This document shows positions 1 to 32,000 of a stretch of 32,000 nucleotides of DNA, one piece after another. Where the stretch lies: the NCBI GenBank assembly GCA_963676105.1, contig OY781039.1, positions 1,170,001-1,202,000 of the forward strand, written 5' to 3'. A program made the translations under genes and the position numbers. Position 1 is the stretch's first letter; every line of letters starts with the position of its first letter. The DNA comes from Erysipelotrichaceae bacterium. Lineage in GTDB: Bacteria > Bacillota_I > Bacilli_A > Erysipelotrichales > Erysipelotrichaceae. The notes beneath the pieces were generated by a model. That model was given only the letters and a program-made list of their open reading frames with translations. It was not told where the DNA came from and did not search any database.

Positions 1-158
1 CTATAAACGGCTTAATCCTATCTTTTATGCACCTTAAATATACTTGATTGACATAGAATTACATCAGAGTTCTGCTAGGAGGGGAAATTTAGGTGGAATC
101 GTAATTTTATTCATATGTAATAATGCATTCTCATGTTTATCTCAAACAATCCATTATC

Positions 159-437
159 TTACTTATTAATTGAATCCTTTAACTCATATAACGTAGCTTT
201 TTTTGTCGGTCTTCTATTAAAAATAGCTAAGTGAATAAGTAAGATTACAAAAAGTATAAACTGATTTAACCAATTCATCGATAACCAAAACCACCCACCA
301 TTAATAGCCACAACACTTGCGTTTGTATTATCAACATATTTGGCTAGATTATAGAATAGCGAAATTGAGTTAACAAAAGTTATTACACTTAAAATAAGCA
401 ATATTAAATCAACATCTTTAAAAAATCTCTTTACCAT
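159..437 (-). CDS. Small hypothetical membrane protein (92 aa, two predicted TM helices)
   Basis: ORF track. Two long hydrophobic stretches (LILLILSVITFV; FILFVILLIHLAIF). SD-like AAAGGAA just upstream of the ATG. It starts 10 nt after the stop of the upstream secreted-protein gene, so it is probably co-transcribed. No family recognised. Confidence 0.5.
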   Translation of the reverse strand: MVKRFFKDVDLILLILSVITFVNSISLFYNLAKYVDNTNASVVAINGGWFWLSMNWLNQFILFVILLIHLAIFNRRPTKKATLYELKDSINK

Positions 438-447
438 ATAATTCCTT

Positions 448-1131
448 TCAGTACCTTAAATGTGGATTACACAAACTAGATAATACTCCAAGATACCCCA
501 CATTGGGCACCCATCTTTCTAAATCCCATACTTTCTCAACTACGAGTTGTTTGTGGCACATATATTGATCATATAAACTACCATTGTCAATTTGAATCCC
601 AATATAAATCGTCTTCAATTCACTCCATGCTAAATTTGCTGCAAAATCAAGCACTCTAACTGATAGTTTAGGATCCAAACTATATGTCCAATAGTTATTT
701 CTTAAATGATATATATGCGAATAGAAATATTCATTTACAGTGCTTAAAGAAAATGTACTAAATACGTAAACATTTGAACTCGACACACTTACATTCTGTG
801 ATACTTCATCTAGTAAATCTTTCAAAGCTTCACTCTGTTCAAATTTATTATCTGACTGATTATAAATATATGATTCTAATCTTGAATTAACATCTTGTAT
901 CCATTTCTCGTTTTGAATAACAAAATCGCTAAGATCCTCTAATTTTAAGTTCTCTATTAAAACCATATCAGTGATTAATTGATCTCTATATTGAAATGTT
1001 TCATTATTTTCTTCTAAGATTGACTCTTCTTCCTTTGTATATAAATCTGGCATCAAAACTGTGCTCGCATTCACAGGACTAGCTAAACTAATAAAAAACA
1101 ATAATACAAATAAACTTTTTAAAACTTTCAT
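448..1131 (-). CDS. Secreted hypothetical protein with a C-terminal DUF2599-like domain (227 aa from the ATG at 1131)
   Basis: The ORF-track start at 1146 is a TTG. The ATG at 1131 (MKVLKSLFVLLFFISLASPVNAS) gives a canonical signal peptide and follows AAAGGAAG. The C-terminal segment ...AWSEL...DQYMCHKQL...WDLERWVPNVGY...LCNP resembles my recollection of the DUF2599 signature (Q..CH ... WNLE.wRP ... CNP). That call is unverified. Confidence 0.6.
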   Translation of the reverse strand: MKVLKSLFVLLFFISLASPVNASTVLMPDLYTKEEESILEENNETFQYRDQLITDMVLIENLKLEDLSDFVIQNEKWIQDVNSRLESYIYNQSDNKFEQSEALKDLLDEVSQNVSVSSSNVYVFSTFSLSTVNEYFYSHIYHLRNNYWTYSLDPKLSVRVLDFAANLAWSELKTIYIGIQIDNGSLYDQYMCHKQLVVEKVWDLERWVPNVGYLGVLSSLCNPHLRY

Positions 1132-1176
1132 AAATCTTCCTTTCAACTTAAAATCTTAAATTAAAAATATTTATAA

Positions 1177-1242
1177 CTAAACTCTTGGAATCTTATAATC
1201 AAATAACGATATTAACCATAATAGTAAATCTAAATCACCCAT
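1177..1242 (-). CDS. Unannotated 21-codon sORF (MGDLDLLLWLISLFDYKIPRV), a candidate signalling or regulatory peptide
   Basis: Hand-translated. The ATG at 1242 is preceded by GGGAGG (1252..1257) with 9-nt spacing, and by a minus-strand TATAAT at 1266..1271. TAG stop at 1177..1179, 45 nt before the secreted-protein ATG. Divergent from the HTH+TPR regulator. Too short for the ORF track, and coding status is unproven. Confidence 0.3.
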   Translation of the reverse strand: MGDLDLLLWLISLFDYKIPRV

Positions 1243-1279
1243 CTTTTTATTCCTCCCTTAGAATAATTATATTTTAAAT

Positions 1280-1289
1280 AATCATGATT
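1280..1289. promoter_or_regulatory. Perfect 10-bp palindrome AATCATGATT between divergent promoters (candidate operator)
   Basis: Read directly. It lies 9-18 nt upstream of the minus-strand TATAAT (1266..1271), where a -35 would be expected. It is also upstream of a plus-strand TTGATT(1306..1311)/TATAAT(1327..1332) pair, which has only a 15-nt spacer. Confidence 0.25.
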
Positions 1290-1316
1290 CTTGTCTATTC
1301 TTTTTTTTGATTTTAA

Positions 1317-2588
1317 ATGTTAAAGCGTATAATATTAGATAATATGAGCGACACTATATCAAATAATGGCTTTAACATTACAAAATTAATCATTGATCAA
1401 AGAAAACAGCTTAAATTATCTTTAAGAGAACTTTCTCAACTAACTAAATATAGTTATCAAACATTATCTAAATATGAAACAGGTGGTATTGAATTAAATA
1501 AGAACAATCGAGTAGTTCTATTTGAACACCTACACATAAATGCAGATGACGTTGATTATTTATCCAATGACTTTAAACAAGATTTAGACTTACTGTTTGA
1601 ATCGATTGTATATGACGAACAAGCTGAAATAAGTTCACTTTTCTCCAGAATTAAGAAAGCTGAAGAATATTTAGATTACACTAAATTTAGAGAAGAGTTT
1701 ATTACGCTAAAAATCATTGTATCAATCATCAATAATGAATCTATATCACAGGAAATGTTGAATGAATCACAATTCAATTCTTTTAAGCTATCTCTTCAAC
1801 AATGGATCTATGATTATATCGCTATTTATTACCTCAAAAACAATGATCTTATTAGGGCTGTAAAATATATTGATAAAGCGATATCTCTTGGGGTTCATGA
1901 ATCAAATGTTGGACTTGTCAATTACCATGCAGGAATCATCTATTCTGTCTATGGACAACTTTTAAAAGCTAGACACTATTTAGAAACAGCAGAAACTCAC
2001 TTCATAAAACAAAGAAACAATATAAGACTTATTAATCTTCAAATACAACTAACAACGGTTGAATCAAAACTAGGACAAGTCAATAAAGCACGAGCATCTT
2101 ATCTTAGACTGTTAAAAGACATCGAAAAAATTAATGATCACTATTCATTAAATGTTGTGTATCATAATCTATCCTGGTTGGAATATCGCCAAGAAAACTT
2201 TCAAGTTTCATTAGACTATCTAGATAAACTTGAGAAATCTCAAACATTAGACGAAAATGATCTCATCACCAAAATGTTATGTTTAACAGAACTTGAACAA
2301 TTTGATGAATCTGATTCTATTTACAAAAACAACACAATCTTGGATACAATGTATAAATTATATAGTGAGATTATTCACTTAGAAAATATCCATAAGATTG
2401 ATAAAAACTATGAAGCGAAATGTATGGAACTTTATCACATTATTAAAGATAAAAGAGACTTTGAAAATGTTGAAATCGTTATCTTCAAACTACTAGATTA
2501 CTACGAAATGAACCGTTTATATAAGAGTGCCTATGAACTCACCAAAGAACTTTATAGTTACATAGATTGGGTGTATCAACTCGATTAA
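1317..2588 (+). CDS. XRE-family HTH + TPR-like helical-repeat transcriptional regulator (RNPP-like: NprR/PlcR/Rgg type)
   Basis: N-terminal HTH_XRE signature (QRKQLKLSLRELSQLTKYSYQTLSKYETG). The remaining ~340 aa are helical with repeated A/Y/L patterns typical of TPRs (YYLKNNDLIRAVKYIDKAI; YHAGIIYSVYGQLLKARHYLETA). The 423-aa length matches NprR-size regulators. The start is uncertain: no SD precedes 1317, and the ATG at 1344 lies 12 nt after a TATAAT. Confidence 0.75.
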   Translation: MLKRIILDNMSDTISNNGFNITKLIIDQRKQLKLSLRELSQLTKYSYQTLSKYETGGIELNKNNRVVLFEHLHINADDVDYLSNDFKQDLDLLFESIVYDEQAEISSLFSRIKKAEEYLDYTKFREEFITLKIIVSIINNESISQEMLNESQFNSFKLSLQQWIYDYIAIYYLKNNDLIRAVKYIDKAISLGVHESNVGLVNYHAGIIYSVYGQLLKARHYLETAETHFIKQRNNIRLINLQIQLTTVESKLGQVNKARASYLRLLKDIEKINDHYSLNVVYHNLSWLEYRQENFQVSLDYLDKLEKSQTLDENDLITKMLCLTELEQFDESDSIYKNNTILDTMYKLYSEIIHLENIHKIDKNYEAKCMELYHIIKDKRDFENVEIVIFKLLDYYEMNRLYKSAYELTKELYSYIDWVYQLD

Positions 2589-2636
2589 TTTATGAACATC
2601 TTTTAAATTGATTTTTTCTTCTTTAAATTAAACAGT

Positions 2637-2669
2637 ACAAACAAAAGAGGTACTCGATTGAGAACCTCT
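2637..2669 (-). terminator. Rho-independent terminator, apparently the displaced original terminator of tRNA-Leu
   Basis: Stem AGAGGT(2646..2651)/ACCTCT(2664..2669) with an inner CTC/GAG pairing. On the minus strand it is followed by TTTTGTTTG (2637..2645). It lies directly after the tRNA-Leu 3'-end remnant at 2676..2700. Confidence 0.5.
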
Positions 2670-2675
2670 AATTTG

Positions 2676-2700
2676 CATACATGTTGCGCGTGACAGGATT
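2676..2700. repeat. Direct repeat (left att-like copy): remnant of the tRNA-Leu 3' end
   Basis: CATACATGTTGCGCGTGACAGGATT matches 4393..4417 (CATACATGGTGCGCGTGACAGGAAT) at 23/25 positions in the same orientation. Confidence 0.7.
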
Positions 2701-2832
2701 ATATGTTTTCACTGTCTTTGATTGATATAAGTTGCTTTTAATTGCTTAAACTAGTCTTTAATATGCTTTAATTTTACTAGATTGTTCTTAATTTGCATTA
2801 TAAACTCTTTGGCAGAGGGGATTTTGGGGGAA

Positions 2833-3675
2833 TTAGAAAAGACGAATTCTTTTAAGCATTAATTCTAGAATCACTATTGATTCACTAATATCAACATTTT
2901 TAGAATAAGCATTTTCGTTTTGATATCTATTCCATGAAGTCTTTACAATATTTGATTGCGATACGTCATTTAAAATAATCTTTGAATTATTCAACGCATC
3001 AAATGAGTTTCTATTATTAGTTGTATTAATTAAAGCTTCTCTTAATTGATCCCATTTAATTTCATCTTTTTTAATTTTGTAAAGTAAATATATGTCATAA
3101 AAATCTCTAGCTCGAGTGTTAATAACACCTCTTGATAAAATCGTTTCAATCTTTTCAGCAAGTATTGTCTCAAGCGTATAAGTATAAATGTTTACCCCTT
3201 TTTCACTAAACAAAAATTTATATTGATATTCAATTTCTTTAGGTGTTATTACATCCCCAGTAGTAATATCAATTTTTAAAGGCACAATAATCTTCTCATA
3301 AACCGCTTCAATAGAAACAGAGAAATTTTGATACTGATCTTTTTTTCGTATTGGAATGATAGATTTAAAATTGAAGAAAATTAAGTCATCAATTTTTATA
3401 GTAATAATATCTAAAACCATTTTTCTTATCGCTTCTTCCGTCATTGGATAATTGACAATAGTTGTATCCATATCCATAGTTGATCTTTCAGAAATACCAG
3501 ATAATGAGGCAACTAATAATCCACCTTTTAACACAAGATTCTTTTTATACTTTGACAGAGAAATGCGCTCAATTAATCTTTCGAACATGAAGACTTGTAA
3601 TAATTCTTGAGCTGAAATGTTTTTCTCAACCGACAAATTTCTTAAGTAACCCTTTAATTGTTCTGGTGACTTCAT
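2833..3675 (-). CDS. abiEii: AbiEii/AbiGii-family nucleotidyltransferase toxin (DUF1814)
   Basis: 280 aa. N-terminal LKGG motif followed by a MDMD acidic pair (LVLKGGLLVASL...RSTMDMDTT), typical of AbiEii nucleotidyltransferases. The ATGA overlap with the upstream antitoxin gene indicates translational coupling. Confidence 0.8.
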   Translation of the reverse strand: MKSPEQLKGYLRNLSVEKNISAQELLQVFMFERLIERISLSKYKKNLVLKGGLLVASLSGISERSTMDMDTTIVNYPMTEEAIRKMVLDIITIKIDDLIFFNFKSIIPIRKKDQYQNFSVSIEAVYEKIIVPLKIDITTGDVITPKEIEYQYKFLFSEKGVNIYTYTLETILAEKIETILSRGVINTRARDFYDIYLLYKIKKDEIKWDQLREALINTTNNRNSFDALNNSKIILNDVSQSNIVKTSWNRYQNENAYSKNVDISESIVILELMLKRIRLF

Positions 3676-4277
3676 GTAAGTACCTCGATATATTTGAAAA
3701 TTTCATTCTCTATTTTTAATTTTTTTGCATATTCCATCAATCTTCTTGAATTAATATTTTGGTTCTTAAAGTATTGATTCAATGCATCAGAGAATATTTG
3801 TGGATCTATGTCTTTTTTGTTCTTGATAATATCACAAATCGTTCGCTCGATATTGTAGCATCTTACTACCATACCCTGAGGTGATTTAATTTCTTCTAAA
3901 CCTAATTCAAATAATTCATGCTTGTCGTATTTAAATCGTATTTTCGCATTTTTAATTCTGTGAGTGTTATATCCTTTTTTAACCGTTAATGAAATAATAT
4001 TAGGAACTCTATTAGAATAACCATGAAAATACAAGGCTGTCCCTAGTGAATAAATAGAATTAGGTGCGTTTAATTGTAATAAATAATATTCATCAATAAT
4101 GTCATTTGCAAAAATATATACTCCCCTTTTAATATGAACTAAAACTCCGGATTCCACTAAACTAGATAATATTTCTCGTCTAATTCCTAATTCTTTTAAT
4201 TCTTTCGTAAATAAAACACCATTGTTTTGTTTAGCTTTTTTTCTTAATATTTCAATATTCTTTTCTTTTTGTACCAT
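3672..4277 (-). CDS. abiEi: AbiEi-family antitoxin / transcriptional autoregulator (type IV TA)
   Basis: 201 aa. The N-terminal winged-helix segment (GVLFTKELKELGIRREILSSLVESGVLVHIKRGVYIF) matches the AbiEi_4 pattern. It sits immediately upstream of abiEii and overlaps it by 4 nt. Confidence 0.8.
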   Translation of the reverse strand: MVQKEKNIEILRKKAKQNNGVLFTKELKELGIRREILSSLVESGVLVHIKRGVYIFANDIIDEYYLLQLNAPNSIYSLGTALYFHGYSNRVPNIISLTVKKGYNTHRIKNAKIRFKYDKHELFELGLEEIKSPQGMVVRCYNIERTICDIIKNKKDIDPQIFSDALNQYFKNQNINSRRLMEYAKKLKIENEIFKYIEVLT

Positions 4278-4366
4278 TGTGCTTTTATTTTATCATTTGT
4301 AAGCACGTTTGTACAATTATATTTACTTGGGTAACTCATAACCGCGTAACGTCACCATGGTACAAA
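4268..4366 (-). promoter_or_regulatory. abiEi promoter with three copies of a TTTGTAC(C)ATTGT-type motif (candidate AbiEi operator)
   Basis: 4268..4281 TTTGTACCATTGTG. A direct copy at 4308..4320, TTTGTACAATTAT (11/13). An inverted copy at 4353..4366 (13/14). Minus-strand extended -10 TGATAAAAT at 4287..4295, and a TTGTAC -35 at 4311..4316 inside the middle copy. The ATG (4277) lies only 9 nt after the -10 and has no SD. Confidence 0.4.
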
Positions 4367-4385
4367 AAAAGCCGAATAATTCGGC
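4364..4385 (-). terminator. Rho-independent terminator after tRNA-Leu
   Basis: GCCGAAT-A-ATTCGGC hairpin (4371..4385), followed on the minus strand by a run of 7 T (4364..4370). Confidence 0.6.
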
Positions 4386-4392
4386 ATTTCTT

Positions 4393-4417
4393 CATACATG
4401 GTGCGCGTGACAGGAAT
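4393..4417. repeat. Direct repeat (right att-like copy) covering the last 19 nt of tRNA-Leu plus 6 nt of flank
   Basis: See 2676..2700; 23/25 identity. Confidence 0.7.
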
Positions 4418-4483
4418 CGAACCTGCACGGGTCACCCCGCTAGATCCTAAGTCTAGTGCGTCTGCCAGTTTCGCCACACGCGC
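4399..4483 (-). tRNA. tRNA-Leu (anticodon TAG), class II with a long variable arm, CCA encoded
   Basis: Reverse complement GCGCGTG..CTAGA-CTTAGGA-TCTAG..GGGGTGACCCGTG..CAGGTTCGATTCCTG-TCACGCGC-ACCA folds as a cloverleaf. Acceptor stem GCGCGTG/CACGCGC. 85 nt. Confidence 0.9.
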
Positions 4484-4495
4484 AAATGCTAGTAA

Positions 4496-4523
4496 ATTAT
4501 AACATAAACATTGTTTATGACAA
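4496..4523 (-). promoter_or_regulatory. Sigma-A-type promoter for tRNA-Leu
   Basis: Minus strand: TTGTCA (4518..4523), a 16-nt spacer, then TGT-TATAAT (extended -10; hexamer 4496..4501). It lies 12 nt upstream of the tRNA 5' end. Confidence 0.55.
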
Positions 4524-4531
4524 ATATAAAT

Positions 4532-4951
4532 TTAGTCTTTTTCAAAGATTAATAATGAACTCTTATTATCAAGCAAAATCAATTGATTATTATCTATTTC
4601 AAAACGATTCACTTGCGTTAATAAATCATAGTATTGTAACTCTAAGTTATTTAAATCAGGATCCATACTTGCCATTTCAGTATGGAATATATCAGAAAAT
4701 TCTATAGAATCATTTTTTATGATAATGGCTCCACCATAATGATTAACAGCTGATGTACCTGATATTTCTCCATCCTTATCAATTATTAAAGTAATTCTAC
4801 CTTTTGATAAAATATCAGTATTTATATTTCCATCAATTAGATGATATTCACCGATTATTTCTTGGGGAATATTGTTAGTGAAAAAAATTGTATAAACAAA
4901 AAACAACAATACTATGCTTATGAATACTAAAGAAAGTTTCTTCATATTCAT
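4532..4951 (-). CDS. META-domain (HslJ-like) membrane-anchored protein
   Basis: 139 aa. N-terminal hydrophobic anchor (LSLVFISIVLLFFVYTIFF). The pattern GEISGTSAVNHYGGAI...IEFSDIFHTEMASM...LQYYDLL..VNRFEIDNNQLILLD fits the META domain pattern, with Ser replacing the usual Cys positions. Confidence 0.7.
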   Translation of the reverse strand: MNMKKLSLVFISIVLLFFVYTIFFTNNIPQEIIGEYHLIDGNINTDILSKGRITLIIDKDGEISGTSAVNHYGGAIIIKNDSIEFSDIFHTEMASMDPDLNNLELQYYDLLTQVNRFEIDNNQLILLDNKSSLLIFEKD

Positions 4952-4986
4952 ATCATGACATAAATTGTTGTTTTATTTAAGCATTA

Positions 4987-5850
4987 TTATTTTTGAGAAC
5001 GAACGTATGCGACAGCTTCTAAGCCAGCTGTGCAACCTTCACCAACTGCCTTAGCAATTTGCATTAAGCCTGGTGTGCAGTCGCCCGCTGCAAATAGACC
5101 TGGTACATTAGAGGCTTGTTTTTCATCAACAATAATTTTATTCTTTTCGACTAGTGCCCCCATTTTAAGTGCTAAGTCAGTAGCGCTAGCTGATCCTATA
5201 GCCACAAACACTCCCGCTACATCTATCACTTCACCTGTTTCAAGTCGAACACCTTTAACTGTGTTTTCTCCAACAATTTCAGTAATTTTATCAGTCAGAA
5301 TTTTAACGCGTTCATCAAAGTGACCAGTTGCTTCTAATCCATTCGTAAATACAATAACTTGATCCGCAACTTCAACAAGTTCATGAGCTTCTTGAGCAGC
5401 ATAATCTGCATTTCCTAATACCGCTACAATCTTCTTACGATAGAAGAAAGCATCACAAATAGCACAATAAGAAACACCTTTGCCTTCATATTCTTTAATC
5501 CCTTTTATTGGCAAGGATGCACGAGGGGAACCTGTTGCTAAGATGACAGACTTTGTTTCATATTTTGCTTGATTAGTAGACACTTCATATCCACCCATCA
5601 TCGCATAACTAACACCTGTTACCTCTTCTGTTTTAATTTCAATATCTAGCTTTTCAGCTTGATCAAAACCCTTTTGAAGCAGTTCAGGACCTGTTATTAG
5701 TTCGAAACCAAAGTAGTTGGCAATCTTATCAGTTTTGGCGAGTGCACCACCATCTTTCCCGATGATAAGCACATTCATATTTGCTCTTTTTGCATAGACT
5801 GCAGCTTGAATTCCAGCTGGTCCTTTTCCACATACTATAACGTCATACAT
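4987..5850 (-). CDS. Thioredoxin-reductase-like FAD flavoprotein with a CxxC centre but no recognisable NADPH-binding motifs
   Basis: 287 aa. FAD GxGxxG motif (VIVCGKGPAG), redox CAICD, C-terminal GD motif (LFAAGDC). Where TrxR has VIGGGNSA and HRRD, this protein has VLGNADYA and FTNG. SD AAGGGGA. Confidence 0.85.
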   Translation of the reverse strand: MYDVIVCGKGPAGIQAAVYAKRANMNVLIIGKDGGALAKTDKIANYFGFELITGPELLQKGFDQAEKLDIEIKTEEVTGVSYAMMGGYEVSTNQAKYETKSVILATGSPRASLPIKGIKEYEGKGVSYCAICDAFFYRKKIVAVLGNADYAAQEAHELVEVADQVIVFTNGLEATGHFDERVKILTDKITEIVGENTVKGVRLETGEVIDVAGVFVAIGSASATDLALKMGALVEKNKIIVDEKQASNVPGLFAAGDCTPGLMQIAKAVGEGCTAGLEAVAYVRSQK

Positions 5851-5920
5851 ATAAGTTCTGTCCCCTTATTTTTCTTGTCTATCATACACTAAAATTATTA
5901 TAAAAGAAAAGAAGATGATT

Positions 5921-5949
5921 ACAAATAAAAAGATATCCGAAGATATCTT
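5921..5949 (-). terminator. Rho-independent terminator ending the peptide-transport/amidohydrolase operon
   Basis: Perfect 8-bp stem AAGATATC-CGAA-GATATCTT (5930..5949), followed on the minus strand by TTTTTATTTGT. Confidence 0.7.
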
Positions 5950-5952
5950 TAA

Positions 5953-7140
5953 CTAATCTTTATTTAAATACATAATTGCTGATTCAGCTAAAATTGCTGA
6001 AGCTTTTGATAAAACTGTTTCATCAATATCAAACTTTGGATGATGGTGCGGTACATCAAATCCAAGTGATTCTTTCTTACCACCAATAAACATGAAACAA
6101 CCAGGTACTTTTTCAATGAAATAGGAATAATCTTCACTTCCCATGATTGGATTTTCCATTTCAATCAGTTTATCAGCTCCATATAATTCAGTAACGGCCG
6201 CACGAACAATATCACTCGCTCCTTTAGCGTTAATAGTTGTTGGATAAAGGTTAGTATAGATTAACTCATAACTAGCTCCATGTGATTCGACAACACCTTT
6301 AACTAATTGATCAATCATCTTAGGAAGTTGAGCTCTAAGTTCAGGATTAACTGAGCGAATACTTCCTTTCATATTTGCAGTATCAGGGATAATATTATTA
6401 GCTGTTCCTGCATTCATCATAGTAATCGAAAAGACTAAGTTTTCAAACGCACTAATCTTACGATTCATAATTGCCATCAAGTTATTATAGACTTGAACCA
6501 TCACATAGACTGGATCAATTGTTGTTTCAGGTGATGATGAATGGCCACCTTTCCCTTGGATTTTTATCTCAAAGAAATCTGGTGCTGCCATCATAGCTCC
6601 GTCTTTAACCATAACCATTCCTTCAGGTAGTGTTGATTGAACATGTGCACCGAATGCAAAGTCTACTTTTGGATTTTCAAGGACCCCTTCTTTAATCATT
6701 CTTTCTGCACCGCCTGGTCCCTCTTCAGCAGGTTGAAAAACAAACTTAACGTTGCCACTAAACTTATCAGTCATTTTTGAAAGAATTCGAGCAGTACCTA
6801 GTAACCACGCCGTATGCGCATCATGACCACATGCATGCATTAGTCCTGGATTTTGTGATTTATAAGGTACATCACTATCTTCATCCATCCTTAAGCAATC
6901 CATGTCAGCACGTAATAATACGGTTTTACCTGGTTTTTTTCCTTTTAGTAAACCAACAACCCCTGTTACACCTACTTCAGTTTGAACGTCCATCCCTAAA
7001 CGCTTTAACTCTTTAGCTACAATTCCAGCTGTACGAACTTCTTCGAGTCCTGGTTCTGGATGCATATGAAAGTCACGTCTAAACTCAACTAGACTACCTT
7101 GTTCAAGGCTTGCCAATTTTAAAATTTCGTCTTTATACAT
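5953..7140 (-). CDS. M20D-family amidohydrolase (N-acyl-amino-acid / hippurate hydrolase type), paralog 1
   Basis: 395 aa. MHACGHDAH metal-binding motif, FQPAEEGPGGA and GKGGHSS, typical of the Ama/HipO/HyuC group. SD GAGGAG. Confidence 0.9.
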   Translation of the reverse strand: MYKDEILKLASLEQGSLVEFRRDFHMHPEPGLEEVRTAGIVAKELKRLGMDVQTEVGVTGVVGLLKGKKPGKTVLLRADMDCLRMDEDSDVPYKSQNPGLMHACGHDAHTAWLLGTARILSKMTDKFSGNVKFVFQPAEEGPGGAERMIKEGVLENPKVDFAFGAHVQSTLPEGMVMVKDGAMMAAPDFFEIKIQGKGGHSSSPETTIDPVYVMVQVYNNLMAIMNRKISAFENLVFSITMMNAGTANNIIPDTANMKGSIRSVNPELRAQLPKMIDQLVKGVVESHGASYELIYTNLYPTTINAKGASDIVRAAVTELYGADKLIEMENPIMGSEDYSYFIEKVPGCFMFIGGKKESLGFDVPHHHPKFDIDETVLSKASAILAESAIMYLNKD

Positions 7141-7154
7141 ATCTATATTCTCCT

Positions 7155-8345
7155 CTAGAAATCTTGATTTAAATAGAGTAAGGCTGTCTCTGCTAAAATT
7201 GCAGATCCTTTACTCAAAACCGTTTCATCAATATCAAATTTTGGATGATGATGTGGTACATCAAAACCCAAATCTTCTTTTTTAGCACCAATAGATATAA
7301 AACTACCTGGTACTTTCTCTAAAAAATATGAGAAATCTTCTCCACCCATCGAAGATTGCGTCATTTCATTAATTTTATCTTCGCCATATAGCTCAGTAAC
7401 AGCTTCTCGGACTAAATCTGTAGAAGCCTTATCGTTGATTGTGGCTGGATATAAATGATTATATTCAAAGGTATAGCTAGCTCCATGTGATTCAACAACA
7501 CCTTTAATCAGTTTTTCAAACATTTCAGGTAATTGTGCTCTTAGTTCTGGATTAACCGAGCGAATACTTCCTCCTAAGCTTGCGCTATCTGGAATAACAT
7601 TATTGGCACTACCTGCTTGAAATTTTGTAATTGAAATAACAAGATTATCAAATGCACTAATTTTGCGGTTCATAATGGTCATAAGGTTACTATATACTTG
7701 ATGACCAATTGATAGTGGGTCAATACATTCTTCAGGACGTGAAGAATGACCACCTTTACCTTGTATTGTAAGATCAAAAAAGTCAGGTGCAGCTGTCATT
7801 GGCCCATCTTTAATATTGACATAACCTTCTTTAACTTGCGACGAAATATGCGCACCAAAAGCGACATCAACATGTGGATTTTCCATCACACCTTCCGCGA
7901 TCATTCTTTCAGCACCACCTGGTCCCTCTTCAGCTGGTTGAAAAACAAATTTTATATTTCCACTAAATTTGTCTGTCATTTGCGATAGAATGCGAGCTGT
8001 TCCTAATAACCAAGCCGTATGGGCATCATGTCCGCAGGCGTGCATTAAACCAGGATTTTGAGATTTATAAGGAACATCATTTAACTCATCCATTTTTAAA
8101 CAATCCATATCAGCTCTAAGCAAGACTGTTTTACCGGGTTTATGACCTTTTAAAAGACCAACAACACCTGTTACTGCAATGCCTGTTTGTACTTCTAAAC
8201 CTAATTTTTTTAATTCTTTTGCGACAATGCCAGCTGTCCTAAACTCTTCAAGTCCAGGTTCTGGAAACATGTGGAAATCTCGCCGAAATTCGACGAGATC
8301 TCCTTGAATATTTTCAGCATATTTAAGAATTTCTTCTTTAAACAC
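7155..8345 (-). CDS. M20D-family amidohydrolase, paralog 2 (GTG start)
   Basis: 396 aa, collinear with paralog 1 and roughly three-quarters identical by eye. The start codon is GTG, 3 nt after the SBP gene stop and preceded by AGGTGA. The N-terminus MFKEEIL aligns with MYKDEIL of paralog 1. Confidence 0.9.
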   Translation of the reverse strand: MFKEEILKYAENIQGDLVEFRRDFHMFPEPGLEEFRTAGIVAKELKKLGLEVQTGIAVTGVVGLLKGHKPGKTVLLRADMDCLKMDELNDVPYKSQNPGLMHACGHDAHTAWLLGTARILSQMTDKFSGNIKFVFQPAEEGPGGAERMIAEGVMENPHVDVAFGAHISSQVKEGYVNIKDGPMTAAPDFFDLTIQGKGGHSSRPEECIDPLSIGHQVYSNLMTIMNRKISAFDNLVISITKFQAGSANNVIPDSASLGGSIRSVNPELRAQLPEMFEKLIKGVVESHGASYTFEYNHLYPATINDKASTDLVREAVTELYGEDKINEMTQSSMGGEDFSYFLEKVPGSFISIGAKKEDLGFDVPHHHPKFDIDETVLSKGSAILAETALLYLNQDF

Positions 8346-8348
8346 TAA

Positions 8349-9959
8349 TTATTCACCTAATTTCCATTCCCATACTGCAAAGTTACCTAAAGGAATATCT
8401 TCCATACCGATACTATCACCTAAGTATGATGTGTATGCATAGTCATTGAATGTCGCAACATATTCAATAAATGGAGGTTCTTCTAACCAAGTTTGTTGGT
8501 AATCCATCATAATTTGAGTACGTTCTTCATCAGATGTAGCTGCCATAAATGCATCATAGTAATCATCCCAAGTATCATCAGCTGTATTGATAAGTGTAGC
8601 TGCATCATTTGTTAAAAGATTACGTAAATACATTGGGTTTGTTTGGAAGTTCATATTAACTAAACCAATCGATGTTGAACCATCATAGAAACCAGCAAAC
8701 ATAGTTGCAGCTTCAGTAACTTGTACTTCAACAGGTAAACCAATATCAACTAAGTTTTGAGCAATAATGGTTGCACATTTTTCACGAGCACCTGGAGGCG
8801 TTGAGAATGTGATTGTTTCAGATAAATCAATCGCACCATCAGCTGCTGCTTCAGCAATTAGAGCTGCCGCTGTCTCTTGATCAAATGTAGGAACCATAAT
8901 TTCATTAAAGTATGCTGAGTTTGCAGGAATTGGTCCCTCAATTGGTGCTGCACGACCTAACATATTCGCAACTGCTTCACGATCAATCGCTAAGTCAATT
9001 GCTTGACGAATTCTAACATCAGAATAAACAGCTTGGTTAACAAATAACATATAAGGTTGATCAGGTGTTTCAGGATAGAAAATAGTTAAATGATCAACTG
9101 CTTCAAAGGATGAAATATCATCACTTGATAATGCTGGATAAGCCATATCAACATCGCCTGCAATCATCGCAGAAGCCATGTTAGAAACAGCCATAACTGT
9201 AATTTTAAACTTACCAAATTCAGCAACACCTAAATAATAATCAGGATTTGCTGCCATTACGATTTCACTACCAGCAATTTGACTTTCAAATAGTAATGGT
9301 CCATTTGTAAGCGGGTTATTCCAATACTCTAAACTTGCATAAGTACTTGGATCAGTTCCTTCAAGTTCGTGTTTTGGTAAAGCTAAATAGTAATTAATAT
9401 ATGAAGGGAAAGTAACTGCTTCATTGATTGGTGAATCAAAAGTATAAACTAAAGTATAGTCATCAATAGCTTCAACACCTAAAGTTGTCCCATCTGCATT
9501 ACCAGATGTATCAGTCCCCGTAATTATACTGTAATAAGATTTTTGATCCACCACATTCATTGGATCAGTAATTAATTCTGCTGCAAAGACATAATCTTCA
9601 GCTGTAACAGGTTCTCCATCACTCCATACAGCTGCATCATTTAAATAAAATGTAGCTGTTAAGCCATCTTCTGAAATTTCCCAATCTTTAGCGGCTCTTT
9701 CAGTAATGTTACCTGCACCATCAACGTAAGTTAAACGATCATATAATAGACCTAAAACAAGACCACTATAGTAACCACCTGAACCACCATTGTATGGTAC
9801 TAAATCTTTCCATGCACTACCCATTGCGAGTGTAACAACCGTATCAGAATAGTCAACTTCTTCACTTGTTGTGTCACTTGACGAAGATGAACAAGCAGTG
9901 AGTAATGAAATACTTAAGACTAAAATCATACTAATTTTGAATAACTTTGATAATTTCAT
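8349..9959 (-). CDS. Peptide/nickel-family (family 5) ABC substrate-binding lipoprotein
   Basis: OppA/DppA-like size and composition. The preferred start is the ATG at 9959 (MKLSKLFKISMILVLSISLLTAC), preceded by GAGGAG with 7-nt spacing. Lipobox LLTAC. The ORF-track start at 9974 adds 5 aa and has no SD. Confidence 0.9.
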   Translation of the reverse strand: MKLSKLFKISMILVLSISLLTACSSSSSDTTSEEVDYSDTVVTLAMGSAWKDLVPYNGGSGGYYSGLVLGLLYDRLTYVDGAGNITERAAKDWEISEDGLTATFYLNDAAVWSDGEPVTAEDYVFAAELITDPMNVVDQKSYYSIITGTDTSGNADGTTLGVEAIDDYTLVYTFDSPINEAVTFPSYINYYLALPKHELEGTDPSTYASLEYWNNPLTNGPLLFESQIAGSEIVMAANPDYYLGVAEFGKFKITVMAVSNMASAMIAGDVDMAYPALSSDDISSFEAVDHLTIFYPETPDQPYMLFVNQAVYSDVRIRQAIDLAIDREAVANMLGRAAPIEGPIPANSAYFNEIMVPTFDQETAAALIAEAAADGAIDLSETITFSTPPGAREKCATIIAQNLVDIGLPVEVQVTEAATMFAGFYDGSTSIGLVNMNFQTNPMYLRNLLTNDAATLINTADDTWDDYYDAFMAATSDEERTQIMMDYQQTWLEEPPFIEYVATFNDYAYTSYLGDSIGMEDIPLGNFAVWEWKLGE

Positions 9960-10013
9960 TTTGAATCTCCTCATTTTTGTTTATATCTATTTTGTCTGGA
10001 TAAAAATTTTATC

Positions 10014-11030
10014 TTATGATTTTGAGAGCTCTTCTGCATAAGGACAAGCTACTTTGTGCCCTCCGCCTAAATCCTCAAGATTAGGCTCACTAAGTGAACA
10101 AGCCTCTTGTGCAAAAGGACATCTTGTATGAAAGCGACAACCCAGTGGCGGAAAAAGTGGACTCGGTACATCCCCCGTAAGAATTATACGGTCACGCTTT
10201 TTCGTCGCATCAGGAATTGGAATCGCTGACAACAAGGCTTTTGTATACGGATGTAAAGGATTGCTAAAGATTTGATCTTTGGTTCCAAATTCAACTAGCT
10301 TACCCAAATACATAACCGCAACTTTGTCACAAATATAACGAACAACTGACATATCATGAGAGATAAACAGATAAGAAACTCCTGTTTCTTTTTGAGCATC
10401 TTTCATGAGATTCAATACTTGAGATCGTACTGATACATCAAGCGCTGATACAGGTTCATCACATAAGATAAAGGATGGTTTAATAACCAATGCTCTTGCG
10501 ATAACTACACGCTGTCTTTGTCCCCCGGACAATTCATGCGGTAGCTTCTCAAACTGATAATCCCCCAAACCTACATAACGAAGAATTTCTTGAGCTTTCT
10601 CAATCTTTTCTTCTTCGCTTCCCATCTTAAACGCATCAAGTGGTGCTTTCACCAAATCAATGATGGTTTTATGTGGGTCTAAAGAGGCGTAAGGATCTTG
10701 AAATATAATTTGCATCTCCTTACGGAAAGGACGGAACTTTTTGAAGTTATAATCAACAATATTTTCACCCTTGAAATACATTGATCCTTCAGTGGCTGGT
10801 TGTAAACCTAAGATGGCTCGACCAATCGTTGATTTACCACATCCACTTTCTCCAACAAGTCCAACTGTCTCACCAGGGTAGATGTCCAGACTAACACCAT
10901 CTACGGCCTTTACAGACTGTTTTCCTTTTCCTATTCCTCCGCGAACTGGAAAGTGTTTCTTTAAATTAAACAGTGATACTAGAGGTTCATCTTTTGGGAA
11001 ACTCGTTTCTCTTTTTGTCATTTTTGTCAC
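10014..11030 (-). CDS. Oligo/dipeptide ABC transporter ATP-binding protein (OppF/DppF type)
   Basis: Walker A GESGCGKST, signature LSGGQRQR, Walker B ILCDEP. The C-terminal Cys-rich oligopeptide-transporter extension is present. Confidence 0.9.
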   Translation of the reverse strand: MTKMTKRETSFPKDEPLVSLFNLKKHFPVRGGIGKGKQSVKAVDGVSLDIYPGETVGLVGESGCGKSTIGRAILGLQPATEGSMYFKGENIVDYNFKKFRPFRKEMQIIFQDPYASLDPHKTIIDLVKAPLDAFKMGSEEEKIEKAQEILRYVGLGDYQFEKLPHELSGGQRQRVVIARALVIKPSFILCDEPVSALDVSVRSQVLNLMKDAQKETGVSYLFISHDMSVVRYICDKVAVMYLGKLVEFGTKDQIFSNPLHPYTKALLSAIPIPDATKKRDRIILTGDVPSPLFPPLGCRFHTRCPFAQEACSLSEPNLEDLGGGHKVACPYAEELSKS

Positions 11031-11039
11031 TCTCCCTTC

Positions 11040-12023
11040 TCATGCTTTATCGAAAAGGAAACACCTAACTTCATGTCCTTTTTCGATTTCTACTAAGGCT
11101 GGTTTTTCAACCTTACAGCGGTCAAAACATTTCGCGCAACGATTCGAGAAACGACACCCCACTGGCATTTCACTCAGTGATGGAACAGTTCCAGGAATCG
11201 AGTTTAGTTTTTCCATATCCTTATCAACACGTGGTAATGATTCAAGTAAACCATTTGTGTAAGGATGTTTTGGTTTTGAGAAGATTGTTTTTGCACTTGC
11301 GTATTCAACAACTTCTCCAGCGTACATAACCATGACATAGTCGGACATTTCTGCCACGACTCCCATATCATGGGTAATCAGTAATATTGCGGTATTCATC
11401 TCTTCTTGAAGATCTTTCATTAGATCTAAAACTTGAGCCTGAATGGTGACGTCTAGTGCCGTAGTTGGTTCATCCGCTATCAGTAAATCCGGTCTTGATG
11501 ATAATGCCATCGCAATCATGACTCTTTGACGCATCCCACCAGATAACTGATGAGGATATTCATGCATCCTTTGTTCAGGTGCAGGAATTCCAACTTTTTC
11601 TAAGAACTCTCGCGATTTTTCCCAGGCTTCTTTTTTACTCATTTTGTTATGAGCTAGAAACATTTCAACTAATTGATGACCAACTCTATGAGCTGGATTT
11701 AATGAAGTCATTGGTTCTTGAAATATCATTGATATTTTCTTACCTCTAACTTCTCGCATTTCCTTATGACTCAATTTTGTTATGTCTTGTCCTTGAAAAT
11801 TAATACTTCCATTGGAAATAATGCTTGTCTGTTGAGGCAATAAACGAAGGATTGTATTAGCGGTAACCGATTTACCACATCCAGATTCACCCACGATACC
11901 TAAGATTTCACCTTTATGAACTTTAAATGTGACATCTTCAATCGCAGTGAGTTTTGATTTTTTACCTGTTCTAAATTGAACTTGTAATTGTTGAACATCT
12001 AAGACAACATCTGTCATATTCAA
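11040..12023 (-). CDS. Oligo/dipeptide ABC transporter ATP-binding protein (OppD/DppD type)
   Basis: Walker A GESGCGKS, signature LSGGMRQR, Walker B LIADEPTTALD, and a C-terminal oligopeptide-type extension. Confidence 0.9.
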   Translation of the reverse strand: MNMTDVVLDVQQLQVQFRTGKKSKLTAIEDVTFKVHKGEILGIVGESGCGKSVTANTILRLLPQQTSIISNGSINFQGQDITKLSHKEMREVRGKKISMIFQEPMTSLNPAHRVGHQLVEMFLAHNKMSKKEAWEKSREFLEKVGIPAPEQRMHEYPHQLSGGMRQRVMIAMALSSRPDLLIADEPTTALDVTIQAQVLDLMKDLQEEMNTAILLITHDMGVVAEMSDYVMVMYAGEVVEYASAKTIFSKPKHPYTNGLLESLPRVDKDMEKLNSIPGTVPSLSEMPVGCRFSNRCAKCFDRCKVEKPALVEIEKGHEVRCFLFDKA

Positions 12024-12032
12024 TCCTCCTTT

Positions 12033-12899
12033 CTATATCCTCTTCATTTTTGGATCAAGCGCATCACGCAATCCTTCACCGACAAAATTGATACATACAA
12101 TTGTGATTACCAACAAACTTCCAGCTGGAATCCATATCCACCAGCGTTGCGTAAGCACAGCTAAATTTGTAGCTGCTTGAATGATATTCCCCCAAGATGC
12201 TTCTGGTGGTTGTATCCCTGCACCTAAGAAACTTAAAGCAGATTCAGTAATCATTGCGCTTGATGTTAGAAAGGCAAGTGACACCCAAAGTGGAGCAATT
12301 GAGTTTGGCATAACGGTTTTAAAGATAATCTTCAAATCGCTACTCCCTATCGCTCTTTCAGCTTCAATAAATTCTTTACTTCTAACCGATAAGACATTCC
12401 CATAAATTAGTTTTGCGGTGGAAGGCCATCTCAGAATTCCAATAAGGAAAATAATAATCGCGACATTTGATCCAAAGACCGCAACCACTACAAGGATTAA
12501 AACCATTGCGGGAAATGATTGAAAGATATCAGCTGATCTCATAACAAATGTTTCAACTCGTCCTCTGTAATAGCCAGCTAAGGTCCCTAGTGGTAATCCA
12601 ACAAGAACACTGATAATCATGGCTGAAACACCAATCATAATTGAATTACGTCCACCATATATAAGTCTGGCTAACATATCTCGTCCTAACTCATCTGTCC
12701 CTAAGATATGAATATCATTAGGTGCAGTTTTGAAGGCCATTTTATCAATCTCATATGGATCTAAATCCATAATCAGTGGTAAAACAACAACTAATATGAC
12801 TTCTATTAAAACAACTATTAAACCAAACATCGCCATTTTATGGTGACTGAAGTTTTTGATAAGCTCTTTTAATTGTCTATGTTTATCTTTTTTCATCAC
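12033..12899 (-). CDS. Peptide ABC transporter permease (OppC/DppC type)
   Basis: 288 aa polytopic protein. N-terminal LGTDELGRD motif and the EAA-loop region (EAERAIGSS) typical of DppC/OppC. Confidence 0.9.
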   Translation of the reverse strand: MMKKDKHRQLKELIKNFSHHKMAMFGLIVVLIEVILVVVLPLIMDLDPYEIDKMAFKTAPNDIHILGTDELGRDMLARLIYGGRNSIMIGVSAMIISVLVGLPLGTLAGYYRGRVETFVMRSADIFQSFPAMVLILVVVAVFGSNVAIIIFLIGILRWPSTAKLIYGNVLSVRSKEFIEAERAIGSSDLKIIFKTVMPNSIAPLWVSLAFLTSSAMITESALSFLGAGIQPPEASWGNIIQAATNLAVLTQRWWIWIPAGSLLVITIVCINFVGEGLRDALDPKMKRI

Positions 12900-12911
12900 T
12901 TCAGTCCTTTC

Positions 12912-13865
12912 TTAATCAAATCGAATTTTTGGATCTAGGAATGCATAAACTAAATCAATGATTAAGCTTATAACCAAAACCGCTCCCGAGATAAGTACAG
13001 TCACTCCCATAATGGTGTTATAGTCACGTTGCGCAATTGATAGAATCATGAGTGATCCCATTCCAGGCCAAGCAAAGACTTGTTCTGTAACTACTGCTCC
13101 CCCAACAAGCAAAGGAACTGTTGTCCCAATGGTTGCGACAATCGGAATCCAAGCATTTCTCAATATGTGTTTAACAATAACTTGAAATTCAGATAAACCT
13201 TTCGCACGAGCTGTTTTAACATATTCTTCATTCATGACATTGAGTACACTTCCACGTGTTTGTTTTACAAACGTTCCTAACATTTGAATAACTAAGACAA
13301 AACAAGGAAGTATTAAATGCCTTAACAAATCTGCGAAATCTCCACCACCATTGGAAGCATACATTCCCATTGCTGGTAAGAGTTTAAATTGAATCGCAAA
13401 TAGATAAACCAAAACTAATGCGACAAAGAAGTTTGGTGCTGCCGCACCCAAGAAGGAAAGAGCTGATGAGAGATTATCCCAAAAGGAATAAGGTCTCATT
13501 GCGGCAAGCACACCAATCGGAATCGCAATTAGAAGTGAAACTAATAATGCACTACCCGTTAATGTAATGGTTGGTACAATACGTTCTTTTAGTAATACCC
13601 ACACTGGCATATTAGTTCTAGTAGAAATCCCTAAGTTACCTTGAAGAACATCACCTAACCAAATAAAGTACCTTACAATAACTGGTTTATCCAAACCATA
13701 TTGGATAATTAAAGCTTGTTCTGCTTCAGCTGTAATATCCCCAGCTGATTTGATAATATCAACTGGACTACCTGGCGCTGCATTACTTAACATAAAGACA
13801 ACGAAAGTAATGATAAAGAAGGTTGGTATTATTTGAAATAATCTTTTTAATATATAACGTCCCAT
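12912..13865 (-). CDS. Peptide ABC transporter permease (OppB/DppB type)
   Basis: 317 aa. N-terminal MGRYILKRL...PGSPV, and the EAA-loop YVKTARAKGLSE typical of DppB/OppB. Confidence 0.9.
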   Translation of the reverse strand: MGRYILKRLFQIIPTFFIITFVVFMLSNAAPGSPVDIIKSAGDITAEAEQALIIQYGLDKPVIVRYFIWLGDVLQGNLGISTRTNMPVWVLLKERIVPTITLTGSALLVSLLIAIPIGVLAAMRPYSFWDNLSSALSFLGAAAPNFFVALVLVYLFAIQFKLLPAMGMYASNGGGDFADLLRHLILPCFVLVIQMLGTFVKQTRGSVLNVMNEEYVKTARAKGLSEFQVIVKHILRNAWIPIVATIGTTVPLLVGGAVVTEQVFAWPGMGSLMILSIAQRDYNTIMGVTVLISGAVLVISLIIDLVYAFLDPKIRFD

Positions 13866-13877
13866 ACACTTCCTCCT

Positions 13878-15311
13878 TTAGATGTATTCAGGTGCTTTAA
13901 TTGATTTATCAAGTGGACAATCATAAACACCATTATTTTTTTCCATAAACTCTGCTTGAGCTTCTTTAATTTTGTCTGGATTTTCTAACATTTTGATTGA
14001 TGCCAGTGCCATGATTTTTCCAGCTGTTAACATTCCTTTGTGACCAATTGAAGATTTGCCTTGACCTGTCATTTGCCATGAATGTCCTGGTGTTCCTAAA
14101 CTTTCAGTAGCGACACTGATCATAACCGTTGGTGCGATATATCCTACATCTCCAACATCTGTAGAACCTGTCACAATCTTACGAACGTTTTTGTTGTAAG
14201 CACAGGCTTTTGTATCAAGTGGTTTTTCTAAAATTGATTCTACTTGATCTTTCCCATAACGCTCACTAATGAGTTTTACTTCAGCATCCTTACTATTTGG
14301 ACTAATGGTTTCATCAAAAGCTTTGGCTAATTCATAATCTGCTTCATCCCACTCAGGTGCACCAATTTCTTCCATCGCTTCAGATGCGACAAGTGCAAGC
14401 ACTTCATTTGGAATATACTCTGCATATGAACTTTGAAGTTGCCATTCAACTGTAGTCCCGCTCATCAGAGCGGCCCCTTTGGCGATATTATCAATACGTT
14501 CTGATATTTCTCTGATTTGAGACGTATATGGTGCTCTGCACACATATCTAATAGAAGCTCTATCTTGAACAATATTTGGTGCTTCACCACCTACATCTAG
14601 GTAAGCATAATGAATTCGTGCTTCAGGGATGACATGTTCTCTTAGATAATTTGATCCCACATTCATGAGTTCAACACTATCCAGTGCTGATCGGCCAAGA
14701 TGAGGTGCTCCACCGGCGTGAGCTGTAATCCCTTTAAAGGAATAAACTTTATTAAAGTTGCCTACAAAGTGAGCATTCATGACATCAGTTGTTGTGCTTG
14801 GATGCCATGTATAGAAGAAATCTACTCCATCAAATGCTCCATCTCTTGCCATAAAAGCTTTACCTGCACCACTCTCTTCAGCAGGTGTACCAAAATAAAT
14901 AACAGTTCCTGATTGTTTTGTTTCTTCTAGGTATTCTTTAATCGCAACTGCTGCCGCTAAGCAACCTGTACCCAACATATTGTGACCACAACCATGTCCT
15001 CGTCCTTTTTCAACTAACTCTTCTTTAACTGGACTAGCACCAATTTGACTTAAACCTGGTAATGCATCATATTCACCCAATAGACCAATGACTGGATATC
15101 CACTTCCCCAAACACCTTTGAATGATGTCGGAATATCGACTAGATTTGTTTCAACTTCAAATCCTTCTTCTTCAAGTGCTTTGCATAATAGTGCTTGTGA
15201 TTTAAATTCTTGATAACCGCCTTCTGCATAACCCCAAATCAAATCACTAATCTCAATAAACTTTTTACTTTTTGCCCCAATACTTTTTTCTACAAACGTT
15301 TTCGCATCCAT
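13878..15311 (-). CDS. M20-family amidohydrolase, AbgB-like (aminobenzoyl-glutamate hydrolase subunit B type)
   Basis: 477 aa. GHGCGHNMLG metal-binding motif and GTPAEE. Size and layout match the AbgB group. SD GGGAGA. Confidence 0.85.
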   Translation of the reverse strand: MDAKTFVEKSIGAKSKKFIEISDLIWGYAEGGYQEFKSQALLCKALEEEGFEVETNLVDIPTSFKGVWGSGYPVIGLLGEYDALPGLSQIGASPVKEELVEKGRGHGCGHNMLGTGCLAAAVAIKEYLEETKQSGTVIYFGTPAEESGAGKAFMARDGAFDGVDFFYTWHPSTTTDVMNAHFVGNFNKVYSFKGITAHAGGAPHLGRSALDSVELMNVGSNYLREHVIPEARIHYAYLDVGGEAPNIVQDRASIRYVCRAPYTSQIREISERIDNIAKGAALMSGTTVEWQLQSSYAEYIPNEVLALVASEAMEEIGAPEWDEADYELAKAFDETISPNSKDAEVKLISERYGKDQVESILEKPLDTKACAYNKNVRKIVTGSTDVGDVGYIAPTVMISVATESLGTPGHSWQMTGQGKSSIGHKGMLTAGKIMALASIKMLENPDKIKEAQAEFMEKNNGVYDCPLDKSIKAPEYI

Positions 15312-15329
15312 CTTTTTTCTCCCTAATTT

Positions 15330-15989
15330 CTAACTATTTCTAAACATGTAATCATCAAAGAAAGCTTTACCCATCTTTTCTTCTAAAGCTTTAAGTATGA
15401 CTTTTACACAAGCTTCTTTACTTAATCGTCCACTGTTAAGTGTTAAGTCATAATTGACTGGATTGGTCCAATAATTTCCTTTGGTATAAAACGCATAATA
15501 ATCAGCACGATACTTATCAGTTTTTGTAATTAACTTATCAGCTTCTTTCTCATCAACATCCAATCGATCCATGACTTGTGCTCGACAGTAATCACGCGGC
15601 GCTTCTATATATACGCTCAAAACATTATTTCGATCTTTTAGAATATGATCAGCACATTTGCCAACAATGACGCAAGATGAACTATCAGCAAGCTCTTCTA
15701 TAATTTTCTTTTGAAAATCATAGATGACTTCATTCGATACAAATCGAGTTGTAACAGGATGTGAACCAAAGTGCTTTGGAAAGTTTGCTAATTTATTTAG
15801 AAGTAAGTTTCCTTTTAATTGTTCATCTTGTTCAACAAAGTAATGTTCATCATAACCACTCAATTGAGATGCCATAGTGAGTATCCTGTTTTCAAAACTA
15901 TGTACTTTTAATTCATCAGCTAACATCGCTGCGATTTCACGACCACCACTGCCAAACCCTCGTGCGATTGTAATAATGAAGTTATCCAT
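15330..15989 (-). CDS. Cytidylate-kinase-like family P-loop protein
   Basis: The N-terminus ITIARGFGSGGREIA is typical of the cytidylate kinase-like (Cytidylate_kin2) family. The preferred start is the ATG at 15989, preceded by GGGGAGAGAG with 6-nt spacing. The ORF-track start at 16016 adds 9 aa. Confidence 0.75.
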   Translation of the reverse strand: MDNFIITIARGFGSGGREIAAMLADELKVHSFENRILTMASQLSGYDEHYFVEQDEQLKGNLLLNKLANFPKHFGSHPVTTRFVSNEVIYDFQKKIIEELADSSSCVIVGKCADHILKDRNNVLSVYIEAPRDYCRAQVMDRLDVDEKEADKLITKTDKYRADYYAFYTKGNYWTNPVNYDLTLNSGRLSKEACVKVILKALEEKMGKAFFDDYMFRNS

Positions 15990-16154
15990 ATGCTTCTCTC
16001 TCCCCTGATTATTCATATATGTAATTCAACTGAAACGTTTTAGTTTACTTGAATTTAAAACGAGTTTAACATGCAAAATATATAAAAAACATTACTTATT
16101 TAGTATGTTTTCATATTTTTTACATATATTTGAAAATTTTTCATTATATTCAAA

Positions 16155-16182
16155 AATAATTTGTCATTATTCACAAATTATT
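16155..16182. promoter_or_regulatory. Perfect 10-bp inverted repeat AATAATTTGT-N8-ACAAATTATT (candidate operator of the peptide/amidohydrolase operon)
   Basis: Read directly. It sits 7 nt upstream of a minus-strand TATAAT (16143..16148). A second palindrome, TGAAAA-T-TTTTCA, lies at 16131..16143. Confidence 0.3.
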
Positions 16183-16213
16183 GAAATATATTTGCCTATT
16201 TTTGATATAAAAC

Positions 16214-16242
16214 ACAAAAAAAGCAAGTTCTTTCAAACTTGC
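16214..16242 (-). terminator. Rho-independent terminator ending the liv/CBS-ACT operon
   Basis: Stem GCAAGTT(16223..16229)/AACTTGC(16236..16242), followed on the minus strand by a run of T (complement of 16215..16222). Confidence 0.7.
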
Positions 16243-16258
16243 CTTGATTTATAATAGA

Positions 16259-16885
16259 TTATCCAATTTCATCGACAGTATAGCCATGAGATTCCAACAT
16301 CTTTTGAAGTTTCTTATGATCAGTACTATCACAACGAATGTGATAACCATCTTCAATGATAGCTGCATGCGTCACATTAATATTGTTTTCCGCAAAGAGT
16401 TTTGTAAACTCTGCAAGTACACCAATCTTGTTACTTGAGAATTGACCAGAGATACGAGTTGAACCTTCTAATGTATGACCCATGAGTTCAACAAATGTTT
16501 TTAAGACATCCCCTGTCGTAAGAATACCTAATAAAACATTAGCTTCACCAACAACTGGCAAACAACCAATATCCTTCTGTTCCATGATATCAGCCGCTTC
16601 TTCCATCGTCATATTTGGACTAGCAGTCACTACTTTTTTAATCATGATATCTTTTACCGTTGTTTTTGATAAAAGATAATTCATTTCATGCATTGATAGA
16701 GTTGTGAAATTAGATGGTGTATTTTTTTGAATCGTTGTTTGAGTGATTAAACCCACCAACTTTCCATCTTGAGTAACAGGTAAACGATGAATATCGTTAT
16801 CCTTCATGAGATCCAATACTTCGGAAACCGTATTGTCGGGATGAACAGTAATTGGATCAACGGTCATTCTGTGTTTTACATACAT
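16259..16885 (-). CDS. CBS-pair + ACT-domain protein (AcuB-like)
   Basis: 208 aa. Two CBS motifs (IHRLPVTQDGKLVGLIT; IGCLPVVGEANVLLGILT), then an ACT-like C-terminus (GVLAEFTKLFAENNINVTH). SD AGGAGG. It starts 5 nt after the livF stop. Confidence 0.8.
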   Translation of the reverse strand: MYVKHRMTVDPITVHPDNTVSEVLDLMKDNDIHRLPVTQDGKLVGLITQTTIQKNTPSNFTTLSMHEMNYLLSKTTVKDIMIKKVVTASPNMTMEEAADIMEQKDIGCLPVVGEANVLLGILTTGDVLKTFVELMGHTLEGSTRISGQFSSNKIGVLAEFTKLFAENNINVTHAAIIEDGYHIRCDSTDHKKLQKMLESHGYTVDEIG

Positions 16886-16890
16886 AAAGA

Positions 16891-17595
16891 TTAACCTCCT
16901 AGGTAGACTTTCTGTACTTCTTCAGATTCCATTAATTCTTTACCTGTACCAGATAGAACAATGTTTCCTGTTTCAAGTACATAAGCTCTGTTTGCAATTT
17001 TTAACGCTTGCATCGCGTTTTGTTCAACTAAGAGTATAGTTGTACCTTCATCGTTAATTTCCTTAATGATATTAAAGATTTCTTTAACAAGAAGTGGCGC
17101 TAAGCCCATTGATGGTTCATCTAATAATAGAAGTTTTGGTTTCGCCATCAATGCACGTGACATCGCAAGCATTTGTTGCTCACCACCAGATAAGGTAGCT
17201 GCATCTTGATTACGACGTTTATATAAGATTTCAAATCGTTTATAAATTTTTTCTAAATCTTCTTTAATACCTTCTTTGTCTTTTCTTAGATAGGCACCCA
17301 TTAATAGATTTTCATAAACAGACATACCTTTAAAGATACGACGTCCTTCAGGAACTTGGACTAAACCAGTACTAGGTAATTTTTCAGCAGCTTGATTAAC
17401 CACTTCTTGACCCAAATACATGATTGAACCAGATGTTGGAGTAATAAGACCACTAATCGTTCTAAGTAAAGTCGTTTTACCCGCACCATTAGATCCAATA
17501 AGCGAAACAATTTCGCCCTCTTCTACTTCTATATTAACATCTTTTAATGCGTGGATGACGCCATAGTAAACATTTAAATCTGTGACCTTTAACAT
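16891..17595 (-). CDS. livF: Branched-chain amino acid ABC transporter ATP-binding protein LivF
   Basis: 234 aa. Walker A GSNGAGKTT, signature LSGGEQQML, Walker B LLLDEPS. Typical LivF length and C-terminus (VQKVYLGG). Confidence 0.9.
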   Translation of the reverse strand: MLKVTDLNVYYGVIHALKDVNIEVEEGEIVSLIGSNGAGKTTLLRTISGLITPTSGSIMYLGQEVVNQAAEKLPSTGLVQVPEGRRIFKGMSVYENLLMGAYLRKDKEGIKEDLEKIYKRFEILYKRRNQDAATLSGGEQQMLAMSRALMAKPKLLLLDEPSMGLAPLLVKEIFNIIKEINDEGTTILLVEQNAMQALKIANRAYVLETGNIVLSGTGKELMESEEVQKVYLGG

Positions 17596-18377
17596 TACTC
17601 TGCTTCCTCCTCACCCAAATAAGCTTCAATTACTTTAGGATTATTCTTAATTTCTTCAGCATTGCCTTGGGCAATTAATTTTCCATAATCTAATACAAAG
17701 ATACGTTCGCAAATTTGCATAACCAATGACATATCATGTTCAATCAAAACAATGGTTAAACCCATTTCTTTTCTAATCTTCGCAATAAATTTAGTTAACG
17801 CGGCTGTTTCATTAGGGTTCATTCCGGCAGCAGGTTCATCTAAGAAAAGTAGTTTAGCTCCAGTTGCCATCGCACGCGCAATCTCAAGTTGACGTTGTTT
17901 ACCATATGGTAAGTTCTTTGCTTGAGCATAAGCTAAATTATCCAAATCAACTGTCTTTAAAAACTCATGTGCACGCTTATCAATATCTTCTTCTGAAGAA
18001 TAGAATTTCGGACTACGAGTTAGAGCTCCAAACAACCCATACTTAACCTGCTCGTTCATCGCAATTTTTACATTATCAATAACCGTTAAATCTTTAAATA
18101 ATCGAATATTTTGGAAGGTACGCGCAACACCTTGATGCGTGATTTTATATGGAGGGAATTTATTTAATTCAATTTCTTTACCACTGTGGTTCAAAAGCAC
18201 ACGACCAGTGGTTGGTTTATAAACACCAGTTAATACATTAAACAATGTTGTTTTACCAGCGCCATTTGGACCAATTAAACCAACAAGTTCTCCCTCATCA
18301 ACAGTAAGAGATACATTTGAAACCGCTGTTAAACCACCAAAACTTTTGGTGATTTTATCAATTGTAAGTAAACTCAT
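17595..18377 (-). CDS. livG: Branched-chain amino acid ABC transporter ATP-binding protein LivG
   Basis: 260 aa. Walker A GPNGAGKTT, LPYGKQRQLEIARA, Walker B LFLDEPAAG, and the LivG C-terminal motif (VIEAYLG). Confidence 0.9.
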   Translation of the reverse strand: MSLLTIDKITKSFGGLTAVSNVSLTVDEGELVGLIGPNGAGKTTLFNVLTGVYKPTTGRVLLNHSGKEIELNKFPPYKITHQGVARTFQNIRLFKDLTVIDNVKIAMNEQVKYGLFGALTRSPKFYSSEEDIDKRAHEFLKTVDLDNLAYAQAKNLPYGKQRQLEIARAMATGAKLLFLDEPAAGMNPNETAALTKFIAKIRKEMGLTIVLIEHDMSLVMQICERIFVLDYGKLIAQGNAEEIKNNPKVIEAYLGEEEAE

Positions 18378-19346
18378 TTATTTAGCCCCCTTACTGAATT
18401 TGTTTTTAATAGAACTTAGATCCGGCAATATCTTTAAGCTTAATTCTTTTGTACCCATTAATCCTTCAGGTCTAAAGATCATTACGATAATTAAAACCAA
18501 TGAATAAAGAATCATACGAATTTCTGCATATGGTTGTAAGAATAGATTGATTAAACCAATGAAGATCGTCGCAATAATAGAACCTGTTAAAGAACCTAGA
18601 CCACCAAATACAACAATAATTAAAATATTAATAGATGTGTTAACACCAAATGTCTCAGGTTTAACAACATAATAAGTTGTCGCAAATAAAGCGCCTGCGA
18701 TAGATGCAAGTACAGCCCCGAAGATAAAGGCAATAACTTTATACTTGGTTGTATTAATTCCCATAGCTTCAGCTGCGATTTCATCTTCACGAACAGAAAC
18801 GCAAGCACGCCCAATCGATGAGTTTTTAAAGTTAGCGCTTAAAATTAAAGCAACTACCGCAAATATGTAAATAAGTGGAAAGTTTACAAGCTTCGCAATA
18901 TTAGAGATTCCTGATGCGCCATTTGTAATTTCCATATTTAAAATAACAATACGGATGATTTCTCCAACACCTAAAGTCGCAATCGCAAGATAGTCACCTT
19001 TTAGACGAAGGGTAGGCATTGCAACCGCAAAGGATACAATTCCTGAAATAACTGCACCAATTCCCATACCAATTAATAAACCAATTAAATCTGGTTGGTC
19101 TTTTAGTACAATAGCAGCCGCATAAGCACCTATAGACATAAACCCTGCATGACCTAAGGACAATTGACCGGTAATACCTATGACAATATTTAAACTTGCA
19201 CCTAAAATTGCATAGATACCAATCCAGTAAAGTATGGTTCTGTAATAAGGCGTAATGACACGAATATCAATTAAAAATTGAGTAATAAAATAAATAACAA
19301 CTAAGGCAACAGCCCATAAAAGATTTGTTTTATTAAAGAGTTTCAT
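18378..19346 (-). CDS. livM: Branched-chain amino acid ABC transporter permease LivM
   Basis: Polytopic permease. The preferred start is the ATG at 19346 (MKLFNK), preceded by GGAG and 1 nt after the livH stop. The ORF-track start at 19397 would overlap livH by 50 nt. Confidence 0.9.
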   Translation of the reverse strand: MKLFNKTNLLWAVALVVIYFITQFLIDIRVITPYYRTILYWIGIYAILGASLNIVIGITGQLSLGHAGFMSIGAYAAAIVLKDQPDLIGLLIGMGIGAVISGIVSFAVAMPTLRLKGDYLAIATLGVGEIIRIVILNMEITNGASGISNIAKLVNFPLIYIFAVVALILSANFKNSSIGRACVSVREDEIAAEAMGINTTKYKVIAFIFGAVLASIAGALFATTYYVVKPETFGVNTSINILIIVVFGGLGSLTGSIIATIFIGLINLFLQPYAEIRMILYSLVLIIVMIFRPEGLMGTKELSLKILPDLSSIKNKFSKGAK

Positions 19347-19347
19347 A

Positions 19348-20226
19348 TTAGACTTTCTCCTTAACATTTTTACCAAGTAAACCAGAAGGTTTAACAATTA
19401 ATACAACAATTAAAATCGCATAAACAACTGCATCTTTATATAATGATGAACCATAACCCGCAACTAGTGTTTCAATTAAACCAATCGCAAAGCCACCAAA
19501 CATCGCACCCGGAATAATTCCGATACCACCTAAAACAGCCGCAACGAAAGCTTTAATACCAGGTGTGAATCCCATAAATGGGGATACTTTAATATATAGT
19601 AAACCAACCATGATCCCTGCCGCTGCCGCTAAAGCAGAACCAATCGCAAAGGTCATCGTGATAGTATTATCAACATTAACACCCATCAGTGTAGCCGCAT
19701 CTTTATCGGCCGCAACACTACGCATTGCACGACCAATTTTTGTTTTTTGAACAATAAAAGTTAATGCAATCATAAGGGCAATTGCTGTAAAGAAAATTAC
19801 AACTCTTAATAAATCGAACCGTACACCACCAATAACAAACTGTGTACTTGGAATAACTTGTGGGAAAGCATAAATATTTGCTCCCATAATAACTAGGGTT
19901 AAGTTTTGTACTAAAAATGAAACGCCAATTGCAGTAATCAAAGCTGCAACACGTGTAGATTTACGTAAAGGCTTATAAGCAATACGTTCAATAATCACAC
20001 CAAATAGTGCGGTGATGGCCATGGCTAGTGGAAATGCTACGTAAATTGGTAAACCAACTTGGGAGATCAAAAGCATCCCAGTATACGCACCAAACATAAA
20101 AATTTCACCATGAGCGAAGTTAATGAGTTTAATGATTCCATAAACCATCGTGTATCCAAGCGCAATTAACGCATAAACACTCCCGATAGAAAGGCCATTA
20201 ACAACTTGTTGTAGAAATTGTGTCAT
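19348..20226 (-). CDS. livH: Branched-chain amino acid ABC transporter permease LivH
   Basis: 292 aa. N-terminal QQVVNGLSIGSVYALIALGYTMVYG is characteristic of LivH. SD AAGGGAGA. Confidence 0.9.
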   Translation of the reverse strand: MTQFLQQVVNGLSIGSVYALIALGYTMVYGIIKLINFAHGEIFMFGAYTGMLLISQVGLPIYVAFPLAMAITALFGVIIERIAYKPLRKSTRVAALITAIGVSFLVQNLTLVIMGANIYAFPQVIPSTQFVIGGVRFDLLRVVIFFTAIALMIALTFIVQKTKIGRAMRSVAADKDAATLMGVNVDNTITMTFAIGSALAAAAGIMVGLLYIKVSPFMGFTPGIKAFVAAVLGGIGIIPGAMFGGFAIGLIETLVAGYGSSLYKDAVVYAILIVVLIVKPSGLLGKNVKEKV

Positions 20227-20265
20227 AATGTCTCCCTTTTAAAACAACATAATTATAATAAAGAA

Positions 20266-20293
20266 ACAGGTGAAAGGATACCCTCTCACCTGT
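20266..20293 (-). terminator. Intercistronic 12-bp stem-loop between livK and livH (partial terminator or mRNA stabiliser)
   Basis: ACAGGTGAAAGG-ATAC-CCTCTCACCTGT. The single mismatch becomes a G-U pair only in the minus-strand RNA. It is followed by TTCTTTATT. This placement is common after SBP genes and is thought to raise the ratio of SBP to permease. Confidence 0.5.
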
Positions 20294-20317
20294 CTAATTT
20301 TTAATTCTTAATTCAGA

Positions 20318-21463
20318 TTAAGGATTAACGATAGTTGCAGTAACTTGTTCACCATCTTGAAGTTCAACAACAACCGCAGATTTGATTGGGTTGTGTAGTT
20401 CATCAAATGAGATAGTACCTGTAACACCAGCGAAGTTAGAAACTTGTTCTAAAGCATCACGAACAGCAACAGGATCGTTACCACCAACTGAAATAGCTTC
20501 AAATAACATGTAAGCAGCATCATAAGCTAAAGCACTTAAAGCACTTGGAGCTTCACCAGCATATTCTGTATATGCAGCAATGAAGTCTTGAACTTTTGCA
20601 TCTTCAGATAATGTTGAGAAGTGAGTTGAGAAGTAAACATCGTTTACATTTTCAGCACCACCAGCTAAGTCATTAAGATCAGGTGATTCGAAACCATCTG
20701 GACCAACGATCGCAACATCAATACCCATAGCACGAGCTTGACCGATAATTAAACCAGCACGTTCTGCATAGTCAGCGATGAATAATACATCAAAGTCAGC
20801 AGCGCTAATAGCTGTTAATTGAGCTGAGAAATCTGTATCAGTATCTGTGTAGTACTCAGTAGCTACAACAGAACCAGCAAAGTTTTCTTCGAAAACAGCC
20901 GCTAATTCTTTAGCATAGTCAGATGAATCTGAACCCATGATAGCCGCAGAAGTTGCGCCTAATTCATTAGCAGCAAAGTTCGCAATAACGACACCTTGGA
21001 AAGGATCAATAAAGCAAGAACGGAATACCCAAGGATTAACTGCTTCGCCGTCTAAAGTAACAGCTGAGTTAGTTCCTGAAGGTGTGAAAGTTAATACTTC
21101 ATATTCTTTTGCAACAGGACCGATCGCTAAAGTAGGACCAGAAGTTGCAGAACCTAACATAGCGACAACGCCATCTTCGGTTGCAAGTTTTGTAGCATTT
21201 TCAACAGCTTTAGCTGTGTCATATGCATTATCATATTCAACAGTTTCAATCATGGCACCATTGATACCACCAGCTGCATTAATTTCTTCAACAGCCATAG
21301 AGATAGCAACTTGCTCAGGTGTACCGTAAACAGCAACAGGACCAGTTAACTCTAAGTTAAGACCGATTTTAATTGTTTCTGCTTCTGCAGGTTCTGATGA
21401 ACAAGCAGTTAGACCCATGAGAGAAATTGCAACTACAGATAATAAAGCTAAAAATCTCTTCAT
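20318..21463 (-). CDS. livK: Branched-chain amino acid ABC transporter substrate-binding lipoprotein (LivJ/LivK-like)
   Basis: 381 aa. Signal peptide with lipobox (SLMGLTAC). Type I periplasmic-binding-protein features (IKIGLNLELTGPVAVYG...). SD GGAGGG. Confidence 0.9.
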   Translation of the reverse strand: MKRFLALLSVVAISLMGLTACSSEPAEAETIKIGLNLELTGPVAVYGTPEQVAISMAVEEINAAGGINGAMIETVEYDNAYDTAKAVENATKLATEDGVVAMLGSATSGPTLAIGPVAKEYEVLTFTPSGTNSAVTLDGEAVNPWVFRSCFIDPFQGVVIANFAANELGATSAAIMGSDSSDYAKELAAVFEENFAGSVVATEYYTDTDTDFSAQLTAISAADFDVLFIADYAERAGLIIGQARAMGIDVAIVGPDGFESPDLNDLAGGAENVNDVYFSTHFSTLSEDAKVQDFIAAYTEYAGEAPSALSALAYDAAYMLFEAISVGGNDPVAVRDALEQVSNFAGVTGTISFDELHNPIKSAVVVELQDGEQVTATIVNP

Positions 21464-21493
21464 AAATTTACCCTCCTATTGGTAATTAAATTG

Positions 21494-21522
21494 ATTATAA
21501 GTGAAAATATTGTGAAATTCAA
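21494..21522 (-). promoter_or_regulatory. Sigma-A-type promoter of the liv operon
   Basis: Minus strand: TTGAAT (21517..21522), a 17-nt spacer, TATAAT (21494..21499). It lies about 30 nt upstream of the SD. Confidence 0.5.
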
Positions 21523-21536
21523 TAAATTTGTTACAT

Positions 21537-21551
21537 AAATTTCTGAAAATT
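21537..21551. promoter_or_regulatory. CodY-box-like element AAATTTCTGAAAATT
   Basis: 14/15 match to the Firmicute CodY consensus AATTTTCWGAAAATT, located 15 nt upstream of the predicted liv -35. Confidence 0.4.
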
Positions 21552-21586
21552 CTTACATTAATGAAATTATATTAGTATTTGTGAAA

Positions 21587-21614
21587 TAAAAAACTAGCAA
21601 TAGCTAGTTTTTTT
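21587..21614. terminator. Bidirectional rho-independent terminator after tRNA-Lys
   Basis: AAAAA-ACTAGC-AATA-GCTAGT-TTTTTT. A- and T-runs flank the stem on both sides. Confidence 0.7.
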
Positions 21615-21622
21615 GAAATTTA

Positions 21623-21698
21623 TGGTGACTCGTCAGGGGCTCGAACCCTGGACCCACTGATTAAGAGTCAGTTGCTCTGCCAACTGAGCTAACGAGTC
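21623..21698 (-). tRNA. tRNA-Lys (anticodon CTT), CCA encoded
   Basis: Reverse complement GACTCGT-TA-GCTCAGTTGGCAGAGC-A-ACTGA-CTCTTAA-TCAGT-GGGTC-CAGGGTTCGAGCCCCTG-ACGAGTC-ACCA. 76 nt. Confidence 0.9.
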
Positions 21699-21712
21699 AA
21701 AAAGGCTTTTTC

Positions 21713-21741
21713 ATAATAGCTTATTTTAATGCTAAGTTCAA
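21713..21741 (-). promoter_or_regulatory. Sigma-A-type promoter for tRNA-Lys
   Basis: Minus strand: TTGAAC (21736..21741), a 17-nt spacer, TATTAT (21713..21718). It lies 14 nt upstream of the tRNA 5' end. Confidence 0.5.
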
Positions 21742-21811
21742 GAAATGTTATATGCATTTGCCTTGTTTATATTTATCCTTATTATTATAGTAAAAATATA
21801 GGAGGATACTT

Positions 21812-22009
21812 ATGCCAAAAAATATGGGAAAAATTGATCGAATTATTAGAATTATCTTAGCTGTTGTACTTGTTTTTGTAGCATCTAGTAGCGGCAGTAC
21901 TTCTAGTCTTTATTTACCACTTATCGTATTTGGTGCAATACTAGTTGTCACATCTACAATTGGTACTTGCCCTCTTTACATTCCTTTTAAGATCAACACG
22001 AAAAAGTAG
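21812..22009 (+). CDS. DUF2892 (YgaP-type) small membrane protein
   Basis: 65 aa. The N-terminal MGKIDRIIRIILAVVL motif and the C-terminal GTCPLY motif are characteristic of DUF2892. SD AGGAGG. Confidence 0.7.
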   Translation: MPKNMGKIDRIIRIILAVVLVFVASSSGSTSSLYLPLIVFGAILVVTSTIGTCPLYIPFKINTKK

Positions 22010-22028
22010 CCGATGGTTACTTTTTTCT
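22002..22028 (+). terminator. Rho-independent terminator after the DUF2892 gene
   Basis: AAGTAGCC-GAT-GGTTACTT (one G-U pair) followed by a run of 7 T. The stop codon lies within the stem. Confidence 0.55.
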
Positions 22029-22057
22029 TCTATAATAAGATTTAGGAGAATTTAGTT

Positions 22058-22576
22058 ATGAATATAATATATCGAACCGCTATAAAAACAGATGCACGAG
22101 CAATTTTAGATTATCTTGATAAAATTGGCTGTGAAACTGATAATTTAACCTTTGGCGAAGAAGGTATCGGCTATACTTTAGAAGATGAAGAAACCGCGAT
22201 AGAAAAAGTAAATGATAGTGATAATCAAGTTATGTATTTAGCACTTGATAATAATAAAGTTGTATCAGTTGCGAATCTATCAGCTTCATCACGTCCACGT
22301 ATGAAACATTTTGCAACATTAGGCATTAGCGTCCTCAAAGATTATTGGCAACAGGGCATCGCAACCCAAATGATGAAACGATTGATGGAATTCGCAGAAA
22401 AAAATGATGTATTAGAAGTTGTACGCTTAGACGTACGAAGCGATAATACTCACGCTATTCACTTGTATGAAAACTTTGGTTTTGAAAAATATGGTGTCTT
22501 TAAAGAAGAAATGAAAATCAATGGAGAATATATCTCAACCGACAATATGAGAGTGTTACTAAAAAAGGGAAAATAA
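22058..22576 (+). CDS. GNAT-family N-acetyltransferase
   Basis: 172 aa. The acetyl-CoA-binding region WQQGIATQMMKRLMEFA and the C-terminal AIHLYENFGFEKYG are typical of the GNAT fold. Confidence 0.85.
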   Translation: MNIIYRTAIKTDARAILDYLDKIGCETDNLTFGEEGIGYTLEDEETAIEKVNDSDNQVMYLALDNNKVVSVANLSASSRPRMKHFATLGISVLKDYWQQGIATQMMKRLMEFAEKNDVLEVVRLDVRSDNTHAIHLYENFGFEKYGVFKEEMKINGEYISTDNMRVLLKKGK

Positions 22577-22587
22577 ATCCCTTTTTT
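22561..22587. terminator. Bidirectional terminator between the convergent GNAT and response-regulator genes
   Basis: AAAAAA-GGGA-AAATAAA-TCCC-TTTTTT (stem AAGGGA/TCCCTT). Confidence 0.6.
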
Positions 22588-23593
22588 ACTGCATTGTTTT
22601 ATAAACAATTTCTAATTGTAGCTTCTGTTTTTCAAAGGCATCTACGATCGCTGGATCAAATTGTTTACCTTTTTGACTGATTATTTCATTAAAACCTTCT
22701 TCAAAGGTCCAAGCCTTTTTATACACACGTTTAGATGTTAAGGCATCAAAGACATCGCTCACTGAACAGATTCGTGCATATGGATGAATTTTATCGCCAG
22801 CCAACGCATTTGGATAACCTGTTCCATCATATCTCTCATGGTGTTGAGCACAGATAATGGATGCTGCATACATGAAACGATCATCCGTATCACCCAATAT
22901 TTCTCCACCAATCAACGTATGCTTTTTCATGACTTCGTATTCTTCATCTGTGTACTTTCCTGGTTTATTGAGAATCGAATCTTCGATTCCAATTTTTCCT
23001 ACATCATGTAGTTGAACAGCTAAAGATATAATTTCTATTTCACTTGGGCTAAAGCCTAAACCTTCAGCAATTAATGCAGAATAATTTGACACTCTTTGCA
23101 TATGCTTAGCTGTATCGTGTTCCTTGTATTCAGCTGCTAAAGCTAATCGTTTAATTAGATCCAAACGATTTTGTCTGAGTTCACGCGTTTTATCCTGAAC
23201 TTCAAATTCAATTGAAGCTTTTTTATAACGCAGTGCTAAGTGGTTTTTAATACGCGCCTTAACAATTACTGGACTAATTGGTTTTGTAATATAGTCAACA
23301 GCCCCAACATTGAAACCTTTAACTTCATCCGTCTCTGCCCCCATTGCAGTTACAAAGATAATTGGAATATTTGACGTATATGGATTTCTTTGTAGTGTTT
23401 CTGCAACTTCATAACCATCCATATCAGGCATCATAATATCTAATAGGATAATATCAGGATGAAATGAGTTTGCGATTTTAATCGCAGTCTTACCATTTGT
23501 CGCCACCTTTAGGTTAAAATCTGATTCGAGTGCTGACTTTAACACCTGAATGTTCTCAACTGCATCGTCAACAATTAATACGGTAAAATTCAT
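22586..23593 (-). CDS. Response regulator with REC + HD-GYP domain (RpfG-type cyclic-di-GMP phosphodiesterase)
   Basis: 335 aa. REC (LIVDD...ILLDIMMPDMDG...TA...KP). HD (QLHDVGKIG) and HHERYDGTGYP (the GYP motif). ATGA overlap with the upstream kinase gene. Confidence 0.9.
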   Translation of the reverse strand: MNFTVLIVDDAVENIQVLKSALESDFNLKVATNGKTAIKIANSFHPDIILLDIMMPDMDGYEVAETLQRNPYTSNIPIIFVTAMGAETDEVKGFNVGAVDYITKPISPVIVKARIKNHLALRYKKASIEFEVQDKTRELRQNRLDLIKRLALAAEYKEHDTAKHMQRVSNYSALIAEGLGFSPSEIEIISLAVQLHDVGKIGIEDSILNKPGKYTDEEYEVMKKHTLIGGEILGDTDDRFMYAASIICAQHHERYDGTGYPNALAGDKIHPYARICSVSDVFDALTSKRVYKKAWTFEEGFNEIISQKGKQFDPAIVDAFEKQKLQLEIVYKTMQ

Positions 23594-26500
23594 ACGCTCT
23601 TCTCCTTCAGTTCTTTAAGAATACGTTTTAACTCTTCGAGAGCAGAATCAAAATCAAAGTTTGCAATCGAACTTTCAATGTGTTCAATATCGATACCTTT
23701 CGCCTTAAGAGTTTGTGCACACTCTTCAAAAACGTCAGAGGCATCCCCATCAAAATCATCTAATTTGTGTTCTAGTTTTTCTAGTTTATTGAAAAGATCA
23801 CCGTCATTTAAGACATCATCACTTTCTTTTATTACGACATTCTTTAAAAGTTCACTTATACTATCCATGTCTTTTTTAAGTGAAGCTTCAAGTTCTTTCA
23901 GTGATTCTGGTAATAACCCACTAACCACATCGTTGAAACTACTATCAATTTTGCGCGCGGTGCTTTCAGTACGTGCTGCGCCAATATTACCACTCACACT
24001 AACAAGGGTATGTATTTCACGTTTAGCTGTCTTTGCATCTTCCCGTATCATCTTAGTAACGTAATCCATAAAGTATTGATAATTACTACGATACGACTGT
24101 AAAAGTTGATAATACAATTTGTGATTTCCTGATAGTCTTGTGATTGCTTGTTTTACTTCAAAGTGTTTCAAGTAAGATTTAAAGTCAATTTCACTATAAC
24201 TACTTTCAACCATTGATTTTACCTTTAACTCTATATTAATCCATTTATTAAGCACCTCTACCATTGCCTTCACTATAATAGGTTTTGCGAGATAGTCATT
24301 CATGCCAACATCTTTAAATTTTTGAATCGATTCATCTAAAACATCAGCTGTTAAAGCCACAATAGGAACTTCAGTCTTACCACCCTCACGGATTTTCTTG
24401 GTCGCATCTAGACCAGACATTTTTGGCATATGAATATCCATAAAGATTAAGTTATATTCATTTTCTAAAGCTTTTTCAACCGCTTCAGCACCATCACTAG
24501 CTAGATCCACGATAAAGCCATAACTTTCCAACAACTCAGATCCTACTTGTTGATTAATCGCATTATCTTCAACCAGTAATATATGAGAACCGCTCAATTC
24601 TTCATTAACATCTTCTTTATTTAATCCACTACTTACACTACGTTTATATTCAATTCCATATACCGCAAGTAATGCATCAAAGAAACTCGATTGCGTTACT
24701 GGTTTTAATAGAATTTCATCAATGCCGATTTCTTTAGCTTGTTCAACAATAAACTCTTGATCATATGCGGTCATAATAATTGGATGTGGAGCATTTTCAC
24801 CTAAACTATGGTTTAACATCTTCCACACATCAATACCTGTCATGCCAGGCATCTTCCAATCTAAAATAACTAAATCATAAGTATCATCGATTTGTTCTAG
24901 TGCTTCTATACCACTTAAAGCATAATTAACTTTTATACCATAAGATTCACAATACATTTTTATAACGTCAATGCTTGTCATATTATCGTCAACCACAAAG
25001 GCTTTTAGTTGGCCTAAAGTATTAATAATACCTGCTTGTTCATTAACAGCTGACTCTTCTGAAGTTAACTCTAGTTCAAAGAAGAAAGTACTTCCTTCAC
25101 CTTTTTCACTTTCAACCCAAATTTGACCACCCATCTTTTCAACCAAATCACGACTAATTGATAAACCTAAACCTGTACCACCATATTTACGTGTAATTGA
25201 ATCATCACTCTGAGAAAAACGTTTAAACAAACGATCTCTTTCTTCTTCACTTAAGCCAATACCTGTATCTTTTACAGAGAAACGAATTTTAAATTGTTCT
25301 TCCTTTTTCTCAACAATCTTAGCTGTCACAACAACTTCACCTTTTTCAGTGAACTTAACCGCATTATTTGTAAGGTTAAGTAATATTTGTTCGATCCTTA
25401 ATGAATCGCCAAATAACATATCTGGGATTTTTGTGTCATGGCTAATAATTAATTCAACACCCTTATCTCCGGCTTTAGGACCTATTGCGGCTGCTATATT
25501 ATTCATGACATTACCTAAATTAAATGCTGCATTAACAATCTTCAATTTACCGGATTCCAGTTTAGAGAAATCTAAAATATCGTTAATAATTCCCAGTAAT
25601 GTATTAGATGAATGTAAGACCTTTTGATTATAGTCTTTTTGTTTAACGCTTAAGTCTGTTTTACCTAAAAGCTGTGATAAGCCAATAATCCCATTAATAG
25701 GTGTTCGTATTTCATGTGACATATTCGCAAAGAAACGAGAACGGTCCTCTAATGCATCGGCGGCTTTGACTTCCATTCTTTGCGCCGTATCAACTGCTTC
25801 AAATAAATCTTTATTTAATTTTTGAGTTCTAATAAAGAAAGCAATCAATGCGGCCATCAATAAAACAACTGATGATATTTCAAGACGATAATTATAAATT
25901 GTGTTTTGAATAGGTACTTCACCATAACTCGCATATGGTCCTGCATGTATATTTCTAAGCACAGTTGAAACACTTGAATAATTATGCGGACTTGTCCAAC
26001 CTAAATTATGCGCATCAATAGCCGCTTGATCAGTGACTTCCATATTTAATAAAGCAATCGCTACTTCATCAGCGAGTTCATCTGAAATATGATACATCTT
26101 CGCAAATGGCCATTCAGGATATAAATCTGTTGAAGAAAAATAGTTAAAATTATGAAACTGAATATTCACAACTCGAATATCAGACATATTGATTTCACCA
26201 TCAGCCGCAAGTCTTTCTAAAGTATCCGTTCTAACCGTCCCTGCATCAACATCACCATTCAAAACAGCTTGAACAACCGCGTTGTGTGTTCCCAAAAATT
26301 CAATTGTTTTAAAATCCGTATATGGATCAATATCTTCTTCAAGAATTGTATTGTAAGCTGCTTGCCAACCACCAAAGGACAGTTCATCAACAGCACCAAA
26401 CACAGATCCCCTTAAGTCTTCAATCTCTTTTATATCTGAATCACTACGTGTAAAAATAACACCACCAAAACTAGTCTCTGCTTCACCCATAATGTCGTTT

Positions 26501-26892
26501 TCCATGGTCGCAATCGCAGAAACTAAATAATAATATTCAAGCTCAACATACATCCCAGAGTTAACAACCACAAAGTCTACATTTTGACGTTCAACTTCAC
26601 GGTAAAAGTTTTCAAATTTTATTGGGACAATTCTAAAATAATAACCATCTATTTCTTGATTTAAGTAATACGCAGTCGCATTCCAGTGATCTAGTATTGT
26701 TTGAGAATCCTCTTTCGCAAGCACACCAATAAAAACAACTTCAGGATCATTGACTTCAATACTCTCATCAAAGATTGGTTGTGCTGTTGTATCAATAGGT
26801 TCTATCGTAAAGATACCAAAAAGGGTCATACCAAAAATCAGTACAATGACCCCATAAATACGATAGGTTTTGATTAGATGTAGTATTCTCAT
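23590..26892 (-). CDS. Hybrid sensor histidine kinase: extracytoplasmic PhnD-like solute-binding domain, TM, HisKA, HATPase, REC, REC, HPt
   Basis: H-box FFANMSHEIRTPING; G-boxes DTGIGL and GGTGLGL. Two receivers (VVDDN...ILDWKMPGMTG; LVEDN...IFMDIHMPKMSG). C-terminal HPt (EIHTLVSVSGNIGA). The N-terminal ~300 aa between two TM segments resembles phosphonate-type PBP domains. The preferred start is the ATG at 26892 (GGGGA with 7-nt spacing). The ORF-track start is 26898. Confidence 0.9.
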   Translation of the reverse strand: MRILHLIKTYRIYGVIVLIFGMTLFGIFTIEPIDTTAQPIFDESIEVNDPEVVFIGVLAKEDSQTILDHWNATAYYLNQEIDGYYFRIVPIKFENFYREVERQNVDFVVVNSGMYVELEYYYLVSAIATMENDIMGEAETSFGGVIFTRSDSDIKEIEDLRGSVFGAVDELSFGGWQAAYNTILEEDIDPYTDFKTIEFLGTHNAVVQAVLNGDVDAGTVRTDTLERLAADGEINMSDIRVVNIQFHNFNYFSSTDLYPEWPFAKMYHISDELADEVAIALLNMEVTDQAAIDAHNLGWTSPHNYSSVSTVLRNIHAGPYASYGEVPIQNTIYNYRLEISSVVLLMAALIAFFIRTQKLNKDLFEAVDTAQRMEVKAADALEDRSRFFANMSHEIRTPINGIIGLSQLLGKTDLSVKQKDYNQKVLHSSNTLLGIINDILDFSKLESGKLKIVNAAFNLGNVMNNIAAAIGPKAGDKGVELIISHDTKIPDMLFGDSLRIEQILLNLTNNAVKFTEKGEVVVTAKIVEKKEEQFKIRFSVKDTGIGLSEEERDRLFKRFSQSDDSITRKYGGTGLGLSISRDLVEKMGGQIWVESEKGEGSTFFFELELTSEESAVNEQAGIINTLGQLKAFVVDDNMTSIDVIKMYCESYGIKVNYALSGIEALEQIDDTYDLVILDWKMPGMTGIDVWKMLNHSLGENAPHPIIMTAYDQEFIVEQAKEIGIDEILLKPVTQSSFFDALLAVYGIEYKRSVSSGLNKEDVNEELSGSHILLVEDNAINQQVGSELLESYGFIVDLASDGAEAVEKALENEYNLIFMDIHMPKMSGLDATKKIREGGKTEVPIVALTADVLDESIQKFKDVGMNDYLAKPIIVKAMVEVLNKWINIELKVKSMVESSYSEIDFKSYLKHFEVKQAITRLSGNHKLYYQLLQSYRSNYQYFMDYVTKMIREDAKTAKREIHTLVSVSGNIGAARTESTARKIDSSFNDVVSGLLPESLKELEASLKKDMDSISELLKNVVIKESDDVLNDGDLFNKLEKLEHKLDDFDGDASDVFEECAQTLKAKGIDIEHIESSIANFDFDSALEELKRILKELKEKSV

Positions 26893-27056
26893 TAGCATTC
26901 CCCAAAAACAGTAATTATGGCAATAAAAACTGTTTATTTATATATATTATACATCTATAAGTATTTATTTTTGCACACTCCACAGTAAAGATACCTTTAT
27001 TACGACGATATAATAACTTTATTTATATGTATTAAGTTATTTAATAAAAAGTTGTT

Positions 27057-27082
27057 AAAAAAAAGAAGAGTTAGAACTCTTC
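27057..27082 (-). terminator. Rho-independent terminator after amt
   Basis: GAAGAGT-TAGA-ACTCTTC, followed on the minus strand by a run of 8 T (complement of 27057..27064). Confidence 0.7.
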
Positions 27083-27097
27083 TTCATAAAATCGACA

Positions 27098-28309
27098 TTA
27101 TATTAAATATGCATTTTCACCATGTAACGCATCATCTAAGCCTAATTCTTGATCATCCTTTGATACGCGAACTGGACTAATCTTGTCGATAGCCCATAAC
27201 ATAGCATAACTAATCATAAATGCATAAACTGAAGTTATAATTACCGCCGAAAGTTCAGTAATGAAGAATGAAGCATTCCCATAGAATAAACCATTAACTC
27301 CATTTGGATTAGCAGTAGTTGTCGCAAACAACCCAAGTAATAGCACACCCGTAATACCACCAACACCATGAACCCCCCAAACATCAAGCGCATCATCCCA
27401 TTCTAATTTGTTCGCAAGAGATACAGCATAGAAACAAGCTAAACCAGCTACAACCCCAATAATCATAGCCGCAACCGGTGTAACATAACCTGCAGCAGGA
27501 GTAATCGTTGCTAAACCAGCTACAGATCCTGTTAATAAACCAACAAACTTAGGTTTACCTACTTTTTTCCACTCAATTAACAACCAAGTTATTGATGCGA
27601 AAGCTGCAGAGATATGTGTATTGATAAAAGCTAAAGCTGTACTACTATCAATGCGCAGTTCAGATCCAGCATTAAATCCATACCAACCAAACCAAAGTAA
27701 CGATGTCCCTATTGCGAGTAATGGTAGACTGTGTGGCAAATGATTTTTAACATGTCTCTTGCCAACAAAGAACACTGACGCAAGAGCAGCCATACCTGCT
27801 GTTGCATGAACAACAATGCCACCTGCGAAATCAAGTACTCCCCATTGTGCGAATAAACCGCCACCCCATACCATATGTGTAAATGGGAAATACACTAAGA
27901 ATAACCACAAAACCAAGAATATTAAATAAGCTTTAAAATGTACGCGTTCTGCAAATGCTCCTGTAATAAGTGCAGGTGTTATAACCGCAAACATCATTTG
28001 ATATGCAACAAACACAATTGTAGGAATATTTATTTCTGGAGATAAAGCTTCCATAAAACTAATACCATTTAAAAACGCATGGTCTAGATTTCCAATTATC
28101 CCAAAGAAATCCCCACTAAAACATAAAGAGTAACCCACACTTACCCAAATAATCGTTGTTACCCCTAATGAAACAAAACTTTGCATCATAATTGTTAAAA
28201 CACTTCGACGTCCAACTAACCCTCCATAGAAAAACGCCAAACCAGGGGTCATCAGCATAACTAAACTTGTCGCCAACATCATAAACCCAGTACTACCAGT
28301 ATCAAACAT
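27098..28309 (-). CDS. amt: Ammonium transporter (Amt family)
   Basis: 403 aa, about 11 TM segments. Amt signatures are present: DFAGGIVVH, the twin-His region (HATAG ... WGVHGVGG) and LLWFGWYGFNAGS. SD AAAGGAG. Confidence 0.9.
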   Translation of the reverse strand: MFDTGSTGFMMLATSLVMLMTPGLAFFYGGLVGRRSVLTIMMQSFVSLGVTTIIWVSVGYSLCFSGDFFGIIGNLDHAFLNGISFMEALSPEINIPTIVFVAYQMMFAVITPALITGAFAERVHFKAYLIFLVLWLFLVYFPFTHMVWGGGLFAQWGVLDFAGGIVVHATAGMAALASVFFVGKRHVKNHLPHSLPLLAIGTSLLWFGWYGFNAGSELRIDSSTALAFINTHISAAFASITWLLIEWKKVGKPKFVGLLTGSVAGLATITPAAGYVTPVAAMIIGVVAGLACFYAVSLANKLEWDDALDVWGVHGVGGITGVLLLGLFATTTANPNGVNGLFYGNASFFITELSAVIITSVYAFMISYAMLWAIDKISPVRVSKDDQELGLDDALHGENAYLI

Positions 28310-28528
28310 CTTAATCTCCTTTACCTATAAATTTGAAAATAGTCAAATAAATAGAAATATATTTACAATATTTCCATATATTTTTCATATATTATCATAT
28401 TTTTAAAATATATTAAAATTATTTATGATTTTTTTCACATTTATATGAAAAAGATATTTTTTAGATATTAAAATACTTTAAATAGTTGATAGTTTTTACC
28501 ATTAATTCAGTATTTTAACAAGAGAATA

Positions 28529-28557
28529 TAAAAAAAAAGAGATCTTTCGATCTCTTT
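28529..28557 (-). terminator. Rho-independent terminator after tRNA-Glu
   Basis: AAGAGATC-TTTC-GATCTCTT, followed on the minus strand by a run of about 9 T. Confidence 0.7.
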
Positions 28558-28569
28558 ACCGTTTACACA

Positions 28570-28645
28570 TGGTGACCCGTACGGGATTCGAACCCGTGAA
28601 TGCTTGCGTGAAAGGCAAGTGAGTTAACCGTTTCTCCAACGGGCC
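28570..28645 (-). tRNA. tRNA-Glu (anticodon TTC), CCA encoded
   Basis: Reverse complement GGCCCGT..CTTGC-CTTTCAC-GCAAG..CACGGGTTCGAATCCCGT-ACGGGTC-ACCA. 76 nt, closely resembling Bacillus-type tRNA-Glu. Confidence 0.9.
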
Positions 28646-28646
28646 A

Positions 28647-28722
28647 TGGCGCCTAAAGTAGGACTCGAACCTACGACCGAACGGTTAACAGCCGTTTGCT
28701 CTACCAACTGAGCTATTTAGGC
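28647..28722 (-). tRNA. tRNA-Asn (anticodon GTT), CCA encoded
   Basis: Reverse complement GCCTAAA-TA-GCTCAGTTGGTAGAGC-A-AACGG-CTGTTAA-CCGTT..GTAGGTTCGAGTCCTAC-TTTAGGC-GCCA. 76 nt. One nt separates it from tRNA-Glu. Confidence 0.9.
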
Positions 28723-28734
28723 AAGTGCTTATAA

Positions 28735-28763
28735 AATATAACATAAGTAATAATACATTTCAA
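28735..28763 (-). promoter_or_regulatory. Sigma-A-type promoter for the tRNA-Asn/Glu pair
   Basis: Minus strand: TTGAAA (28758..28763), a 17-nt spacer, TGT-TATATT (hexamer 28735..28740). It lies 12 nt upstream of tRNA-Asn. Confidence 0.55.
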
Positions 28764-28782
28764 GCACAAGATTAATTAAATT

Positions 28783-30168
28783 TTAAAGCTCTACAATGAC
28801 GCTTTCTTCATGGGTATGTGTGAGGTTTTGTAGCCACTTACCTTTACCCAAATAATAGTAAGCTACAAAGACTTTTAAGAGGTCTGTCGCATTACCAACT
28901 AGAAACATTCCTATGACATCTAAATTCGTAAAATAAGCCGTAAAAGCGACCGCAGGGATGTTAACGCACCACATAAACACACTATCCATTAACATCGTGG
29001 ATCGTGTATCACCACCTGCTCTTAATATAAAGAAAGCTTGTGCTGACAACATATAGATCCAAAACATTAAAGCCTGAATACGAGAATAGTTAATGGCTGT
29101 TTGTCTGGAGTAATCAGACACTTCATATAACTGTGGAATAAACATCGTCGCAAGAAACAATAGAACACCTGAAGCGATTGCCATCATCGATGATAAACGC
29201 ACTAATTTATAGGCATTATCCTTAGCTTCATCTAATTTGTTTGCACCCAATGGTGTTGAAATCAACACCGTTGTCGCAACAGCCATACCACTAAACAAAG
29301 TGAAGAATAAATCTCCCATTGAACTTGAGATACTCATTCCCGCCATAACTTCTTTACCGCGGGTTGCGTAAAACATGAATAATGCTGACATGCCTGAAGA
29401 CCAAAGAATTTCATTAGCGGTTAATGGAATGGCTTTGATTATCATCGCTTTCGCCAACTTAGCATTTATGTGAAATAGATTTCTAAGTTTAGTATTAAAC
29501 ACAAAAGGTCTAACTTTAAGAATAATAAGCAACAACATAGCTTCTACGAAACGTGCAATTAAAGTACCATAAGCTGCACCTACAACTCCCATTGGTTCAA
29601 ACCCTAAATGTCCAAAGATAAAGATATAGTTAAAAACCGCATTGGTTAAAATCGCAACAGTTGATGCATACATCGGAATTTTCGTTTCACCAAGTGCACG
29701 CATCCCATTTCCTGTCGGCAAAGCCAATGCAATAAATGCATAGGATAATACAACAGTTCTAAGATAGGTTGATCCTTGTTGAATAACATCCAATTCGTTG
29801 GTAAAGATACCTAATATTTGCTCAGGAAAGAAAAGTCCAACCAAAACAAATGGCATTACAATTGTATAAGCACTTACAATTGAAAAACGAAATGATTGCT
29901 TAACATGCTCCGTATCTTTAGCTCCATAATATTGAGCCATAAACGTGTTAGCTGCACCCTCAATACCAAAGATGGCAAAGGTAGCTATCATATAATATCG
30001 ATTAGCTGCCGCAACACCCGCAATTGCCGCATCTCCTAATTGACCAACCATCAGGTTATCCACTAAGTTAACGGATGCCGTAATCAGTTGTTGAAACATT
30101 AAAGGTAAAGCAATAATTAATGCCCGTTTATAAAATGATTTGTTTTGTACCCAATTAATGAGCCCCAT
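28783..30168 (-). CDS. MATE-family efflux transporter
   Basis: 461 aa, 12 TM segments. The N-terminal ALPLMFQQLITASVNLVDNLMVGQLG is typical of MATE (NorM/DinF type). Confidence 0.9.
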   Translation of the reverse strand: MGLINWVQNKSFYKRALIIALPLMFQQLITASVNLVDNLMVGQLGDAAIAGVAAANRYYMIATFAIFGIEGAANTFMAQYYGAKDTEHVKQSFRFSIVSAYTIVMPFVLVGLFFPEQILGIFTNELDVIQQGSTYLRTVVLSYAFIALALPTGNGMRALGETKIPMYASTVAILTNAVFNYIFIFGHLGFEPMGVVGAAYGTLIARFVEAMLLLIILKVRPFVFNTKLRNLFHINAKLAKAMIIKAIPLTANEILWSSGMSALFMFYATRGKEVMAGMSISSSMGDLFFTLFSGMAVATTVLISTPLGANKLDEAKDNAYKLVRLSSMMAIASGVLLFLATMFIPQLYEVSDYSRQTAINYSRIQALMFWIYMLSAQAFFILRAGGDTRSTMLMDSVFMWCVNIPAVAFTAYFTNLDVIGMFLVGNATDLLKVFVAYYYLGKGKWLQNLTHTHEESVIVEL

Positions 30169-30185
30169 AAAATACCCCTACTTAT

Positions 30186-30214
30186 AAAATAAAGAAAAGC
30201 CACTTTCGTGGCTT
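30186..30214 (-). terminator. Rho-independent terminator after tRNA-Ala
   Basis: AAGCCAC-TTTC-GTGGCTT, followed on the minus strand by TTTTCTTTATTTT. Confidence 0.65.
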
Positions 30215-30226
30215 GATCTTTAACGA

Positions 30227-30302
30227 TGGTGGAGCTTAGCGGGATCGAACCGCTGACCCCCTGCTTGCAAAGCAGGTGCTCTCCCAGCTGAGCTAAAACC
30301 CC
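30227..30302 (-). tRNA. tRNA-Ala (anticodon TGC), CCA encoded
   Basis: Reverse complement GGGGTTT-TA-GCTCAGCTGGGAGAGC..CTGC-TTTGCAA-GCAG..AGCGGTTCGATCCCGCT-AAGCTCC-ACCA. The G3:U70 identity pair is present. 76 nt. Confidence 0.9.
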
Positions 30303-30303
30303 A

Positions 30304-30380
<77 letters not shown>

Positions 30381-30405
30381 AAGGAAAAACCATCGATGCT
30401 TATCT

Positions 30406-30434
30406 AATATATCAAAGCACACCCCCAGTGTCAA
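30406..30434 (-). promoter_or_regulatory. Near-consensus sigma-A promoter for tRNA-Ile/Ala
   Basis: Minus strand: TTGACA (30429..30434), a 17-nt spacer, TGA-TATATT (extended -10; hexamer 30406..30411). Confidence 0.65.
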
Positions 30435-30453
30435 GCAAGAATAGGCACTTTTT

Positions 30454-30981
30454 TCAGCTAATTAAATTTTTCAAAATATCTAAACCAAATTCCCATTCTC
30501 CTAAATTTGAATCTGCATTAATATGTCCCTGTTTCCCTACATTTATAAATTCAGAATTCCATGCTTTTGCAAACATCATTGAGCGCTCAATTTTCATATA
30601 GGGATCATTTTCGCTCGCCACAACAATTGTTTTAAATGGAAGCTTAATTAGTGGCATTGGCGCAAAATTTCGTACTACATTTGGTGTATGCTCTTTTAAA
30701 TCAACATCTGCTGGTGCCACTAATAAAGCACCAATAATTTTCGTGTTATAGAAATTATTAGCCCAATTTAAAACAAGTGCGCAACCTAAACTATGGGCAA
30801 CCAATATCATTTCTTCGTTGCTATTGTCTATCACATTATTCAAAACTTCCAACCAATCATTTAATTGAGGTTCATCCCAATTAGATTGTTCTAGTCTAAT
30901 ACAATCTAATTTATTCTCCCAATGACTTTGCCAGTGGTTTTCATTTGATCCATTTAATCCAGGAATAATAATATATTTCAT
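30454..30981 (-). CDS. YdeN/RBBP9-type alpha/beta serine hydrolase
   Basis: 175 aa. N-terminal IIIPGLNGSNENHWQSHWE and the nucleophile elbow VAHSLGC, typical of the Ser_hydrolase (YdeN) family. SD AGGAG. Confidence 0.8.
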   Translation of the reverse strand: MKYIIIPGLNGSNENHWQSHWENKLDCIRLEQSNWDEPQLNDWLEVLNNVIDNSNEEMILVAHSLGCALVLNWANNFYNTKIIGALLVAPADVDLKEHTPNVVRNFAPMPLIKLPFKTIVVASENDPYMKIERSMMFAKAWNSEFINVGKQGHINADSNLGEWEFGLDILKNLIS

Positions 30982-31050
30982 AATTAACTCCTAAAAATAT
31001 AAAACCATTCTAACAACATTTTATCTATTGCATTAAGATGACTATCTATA

Positions 31051-31080
31051 AAACAAAAAAACTCCCAATAAATTGAGAGT
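31051..31080 (-). terminator. Rho-independent terminator after rpsI
   Basis: ACTCCCAA-TAAA-TTGAGAGT. The mismatch becomes a G-U pair only in the minus-strand RNA. It is followed on the minus strand by a run of T. Confidence 0.65.
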
Positions 31081-31103
31081 TTTGAATGAATTTCCAATAA
31101 CGA

Positions 31104-31517
31104 TTAACGTTTTGAGAATTGTGGAGCTCTACGAGCACCTTTAAGACCGTATTTCTTACGTTCTTTAGCACGTGGGTCACGTGTTAAGAAGCCAGCTGCT
31201 TTAAGCGCAGGACGATAGTCTGCTGACGCTTCAAGTAATGCTCTTGAAATACCATGACGCATAGCACCAGATTGTCCAGTGTAGCCGCCACCTTTAACAT
31301 TGATCTTAACATCAAAGCTTGCAAGCGTTTCTGTTAATTCAAGTGGTGAACGAACAACCATACGTAATGTTTCTAATGGTAGATACTCATCTAATGTTTT
31401 GTCATTAACTGAGATAATACCTGTTCCAGGTGTTAAGTAAACACGTGCAACAGATGATTTACGACGACCAGTACCTAAATAGGTAACAGTTGCTTTTTTC
31501 TTTTTACTAGCTGCCAT
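31104..31517 (-). CDS. rpsI: 30S ribosomal protein S9
   Basis: 137 aa. [31 protein letters not shown], and the C-terminus [22 protein letters not shown] is diagnostic. SD AGGAGG. Confidence 0.97.
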
Positions 31518-31525
31518 GTTTCCTC

Positions 31526-31963
31526 CTAACCTTTAATTGTAAGTTCCACAGGCTTTTGTGCTGCATGTGGATGCTCACTTCCTTTGTAAACAAATAAATG
31601 TTTACGTTGTTTGTCACCTAATTTTGTGTGAGGTAACATCCCATGAATAGCTTTTTCAACCCATTCAATAGTGTACTTTTCACGCATTGTTCTGGTGTCA
31701 CGTACTCGTAAACCACCATTCCATTGTGAGTGACTGTAATAAAATTTCTTTTCTTTTTGATCACCTGTGACAACAATCTTGTCAGCATTGATCACGATAA
31801 CGAAATCGCCTGTGTCCACGTTAGGTGTGTATGTCGGACGATGCTTCCCACGCAATACGGTAGCAACTTCTGACGCTAATCGACCTAATGTTAAACCAGC
31901 TCCGTCAACAACATACCATTGACGTACGACTTCAGCAGGTTTTGCCATAGTTGTTTGGCGCAT
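31526..31963 (-). CDS. rplM: 50S ribosomal protein L13
   Basis: 145 aa. [32 protein letters not shown] and the conserved rplM-rpsI gene order. SD AGGAGG. Confidence 0.97.
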
Positions 31964-32000
31964 AATTGATAAATCCTCCTATAACCAATTGTAGTTTCCG

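Follow-up and report, generated by a model that had tools for sequence, protein, structure and literature searches.

A probable peptide signalling switch with an NprR/Rap-like receptor and a 21-codon peptide gene in an Erysipelotrichaceae bacterium

Genes and features of the locus

The locus lies in a window of 32,000 nt, by which we mean the whole stretch of DNA analysed (assembly GCA_963676105.1, contig OY781039.1), from an uncultured gut-type Erysipelotrichaceae bacterium. It was compared with 29 fetched loci, numbered L001-L029. A close set of 12 has regulators of 76-90% identity, L014 is more distant (48% regulator identity), and further loci stand at 31-38%. A regulator gene on the plus strand is divergent from a short open reading frame (sORF), a secreted cargo and a small membrane protein on the minus strand, with the features listed here.

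159..437, minus strand: membrane protein of 92 aa with two transmembrane segments (hydropathy, residues 5-29 and 52-76)
448..1131, minus strand: cargo of 227 aa with signal peptide MKVLKSLFVLLFFISLASPVNA (1066..1131) and a DUF2599 C-terminus (Pfam, relatives)
1177..1242, minus strand: unannotated sORF of 21 codons, product MGDLDLLLWLISLFDYKIPRV (read in the sequence; frame conserved)
1252..1257, minus strand: Shine-Dalgarno sequence GGGAGG, 9 nt before the sORF ATG (read in the sequence)
1266..1271, minus strand: -10 hexamer TATAAT of the sORF/cargo promoter (conserved in relatives)
1280..1289, no strand: palindrome AATCATGATT within the 20-nt spacer, not conserved (comparison of relatives)
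1291..1300, minus strand: box 1, GAATAGACAA, with TAGACA at 1292..1297 (conserved 20-nt spacing to the -10)
1344..2588, plus strand: regulator of 414 aa, with an XRE-type HTH, a helical linker bundle and a TPR superhelix (Pfam, profile, AF2, Foldseek)
1346..1353, plus strand: box 2, AGCGACAC, inverted partner of box 1, overlapping regulator codons 2-4 (conserved pair)
2646..2669, plus strand: terminator-like hairpin AGAGGTaCTCgattGAGaACCTCT past the regulator stop (read in the sequence; same hairpin in L027)
2676..2850, no strand: right cassette boundary, a repeated element of ~170 nt with a 22/23 copy of the tRNA-Leu 3' end at its start

Most of the layout had been drawn in an earlier, sequence-only reading, and much of it held. 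The sORF that it had found by hand, the GGGAGG with its 9-nt spacing and the minus-strand TATAAT were all confirmed. The predicted signal-peptide protein with a DUF2599-like C-terminus lies 45 nt past the sORF stop and matches DUF2599 above the Pfam cut-off (7e-11), and the protein 10 nt past the cargo gene does contain two hydrophobic segments. The regulator, given there as 423 aa from position 1317, had to be shortened. Three relatives have ATA in place of the ATG at 1317, and in every relative the gene call starts at the ATG at 1344, which gives a protein of 414 aa. The ATG codons of the divergent regulator and sORF are 101 nt apart; in L014 and every close relative the distance is 100-103 nt. 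Downstream of the regulator, the plus strand of 2589..2780 holds no ORF of at least 20 aa. The hairpin at 2646..2669 went uncalled in the terminator scan because its T-run is short.

The regulator and its relation to NprR and Rap

The HTH and TPR content proposed for the regulator was borne out by Pfam matches to HTH_3 and TPR_2 (2.9e-7), both above cut-off, and by a match to TPR_12. The AlphaFold (AF2) model is all-helical (pLDDT 93.6), with helices at residues 12-63 (HTH) and 67-129 (bundle), followed by paired helices to residue 410. The best Foldseek matches in the PDB were RapJ (4gyo, TM 0.76-0.78), the phi3T Rap (0.75) and NprR (4gpk, 0.74-0.76). The top matches are peptide-bound Rap and NprR structures, while AimR and PlcR were matched more weakly. 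A profile built from the regulator's own clade matched the NprR TPR domain over residues 66-399 (E 4e-11). Nine non-degenerate TPRs mark the RRNPPA clan of NprR, Rap and QssR. A single-sequence phmmer search of the regulator against the PDB found no RNPP protein. The regulator does not group with TPR regulators that bind no peptide: among proteins of solved structure, both profile and fold place it nearest to NprR and Rap. The earlier RNPP-like assignment stands, with the receptor of NprR/Rap type and not of Rgg type. An Rgg-type receptor (~285 aa, five degenerate TPR-like repeats, TIGR01716) was considered and rejected: no Rgg occurs among the top 50 PDB matches, and the NCBIfam search returned only a weak HTH match and no Rgg family. 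With respect to the five-criterion RRNPP(A) signature (PMC10075063), the regulator falls within the receptor size range of 250-500 aa and has the required TPRs of a peptide-binding superhelix, the receptor and propeptide genes are direct neighbours, and the peptides, at 19-35 aa in relatives and 21 aa in the window, lie within the range of 10-100 aa.

The profile alignment also pairs individual residues of the regulator and NprR. Regulator Y194 aligns with NprR Tyr193, N275 with Asn275, and N305/D306 with Asn306/Asp309. Across 66 family members, only 7 positions reach a conservation of at least 90%, Y194 and N275 among them. [quoted passage not shown] It aligns with Asn131 of the regulator, where K-R-D is matched by N130-N131-(gap). 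As Arg126 has no counterpart, peptide recognition must differ.

The regulator thus shares with NprR of the Bacillus cereus group the size (~420 aa), the order of N-terminal XRE HTH, helical bundle and long TPR superhelix, and a likely signal that is a heptapeptide-sized fragment containing Asp. It differs in sequence (~14% identity; 10-16% where Foldseek aligns it to Rap, NprR and AimR), in the unconserved Arg126/KRD, in its host, which is not a member of the Bacillales, and in the C-terminus of the likely signal (P-[K/R]-hydrophobic). NprX is a Sec-type propeptide of ~43 aa, whereas that of the window has 21 aa and no evident Sec-type signal. The propeptide gene here is upstream and divergent, whereas that of NprR is immediately downstream and co-oriented, as is the rule in Bacillales (PMC9765709). 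Membership in the NprR subfamily was accordingly rejected on identity, the absent KRD and gene order; only the domain layout fits. The Rap-Phr systems of Bacillus, its phages and plasmids provide the best structural matches and share the core of a 3-helix bundle plus TPRs, as well as a C-terminal mature peptide. Rap proteins, however, have no HTH and act on response regulators, and phr genes are downstream and encode Sec-exported products (PMC9765709).

The 21-codon frame and its C-terminal motif

The sORF had been described as unannotated, and its product is indeed absent from a collection of 15 billion proteins, in which it was never called as a gene. Loss of the frame in relatives that keep the regulator had been set beforehand as grounds for refutation. 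We looked for it, and the frame survives in 12/12 close loci, together with its length of 21 codons, its stop position and a strong Shine-Dalgarno sequence. Variable sites among these loci number 6, 1 and 9 at the first, second and third codon positions, and nearly all substitutions are synonymous or conservative. Nucleotide identity alone has no power to single out the sORF in the close clade, since the flanking non-coding spacer (83-94%) is as conserved as the sORF itself (86-91%). In L014 the sORF still has 21 codons (MEELNFIYWLISLFDNKYPKI) at 74% nucleotide identity. Relatives at 31-38% regulator identity carry recognisably related sORFs in its place. These read MINQFYCLIQLFESVMPKF in L025 and L026 (32% relatives), end in ELLELVLP in L024 and in ILESVLPKI in L023, and in the 31-34% clade encode 35 aa, MKKLMVVTLLCLLSFGFVSIGSPVVSPMDWVYPKI, with an N-terminus that by inspection is signal-like (MKK and a hydrophobic core). 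A strong Shine-Dalgarno sequence occurs in every relative (GGGAGG, GGCAGG, GGGGGAGG, AAGAGGTG, AAAGGAG or TAGGAGGGGG).

The N-terminal part of these peptides varies more than the C-terminal part; among the 35-aa versions, 10/22 residues are variable in the former and 3/13 in the latter. All versions share the C-terminal consensus [D/E]-x-x-hydrophobic-P-[K/R]-[V/I/F], and even clades whose DNA can no longer be aligned encode this motif, using other codons. On the basis of these alignments we propose that the sORF product may be a pheromone propeptide whose active part would be the C-terminal ~7 residues, DYKIPRV. Conservation of the entire regulator-cargo spacer among close relatives might instead point to a DNA or RNA element, such as an operator or a structured 5' UTR, with no need for translation. 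This explanation is very improbable in light of the 6/1/9 codon-position pattern, the 21 codons kept in L014, the recoded amino-acid motif, a Shine-Dalgarno sequence at the right distance everywhere and the lack of an Rfam match.

A real peptide could still have a role other than signalling, either as a cis-acting leader or as a small membrane or chaperone-like partner of the cargo, with the TPR regulator sensing something else. The acidic N-terminus and the core LLLWLISLF are atypical of known pheromone propeptides. The hydrophobic stretch, however, is 11 residues long, too short for a transmembrane helix, and the conserved part is the C-terminal heptad and not the core. The cargo operon opens with the sORF, with no terminator in the 45 nt up to the cargo gene; no attenuator structure is found in that spacer either. 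The sORF stays intact beside a truncated regulator, and in L027 and L029 the sORF and cargo occur without an adjacent intact regulator. Yet the heptad is kept in front of wholly different downstream genes (DUF2599, unrelated cargoes, an 87-aa Zn-ribbon membrane protein), and the version in the 31-34% clade looks like a classical propeptide with a signal peptide. We judge a non-signalling role improbable on balance and retain the pheromone propeptide as the preferred reading.

The propeptide of the window resembles the peptides of the streptococcal Rgg-SHP and RopB-SIP/LCP systems, in which a small, unannotated, hydrophobic peptide gene is divergent and upstream, heads the regulated operon and encodes a product without a Sec signal, the active part being C-terminal in SHP. 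The output of RopB is likewise an adjacent secreted protein, SpeB (PMC10075063, PMC10518010). The receptors differ in fold, a nine-TPR NprR/Rap type here and ~285 aa with five repeats in Rgg. The peptides also differ. SHPs have a basic N-terminus, and the earlier caveat that this one is acidic and no canonical SHP was well placed: it begins MGDLD, is not rich in Lys or Arg at this end, has a net charge of -1 and a variable N-terminal half. Of the SHP hallmarks, the divergent position and the conserved C-terminus are present and the basic N-terminus is absent. In a leaderless communication peptide, an ultrasmall ORF of ~8 codons is itself the mature signal, with no leader or processing (PMC10518010); this type was ruled out by the 21 codons and by a variable N-terminal half joined to an invariant C-terminal one. 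RRNPP propeptides are normally exported by Sec or PptAB (PMC10075063, PMC9765709), and a Sec/SPI signal, or an SHP-like one for PptAB, belongs to the five-criterion signature; neither route is evident from the N-terminus and charge of the window peptide.

Frame conservation and the relation of the regulator to NprR and Rap support the earlier suggestion that the regulator, the sORF and the two downstream genes form a quorum-sensing-type unit. We regard the locus as a likely RRNPPA-type cassette of four genes for peptide quorum sensing, and the NprR/Rap-like receptor and the 21-codon peptide gene as a probable cell-to-cell signalling switch of this bacterium, under whose control the secreted protein appears to stand.

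Promoter boxes, secreted output and a proposed circuit

The -10 TATAAT is invariant among close relatives, and TATAAT, TACAAT or TATACT occupies the same position in all clades. The perfect palindrome that the sequence-only reading had noted is present, although as a conserved operator it fails. Besides the window, only L001/L011 have it in perfect form; other close relatives show AGTTATGATT or AATCACGATT, and distant ones lack it. The same reading had seen no convincing -35, which is correct at canonical spacing; upstream of the -10, at a distance of exactly 20 nt, stands TAGACA, which matches TTGACA at 5/6 positions. This TAGACA-20 nt-TATAAT arrangement occurs once in the window (0.03 expected by chance), and the spacing is the same in 12/12 tabulated loci, the window and L023-L026 (the last four counted by eye). 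Box 1 is proposed to be a binding site of the regulator or a misplaced -35. Its inverted partner, TTGTCGC, is 56-57 nt from TAGACA in the 12 tabulated loci. The window likewise has one such inverted pair where 0.03 would be expected; the pair is found once each in 19/29 fetched loci and falls within the regulator-sORF spacer at every tabulated position compared with gene coordinates. Box 2 lies upstream of the regulator ATG in the 31-34% clade, and the layout of box, 20 nt and -10 with an inverted partner is found in all clades.

The sign of the regulation may be read in two ways from these boxes. An apo receptor on both boxes could repress, or loop out, the sORF-cargo promoter until the peptide releases it; AimR and the arbitrium peptide follow the same release logic, and the PrgX/cCF10 switch is similar. 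The -10 is perfect and TAGACA close to a -35, box 2 overlaps regulator codons 2-4 in the close clade, the ~57 bp between the boxes would suit looping, and PrgX-type two-site regulation has been cited as a model for NprR (PMC3763537). The 20-nt spacer, however, is fixed in all clades and too long for efficient unaided use by sigma-A, so activation fits better than repression, and NprR, the closest homologue of known mechanism, is a peptide-dependent activator (PMC3763537). Release from repression is therefore an unlikely, if coherent, alternative to activation.

In the activation circuit that we propose, the 21-aa product would be expressed from a promoter with a good -10 and a TAGACA box 20 nt away, too far for unaided sigma-A. 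We infer that this product is translated, exported, processed and re-imported and that it binds the receptor; the direction of the regulation and the role of the cargo are inferences as well. Outside the cell, the variable N-terminal half would be removed, and the C-terminal fragment around DYKIPRV might re-enter through an Opp-type oligopeptide importer, such as the one encoded in the same window (8349..13865). The fragment would then dock in the concave TPR groove of the HTH-TPR receptor. The NprR-NprX complex is tetrameric and has been predicted to bind DNA at two sites (PMC3763537). The loaded receptor, probably a higher oligomer as in NprR, may similarly sit on two inverted GACAA boxes ~57 bp apart, one flanking the sORF promoter and the other at the 5' end of its own gene. 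It would activate the sORF-cargo-membrane protein operon, which would provide both positive feedback and output, and would also modulate its own expression. The output would be a Sec-secreted protein that keeps its signal peptide while the mature domain is exchanged between strains, and one or two small membrane proteins would come next in the operon.

The earlier reading had named a DUF2599 protein as the output; this holds for the window, but DUF2599 is only one among many interchangeable cargoes. The signal-peptide region is 85-94% identical at the nucleotide level in close relatives, and the next 300 nt fall to a background of 57-61%. The mature domains behind the same signal peptide are unrelated in at least 8 loci and number at least 8. 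One or two small membrane-protein genes follow the cargo wherever downstream DNA was available. They encode hydrophobic proteins of 61-64 aa in L001, L002 and L014, the first two sharing a leftover small membrane-protein gene, and the downstream gene in the 31-34% clade encodes the 87-aa Zn-ribbon membrane protein. By analogy, the layout of cargo and membrane protein resembles a bacteriocin/effector-plus-immunity pair, and the 92-aa protein is possibly an immunity or partner protein. Bacteriocin/immunity and Sec-dependent polymorphic toxin loci share the fixed N-terminal export signal, the C-terminal domains that are unrelated between strains and the small membrane-protein genes after the cargo. 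The cargoes here matched no known toxin, bacteriocin or defence family in domain and family searches; domain searches with the 92-aa protein likewise returned no family.

To our knowledge, descriptions of RRNPPA systems come almost exclusively from Bacillales, Lactobacillales, a few clostridia and the mobile elements of these groups, and our literature search found no paper that ties them to Erysipelotrichales. The cassette, in which an upstream and divergent gene encodes an apparently signal-less propeptide and the secreted output is polymorphic, is well supported as a candidate new subfamily of RRNPPA systems. If correct, peptide quorum sensing would reach into uncultured Erysipelotrichaceae, and an NprR/Rap-type receptor would be combined with a gene layout like that of Rgg/SHP. 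DYKIPRV and its variants are concrete candidate signals for synthesis, with a defined operator geometry. The polymorphic cargo suggests density-controlled strain competition, which would give DUF2599 its first functional context. The two sister clades, whose propeptides appear to differ in the presence of a Sec-type signal, form a natural pair for asking how leaderless pheromones exit the cell.

A broader scenario is tentative. A single receptor family of the NprR/Rap clan would have seen its propeptide change between a 35-aa Sec-type form and a signal-less form of 19-21 aa with an acidic N-terminus and the same C-terminal code, which would imply an export and processing route new to RRNPPA systems with nine TPRs. 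Under the control of the switch would stand strain-specific secreted effectors, shuffled by recombination with the fixed signal peptide as handle, along with membrane immunity proteins, and the unit would be one cassette in a tRNA-Leu-linked array. A diverged partial copy of the ~170-nt tRNA-Leu-linked repeat lies at 1..110 of the window.

The divergent short reading frame

We fetched the DNA around homologues of the regulator (loci L001–L029; percentages give regulator identity to the window) and compared the unannotated, divergent reading frame (sORF), a proposed pheromone propeptide, across it. The elements listed by the sequence-only reading (sORF, GGGAGG, TATAAT and palindrome) were all recovered when the sequence was re-read.

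Features of the cassette
448..1131, minus strand: cargo, a 227-aa signal-peptide protein
1177..1242, minus strand: sORF of 21 codons, reading MGDLDLLLWLISLFDYKIPRV
1252..1257, minus strand: Shine–Dalgarno sequence GGGAGG, 9 nt ahead of the sORF ATG
1266..1271, minus strand: –10 element TATAAT of the sORF promoter
1280..1289: palindrome AATCATGATT, perfect only in the window and L001/L011
1344..2588, plus strand: HTH-TPR regulator, 414 aa

The 21-aa frame, whose conservation in relatives had been proposed as a check, is kept in all 12 loci of the close set (regulator 76–90% identical), with the same stop and a strong Shine–Dalgarno sequence, and again in L014 (48%). The seven distinct alleles vary at 6, 1 and 9 sites in codon positions 1, 2 and 3, respectively; apart from synonymous changes, these are conservative replacements (L/I, D/N, V/I, Y/N and one P/L). 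The N-terminal half is more variable (MGNFDLLG... in L027 and L029) than the segment WLISLFDYKIPR[IV]. Because sORF and flanking spacer are conserved to a similar degree within the close clade, the decisive evidence was taken from more distant relatives.

The sORF in distant relatives (regulator identity in brackets)
L014 (48%): MEELNFIYWLISLFDNKYPKI, likewise 21 codons
L010 (39%): Shine–Dalgarno sequence and ATG GAA ATA visible, then contig end
L024 (38%): MNGFYGFMVELLELVLP..., ending with the contig
L023 (36%): ...IIILESVLPKI, start ambiguous
L025 and L026 (32%): MINQFYCLIQLFESVMPKF
L016, L017, L018 and L020 (31–34%): 35-aa peptide of the type MKKLMVVTLLCLLSFGFVSIGSPVVSPMDWVYPKI

Every complete version ends in [D/E]-x-x-hydrophobic-P-[K/R]-[V/I/F]-stop, and within the 35-aa clade 10 of 22 N-terminal residues vary against 3 of 13 at the C-terminus. 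Judged from these alignments, the sORF codes for protein and is conserved. In the canonical propeptide of the RRNPP clan of peptide-receptor regulators, the N-terminus is basic and hydrophobic and the C-terminal tail is conserved (PMC10075063); in the clade of the window the tail is kept and the basic signal has been lost. A collection of 15 billion proteins contains no gene call for any of the 21-aa peptides, and the 35-aa peptide is already called on more than 50 contigs under the label "hypothetical protein". In Rfam, no family matched the spacer, the sole match within 1..5000 being a tRNA.

Two peculiarities of individual loci are of note. The minus strand of L023 at about 1520–1560 encodes the family C-terminus (...ILESVLPKI), but the ATG behind the Shine–Dalgarno sequence opens a different frame that closes after 4 codons; the mismatch could stem from a TTG start, from a frameshift or from an error in the assembly. 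L016, L017, L018 and L020 share a conserved hairpin with a C-rich loop (CCCCCC), about 40–75 nt past the stop of the 35-aa sORF, whose arms vary yet stay complementary (ATATGG..CCATAT versus AGAATGC..GCATTCT). The hairpin has no T-run and is therefore no obvious terminator.

Promoter architecture and a pair of inverted boxes

The perfect palindrome had been taken for the operator, a reading that we rejected since the element is not conserved in relatives. The accompanying statement that the promoter has no convincing –35 holds at canonical spacing, but a –35-like TAGACA is present at a distance of 20 nt from the –10. In the 12 relatives compared, the same box, which reads TCGACA in one of them, precedes TATAAT by exactly 20 nt. 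Hand counts in the distant loci gave TAGACA–20 nt–TATAAT in L024, GCGACA–20 nt–TACAAT in L025 and L026, and TAGAAA–20 nt–TATACT in L023. A spacer of 20 nt is too long for good unaided use by sigma-A, and the arrangement thus fits an activator-dependent promoter, as had been suggested, with an operator other than the palindrome.

An inverted partner of the box, TTGTCGC, lies 56–57 nt further toward the regulator. Within the 32-kb window, the arrangement of box, 20 nt and –10 occurs once and the inverted box pair once, with 0.03 expected for each, and 19 of the 29 loci contain a single copy of the pair. Wherever its position was compared with gene coordinates, it fell within the regulator–sORF spacer. 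The partner box overlaps regulator codons 2–4 (M-S-D-K) in the close clade, and these codons are conserved as DNA although the residues after them vary; in the 31–34% clade it stands upstream of the regulator ATG. The NprR–NprX tetramer is predicted to hold two DNA sites at opposite ends (PMC3763537). By analogy, the two putative sites, about 57 bp apart, fit this two-site prediction, the binding itself being what we infer.

The regulator and its place among RRNPP systems

The regulator gene had been read as 423 aa long. The gene stands, and its start moves from 1317 to 1344 (414 aa), because three relatives have ATA in place of the ATG at 1317 and the gene calls of all metagenomic homologues give 414 aa. 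Pfam assigns HTH_3 (residues 27–59) and TPR_2/TPR_12. The protein is rare, with only six close homologues recovered from 5.8 billion proteins. At thresholds of 1e-30 and 1e-3, an exhaustive HMM search retrieved 8 and 103 representatives, respectively, most of them of the HTH-TPR type and about 410 aa long, and a contig profile search of genomes found one locus only. The viral contigs searched contained no locus, and there is thus no sign of a phage-borne cassette.

The HMM and structure searches that had been proposed for the regulator led to NprR by profile and to Rap and NprR by fold. Single-sequence phmmer against the PDB retrieved nothing relevant, NprR being reached by profiles only. Profile A3, built from the window's own clade only (13 sequences, down to 23% identity), matched the TPR domain of NprR (5dbk and 4gpk, E = 4e-11 and 1e-10) in one stretch over residues 66–399, with RapJ next and weak. 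The broader profile A4 was left out of this claim, since it includes distant sequences that may be NprR-like in their own right. An AlphaFold2 model from five near-identical sequences was unusable (pLDDT 47) and was replaced by a run with a 66-sequence alignment (pLDDT 93.6, pTM 0.88). The top 19 Foldseek matches of the latter in the PDB are Rap and NprR structures only (TM 0.76–0.78 for RapJ–PhrC, 0.75 for phi3T Rap and 0.74–0.76 for NprR–NprX, with apo NprR also among them); AimR follows with high rmsd, and PlcR scores far lower. The profile alignment places Y194/H195 of the window opposite NprR Tyr193/Asn194, N275 opposite Asn275, and N305/D306 opposite Asn306/Asp309. Across 66 family members, no more than seven positions reach 90% conservation, Y194 and N275 among them. 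On profile and predicted fold, the regulator is an NprR/Rap-type receptor. It shares about 14% identity with any RNPP protein of solved structure, and NprR Arg126 of the KRD motif, aligned with N131 of the window, is not conserved, which makes it a relative of NprR and Rap and not an NprR.

A small peptide, a receptor of 250–500 aa, TPRs and adjacency, four of the five signature features of RRNPP systems (PMC10075063), are present in the cassette. A secretion signal, the fifth feature, is seen by inspection in the sister clade and is less evident in the window peptide, from which the basic signal is missing. The cassette departs from NprR in identity, in the KRD motif and in lacking a downstream co-oriented propeptide, and it falls outside the definitions of both Rgg and LCP (PMC10518010). 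Bacillales-type nine-TPR systems are reported to have the pheromone gene immediately downstream of the receptor and to use Sec export, whereas divergent, non-Sec peptides are a trait of the Lactobacillales (Rgg/PrgX) (PMC9765709); the window's family mixes the two patterns. We found no paper in the searchable literature linking RRNPP systems to Erysipelotrichales, and the supplements of the RRNPP_detector paper, in possibly incomplete copies, contained neither an entry from Erysipelotrichaceae nor a peptide that matched. The assignment of the cassette to a candidate new RRNPP subfamily, with an unusual layout and propeptide, is well supported by the sequence comparisons and the modeled fold.

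The expression of the regulator itself is less readily assigned. No Shine–Dalgarno sequence is recognizable before the ATG at 1344 (1298–1343), the candidate –35/–10 pairs have spacers of 15 nt, and its own promoter could not be assigned convincingly. A TATAAT (1327–1332; TATTAT in L002, L008 and L009) stands only 11 nt ahead of the ATG. The missing Shine–Dalgarno sequence and this short distance could mean that the transcript starts with a very short leader or with no leader at all.

A related regulator, P0112, is 97% identical to that of the window, with differences confined to the N- and C-termini; it probably belongs to a second, paralogous cassette in the same genome, and a second copy could act in trans. 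In L027 (9034–10363) and L029 (615–1872) the regulator is truncated after about 17–23 codons, homology to the window ending at 1395. Despite this truncation, an intact sORF (MGNFDLLGWLISLFDYKIPRI), the promoter, the DUF2599 cargo and the 2-TM gene remain; the cargo is whole in L029 but in two pieces, of 144 and 94 aa, in L027.

Cargo genes and genomic setting

The C-terminus of the 227-aa cargo matches Pfam DUF2599 (7e-11, above cut-off), and the 92-aa product of 159..437 contains two hydrophobic stretches. The cargo signal peptide, MK[VI]LKSLFVLLFFISLASPV[NS]A, is 85–94% identical in nucleotides among close relatives and still recognizable in L014 (MKLFKSIFVMLFFLSLATPVHA). From the cleavage site onward, identity is at background (57–61% in global alignment of AT-rich DNA). 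The mature parts are visibly different in the window (DUF2599), L001, L002, L008, L009, L013, L014 and L015, and the two cargo pairs compared by BLASTP had no significant similarity past the signal peptide. These comparisons indicate that the output of the putative switch is polymorphic, with a fixed signal peptide and a swapped mature part. One or two small hydrophobic proteins (61–92 aa) follow the cargo where the downstream sequence could be read. The layout is, by analogy, like that of quorum-controlled bacteriocin/immunity or polymorphic-toxin loci. No cargo searched matched a known toxin, bacteriocin or defence family; Pfam had nothing for seven other cargo or partner proteins, and PADLOC gave no hits. 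The DUF2599 cargo had no informative relatives in the PDB or among 5.8 billion proteins, and the literature on DUF2599 holds passing mentions only, with no function assigned.

An identical 61-aa 2-TM protein stands behind unrelated cargoes of 162 aa and 248 aa in L001 (1319–2191) and L002 (1322–2253), with an extra 64-aa hydrophobic protein between cargo and 61-aa protein in L001; this pattern resembles that of orphan immunity genes. In the 31–34% clade (L016, 3300–3563, minus strand), the place of the secreted cargo behind the sORF is taken by an 87-aa membrane protein whose N-terminal part is a CxxC...CxxC zinc ribbon and whose C-terminal region is long and hydrophobic.

The cassette sits in a variable array adjoining tRNA-Leu (4399..4483). 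A 22/23 copy of the tRNA-Leu 3' end (CATACATGTTGCGCGTGACAGGA) lies at 2676..2698, at the head of a repeat about 170 nt long. This repeat separates the cassette from an AbiEi/AbiEii module and recurs between other modules in L027.

Positions of the tRNA-Leu-linked repeat
Window: 2676–2850, 4393–4415, 1–110
L027: 8801–8825, 10339–10504, 12573–12757, 14266–14325

The modules parted by the repeat (the quorum-sensing cassette, AbiEi/AbiEii, RelB/ParE, AAA_14/DUF4143 and an SLFN/AlbA_2 ATPase) form a tandem array beside tRNA-Leu; no integrase was seen within 1–8000 of the window. The AbiEii toxin (nucleotidyltransferase, 2.9e-32) and AbiEi antitoxin (2833–4277, minus strand) lie directly beside the cassette, between two tRNA-derived repeat copies.

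Elsewhere the window carries core chromosomal genes, among them those for ribosomal proteins S9 and L13, for transporters and for a two-component system. RRNPP pheromones use importers of the Opp/Dpp type. One such oligopeptide ABC importer (SBP_bac_5, two permeases and two ATPases with oligo_HPY), flanked by three M20 peptidases, is encoded at 5953–15311 (minus strand), and an import route for peptides thus exists; it is probably a housekeeping system. A 1102-aa hybrid histidine kinase at 22586–26898 (minus strand) combines two receiver domains with a periplasmic domain of the phosphonate-binding type at its N-terminus. A receiver-HD (HD_5) response regulator comes after it, and the pair is unrelated to the cassette.

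Follow-up and report, generated by a model that had tools for sequence, protein, structure and literature searches.

Genes and junctions at the tRNA-Leu(TAG) locus

We analysed a stretch of 32,000 nt (in the following, the window) from an uncultured Erysipelotrichaceae lineage. The locus is anchored by an intact tRNA-Leu(TAG) gene with an encoded CCA (4399..4483, minus strand), which was recognized by ARAGORN and by Rfam (56.7 bits) and which is the chromosomal attB-bearing gene; the Rfam search of the window returned tRNAs and nothing else. The last 19 nt of this gene together with 6 nt of flank form the tRNA-proximal copy of a 25-nt core (4393..4417, CATACATGGTGCGCGTGACAGGAAT; an attL-type junction). 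The tRNA-distal copy lies in direct orientation at 2676..2700 (CATACATGTTGCGCGTGACAGGATT; an attR-type junction) and is identical at 23/25 positions, with one of its two mismatches turning CCA into ACA. A first-pass annotation of this DNA had described both the repeat and its origin from the tRNA 3' end, CCA included, and our searches reproduced both. Core copies generally comprise ~25 nt from the 3' end of the tRNA, namely T-loop, acceptor strand, CCA and a further 4-6 nt; read on the minus strand, the tRNA 3' copy is TCCTGTCACGCGCACCA-like. On visual inspection, the core is the 3' end of a tRNA and lacks the 11-6-11 architecture of dif (28-nt XerC/XerD sites; comparison with IMEX and pdif).

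Apart from its two mismatches, nothing suggests that the 25-nt match is due to chance or to a dispersed repeat unrelated to integration. Even with up to three mismatches allowed, the core matches only twice in the 32-kb window, both times at a synteny breakpoint, and in six independent relatives cassettes are delimited by this very sequence. We rejected the chance repeat as none of 100 shuffles yielded a match, and we consider this explanation practically negligible.

Between the two cores, abiEi and abiEii are the only genes according to the open reading frame list, Pfam and PADLOC. The upstream gene abiEi (3672..4277, minus strand) encodes a 201-aa antitoxin and transcriptional regulator with an N-terminal wHTH (PADLOC AbiEi, 2.9e-65 over the full length; Pfam AbiEi_4, 27.3 bits at a cut-off of 25 bits). 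It overlaps abiEii (2833..3675, minus strand) by 4 nt (ATGA) at 3672-3675. The latter encodes a DUF1814 nucleotidyltransferase toxin of 280 aa (PF08843, 2.9e-32; PADLOC AbiEii, 3e-90 over the full length) and aligns to PDB 9hlo_B 'AbiGII' (4e-43) across the KGG, D.D, ETILAEK and DFYD stretches. A promoter-like site for both genes (4287..4315, minus strand; TGTACA, 17-nt spacer, TG-TAAAAT) is found only ~80 nt from the core. The pair thus resembles the AbiE type IV toxin-antitoxin systems (PMC3985639; PDB 9hlo), which are likewise bicistronic, overlapping and antitoxin-first, with a DUF1814 toxin and a wHTH antitoxin. The module would act in abortive infection, with AbiEii as nucleotidyltransferase toxin and AbiEi as antitoxin and autorepressor. 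The element contains neither an excisionase nor transfer genes (open reading frame list, Pfam, PADLOC), and no integrase or integrase remnant was detected in the window when four tyrosine integrases served as tblastn queries. This agrees with the earlier description of the bracketed DNA as abiEi-abiEii and their promoter without a recombinase.

The nearest AbiE homologues share only 58% identity (AbiEii) and occur in Erysipelothrix-type genomes, and DNA similarity to the Erysipelothrix abiE operons reaches up to 4315. For five homologues the context was looked up, and a tyrosine integrase adjoins wherever the contig reaches that far upstream, whereas the genes studied here lie in an integrase-less cassette. 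In some Erysipelothrix strains this integrase is visibly decaying, with split open reading frames. Looking for direct repeats that might flank the int-abiE module of Erysipelothrix gave nothing convincing. These integrase-linked homologues suggest that abiE was acquired horizontally. Exact-protein look-ups with META and AbiEii from the window matched no record, and a metagenome scan with the META alignment gave only one irrelevant 1-kb contig.

Both junctions include a hairpin. The leading hairpin of the AbiE cassette (4358..4392, minus strand; GCCGAATTATTCGGC followed by a T-run) would terminate the tRNA; the terminator scan detected its stem at 4364-4385, for which folding gives -16.1 kcal/mol (z = -5.3). 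The second hairpin follows the left core (2637..2669, minus strand; stem 2646-2669, T-tract 2637-2645). Owing to one internal mismatch, the simple terminator scan did not report it, yet it folds at -16.5 kcal/mol (z = -5.0). The first-pass annotation had recognized both terminators, one just inside the right repeat and a good minus-strand one beside the left copy, and the folding energies bear this out. The AbiE cassette ends in a non-coding arm (2701..2832) with 10-nt phased short repeats (lag-10 autocorrelation z = 4.0; TRF period 10 at 2737-2772). This arm, which we assign to family B, is a candidate P-arm of an att site.

Synteny breakpoints and cassette arrays in relatives

To compare the locus, we used metagenomic contigs at 77-90% identity, which are relatives rather than strains of the same species. 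At the right boundary, blastn homology to the sister species (L001, 80-87%) and to a 110-kb contig (L050, 86%) stops at or near the tRNA CCA (4399). At the left boundary, nine contigs (L038-L046; 84-90% over window positions 1073-2698) match up to 2698 and then continue with other cargo, including a pair of 154-aa and 63-aa proteins and a pair of Fic-like and AAA_25-like proteins. One more distant contig (L047, 77%) matches through the arm to 2833 and then diverges. Two further contigs stop inside the tRNA (L037) or before it (L002), and neither gives downstream context. With synteny broken at 4399 and 2698, the 1.7-kb AbiE unit is discrete. The coincidence of both cores with synteny breakpoints supports the earlier proposal that the repeat is an att-type scar left by site-specific integration at the tRNA-Leu 3' end. 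Among the relatives we found no strict empty site, in which the tRNA-Leu would be followed directly by the 2637-2669 hairpin; the replacement by other cassettes at these two junctions serves as a substitute for it.

The relatives contain more than one such unit. The 110-kb contig carries the tRNA-Leu and five partial tRNA 3' copies (at 13133, 14802, 17032, 17362 and 18594) with cassettes of 2.6, 1.65, 2.2, 0.33 and 1.2 kb, after which the ABC-F and PHP backbone genes follow. The cargo of this array includes RelB/ParE, a PDC-S01 defence ATPase (2.9e-140) and a Schlafen/AlbA_2 protein, among others; over all arrays, in which Fic and RelB/ParE are found as cargo, cassette sizes range from 0.33 to 2.8 kb and the cargo is mostly co-directional with the tRNA. 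Three and four cores are present on L038 and L039, respectively, and several contigs break off precisely at a core, which is what a variable repeat would lead one to expect. No partial copy is itself a tRNA gene. The single islet of the first-pass annotation was thus too small a picture. What stands is a discrete, integrase-less unit of 1.7 kb with AbiE as its cargo; its isolation does not, as the unit is a cassette of an array whose next member is found to its left.

This left neighbour (1..2636) contains an HTH_3+TPR regulator (1317-2588, plus strand) and a DUF2599 secreted protein (448-1146, minus strand), both identified with Pfam, as well as orf92 (159-437, minus strand). It also includes the start of a second family-B arm (1 to ~105), which we recognized by alignment to the ~130-nt arm preceding other cores; from the same alignment, the next core is predicted ~36-50 nt beyond window position 1. 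Positions 10-1395 are 89% identical to an internal cassette of the 110-kb contig (C2). Positions 1-2636 thus represent the next cassette, which places the 2637-2669 hairpin inside the array. On L038, L039 and L045, the HTH-TPR segment gives way first to a further tRNA 3' copy and then to a RelB/ParE cassette. The earlier suggestion that 1..2636 may be a neighbouring island therefore proved right in that this is other island DNA. Lower GC content is observed across 1-4500 (27-31%) compared to the remaining window (35-40%), whose remaining large open reading frames are housekeeping or transport genes.

The same observations bear on the idea that one island at the tRNA-Leu decayed to its addictive AbiE module and left the tRNA terminator at 2637-2669 stranded beside unrelated older DNA, as the first-pass annotation had proposed for this hairpin. 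The geometry of the window alone would fit such a decay, and the decaying integrases beside the closest AbiE homologues as well as the same hairpin type at the terminal array-backbone junction of L050 are in line with it. However, what lies left of the hairpin is a cassette of the array and not backbone, a family-B arm begins at the left edge of the window, and more cores follow past the HTH-TPR segment in three relatives. Furthermore, both ends of the AbiE cassette are common to cassettes with unrelated cargo, which random decay does not predict, tblastn gave no integrase remnant, and the core and the abiE promoter are only ~80 nt apart. The part of this explanation that places the hairpin at the far end of an island is thus largely refuted, and we consider the explanation as a whole improbable. 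Instead, the hairpin heads the next cassette, where it would stop read-through from abiE; it is also located downstream of the convergent HTH-TPR gene.

We conclude that 2701-4398 is probably one member of a tandem array made up of small cassettes without an integrase gene, which resemble CIMEs and whose integrase acts in trans or has been lost. The tRNA-Leu(TAG) gene is the anchor of this array.

Modular junctions and the mode of cassette exchange

Along the direction of the tRNA, each cassette would consist of a hairpin terminator, cargo with its own promoter, a ~130-nt non-coding arm and a ~25-nt copy of the tRNA 3' end. Accordingly ordered junctions are observed, with an arm from one of three families followed by the tRNA core and by a hairpin terminator. 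The conserved unit at the junctions is TCCTGTCACGCGCACCATGTA, i.e. the tRNA 3' end, after which unrelated terminator hairpins come. Arm family B is common to four cassettes with unrelated cargo; for instance, the arm at 2701..2832 is ~84% identical to the ends of C2 and C3 on L050 and ~75% identical to L047, all of which carry cargo unrelated to AbiE. The 10-nt phasing is found in families A and B (z = 4-5). At the other end of the AbiE cassette, positions 4362-4415 share 98% identity with L050 17032-17085, which heads a cassette of 330 nt that carries no cargo (C4). Combinations of arm family and hairpin type are mosaic, and the hairpins comprise at least three unrelated sequences.

One hairpin type occurs in different positions. 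On L050, the type GAGGTTCTC...GAGAACC follows the last core and directly adjoins the backbone genes, so that the ancestral tRNA terminator may be its origin. The 2637..2669 hairpin is of this type, which is also present after two internal cores of L038. The GAGGTTCTC hairpin is thus both terminal (L050) and internal (the window, L038), which a simple crossover at the core does not predict. It suggests that the junction modules have to some extent undergone homologous recombination or gene conversion with each other.

Taken further, all cores and junctions might be fossils, with turnover by homologous recombination or gene conversion between the 60-190-nt modules, e.g. after DNA uptake, and without a dedicated site-specific recombinase. 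A complete array without a cis integrase fits this explanation, as do the mosaic junctions, the presence of one hairpin type both internally and terminally, which core crossover cannot produce, and the mismatches in the left core of the window (two) and in one core each of L038, L047 and L050. Nonetheless, most cores match the tRNA 3' end perfectly over 21-27 nt, while divergence in the neighbouring DNA amounts to 10-25%, and the breakpoints fall at the 14-25-nt core and not at variable points within the longer junction modules. In addition, the sister species has a live-looking integrase at exactly this site: on L001, the tRNA and its own terminator are followed by a 445-aa tyrosine integrase (PF00589, 5.7e-20), and the flank there shares the CCCCTAGT pair with the family-A arms. 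The same site is thus used by an integrase-bearing element. No far repeat of this island was found within the 9 kb available. We therefore regard turnover by homologous recombination alone as rather unlikely.

Under the array reading that we prefer, the array would have grown by accretion, that is, by repeated site-specific integration of circular elements whose attP contained the tRNA 3' end. The enzyme may have been a tyrosine integrase like the one adjoining the same tRNA in the sister species, and it would now be located elsewhere or have been lost. Since attL and attR would be retained while the integrase is elsewhere or lost, the cassettes would be CIME-like. The leading hairpin of each cassette would terminate the tRNA or the operon of the preceding cassette. 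The cargo (AbiE, RelB/ParE, Fic and the PDC-S01 ATPase) would provide phage defence, and toxin-antitoxin addiction may stabilize the array.

The array might even be a working, tRNA-anchored and integron-like platform. It would function like an integron in spite of its different construction. A dedicated tyrosine integrase encoded elsewhere in the genome or on an L001-type element would then take up, excise and reshuffle small defence and toxin-antitoxin cassettes with promoters of their own, via ~190-nt sites composed of an arm with helically phased repeats, the tRNA-Leu 3' core and a terminator hairpin. The three arm families would serve as alternative recognition modules, and the hairpin would secure termination of the tRNA or of the preceding cassette after each insertion. 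We put this forward tentatively, as we think it doubtful.

Beyond the window, no integrase or integrase remnant was found in 35 kb of array contigs (tblastn) or among the called genes of L050 (array +/- 10 kb). Mobile forms were not detected either: scans of viral contigs for core 21-mers gave no matches, BLAST of 2600-4500 against phage and plasmid collections gave no matches other than to the tRNA and to short stretches of AbiEii, and neither an excised circle nor a free element with an attP turned up in the viral, phage and plasmid collections.

Comparison to known systems and implications

Chromosomal integrons and CALINs consist of short, mostly co-oriented cassettes with structured repeat sites and include toxin-antitoxin cassettes; CALINs have no adjacent integrase. 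The arrays described here share the short co-oriented cassettes (0.33-2.8 kb), structured sites of ~60-190 nt with a hairpin at every junction, and toxin-antitoxin cassettes as in sedentary chromosomal integrons. A true integron would require that an IntI-like integrase recombines folded, single-stranded attC-like sites, with the hairpins as substrates. However, no integrase adjoins the array in the window, on the array contigs or on L050, and what is conserved is the 3' end of a tRNA rather than an R''/L''-L'/R' palindrome. As terminators of the ordinary kind, the hairpins have a GC stem and a T-run and are of unrelated sequences, the cassettes may have their own promoters (in the AbiE cassette, a promoter-like site preceded by a terminator), and the anchor is a tRNA gene instead of attI. 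We rejected the integron reading, as neither IntI nor the attC R''/L'' and L'/R' (GTTRRRY) boxes were found, and we judge it very improbable.

The array of CIME-like cassettes has closer counterparts. CIMEs and their accretion at att sites have been described for ICESt1/ICESt3-related elements of Streptococcus thermophilus and for composite islands at tRNA-Lys in S. agalactiae (PMC5704250). Like the cassettes here, CIMEs have retained attL and attR, whereas genes for integration and transfer are missing, and they lie in tandem at the 3' end of the target gene as a result of successive site-specific integrations (PMC5704250). In contrast, at least five or six very small units (0.33-2.8 kb) are stacked here, their ends belong to a few conserved arm and hairpin families independent of the cargo, and a complete array has neither an ICE/IME partner nor an integrase.

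Similarly, about half of the tandem ssrA-specific islands of Dehalococcoides lack an integration module and have been proposed to be CIMEs (PMC3146451). These islands are also found in large numbers behind a small RNA gene, bounded by a repeat of its 3' end (20 bp there) with extra conserved nucleotides beside it. They differ in their size of ~12 kb each, in the CcrB-like serine recombinase that 16/31 of the islands carry (PMC3146451), and in their cargo of reductive dehalogenases instead of toxin-antitoxin and defence genes.

Arrays of partial tRNAs are also known from the tycheposon islands of Prochlorococcus (bioRxiv 10.1101/2020.12.28.424599). Tycheposons target tRNAs, have only a partial tRNA copy between neighbours, carry defence cargo, and leave extra partial tRNAs and degenerate remnants through the island, all as observed here. 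Whereas tycheposons carry their own integrase and replication module, we found neither in the AbiE cassette or the L050 array, and an integrase at the tRNA is present only in the sister species. The arrays here also show no integrase fragment, and an AAA_25-like fragment on L046 is the sole exception among them.

The collecting of genes in tRNA arrays is thus already known from the literature, and the locus described here is a miniature form of it. If this reading is true, a gut-type member of the Erysipelotrichaceae with a small genome (~1.96 Mb) would keep an exchangeable stock of genes for phage defence and toxin-antitoxin systems in a compact array behind one tRNA gene. This stock would consist of integron-sized cassettes with standardized ends and without a recombinase of their own. 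For genome annotation, an integrase-less 'islet' adjoining a tRNA would then have to be read as part of an array. Lastly, the L001-type integrase together with arms that bear CCCCTAGT would offer a concrete, testable pairing for asking about the mobilization of mini-cassettes in trans.

The AbiE unit at the 3' end of tRNA-Leu

A 25-nt sequence at 2676-2700 (CATACATGTTGCGCGTGACAGGATT) is repeated in direct orientation at 4393-4417 (CATACATGGTGCGCGTGACAGGAAT), with 23/25 identical positions. At up to three mismatches these are the only two matches in the 32 kb, and none of 100 dinucleotide-preserving shuffles gave any match. ARAGORN and Rfam both placed an intact tRNA-Leu(TAG) with an encoded CCA on the minus strand at 4399-4483. 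The right copy thus consists of 19 nt of the tRNA (3' half of the T-loop, T-stem, acceptor strand, discriminator and CCA) and 6 nt of flank. One mismatch of the left copy changes CCA to ACA and the other lies within the T-loop. A hairpin terminator at 4364-4385 was detected by the terminator scan (-16.1 kcal/mol, z = -5.3). One internal mismatch hid the other hairpin, at 2646-2669 with a T-tract at 2637-2645, from the scan, but it folds similarly well (-16.5 kcal/mol, z = -5.0). The repeat, tRNA and two hairpins of the first-pass annotation are thus confirmed. The GC content is 27-31% in 1-4500 compared to 35-40% in the rest of the window.

To delimit the unit, we used relatives on both sides. 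On the tRNA side, the nearest species representative is an Erysipelotrichaceae MAG chromosome (L001, OY760660.1; 80-87% nucleotide identity). Its blastn homology to the window spans the TrxB-like gene, the META-domain gene and the tRNA, and ends exactly at 4399, the last CCA base. Downstream of an identical tRNA, L001 has a different terminator, and behind it a 445-aa tyrosine integrase on the opposite strand (PF00589, 5.7e-20, with a SAM-like domain at the N-terminus) together with unrelated island genes. The 3' end of tRNA-Leu(TAG) is therefore a live integration site in this clade. On the left side, ten metagenomic contigs (L038-L047) were found via homologues of the HTH_3+TPR protein (76-91% identity). 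Their matches to the window all extend to the right from about 1070, and in every contig except L047 the match ends at 2698, inside the left repeat. The position of AbiE is taken by a gene pair of 154 and 63 aa in L038-L043 and by Fic-like and AAA_25-like fragments in L046; in L047, similarity extends across the non-coding 132 nt at 2701-2832 and is lost at the stop codon of abiEii. Together, the two junctions delimit 2701-4398 as a discrete unit. No relative with an empty site, the check that had been proposed, was found, and the two breakpoints stand in for it. In L046, the cargo adjoining the shared core (1700-3091) consists of Fic-domain and AAA_25/RepA-like ATPase fragments, suggesting earlier use of this att site by a larger replicative element.

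Two further observations concern the rest of the window. A block of about 9-10 kb (5912-16258) has no counterpart in L001 or in three other relatives (L002, L037 and L050), all of which have the TrxB-like gene immediately after the cytidylate-kinase-like gene. Two M20 amidohydrolases lie in tandem in this block, together with a third M20 peptidase, an Opp-type peptide ABC transporter and a cytidylate-kinase-like gene; the block looks like a strain-specific insertion or duplication-expansion. Furthermore, a tRNA-Ile(GAT)/tRNA-Ala(TGC) pair, whose usual place is the 16S-23S spacer, lies at 30227-30380 (also 28570-28722) with no rRNA in the window; the arrangement is the same in L001.

The abiE operon and its source

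Between the repeats, we found abiEi (3672-4277; Pfam AbiEi_4 above cut-off, PADLOC AbiEi 2.9e-65, full length) and abiEii (2833-3675; Pfam AbiEii 2.9e-32, PADLOC AbiEii 3e-90, full length), which overlap by ATGA and are preceded by a promoter-like site at 4315-4287. The nearest solved structure is 9hlo_B, 'AbiGII' (4e-43), and the identity of both genes is secure from Pfam, PADLOC and this structure. There is no recombinase between the repeats; tblastn with four tyrosine integrase queries against the whole window returned only noise, and the remaining large ORFs of the window are transport and housekeeping genes. The earlier description of the bracketed DNA as the abiE pair and its promoter without a recombinase is thus borne out. 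No terminator belonging to the operon itself separates it from the arm, the non-coding stretch of about 130 nt that precedes each core (tRNA 3' copy). Read-through from abiE would end at the hairpin of the next cassette; were the AbiE cassette circular, this hairpin would belong to the cassette itself.

No close relative of AbiEii was found among 5.8 billion proteins; the best matches, at 58% identity, belong to Erysipelothrix rhusiopathiae, E. amsterdamensis, E. larvae and similar metagenomic contigs. Sixteen genomic contexts of homologues were returned, two of which (L034 and L035) are cut too near abiEi to judge the presence of an integrase; all 14 that reach far enough upstream carry a tyrosine integrase divergent from abiEi. 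These integrases are about 80% identical to each other and 25-28% identical to the L001 integrase. The int-abiEi-abiEii module is conserved across the Erysipelothrix-type genomes (L026-L035, L048 and L049). In E. rhusiopathiae it lies downstream of guaA, and in several strains the integrase is split into two ORFs of 228 and 119 aa. No direct repeats flanking the Erysipelothrix module were identifiable. The window and the Erysipelothrix-type operons share 68% DNA similarity over 3077-4315, which takes in the promoter region and excludes the cassette ends. The distant homologues, the linkage to an integrase and a similarity that spares the cassette ends show that the abiE operon was horizontally acquired. 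In the window, it is carried by a cassette with the ends of the local array system.

Cassette arrays and their junctions

The 14-nt centre of the repeat, used as a query against L038-L047, revealed several copies per contig, for instance at 1003, 3808 and 4815 in L038, at 6, 1033, 3838 and 4845 in L039, and at 1000 and 3746 in L045. Each copy repeats the tRNA 3' end including CCA (up to 27/27 nt), with no tRNA gene among them, and is followed about 9 nt further in the tRNA direction by a hairpin and a T-run. The units between copies carry a RelB/ParE pair (about 1.0 kb), an HTH-TPR and a secreted protein (2.8 kb), the 154/63-aa pair (1.0 kb), or a Peptidase_C39-like protein with a paralogous HTH-TPR. 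The ends of several contigs coincide exactly with a copy, which is typical of assemblies at variable repeats.

The array is seen next to its tRNA in L050, a 110-kb ENA contig reached through a member of the META-protein cluster. Here, tRNA-Leu(TAG) (10469-10553) is followed by five copies at 13133, 14802, 17032, 17362 and 18594, and then by convergent ABC-F and PHP-domain genes, presumably backbone. The first cassette (C1, 2.6 kb) encodes a Schlafen/AlbA_2 + HATPase_c_4 protein and two small ORFs; C2 (1.65 kb) encodes DUF2599 and orf92; C3 (2.2 kb) encodes an AAA_14/DUF4143 ATPase (PADLOC candidate defence family PDC-S01, 2.9e-140) and a 172-aa ORF; and C5 (1.2 kb) encodes RelB/ParE. C4 (330 nt, 17046-17361) contains no gene, only an AbiE-type leading terminator and a family-A arm between two cores; it may have arisen by deletion or be a spent vehicle. 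All cargo genes are co-directional with the tRNA, and no integrase was called in the array or its 10-kb flanks.

The window fits into such an array. Positions 10-1395 are 89% identical to C2, and the first ~105 nt align with the start of the arm preceding other cores, leaving the window 60 columns short of the core end. From this alignment, the next tRNA 3' copy is predicted about 36-50 nt left of position 1. It follows that 1-2636 is the neighbouring cassette and that the hairpin at 2637-2669 is array-internal, and the earlier reading of this hairpin as the original tRNA terminator stranded at the far end fails for this window. The proposed att scar around an integrase-less AbiE unit stands, whereas the isolated islet does not, as the unit forms a single cassette within a larger array. 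The same hairpin type follows the last core of L050, adjoining backbone, and two internal cores of L038. A simple core crossover cannot move a chromosomal B' arm; either cassette attP sites would mimic attB or junction modules may also exchange by homologous recombination.

HTH_3+TPR (RNPP-like) regulators paired with divergent signal-peptide proteins (DUF2599, Peptidase_C39-like) occur at 1317-2588 of the window and at 7099-7530 of L038. As they occur in two different cassettes, they seem to represent a type of cassette that recurs, perhaps a module for peptide signalling or one resembling a bacteriocin system. The 90% cluster of the window protein contains a second, non-identical 423-aa member (P0132), which is either a paralogous copy elsewhere in the same genome or a second assembly version.

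The ~130 nt upstream of the cores fall into three families. In family A, a CCCCTAGT-N3-CCCCTAGTTTTAA pair lies about 100 nt from the core, and some seven 10-nt repeats of the GG(G/T)AAG type come after it. Family B, with phased TAAAG-type repeats, includes 2701-2832 of the window and is ~84% identical to the ends of C2 and C3 and ~75% to L047, with unrelated cargo in all. Family C has a GGTGTCAC pair. A and B, unlike C, show significant autocorrelation at lag 10 (z = 4.0-5.0); TRF detected period 10 weakly at 2737-2772 of the window and at 1028-1082 of L038. At least three hairpin types occur at the junctions, and the AbiE hairpin and core (4362-4415) are 98% identical to the head of the gene-less C4. 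CCCTAGT heptamer pairs are found only in family-A arms, and the heptamers of L001 only beside the integrase gene 3' end. Within the L001, L038, L039, L045 and L050 loci, CCCCTAGT-N3-CCCCTAGTTTTAA was found at 12010-12066 of L001, by the 3' end of the tRNA-Leu integrase gene, and ~100 nt upstream of family-A cores in the other four, and nowhere else. This sharing hints that the heptamers are arm-type sites for the L001 integrase family; the paired motif, too, may be an arm-type binding site.

Comparison to known systems

The array most probably grew as small elements without an integrase, each retaining attL and attR, accreted in tandem at a tRNA attB; such elements are by definition cis-mobilizable elements, CIMEs (PMC5704250). 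Very similar situations have been described. At ssrA of Dehalococcoides, tandem islands are bounded by a 20-bp repeat with extra conserved bases beside it, and half of them have no integration module (PMC3146451). In the tRNA-anchored tycheposon islands of Prochlorococcus, only a partial tRNA lies between neighbouring elements and remnants are scattered throughout (bioRxiv 10.1101/2020.12.28.424599). We also considered integrons, for which the array lacks both the integrase and attC. A shallow literature search found no direct precedent for integron-like tRNA cassette arrays. That a trans-acting integrase actively shuffles the cassettes via composite arm-core-hairpin sites seems to us rather unlikely. 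Compared to the known systems, the tRNA-Leu array is unusual in its integron-like cassette size, in having no integrase gene or fragment in the whole array, in its standardised ends that do not depend on the cargo, and in the dominance of toxin-antitoxin and defence cargo.
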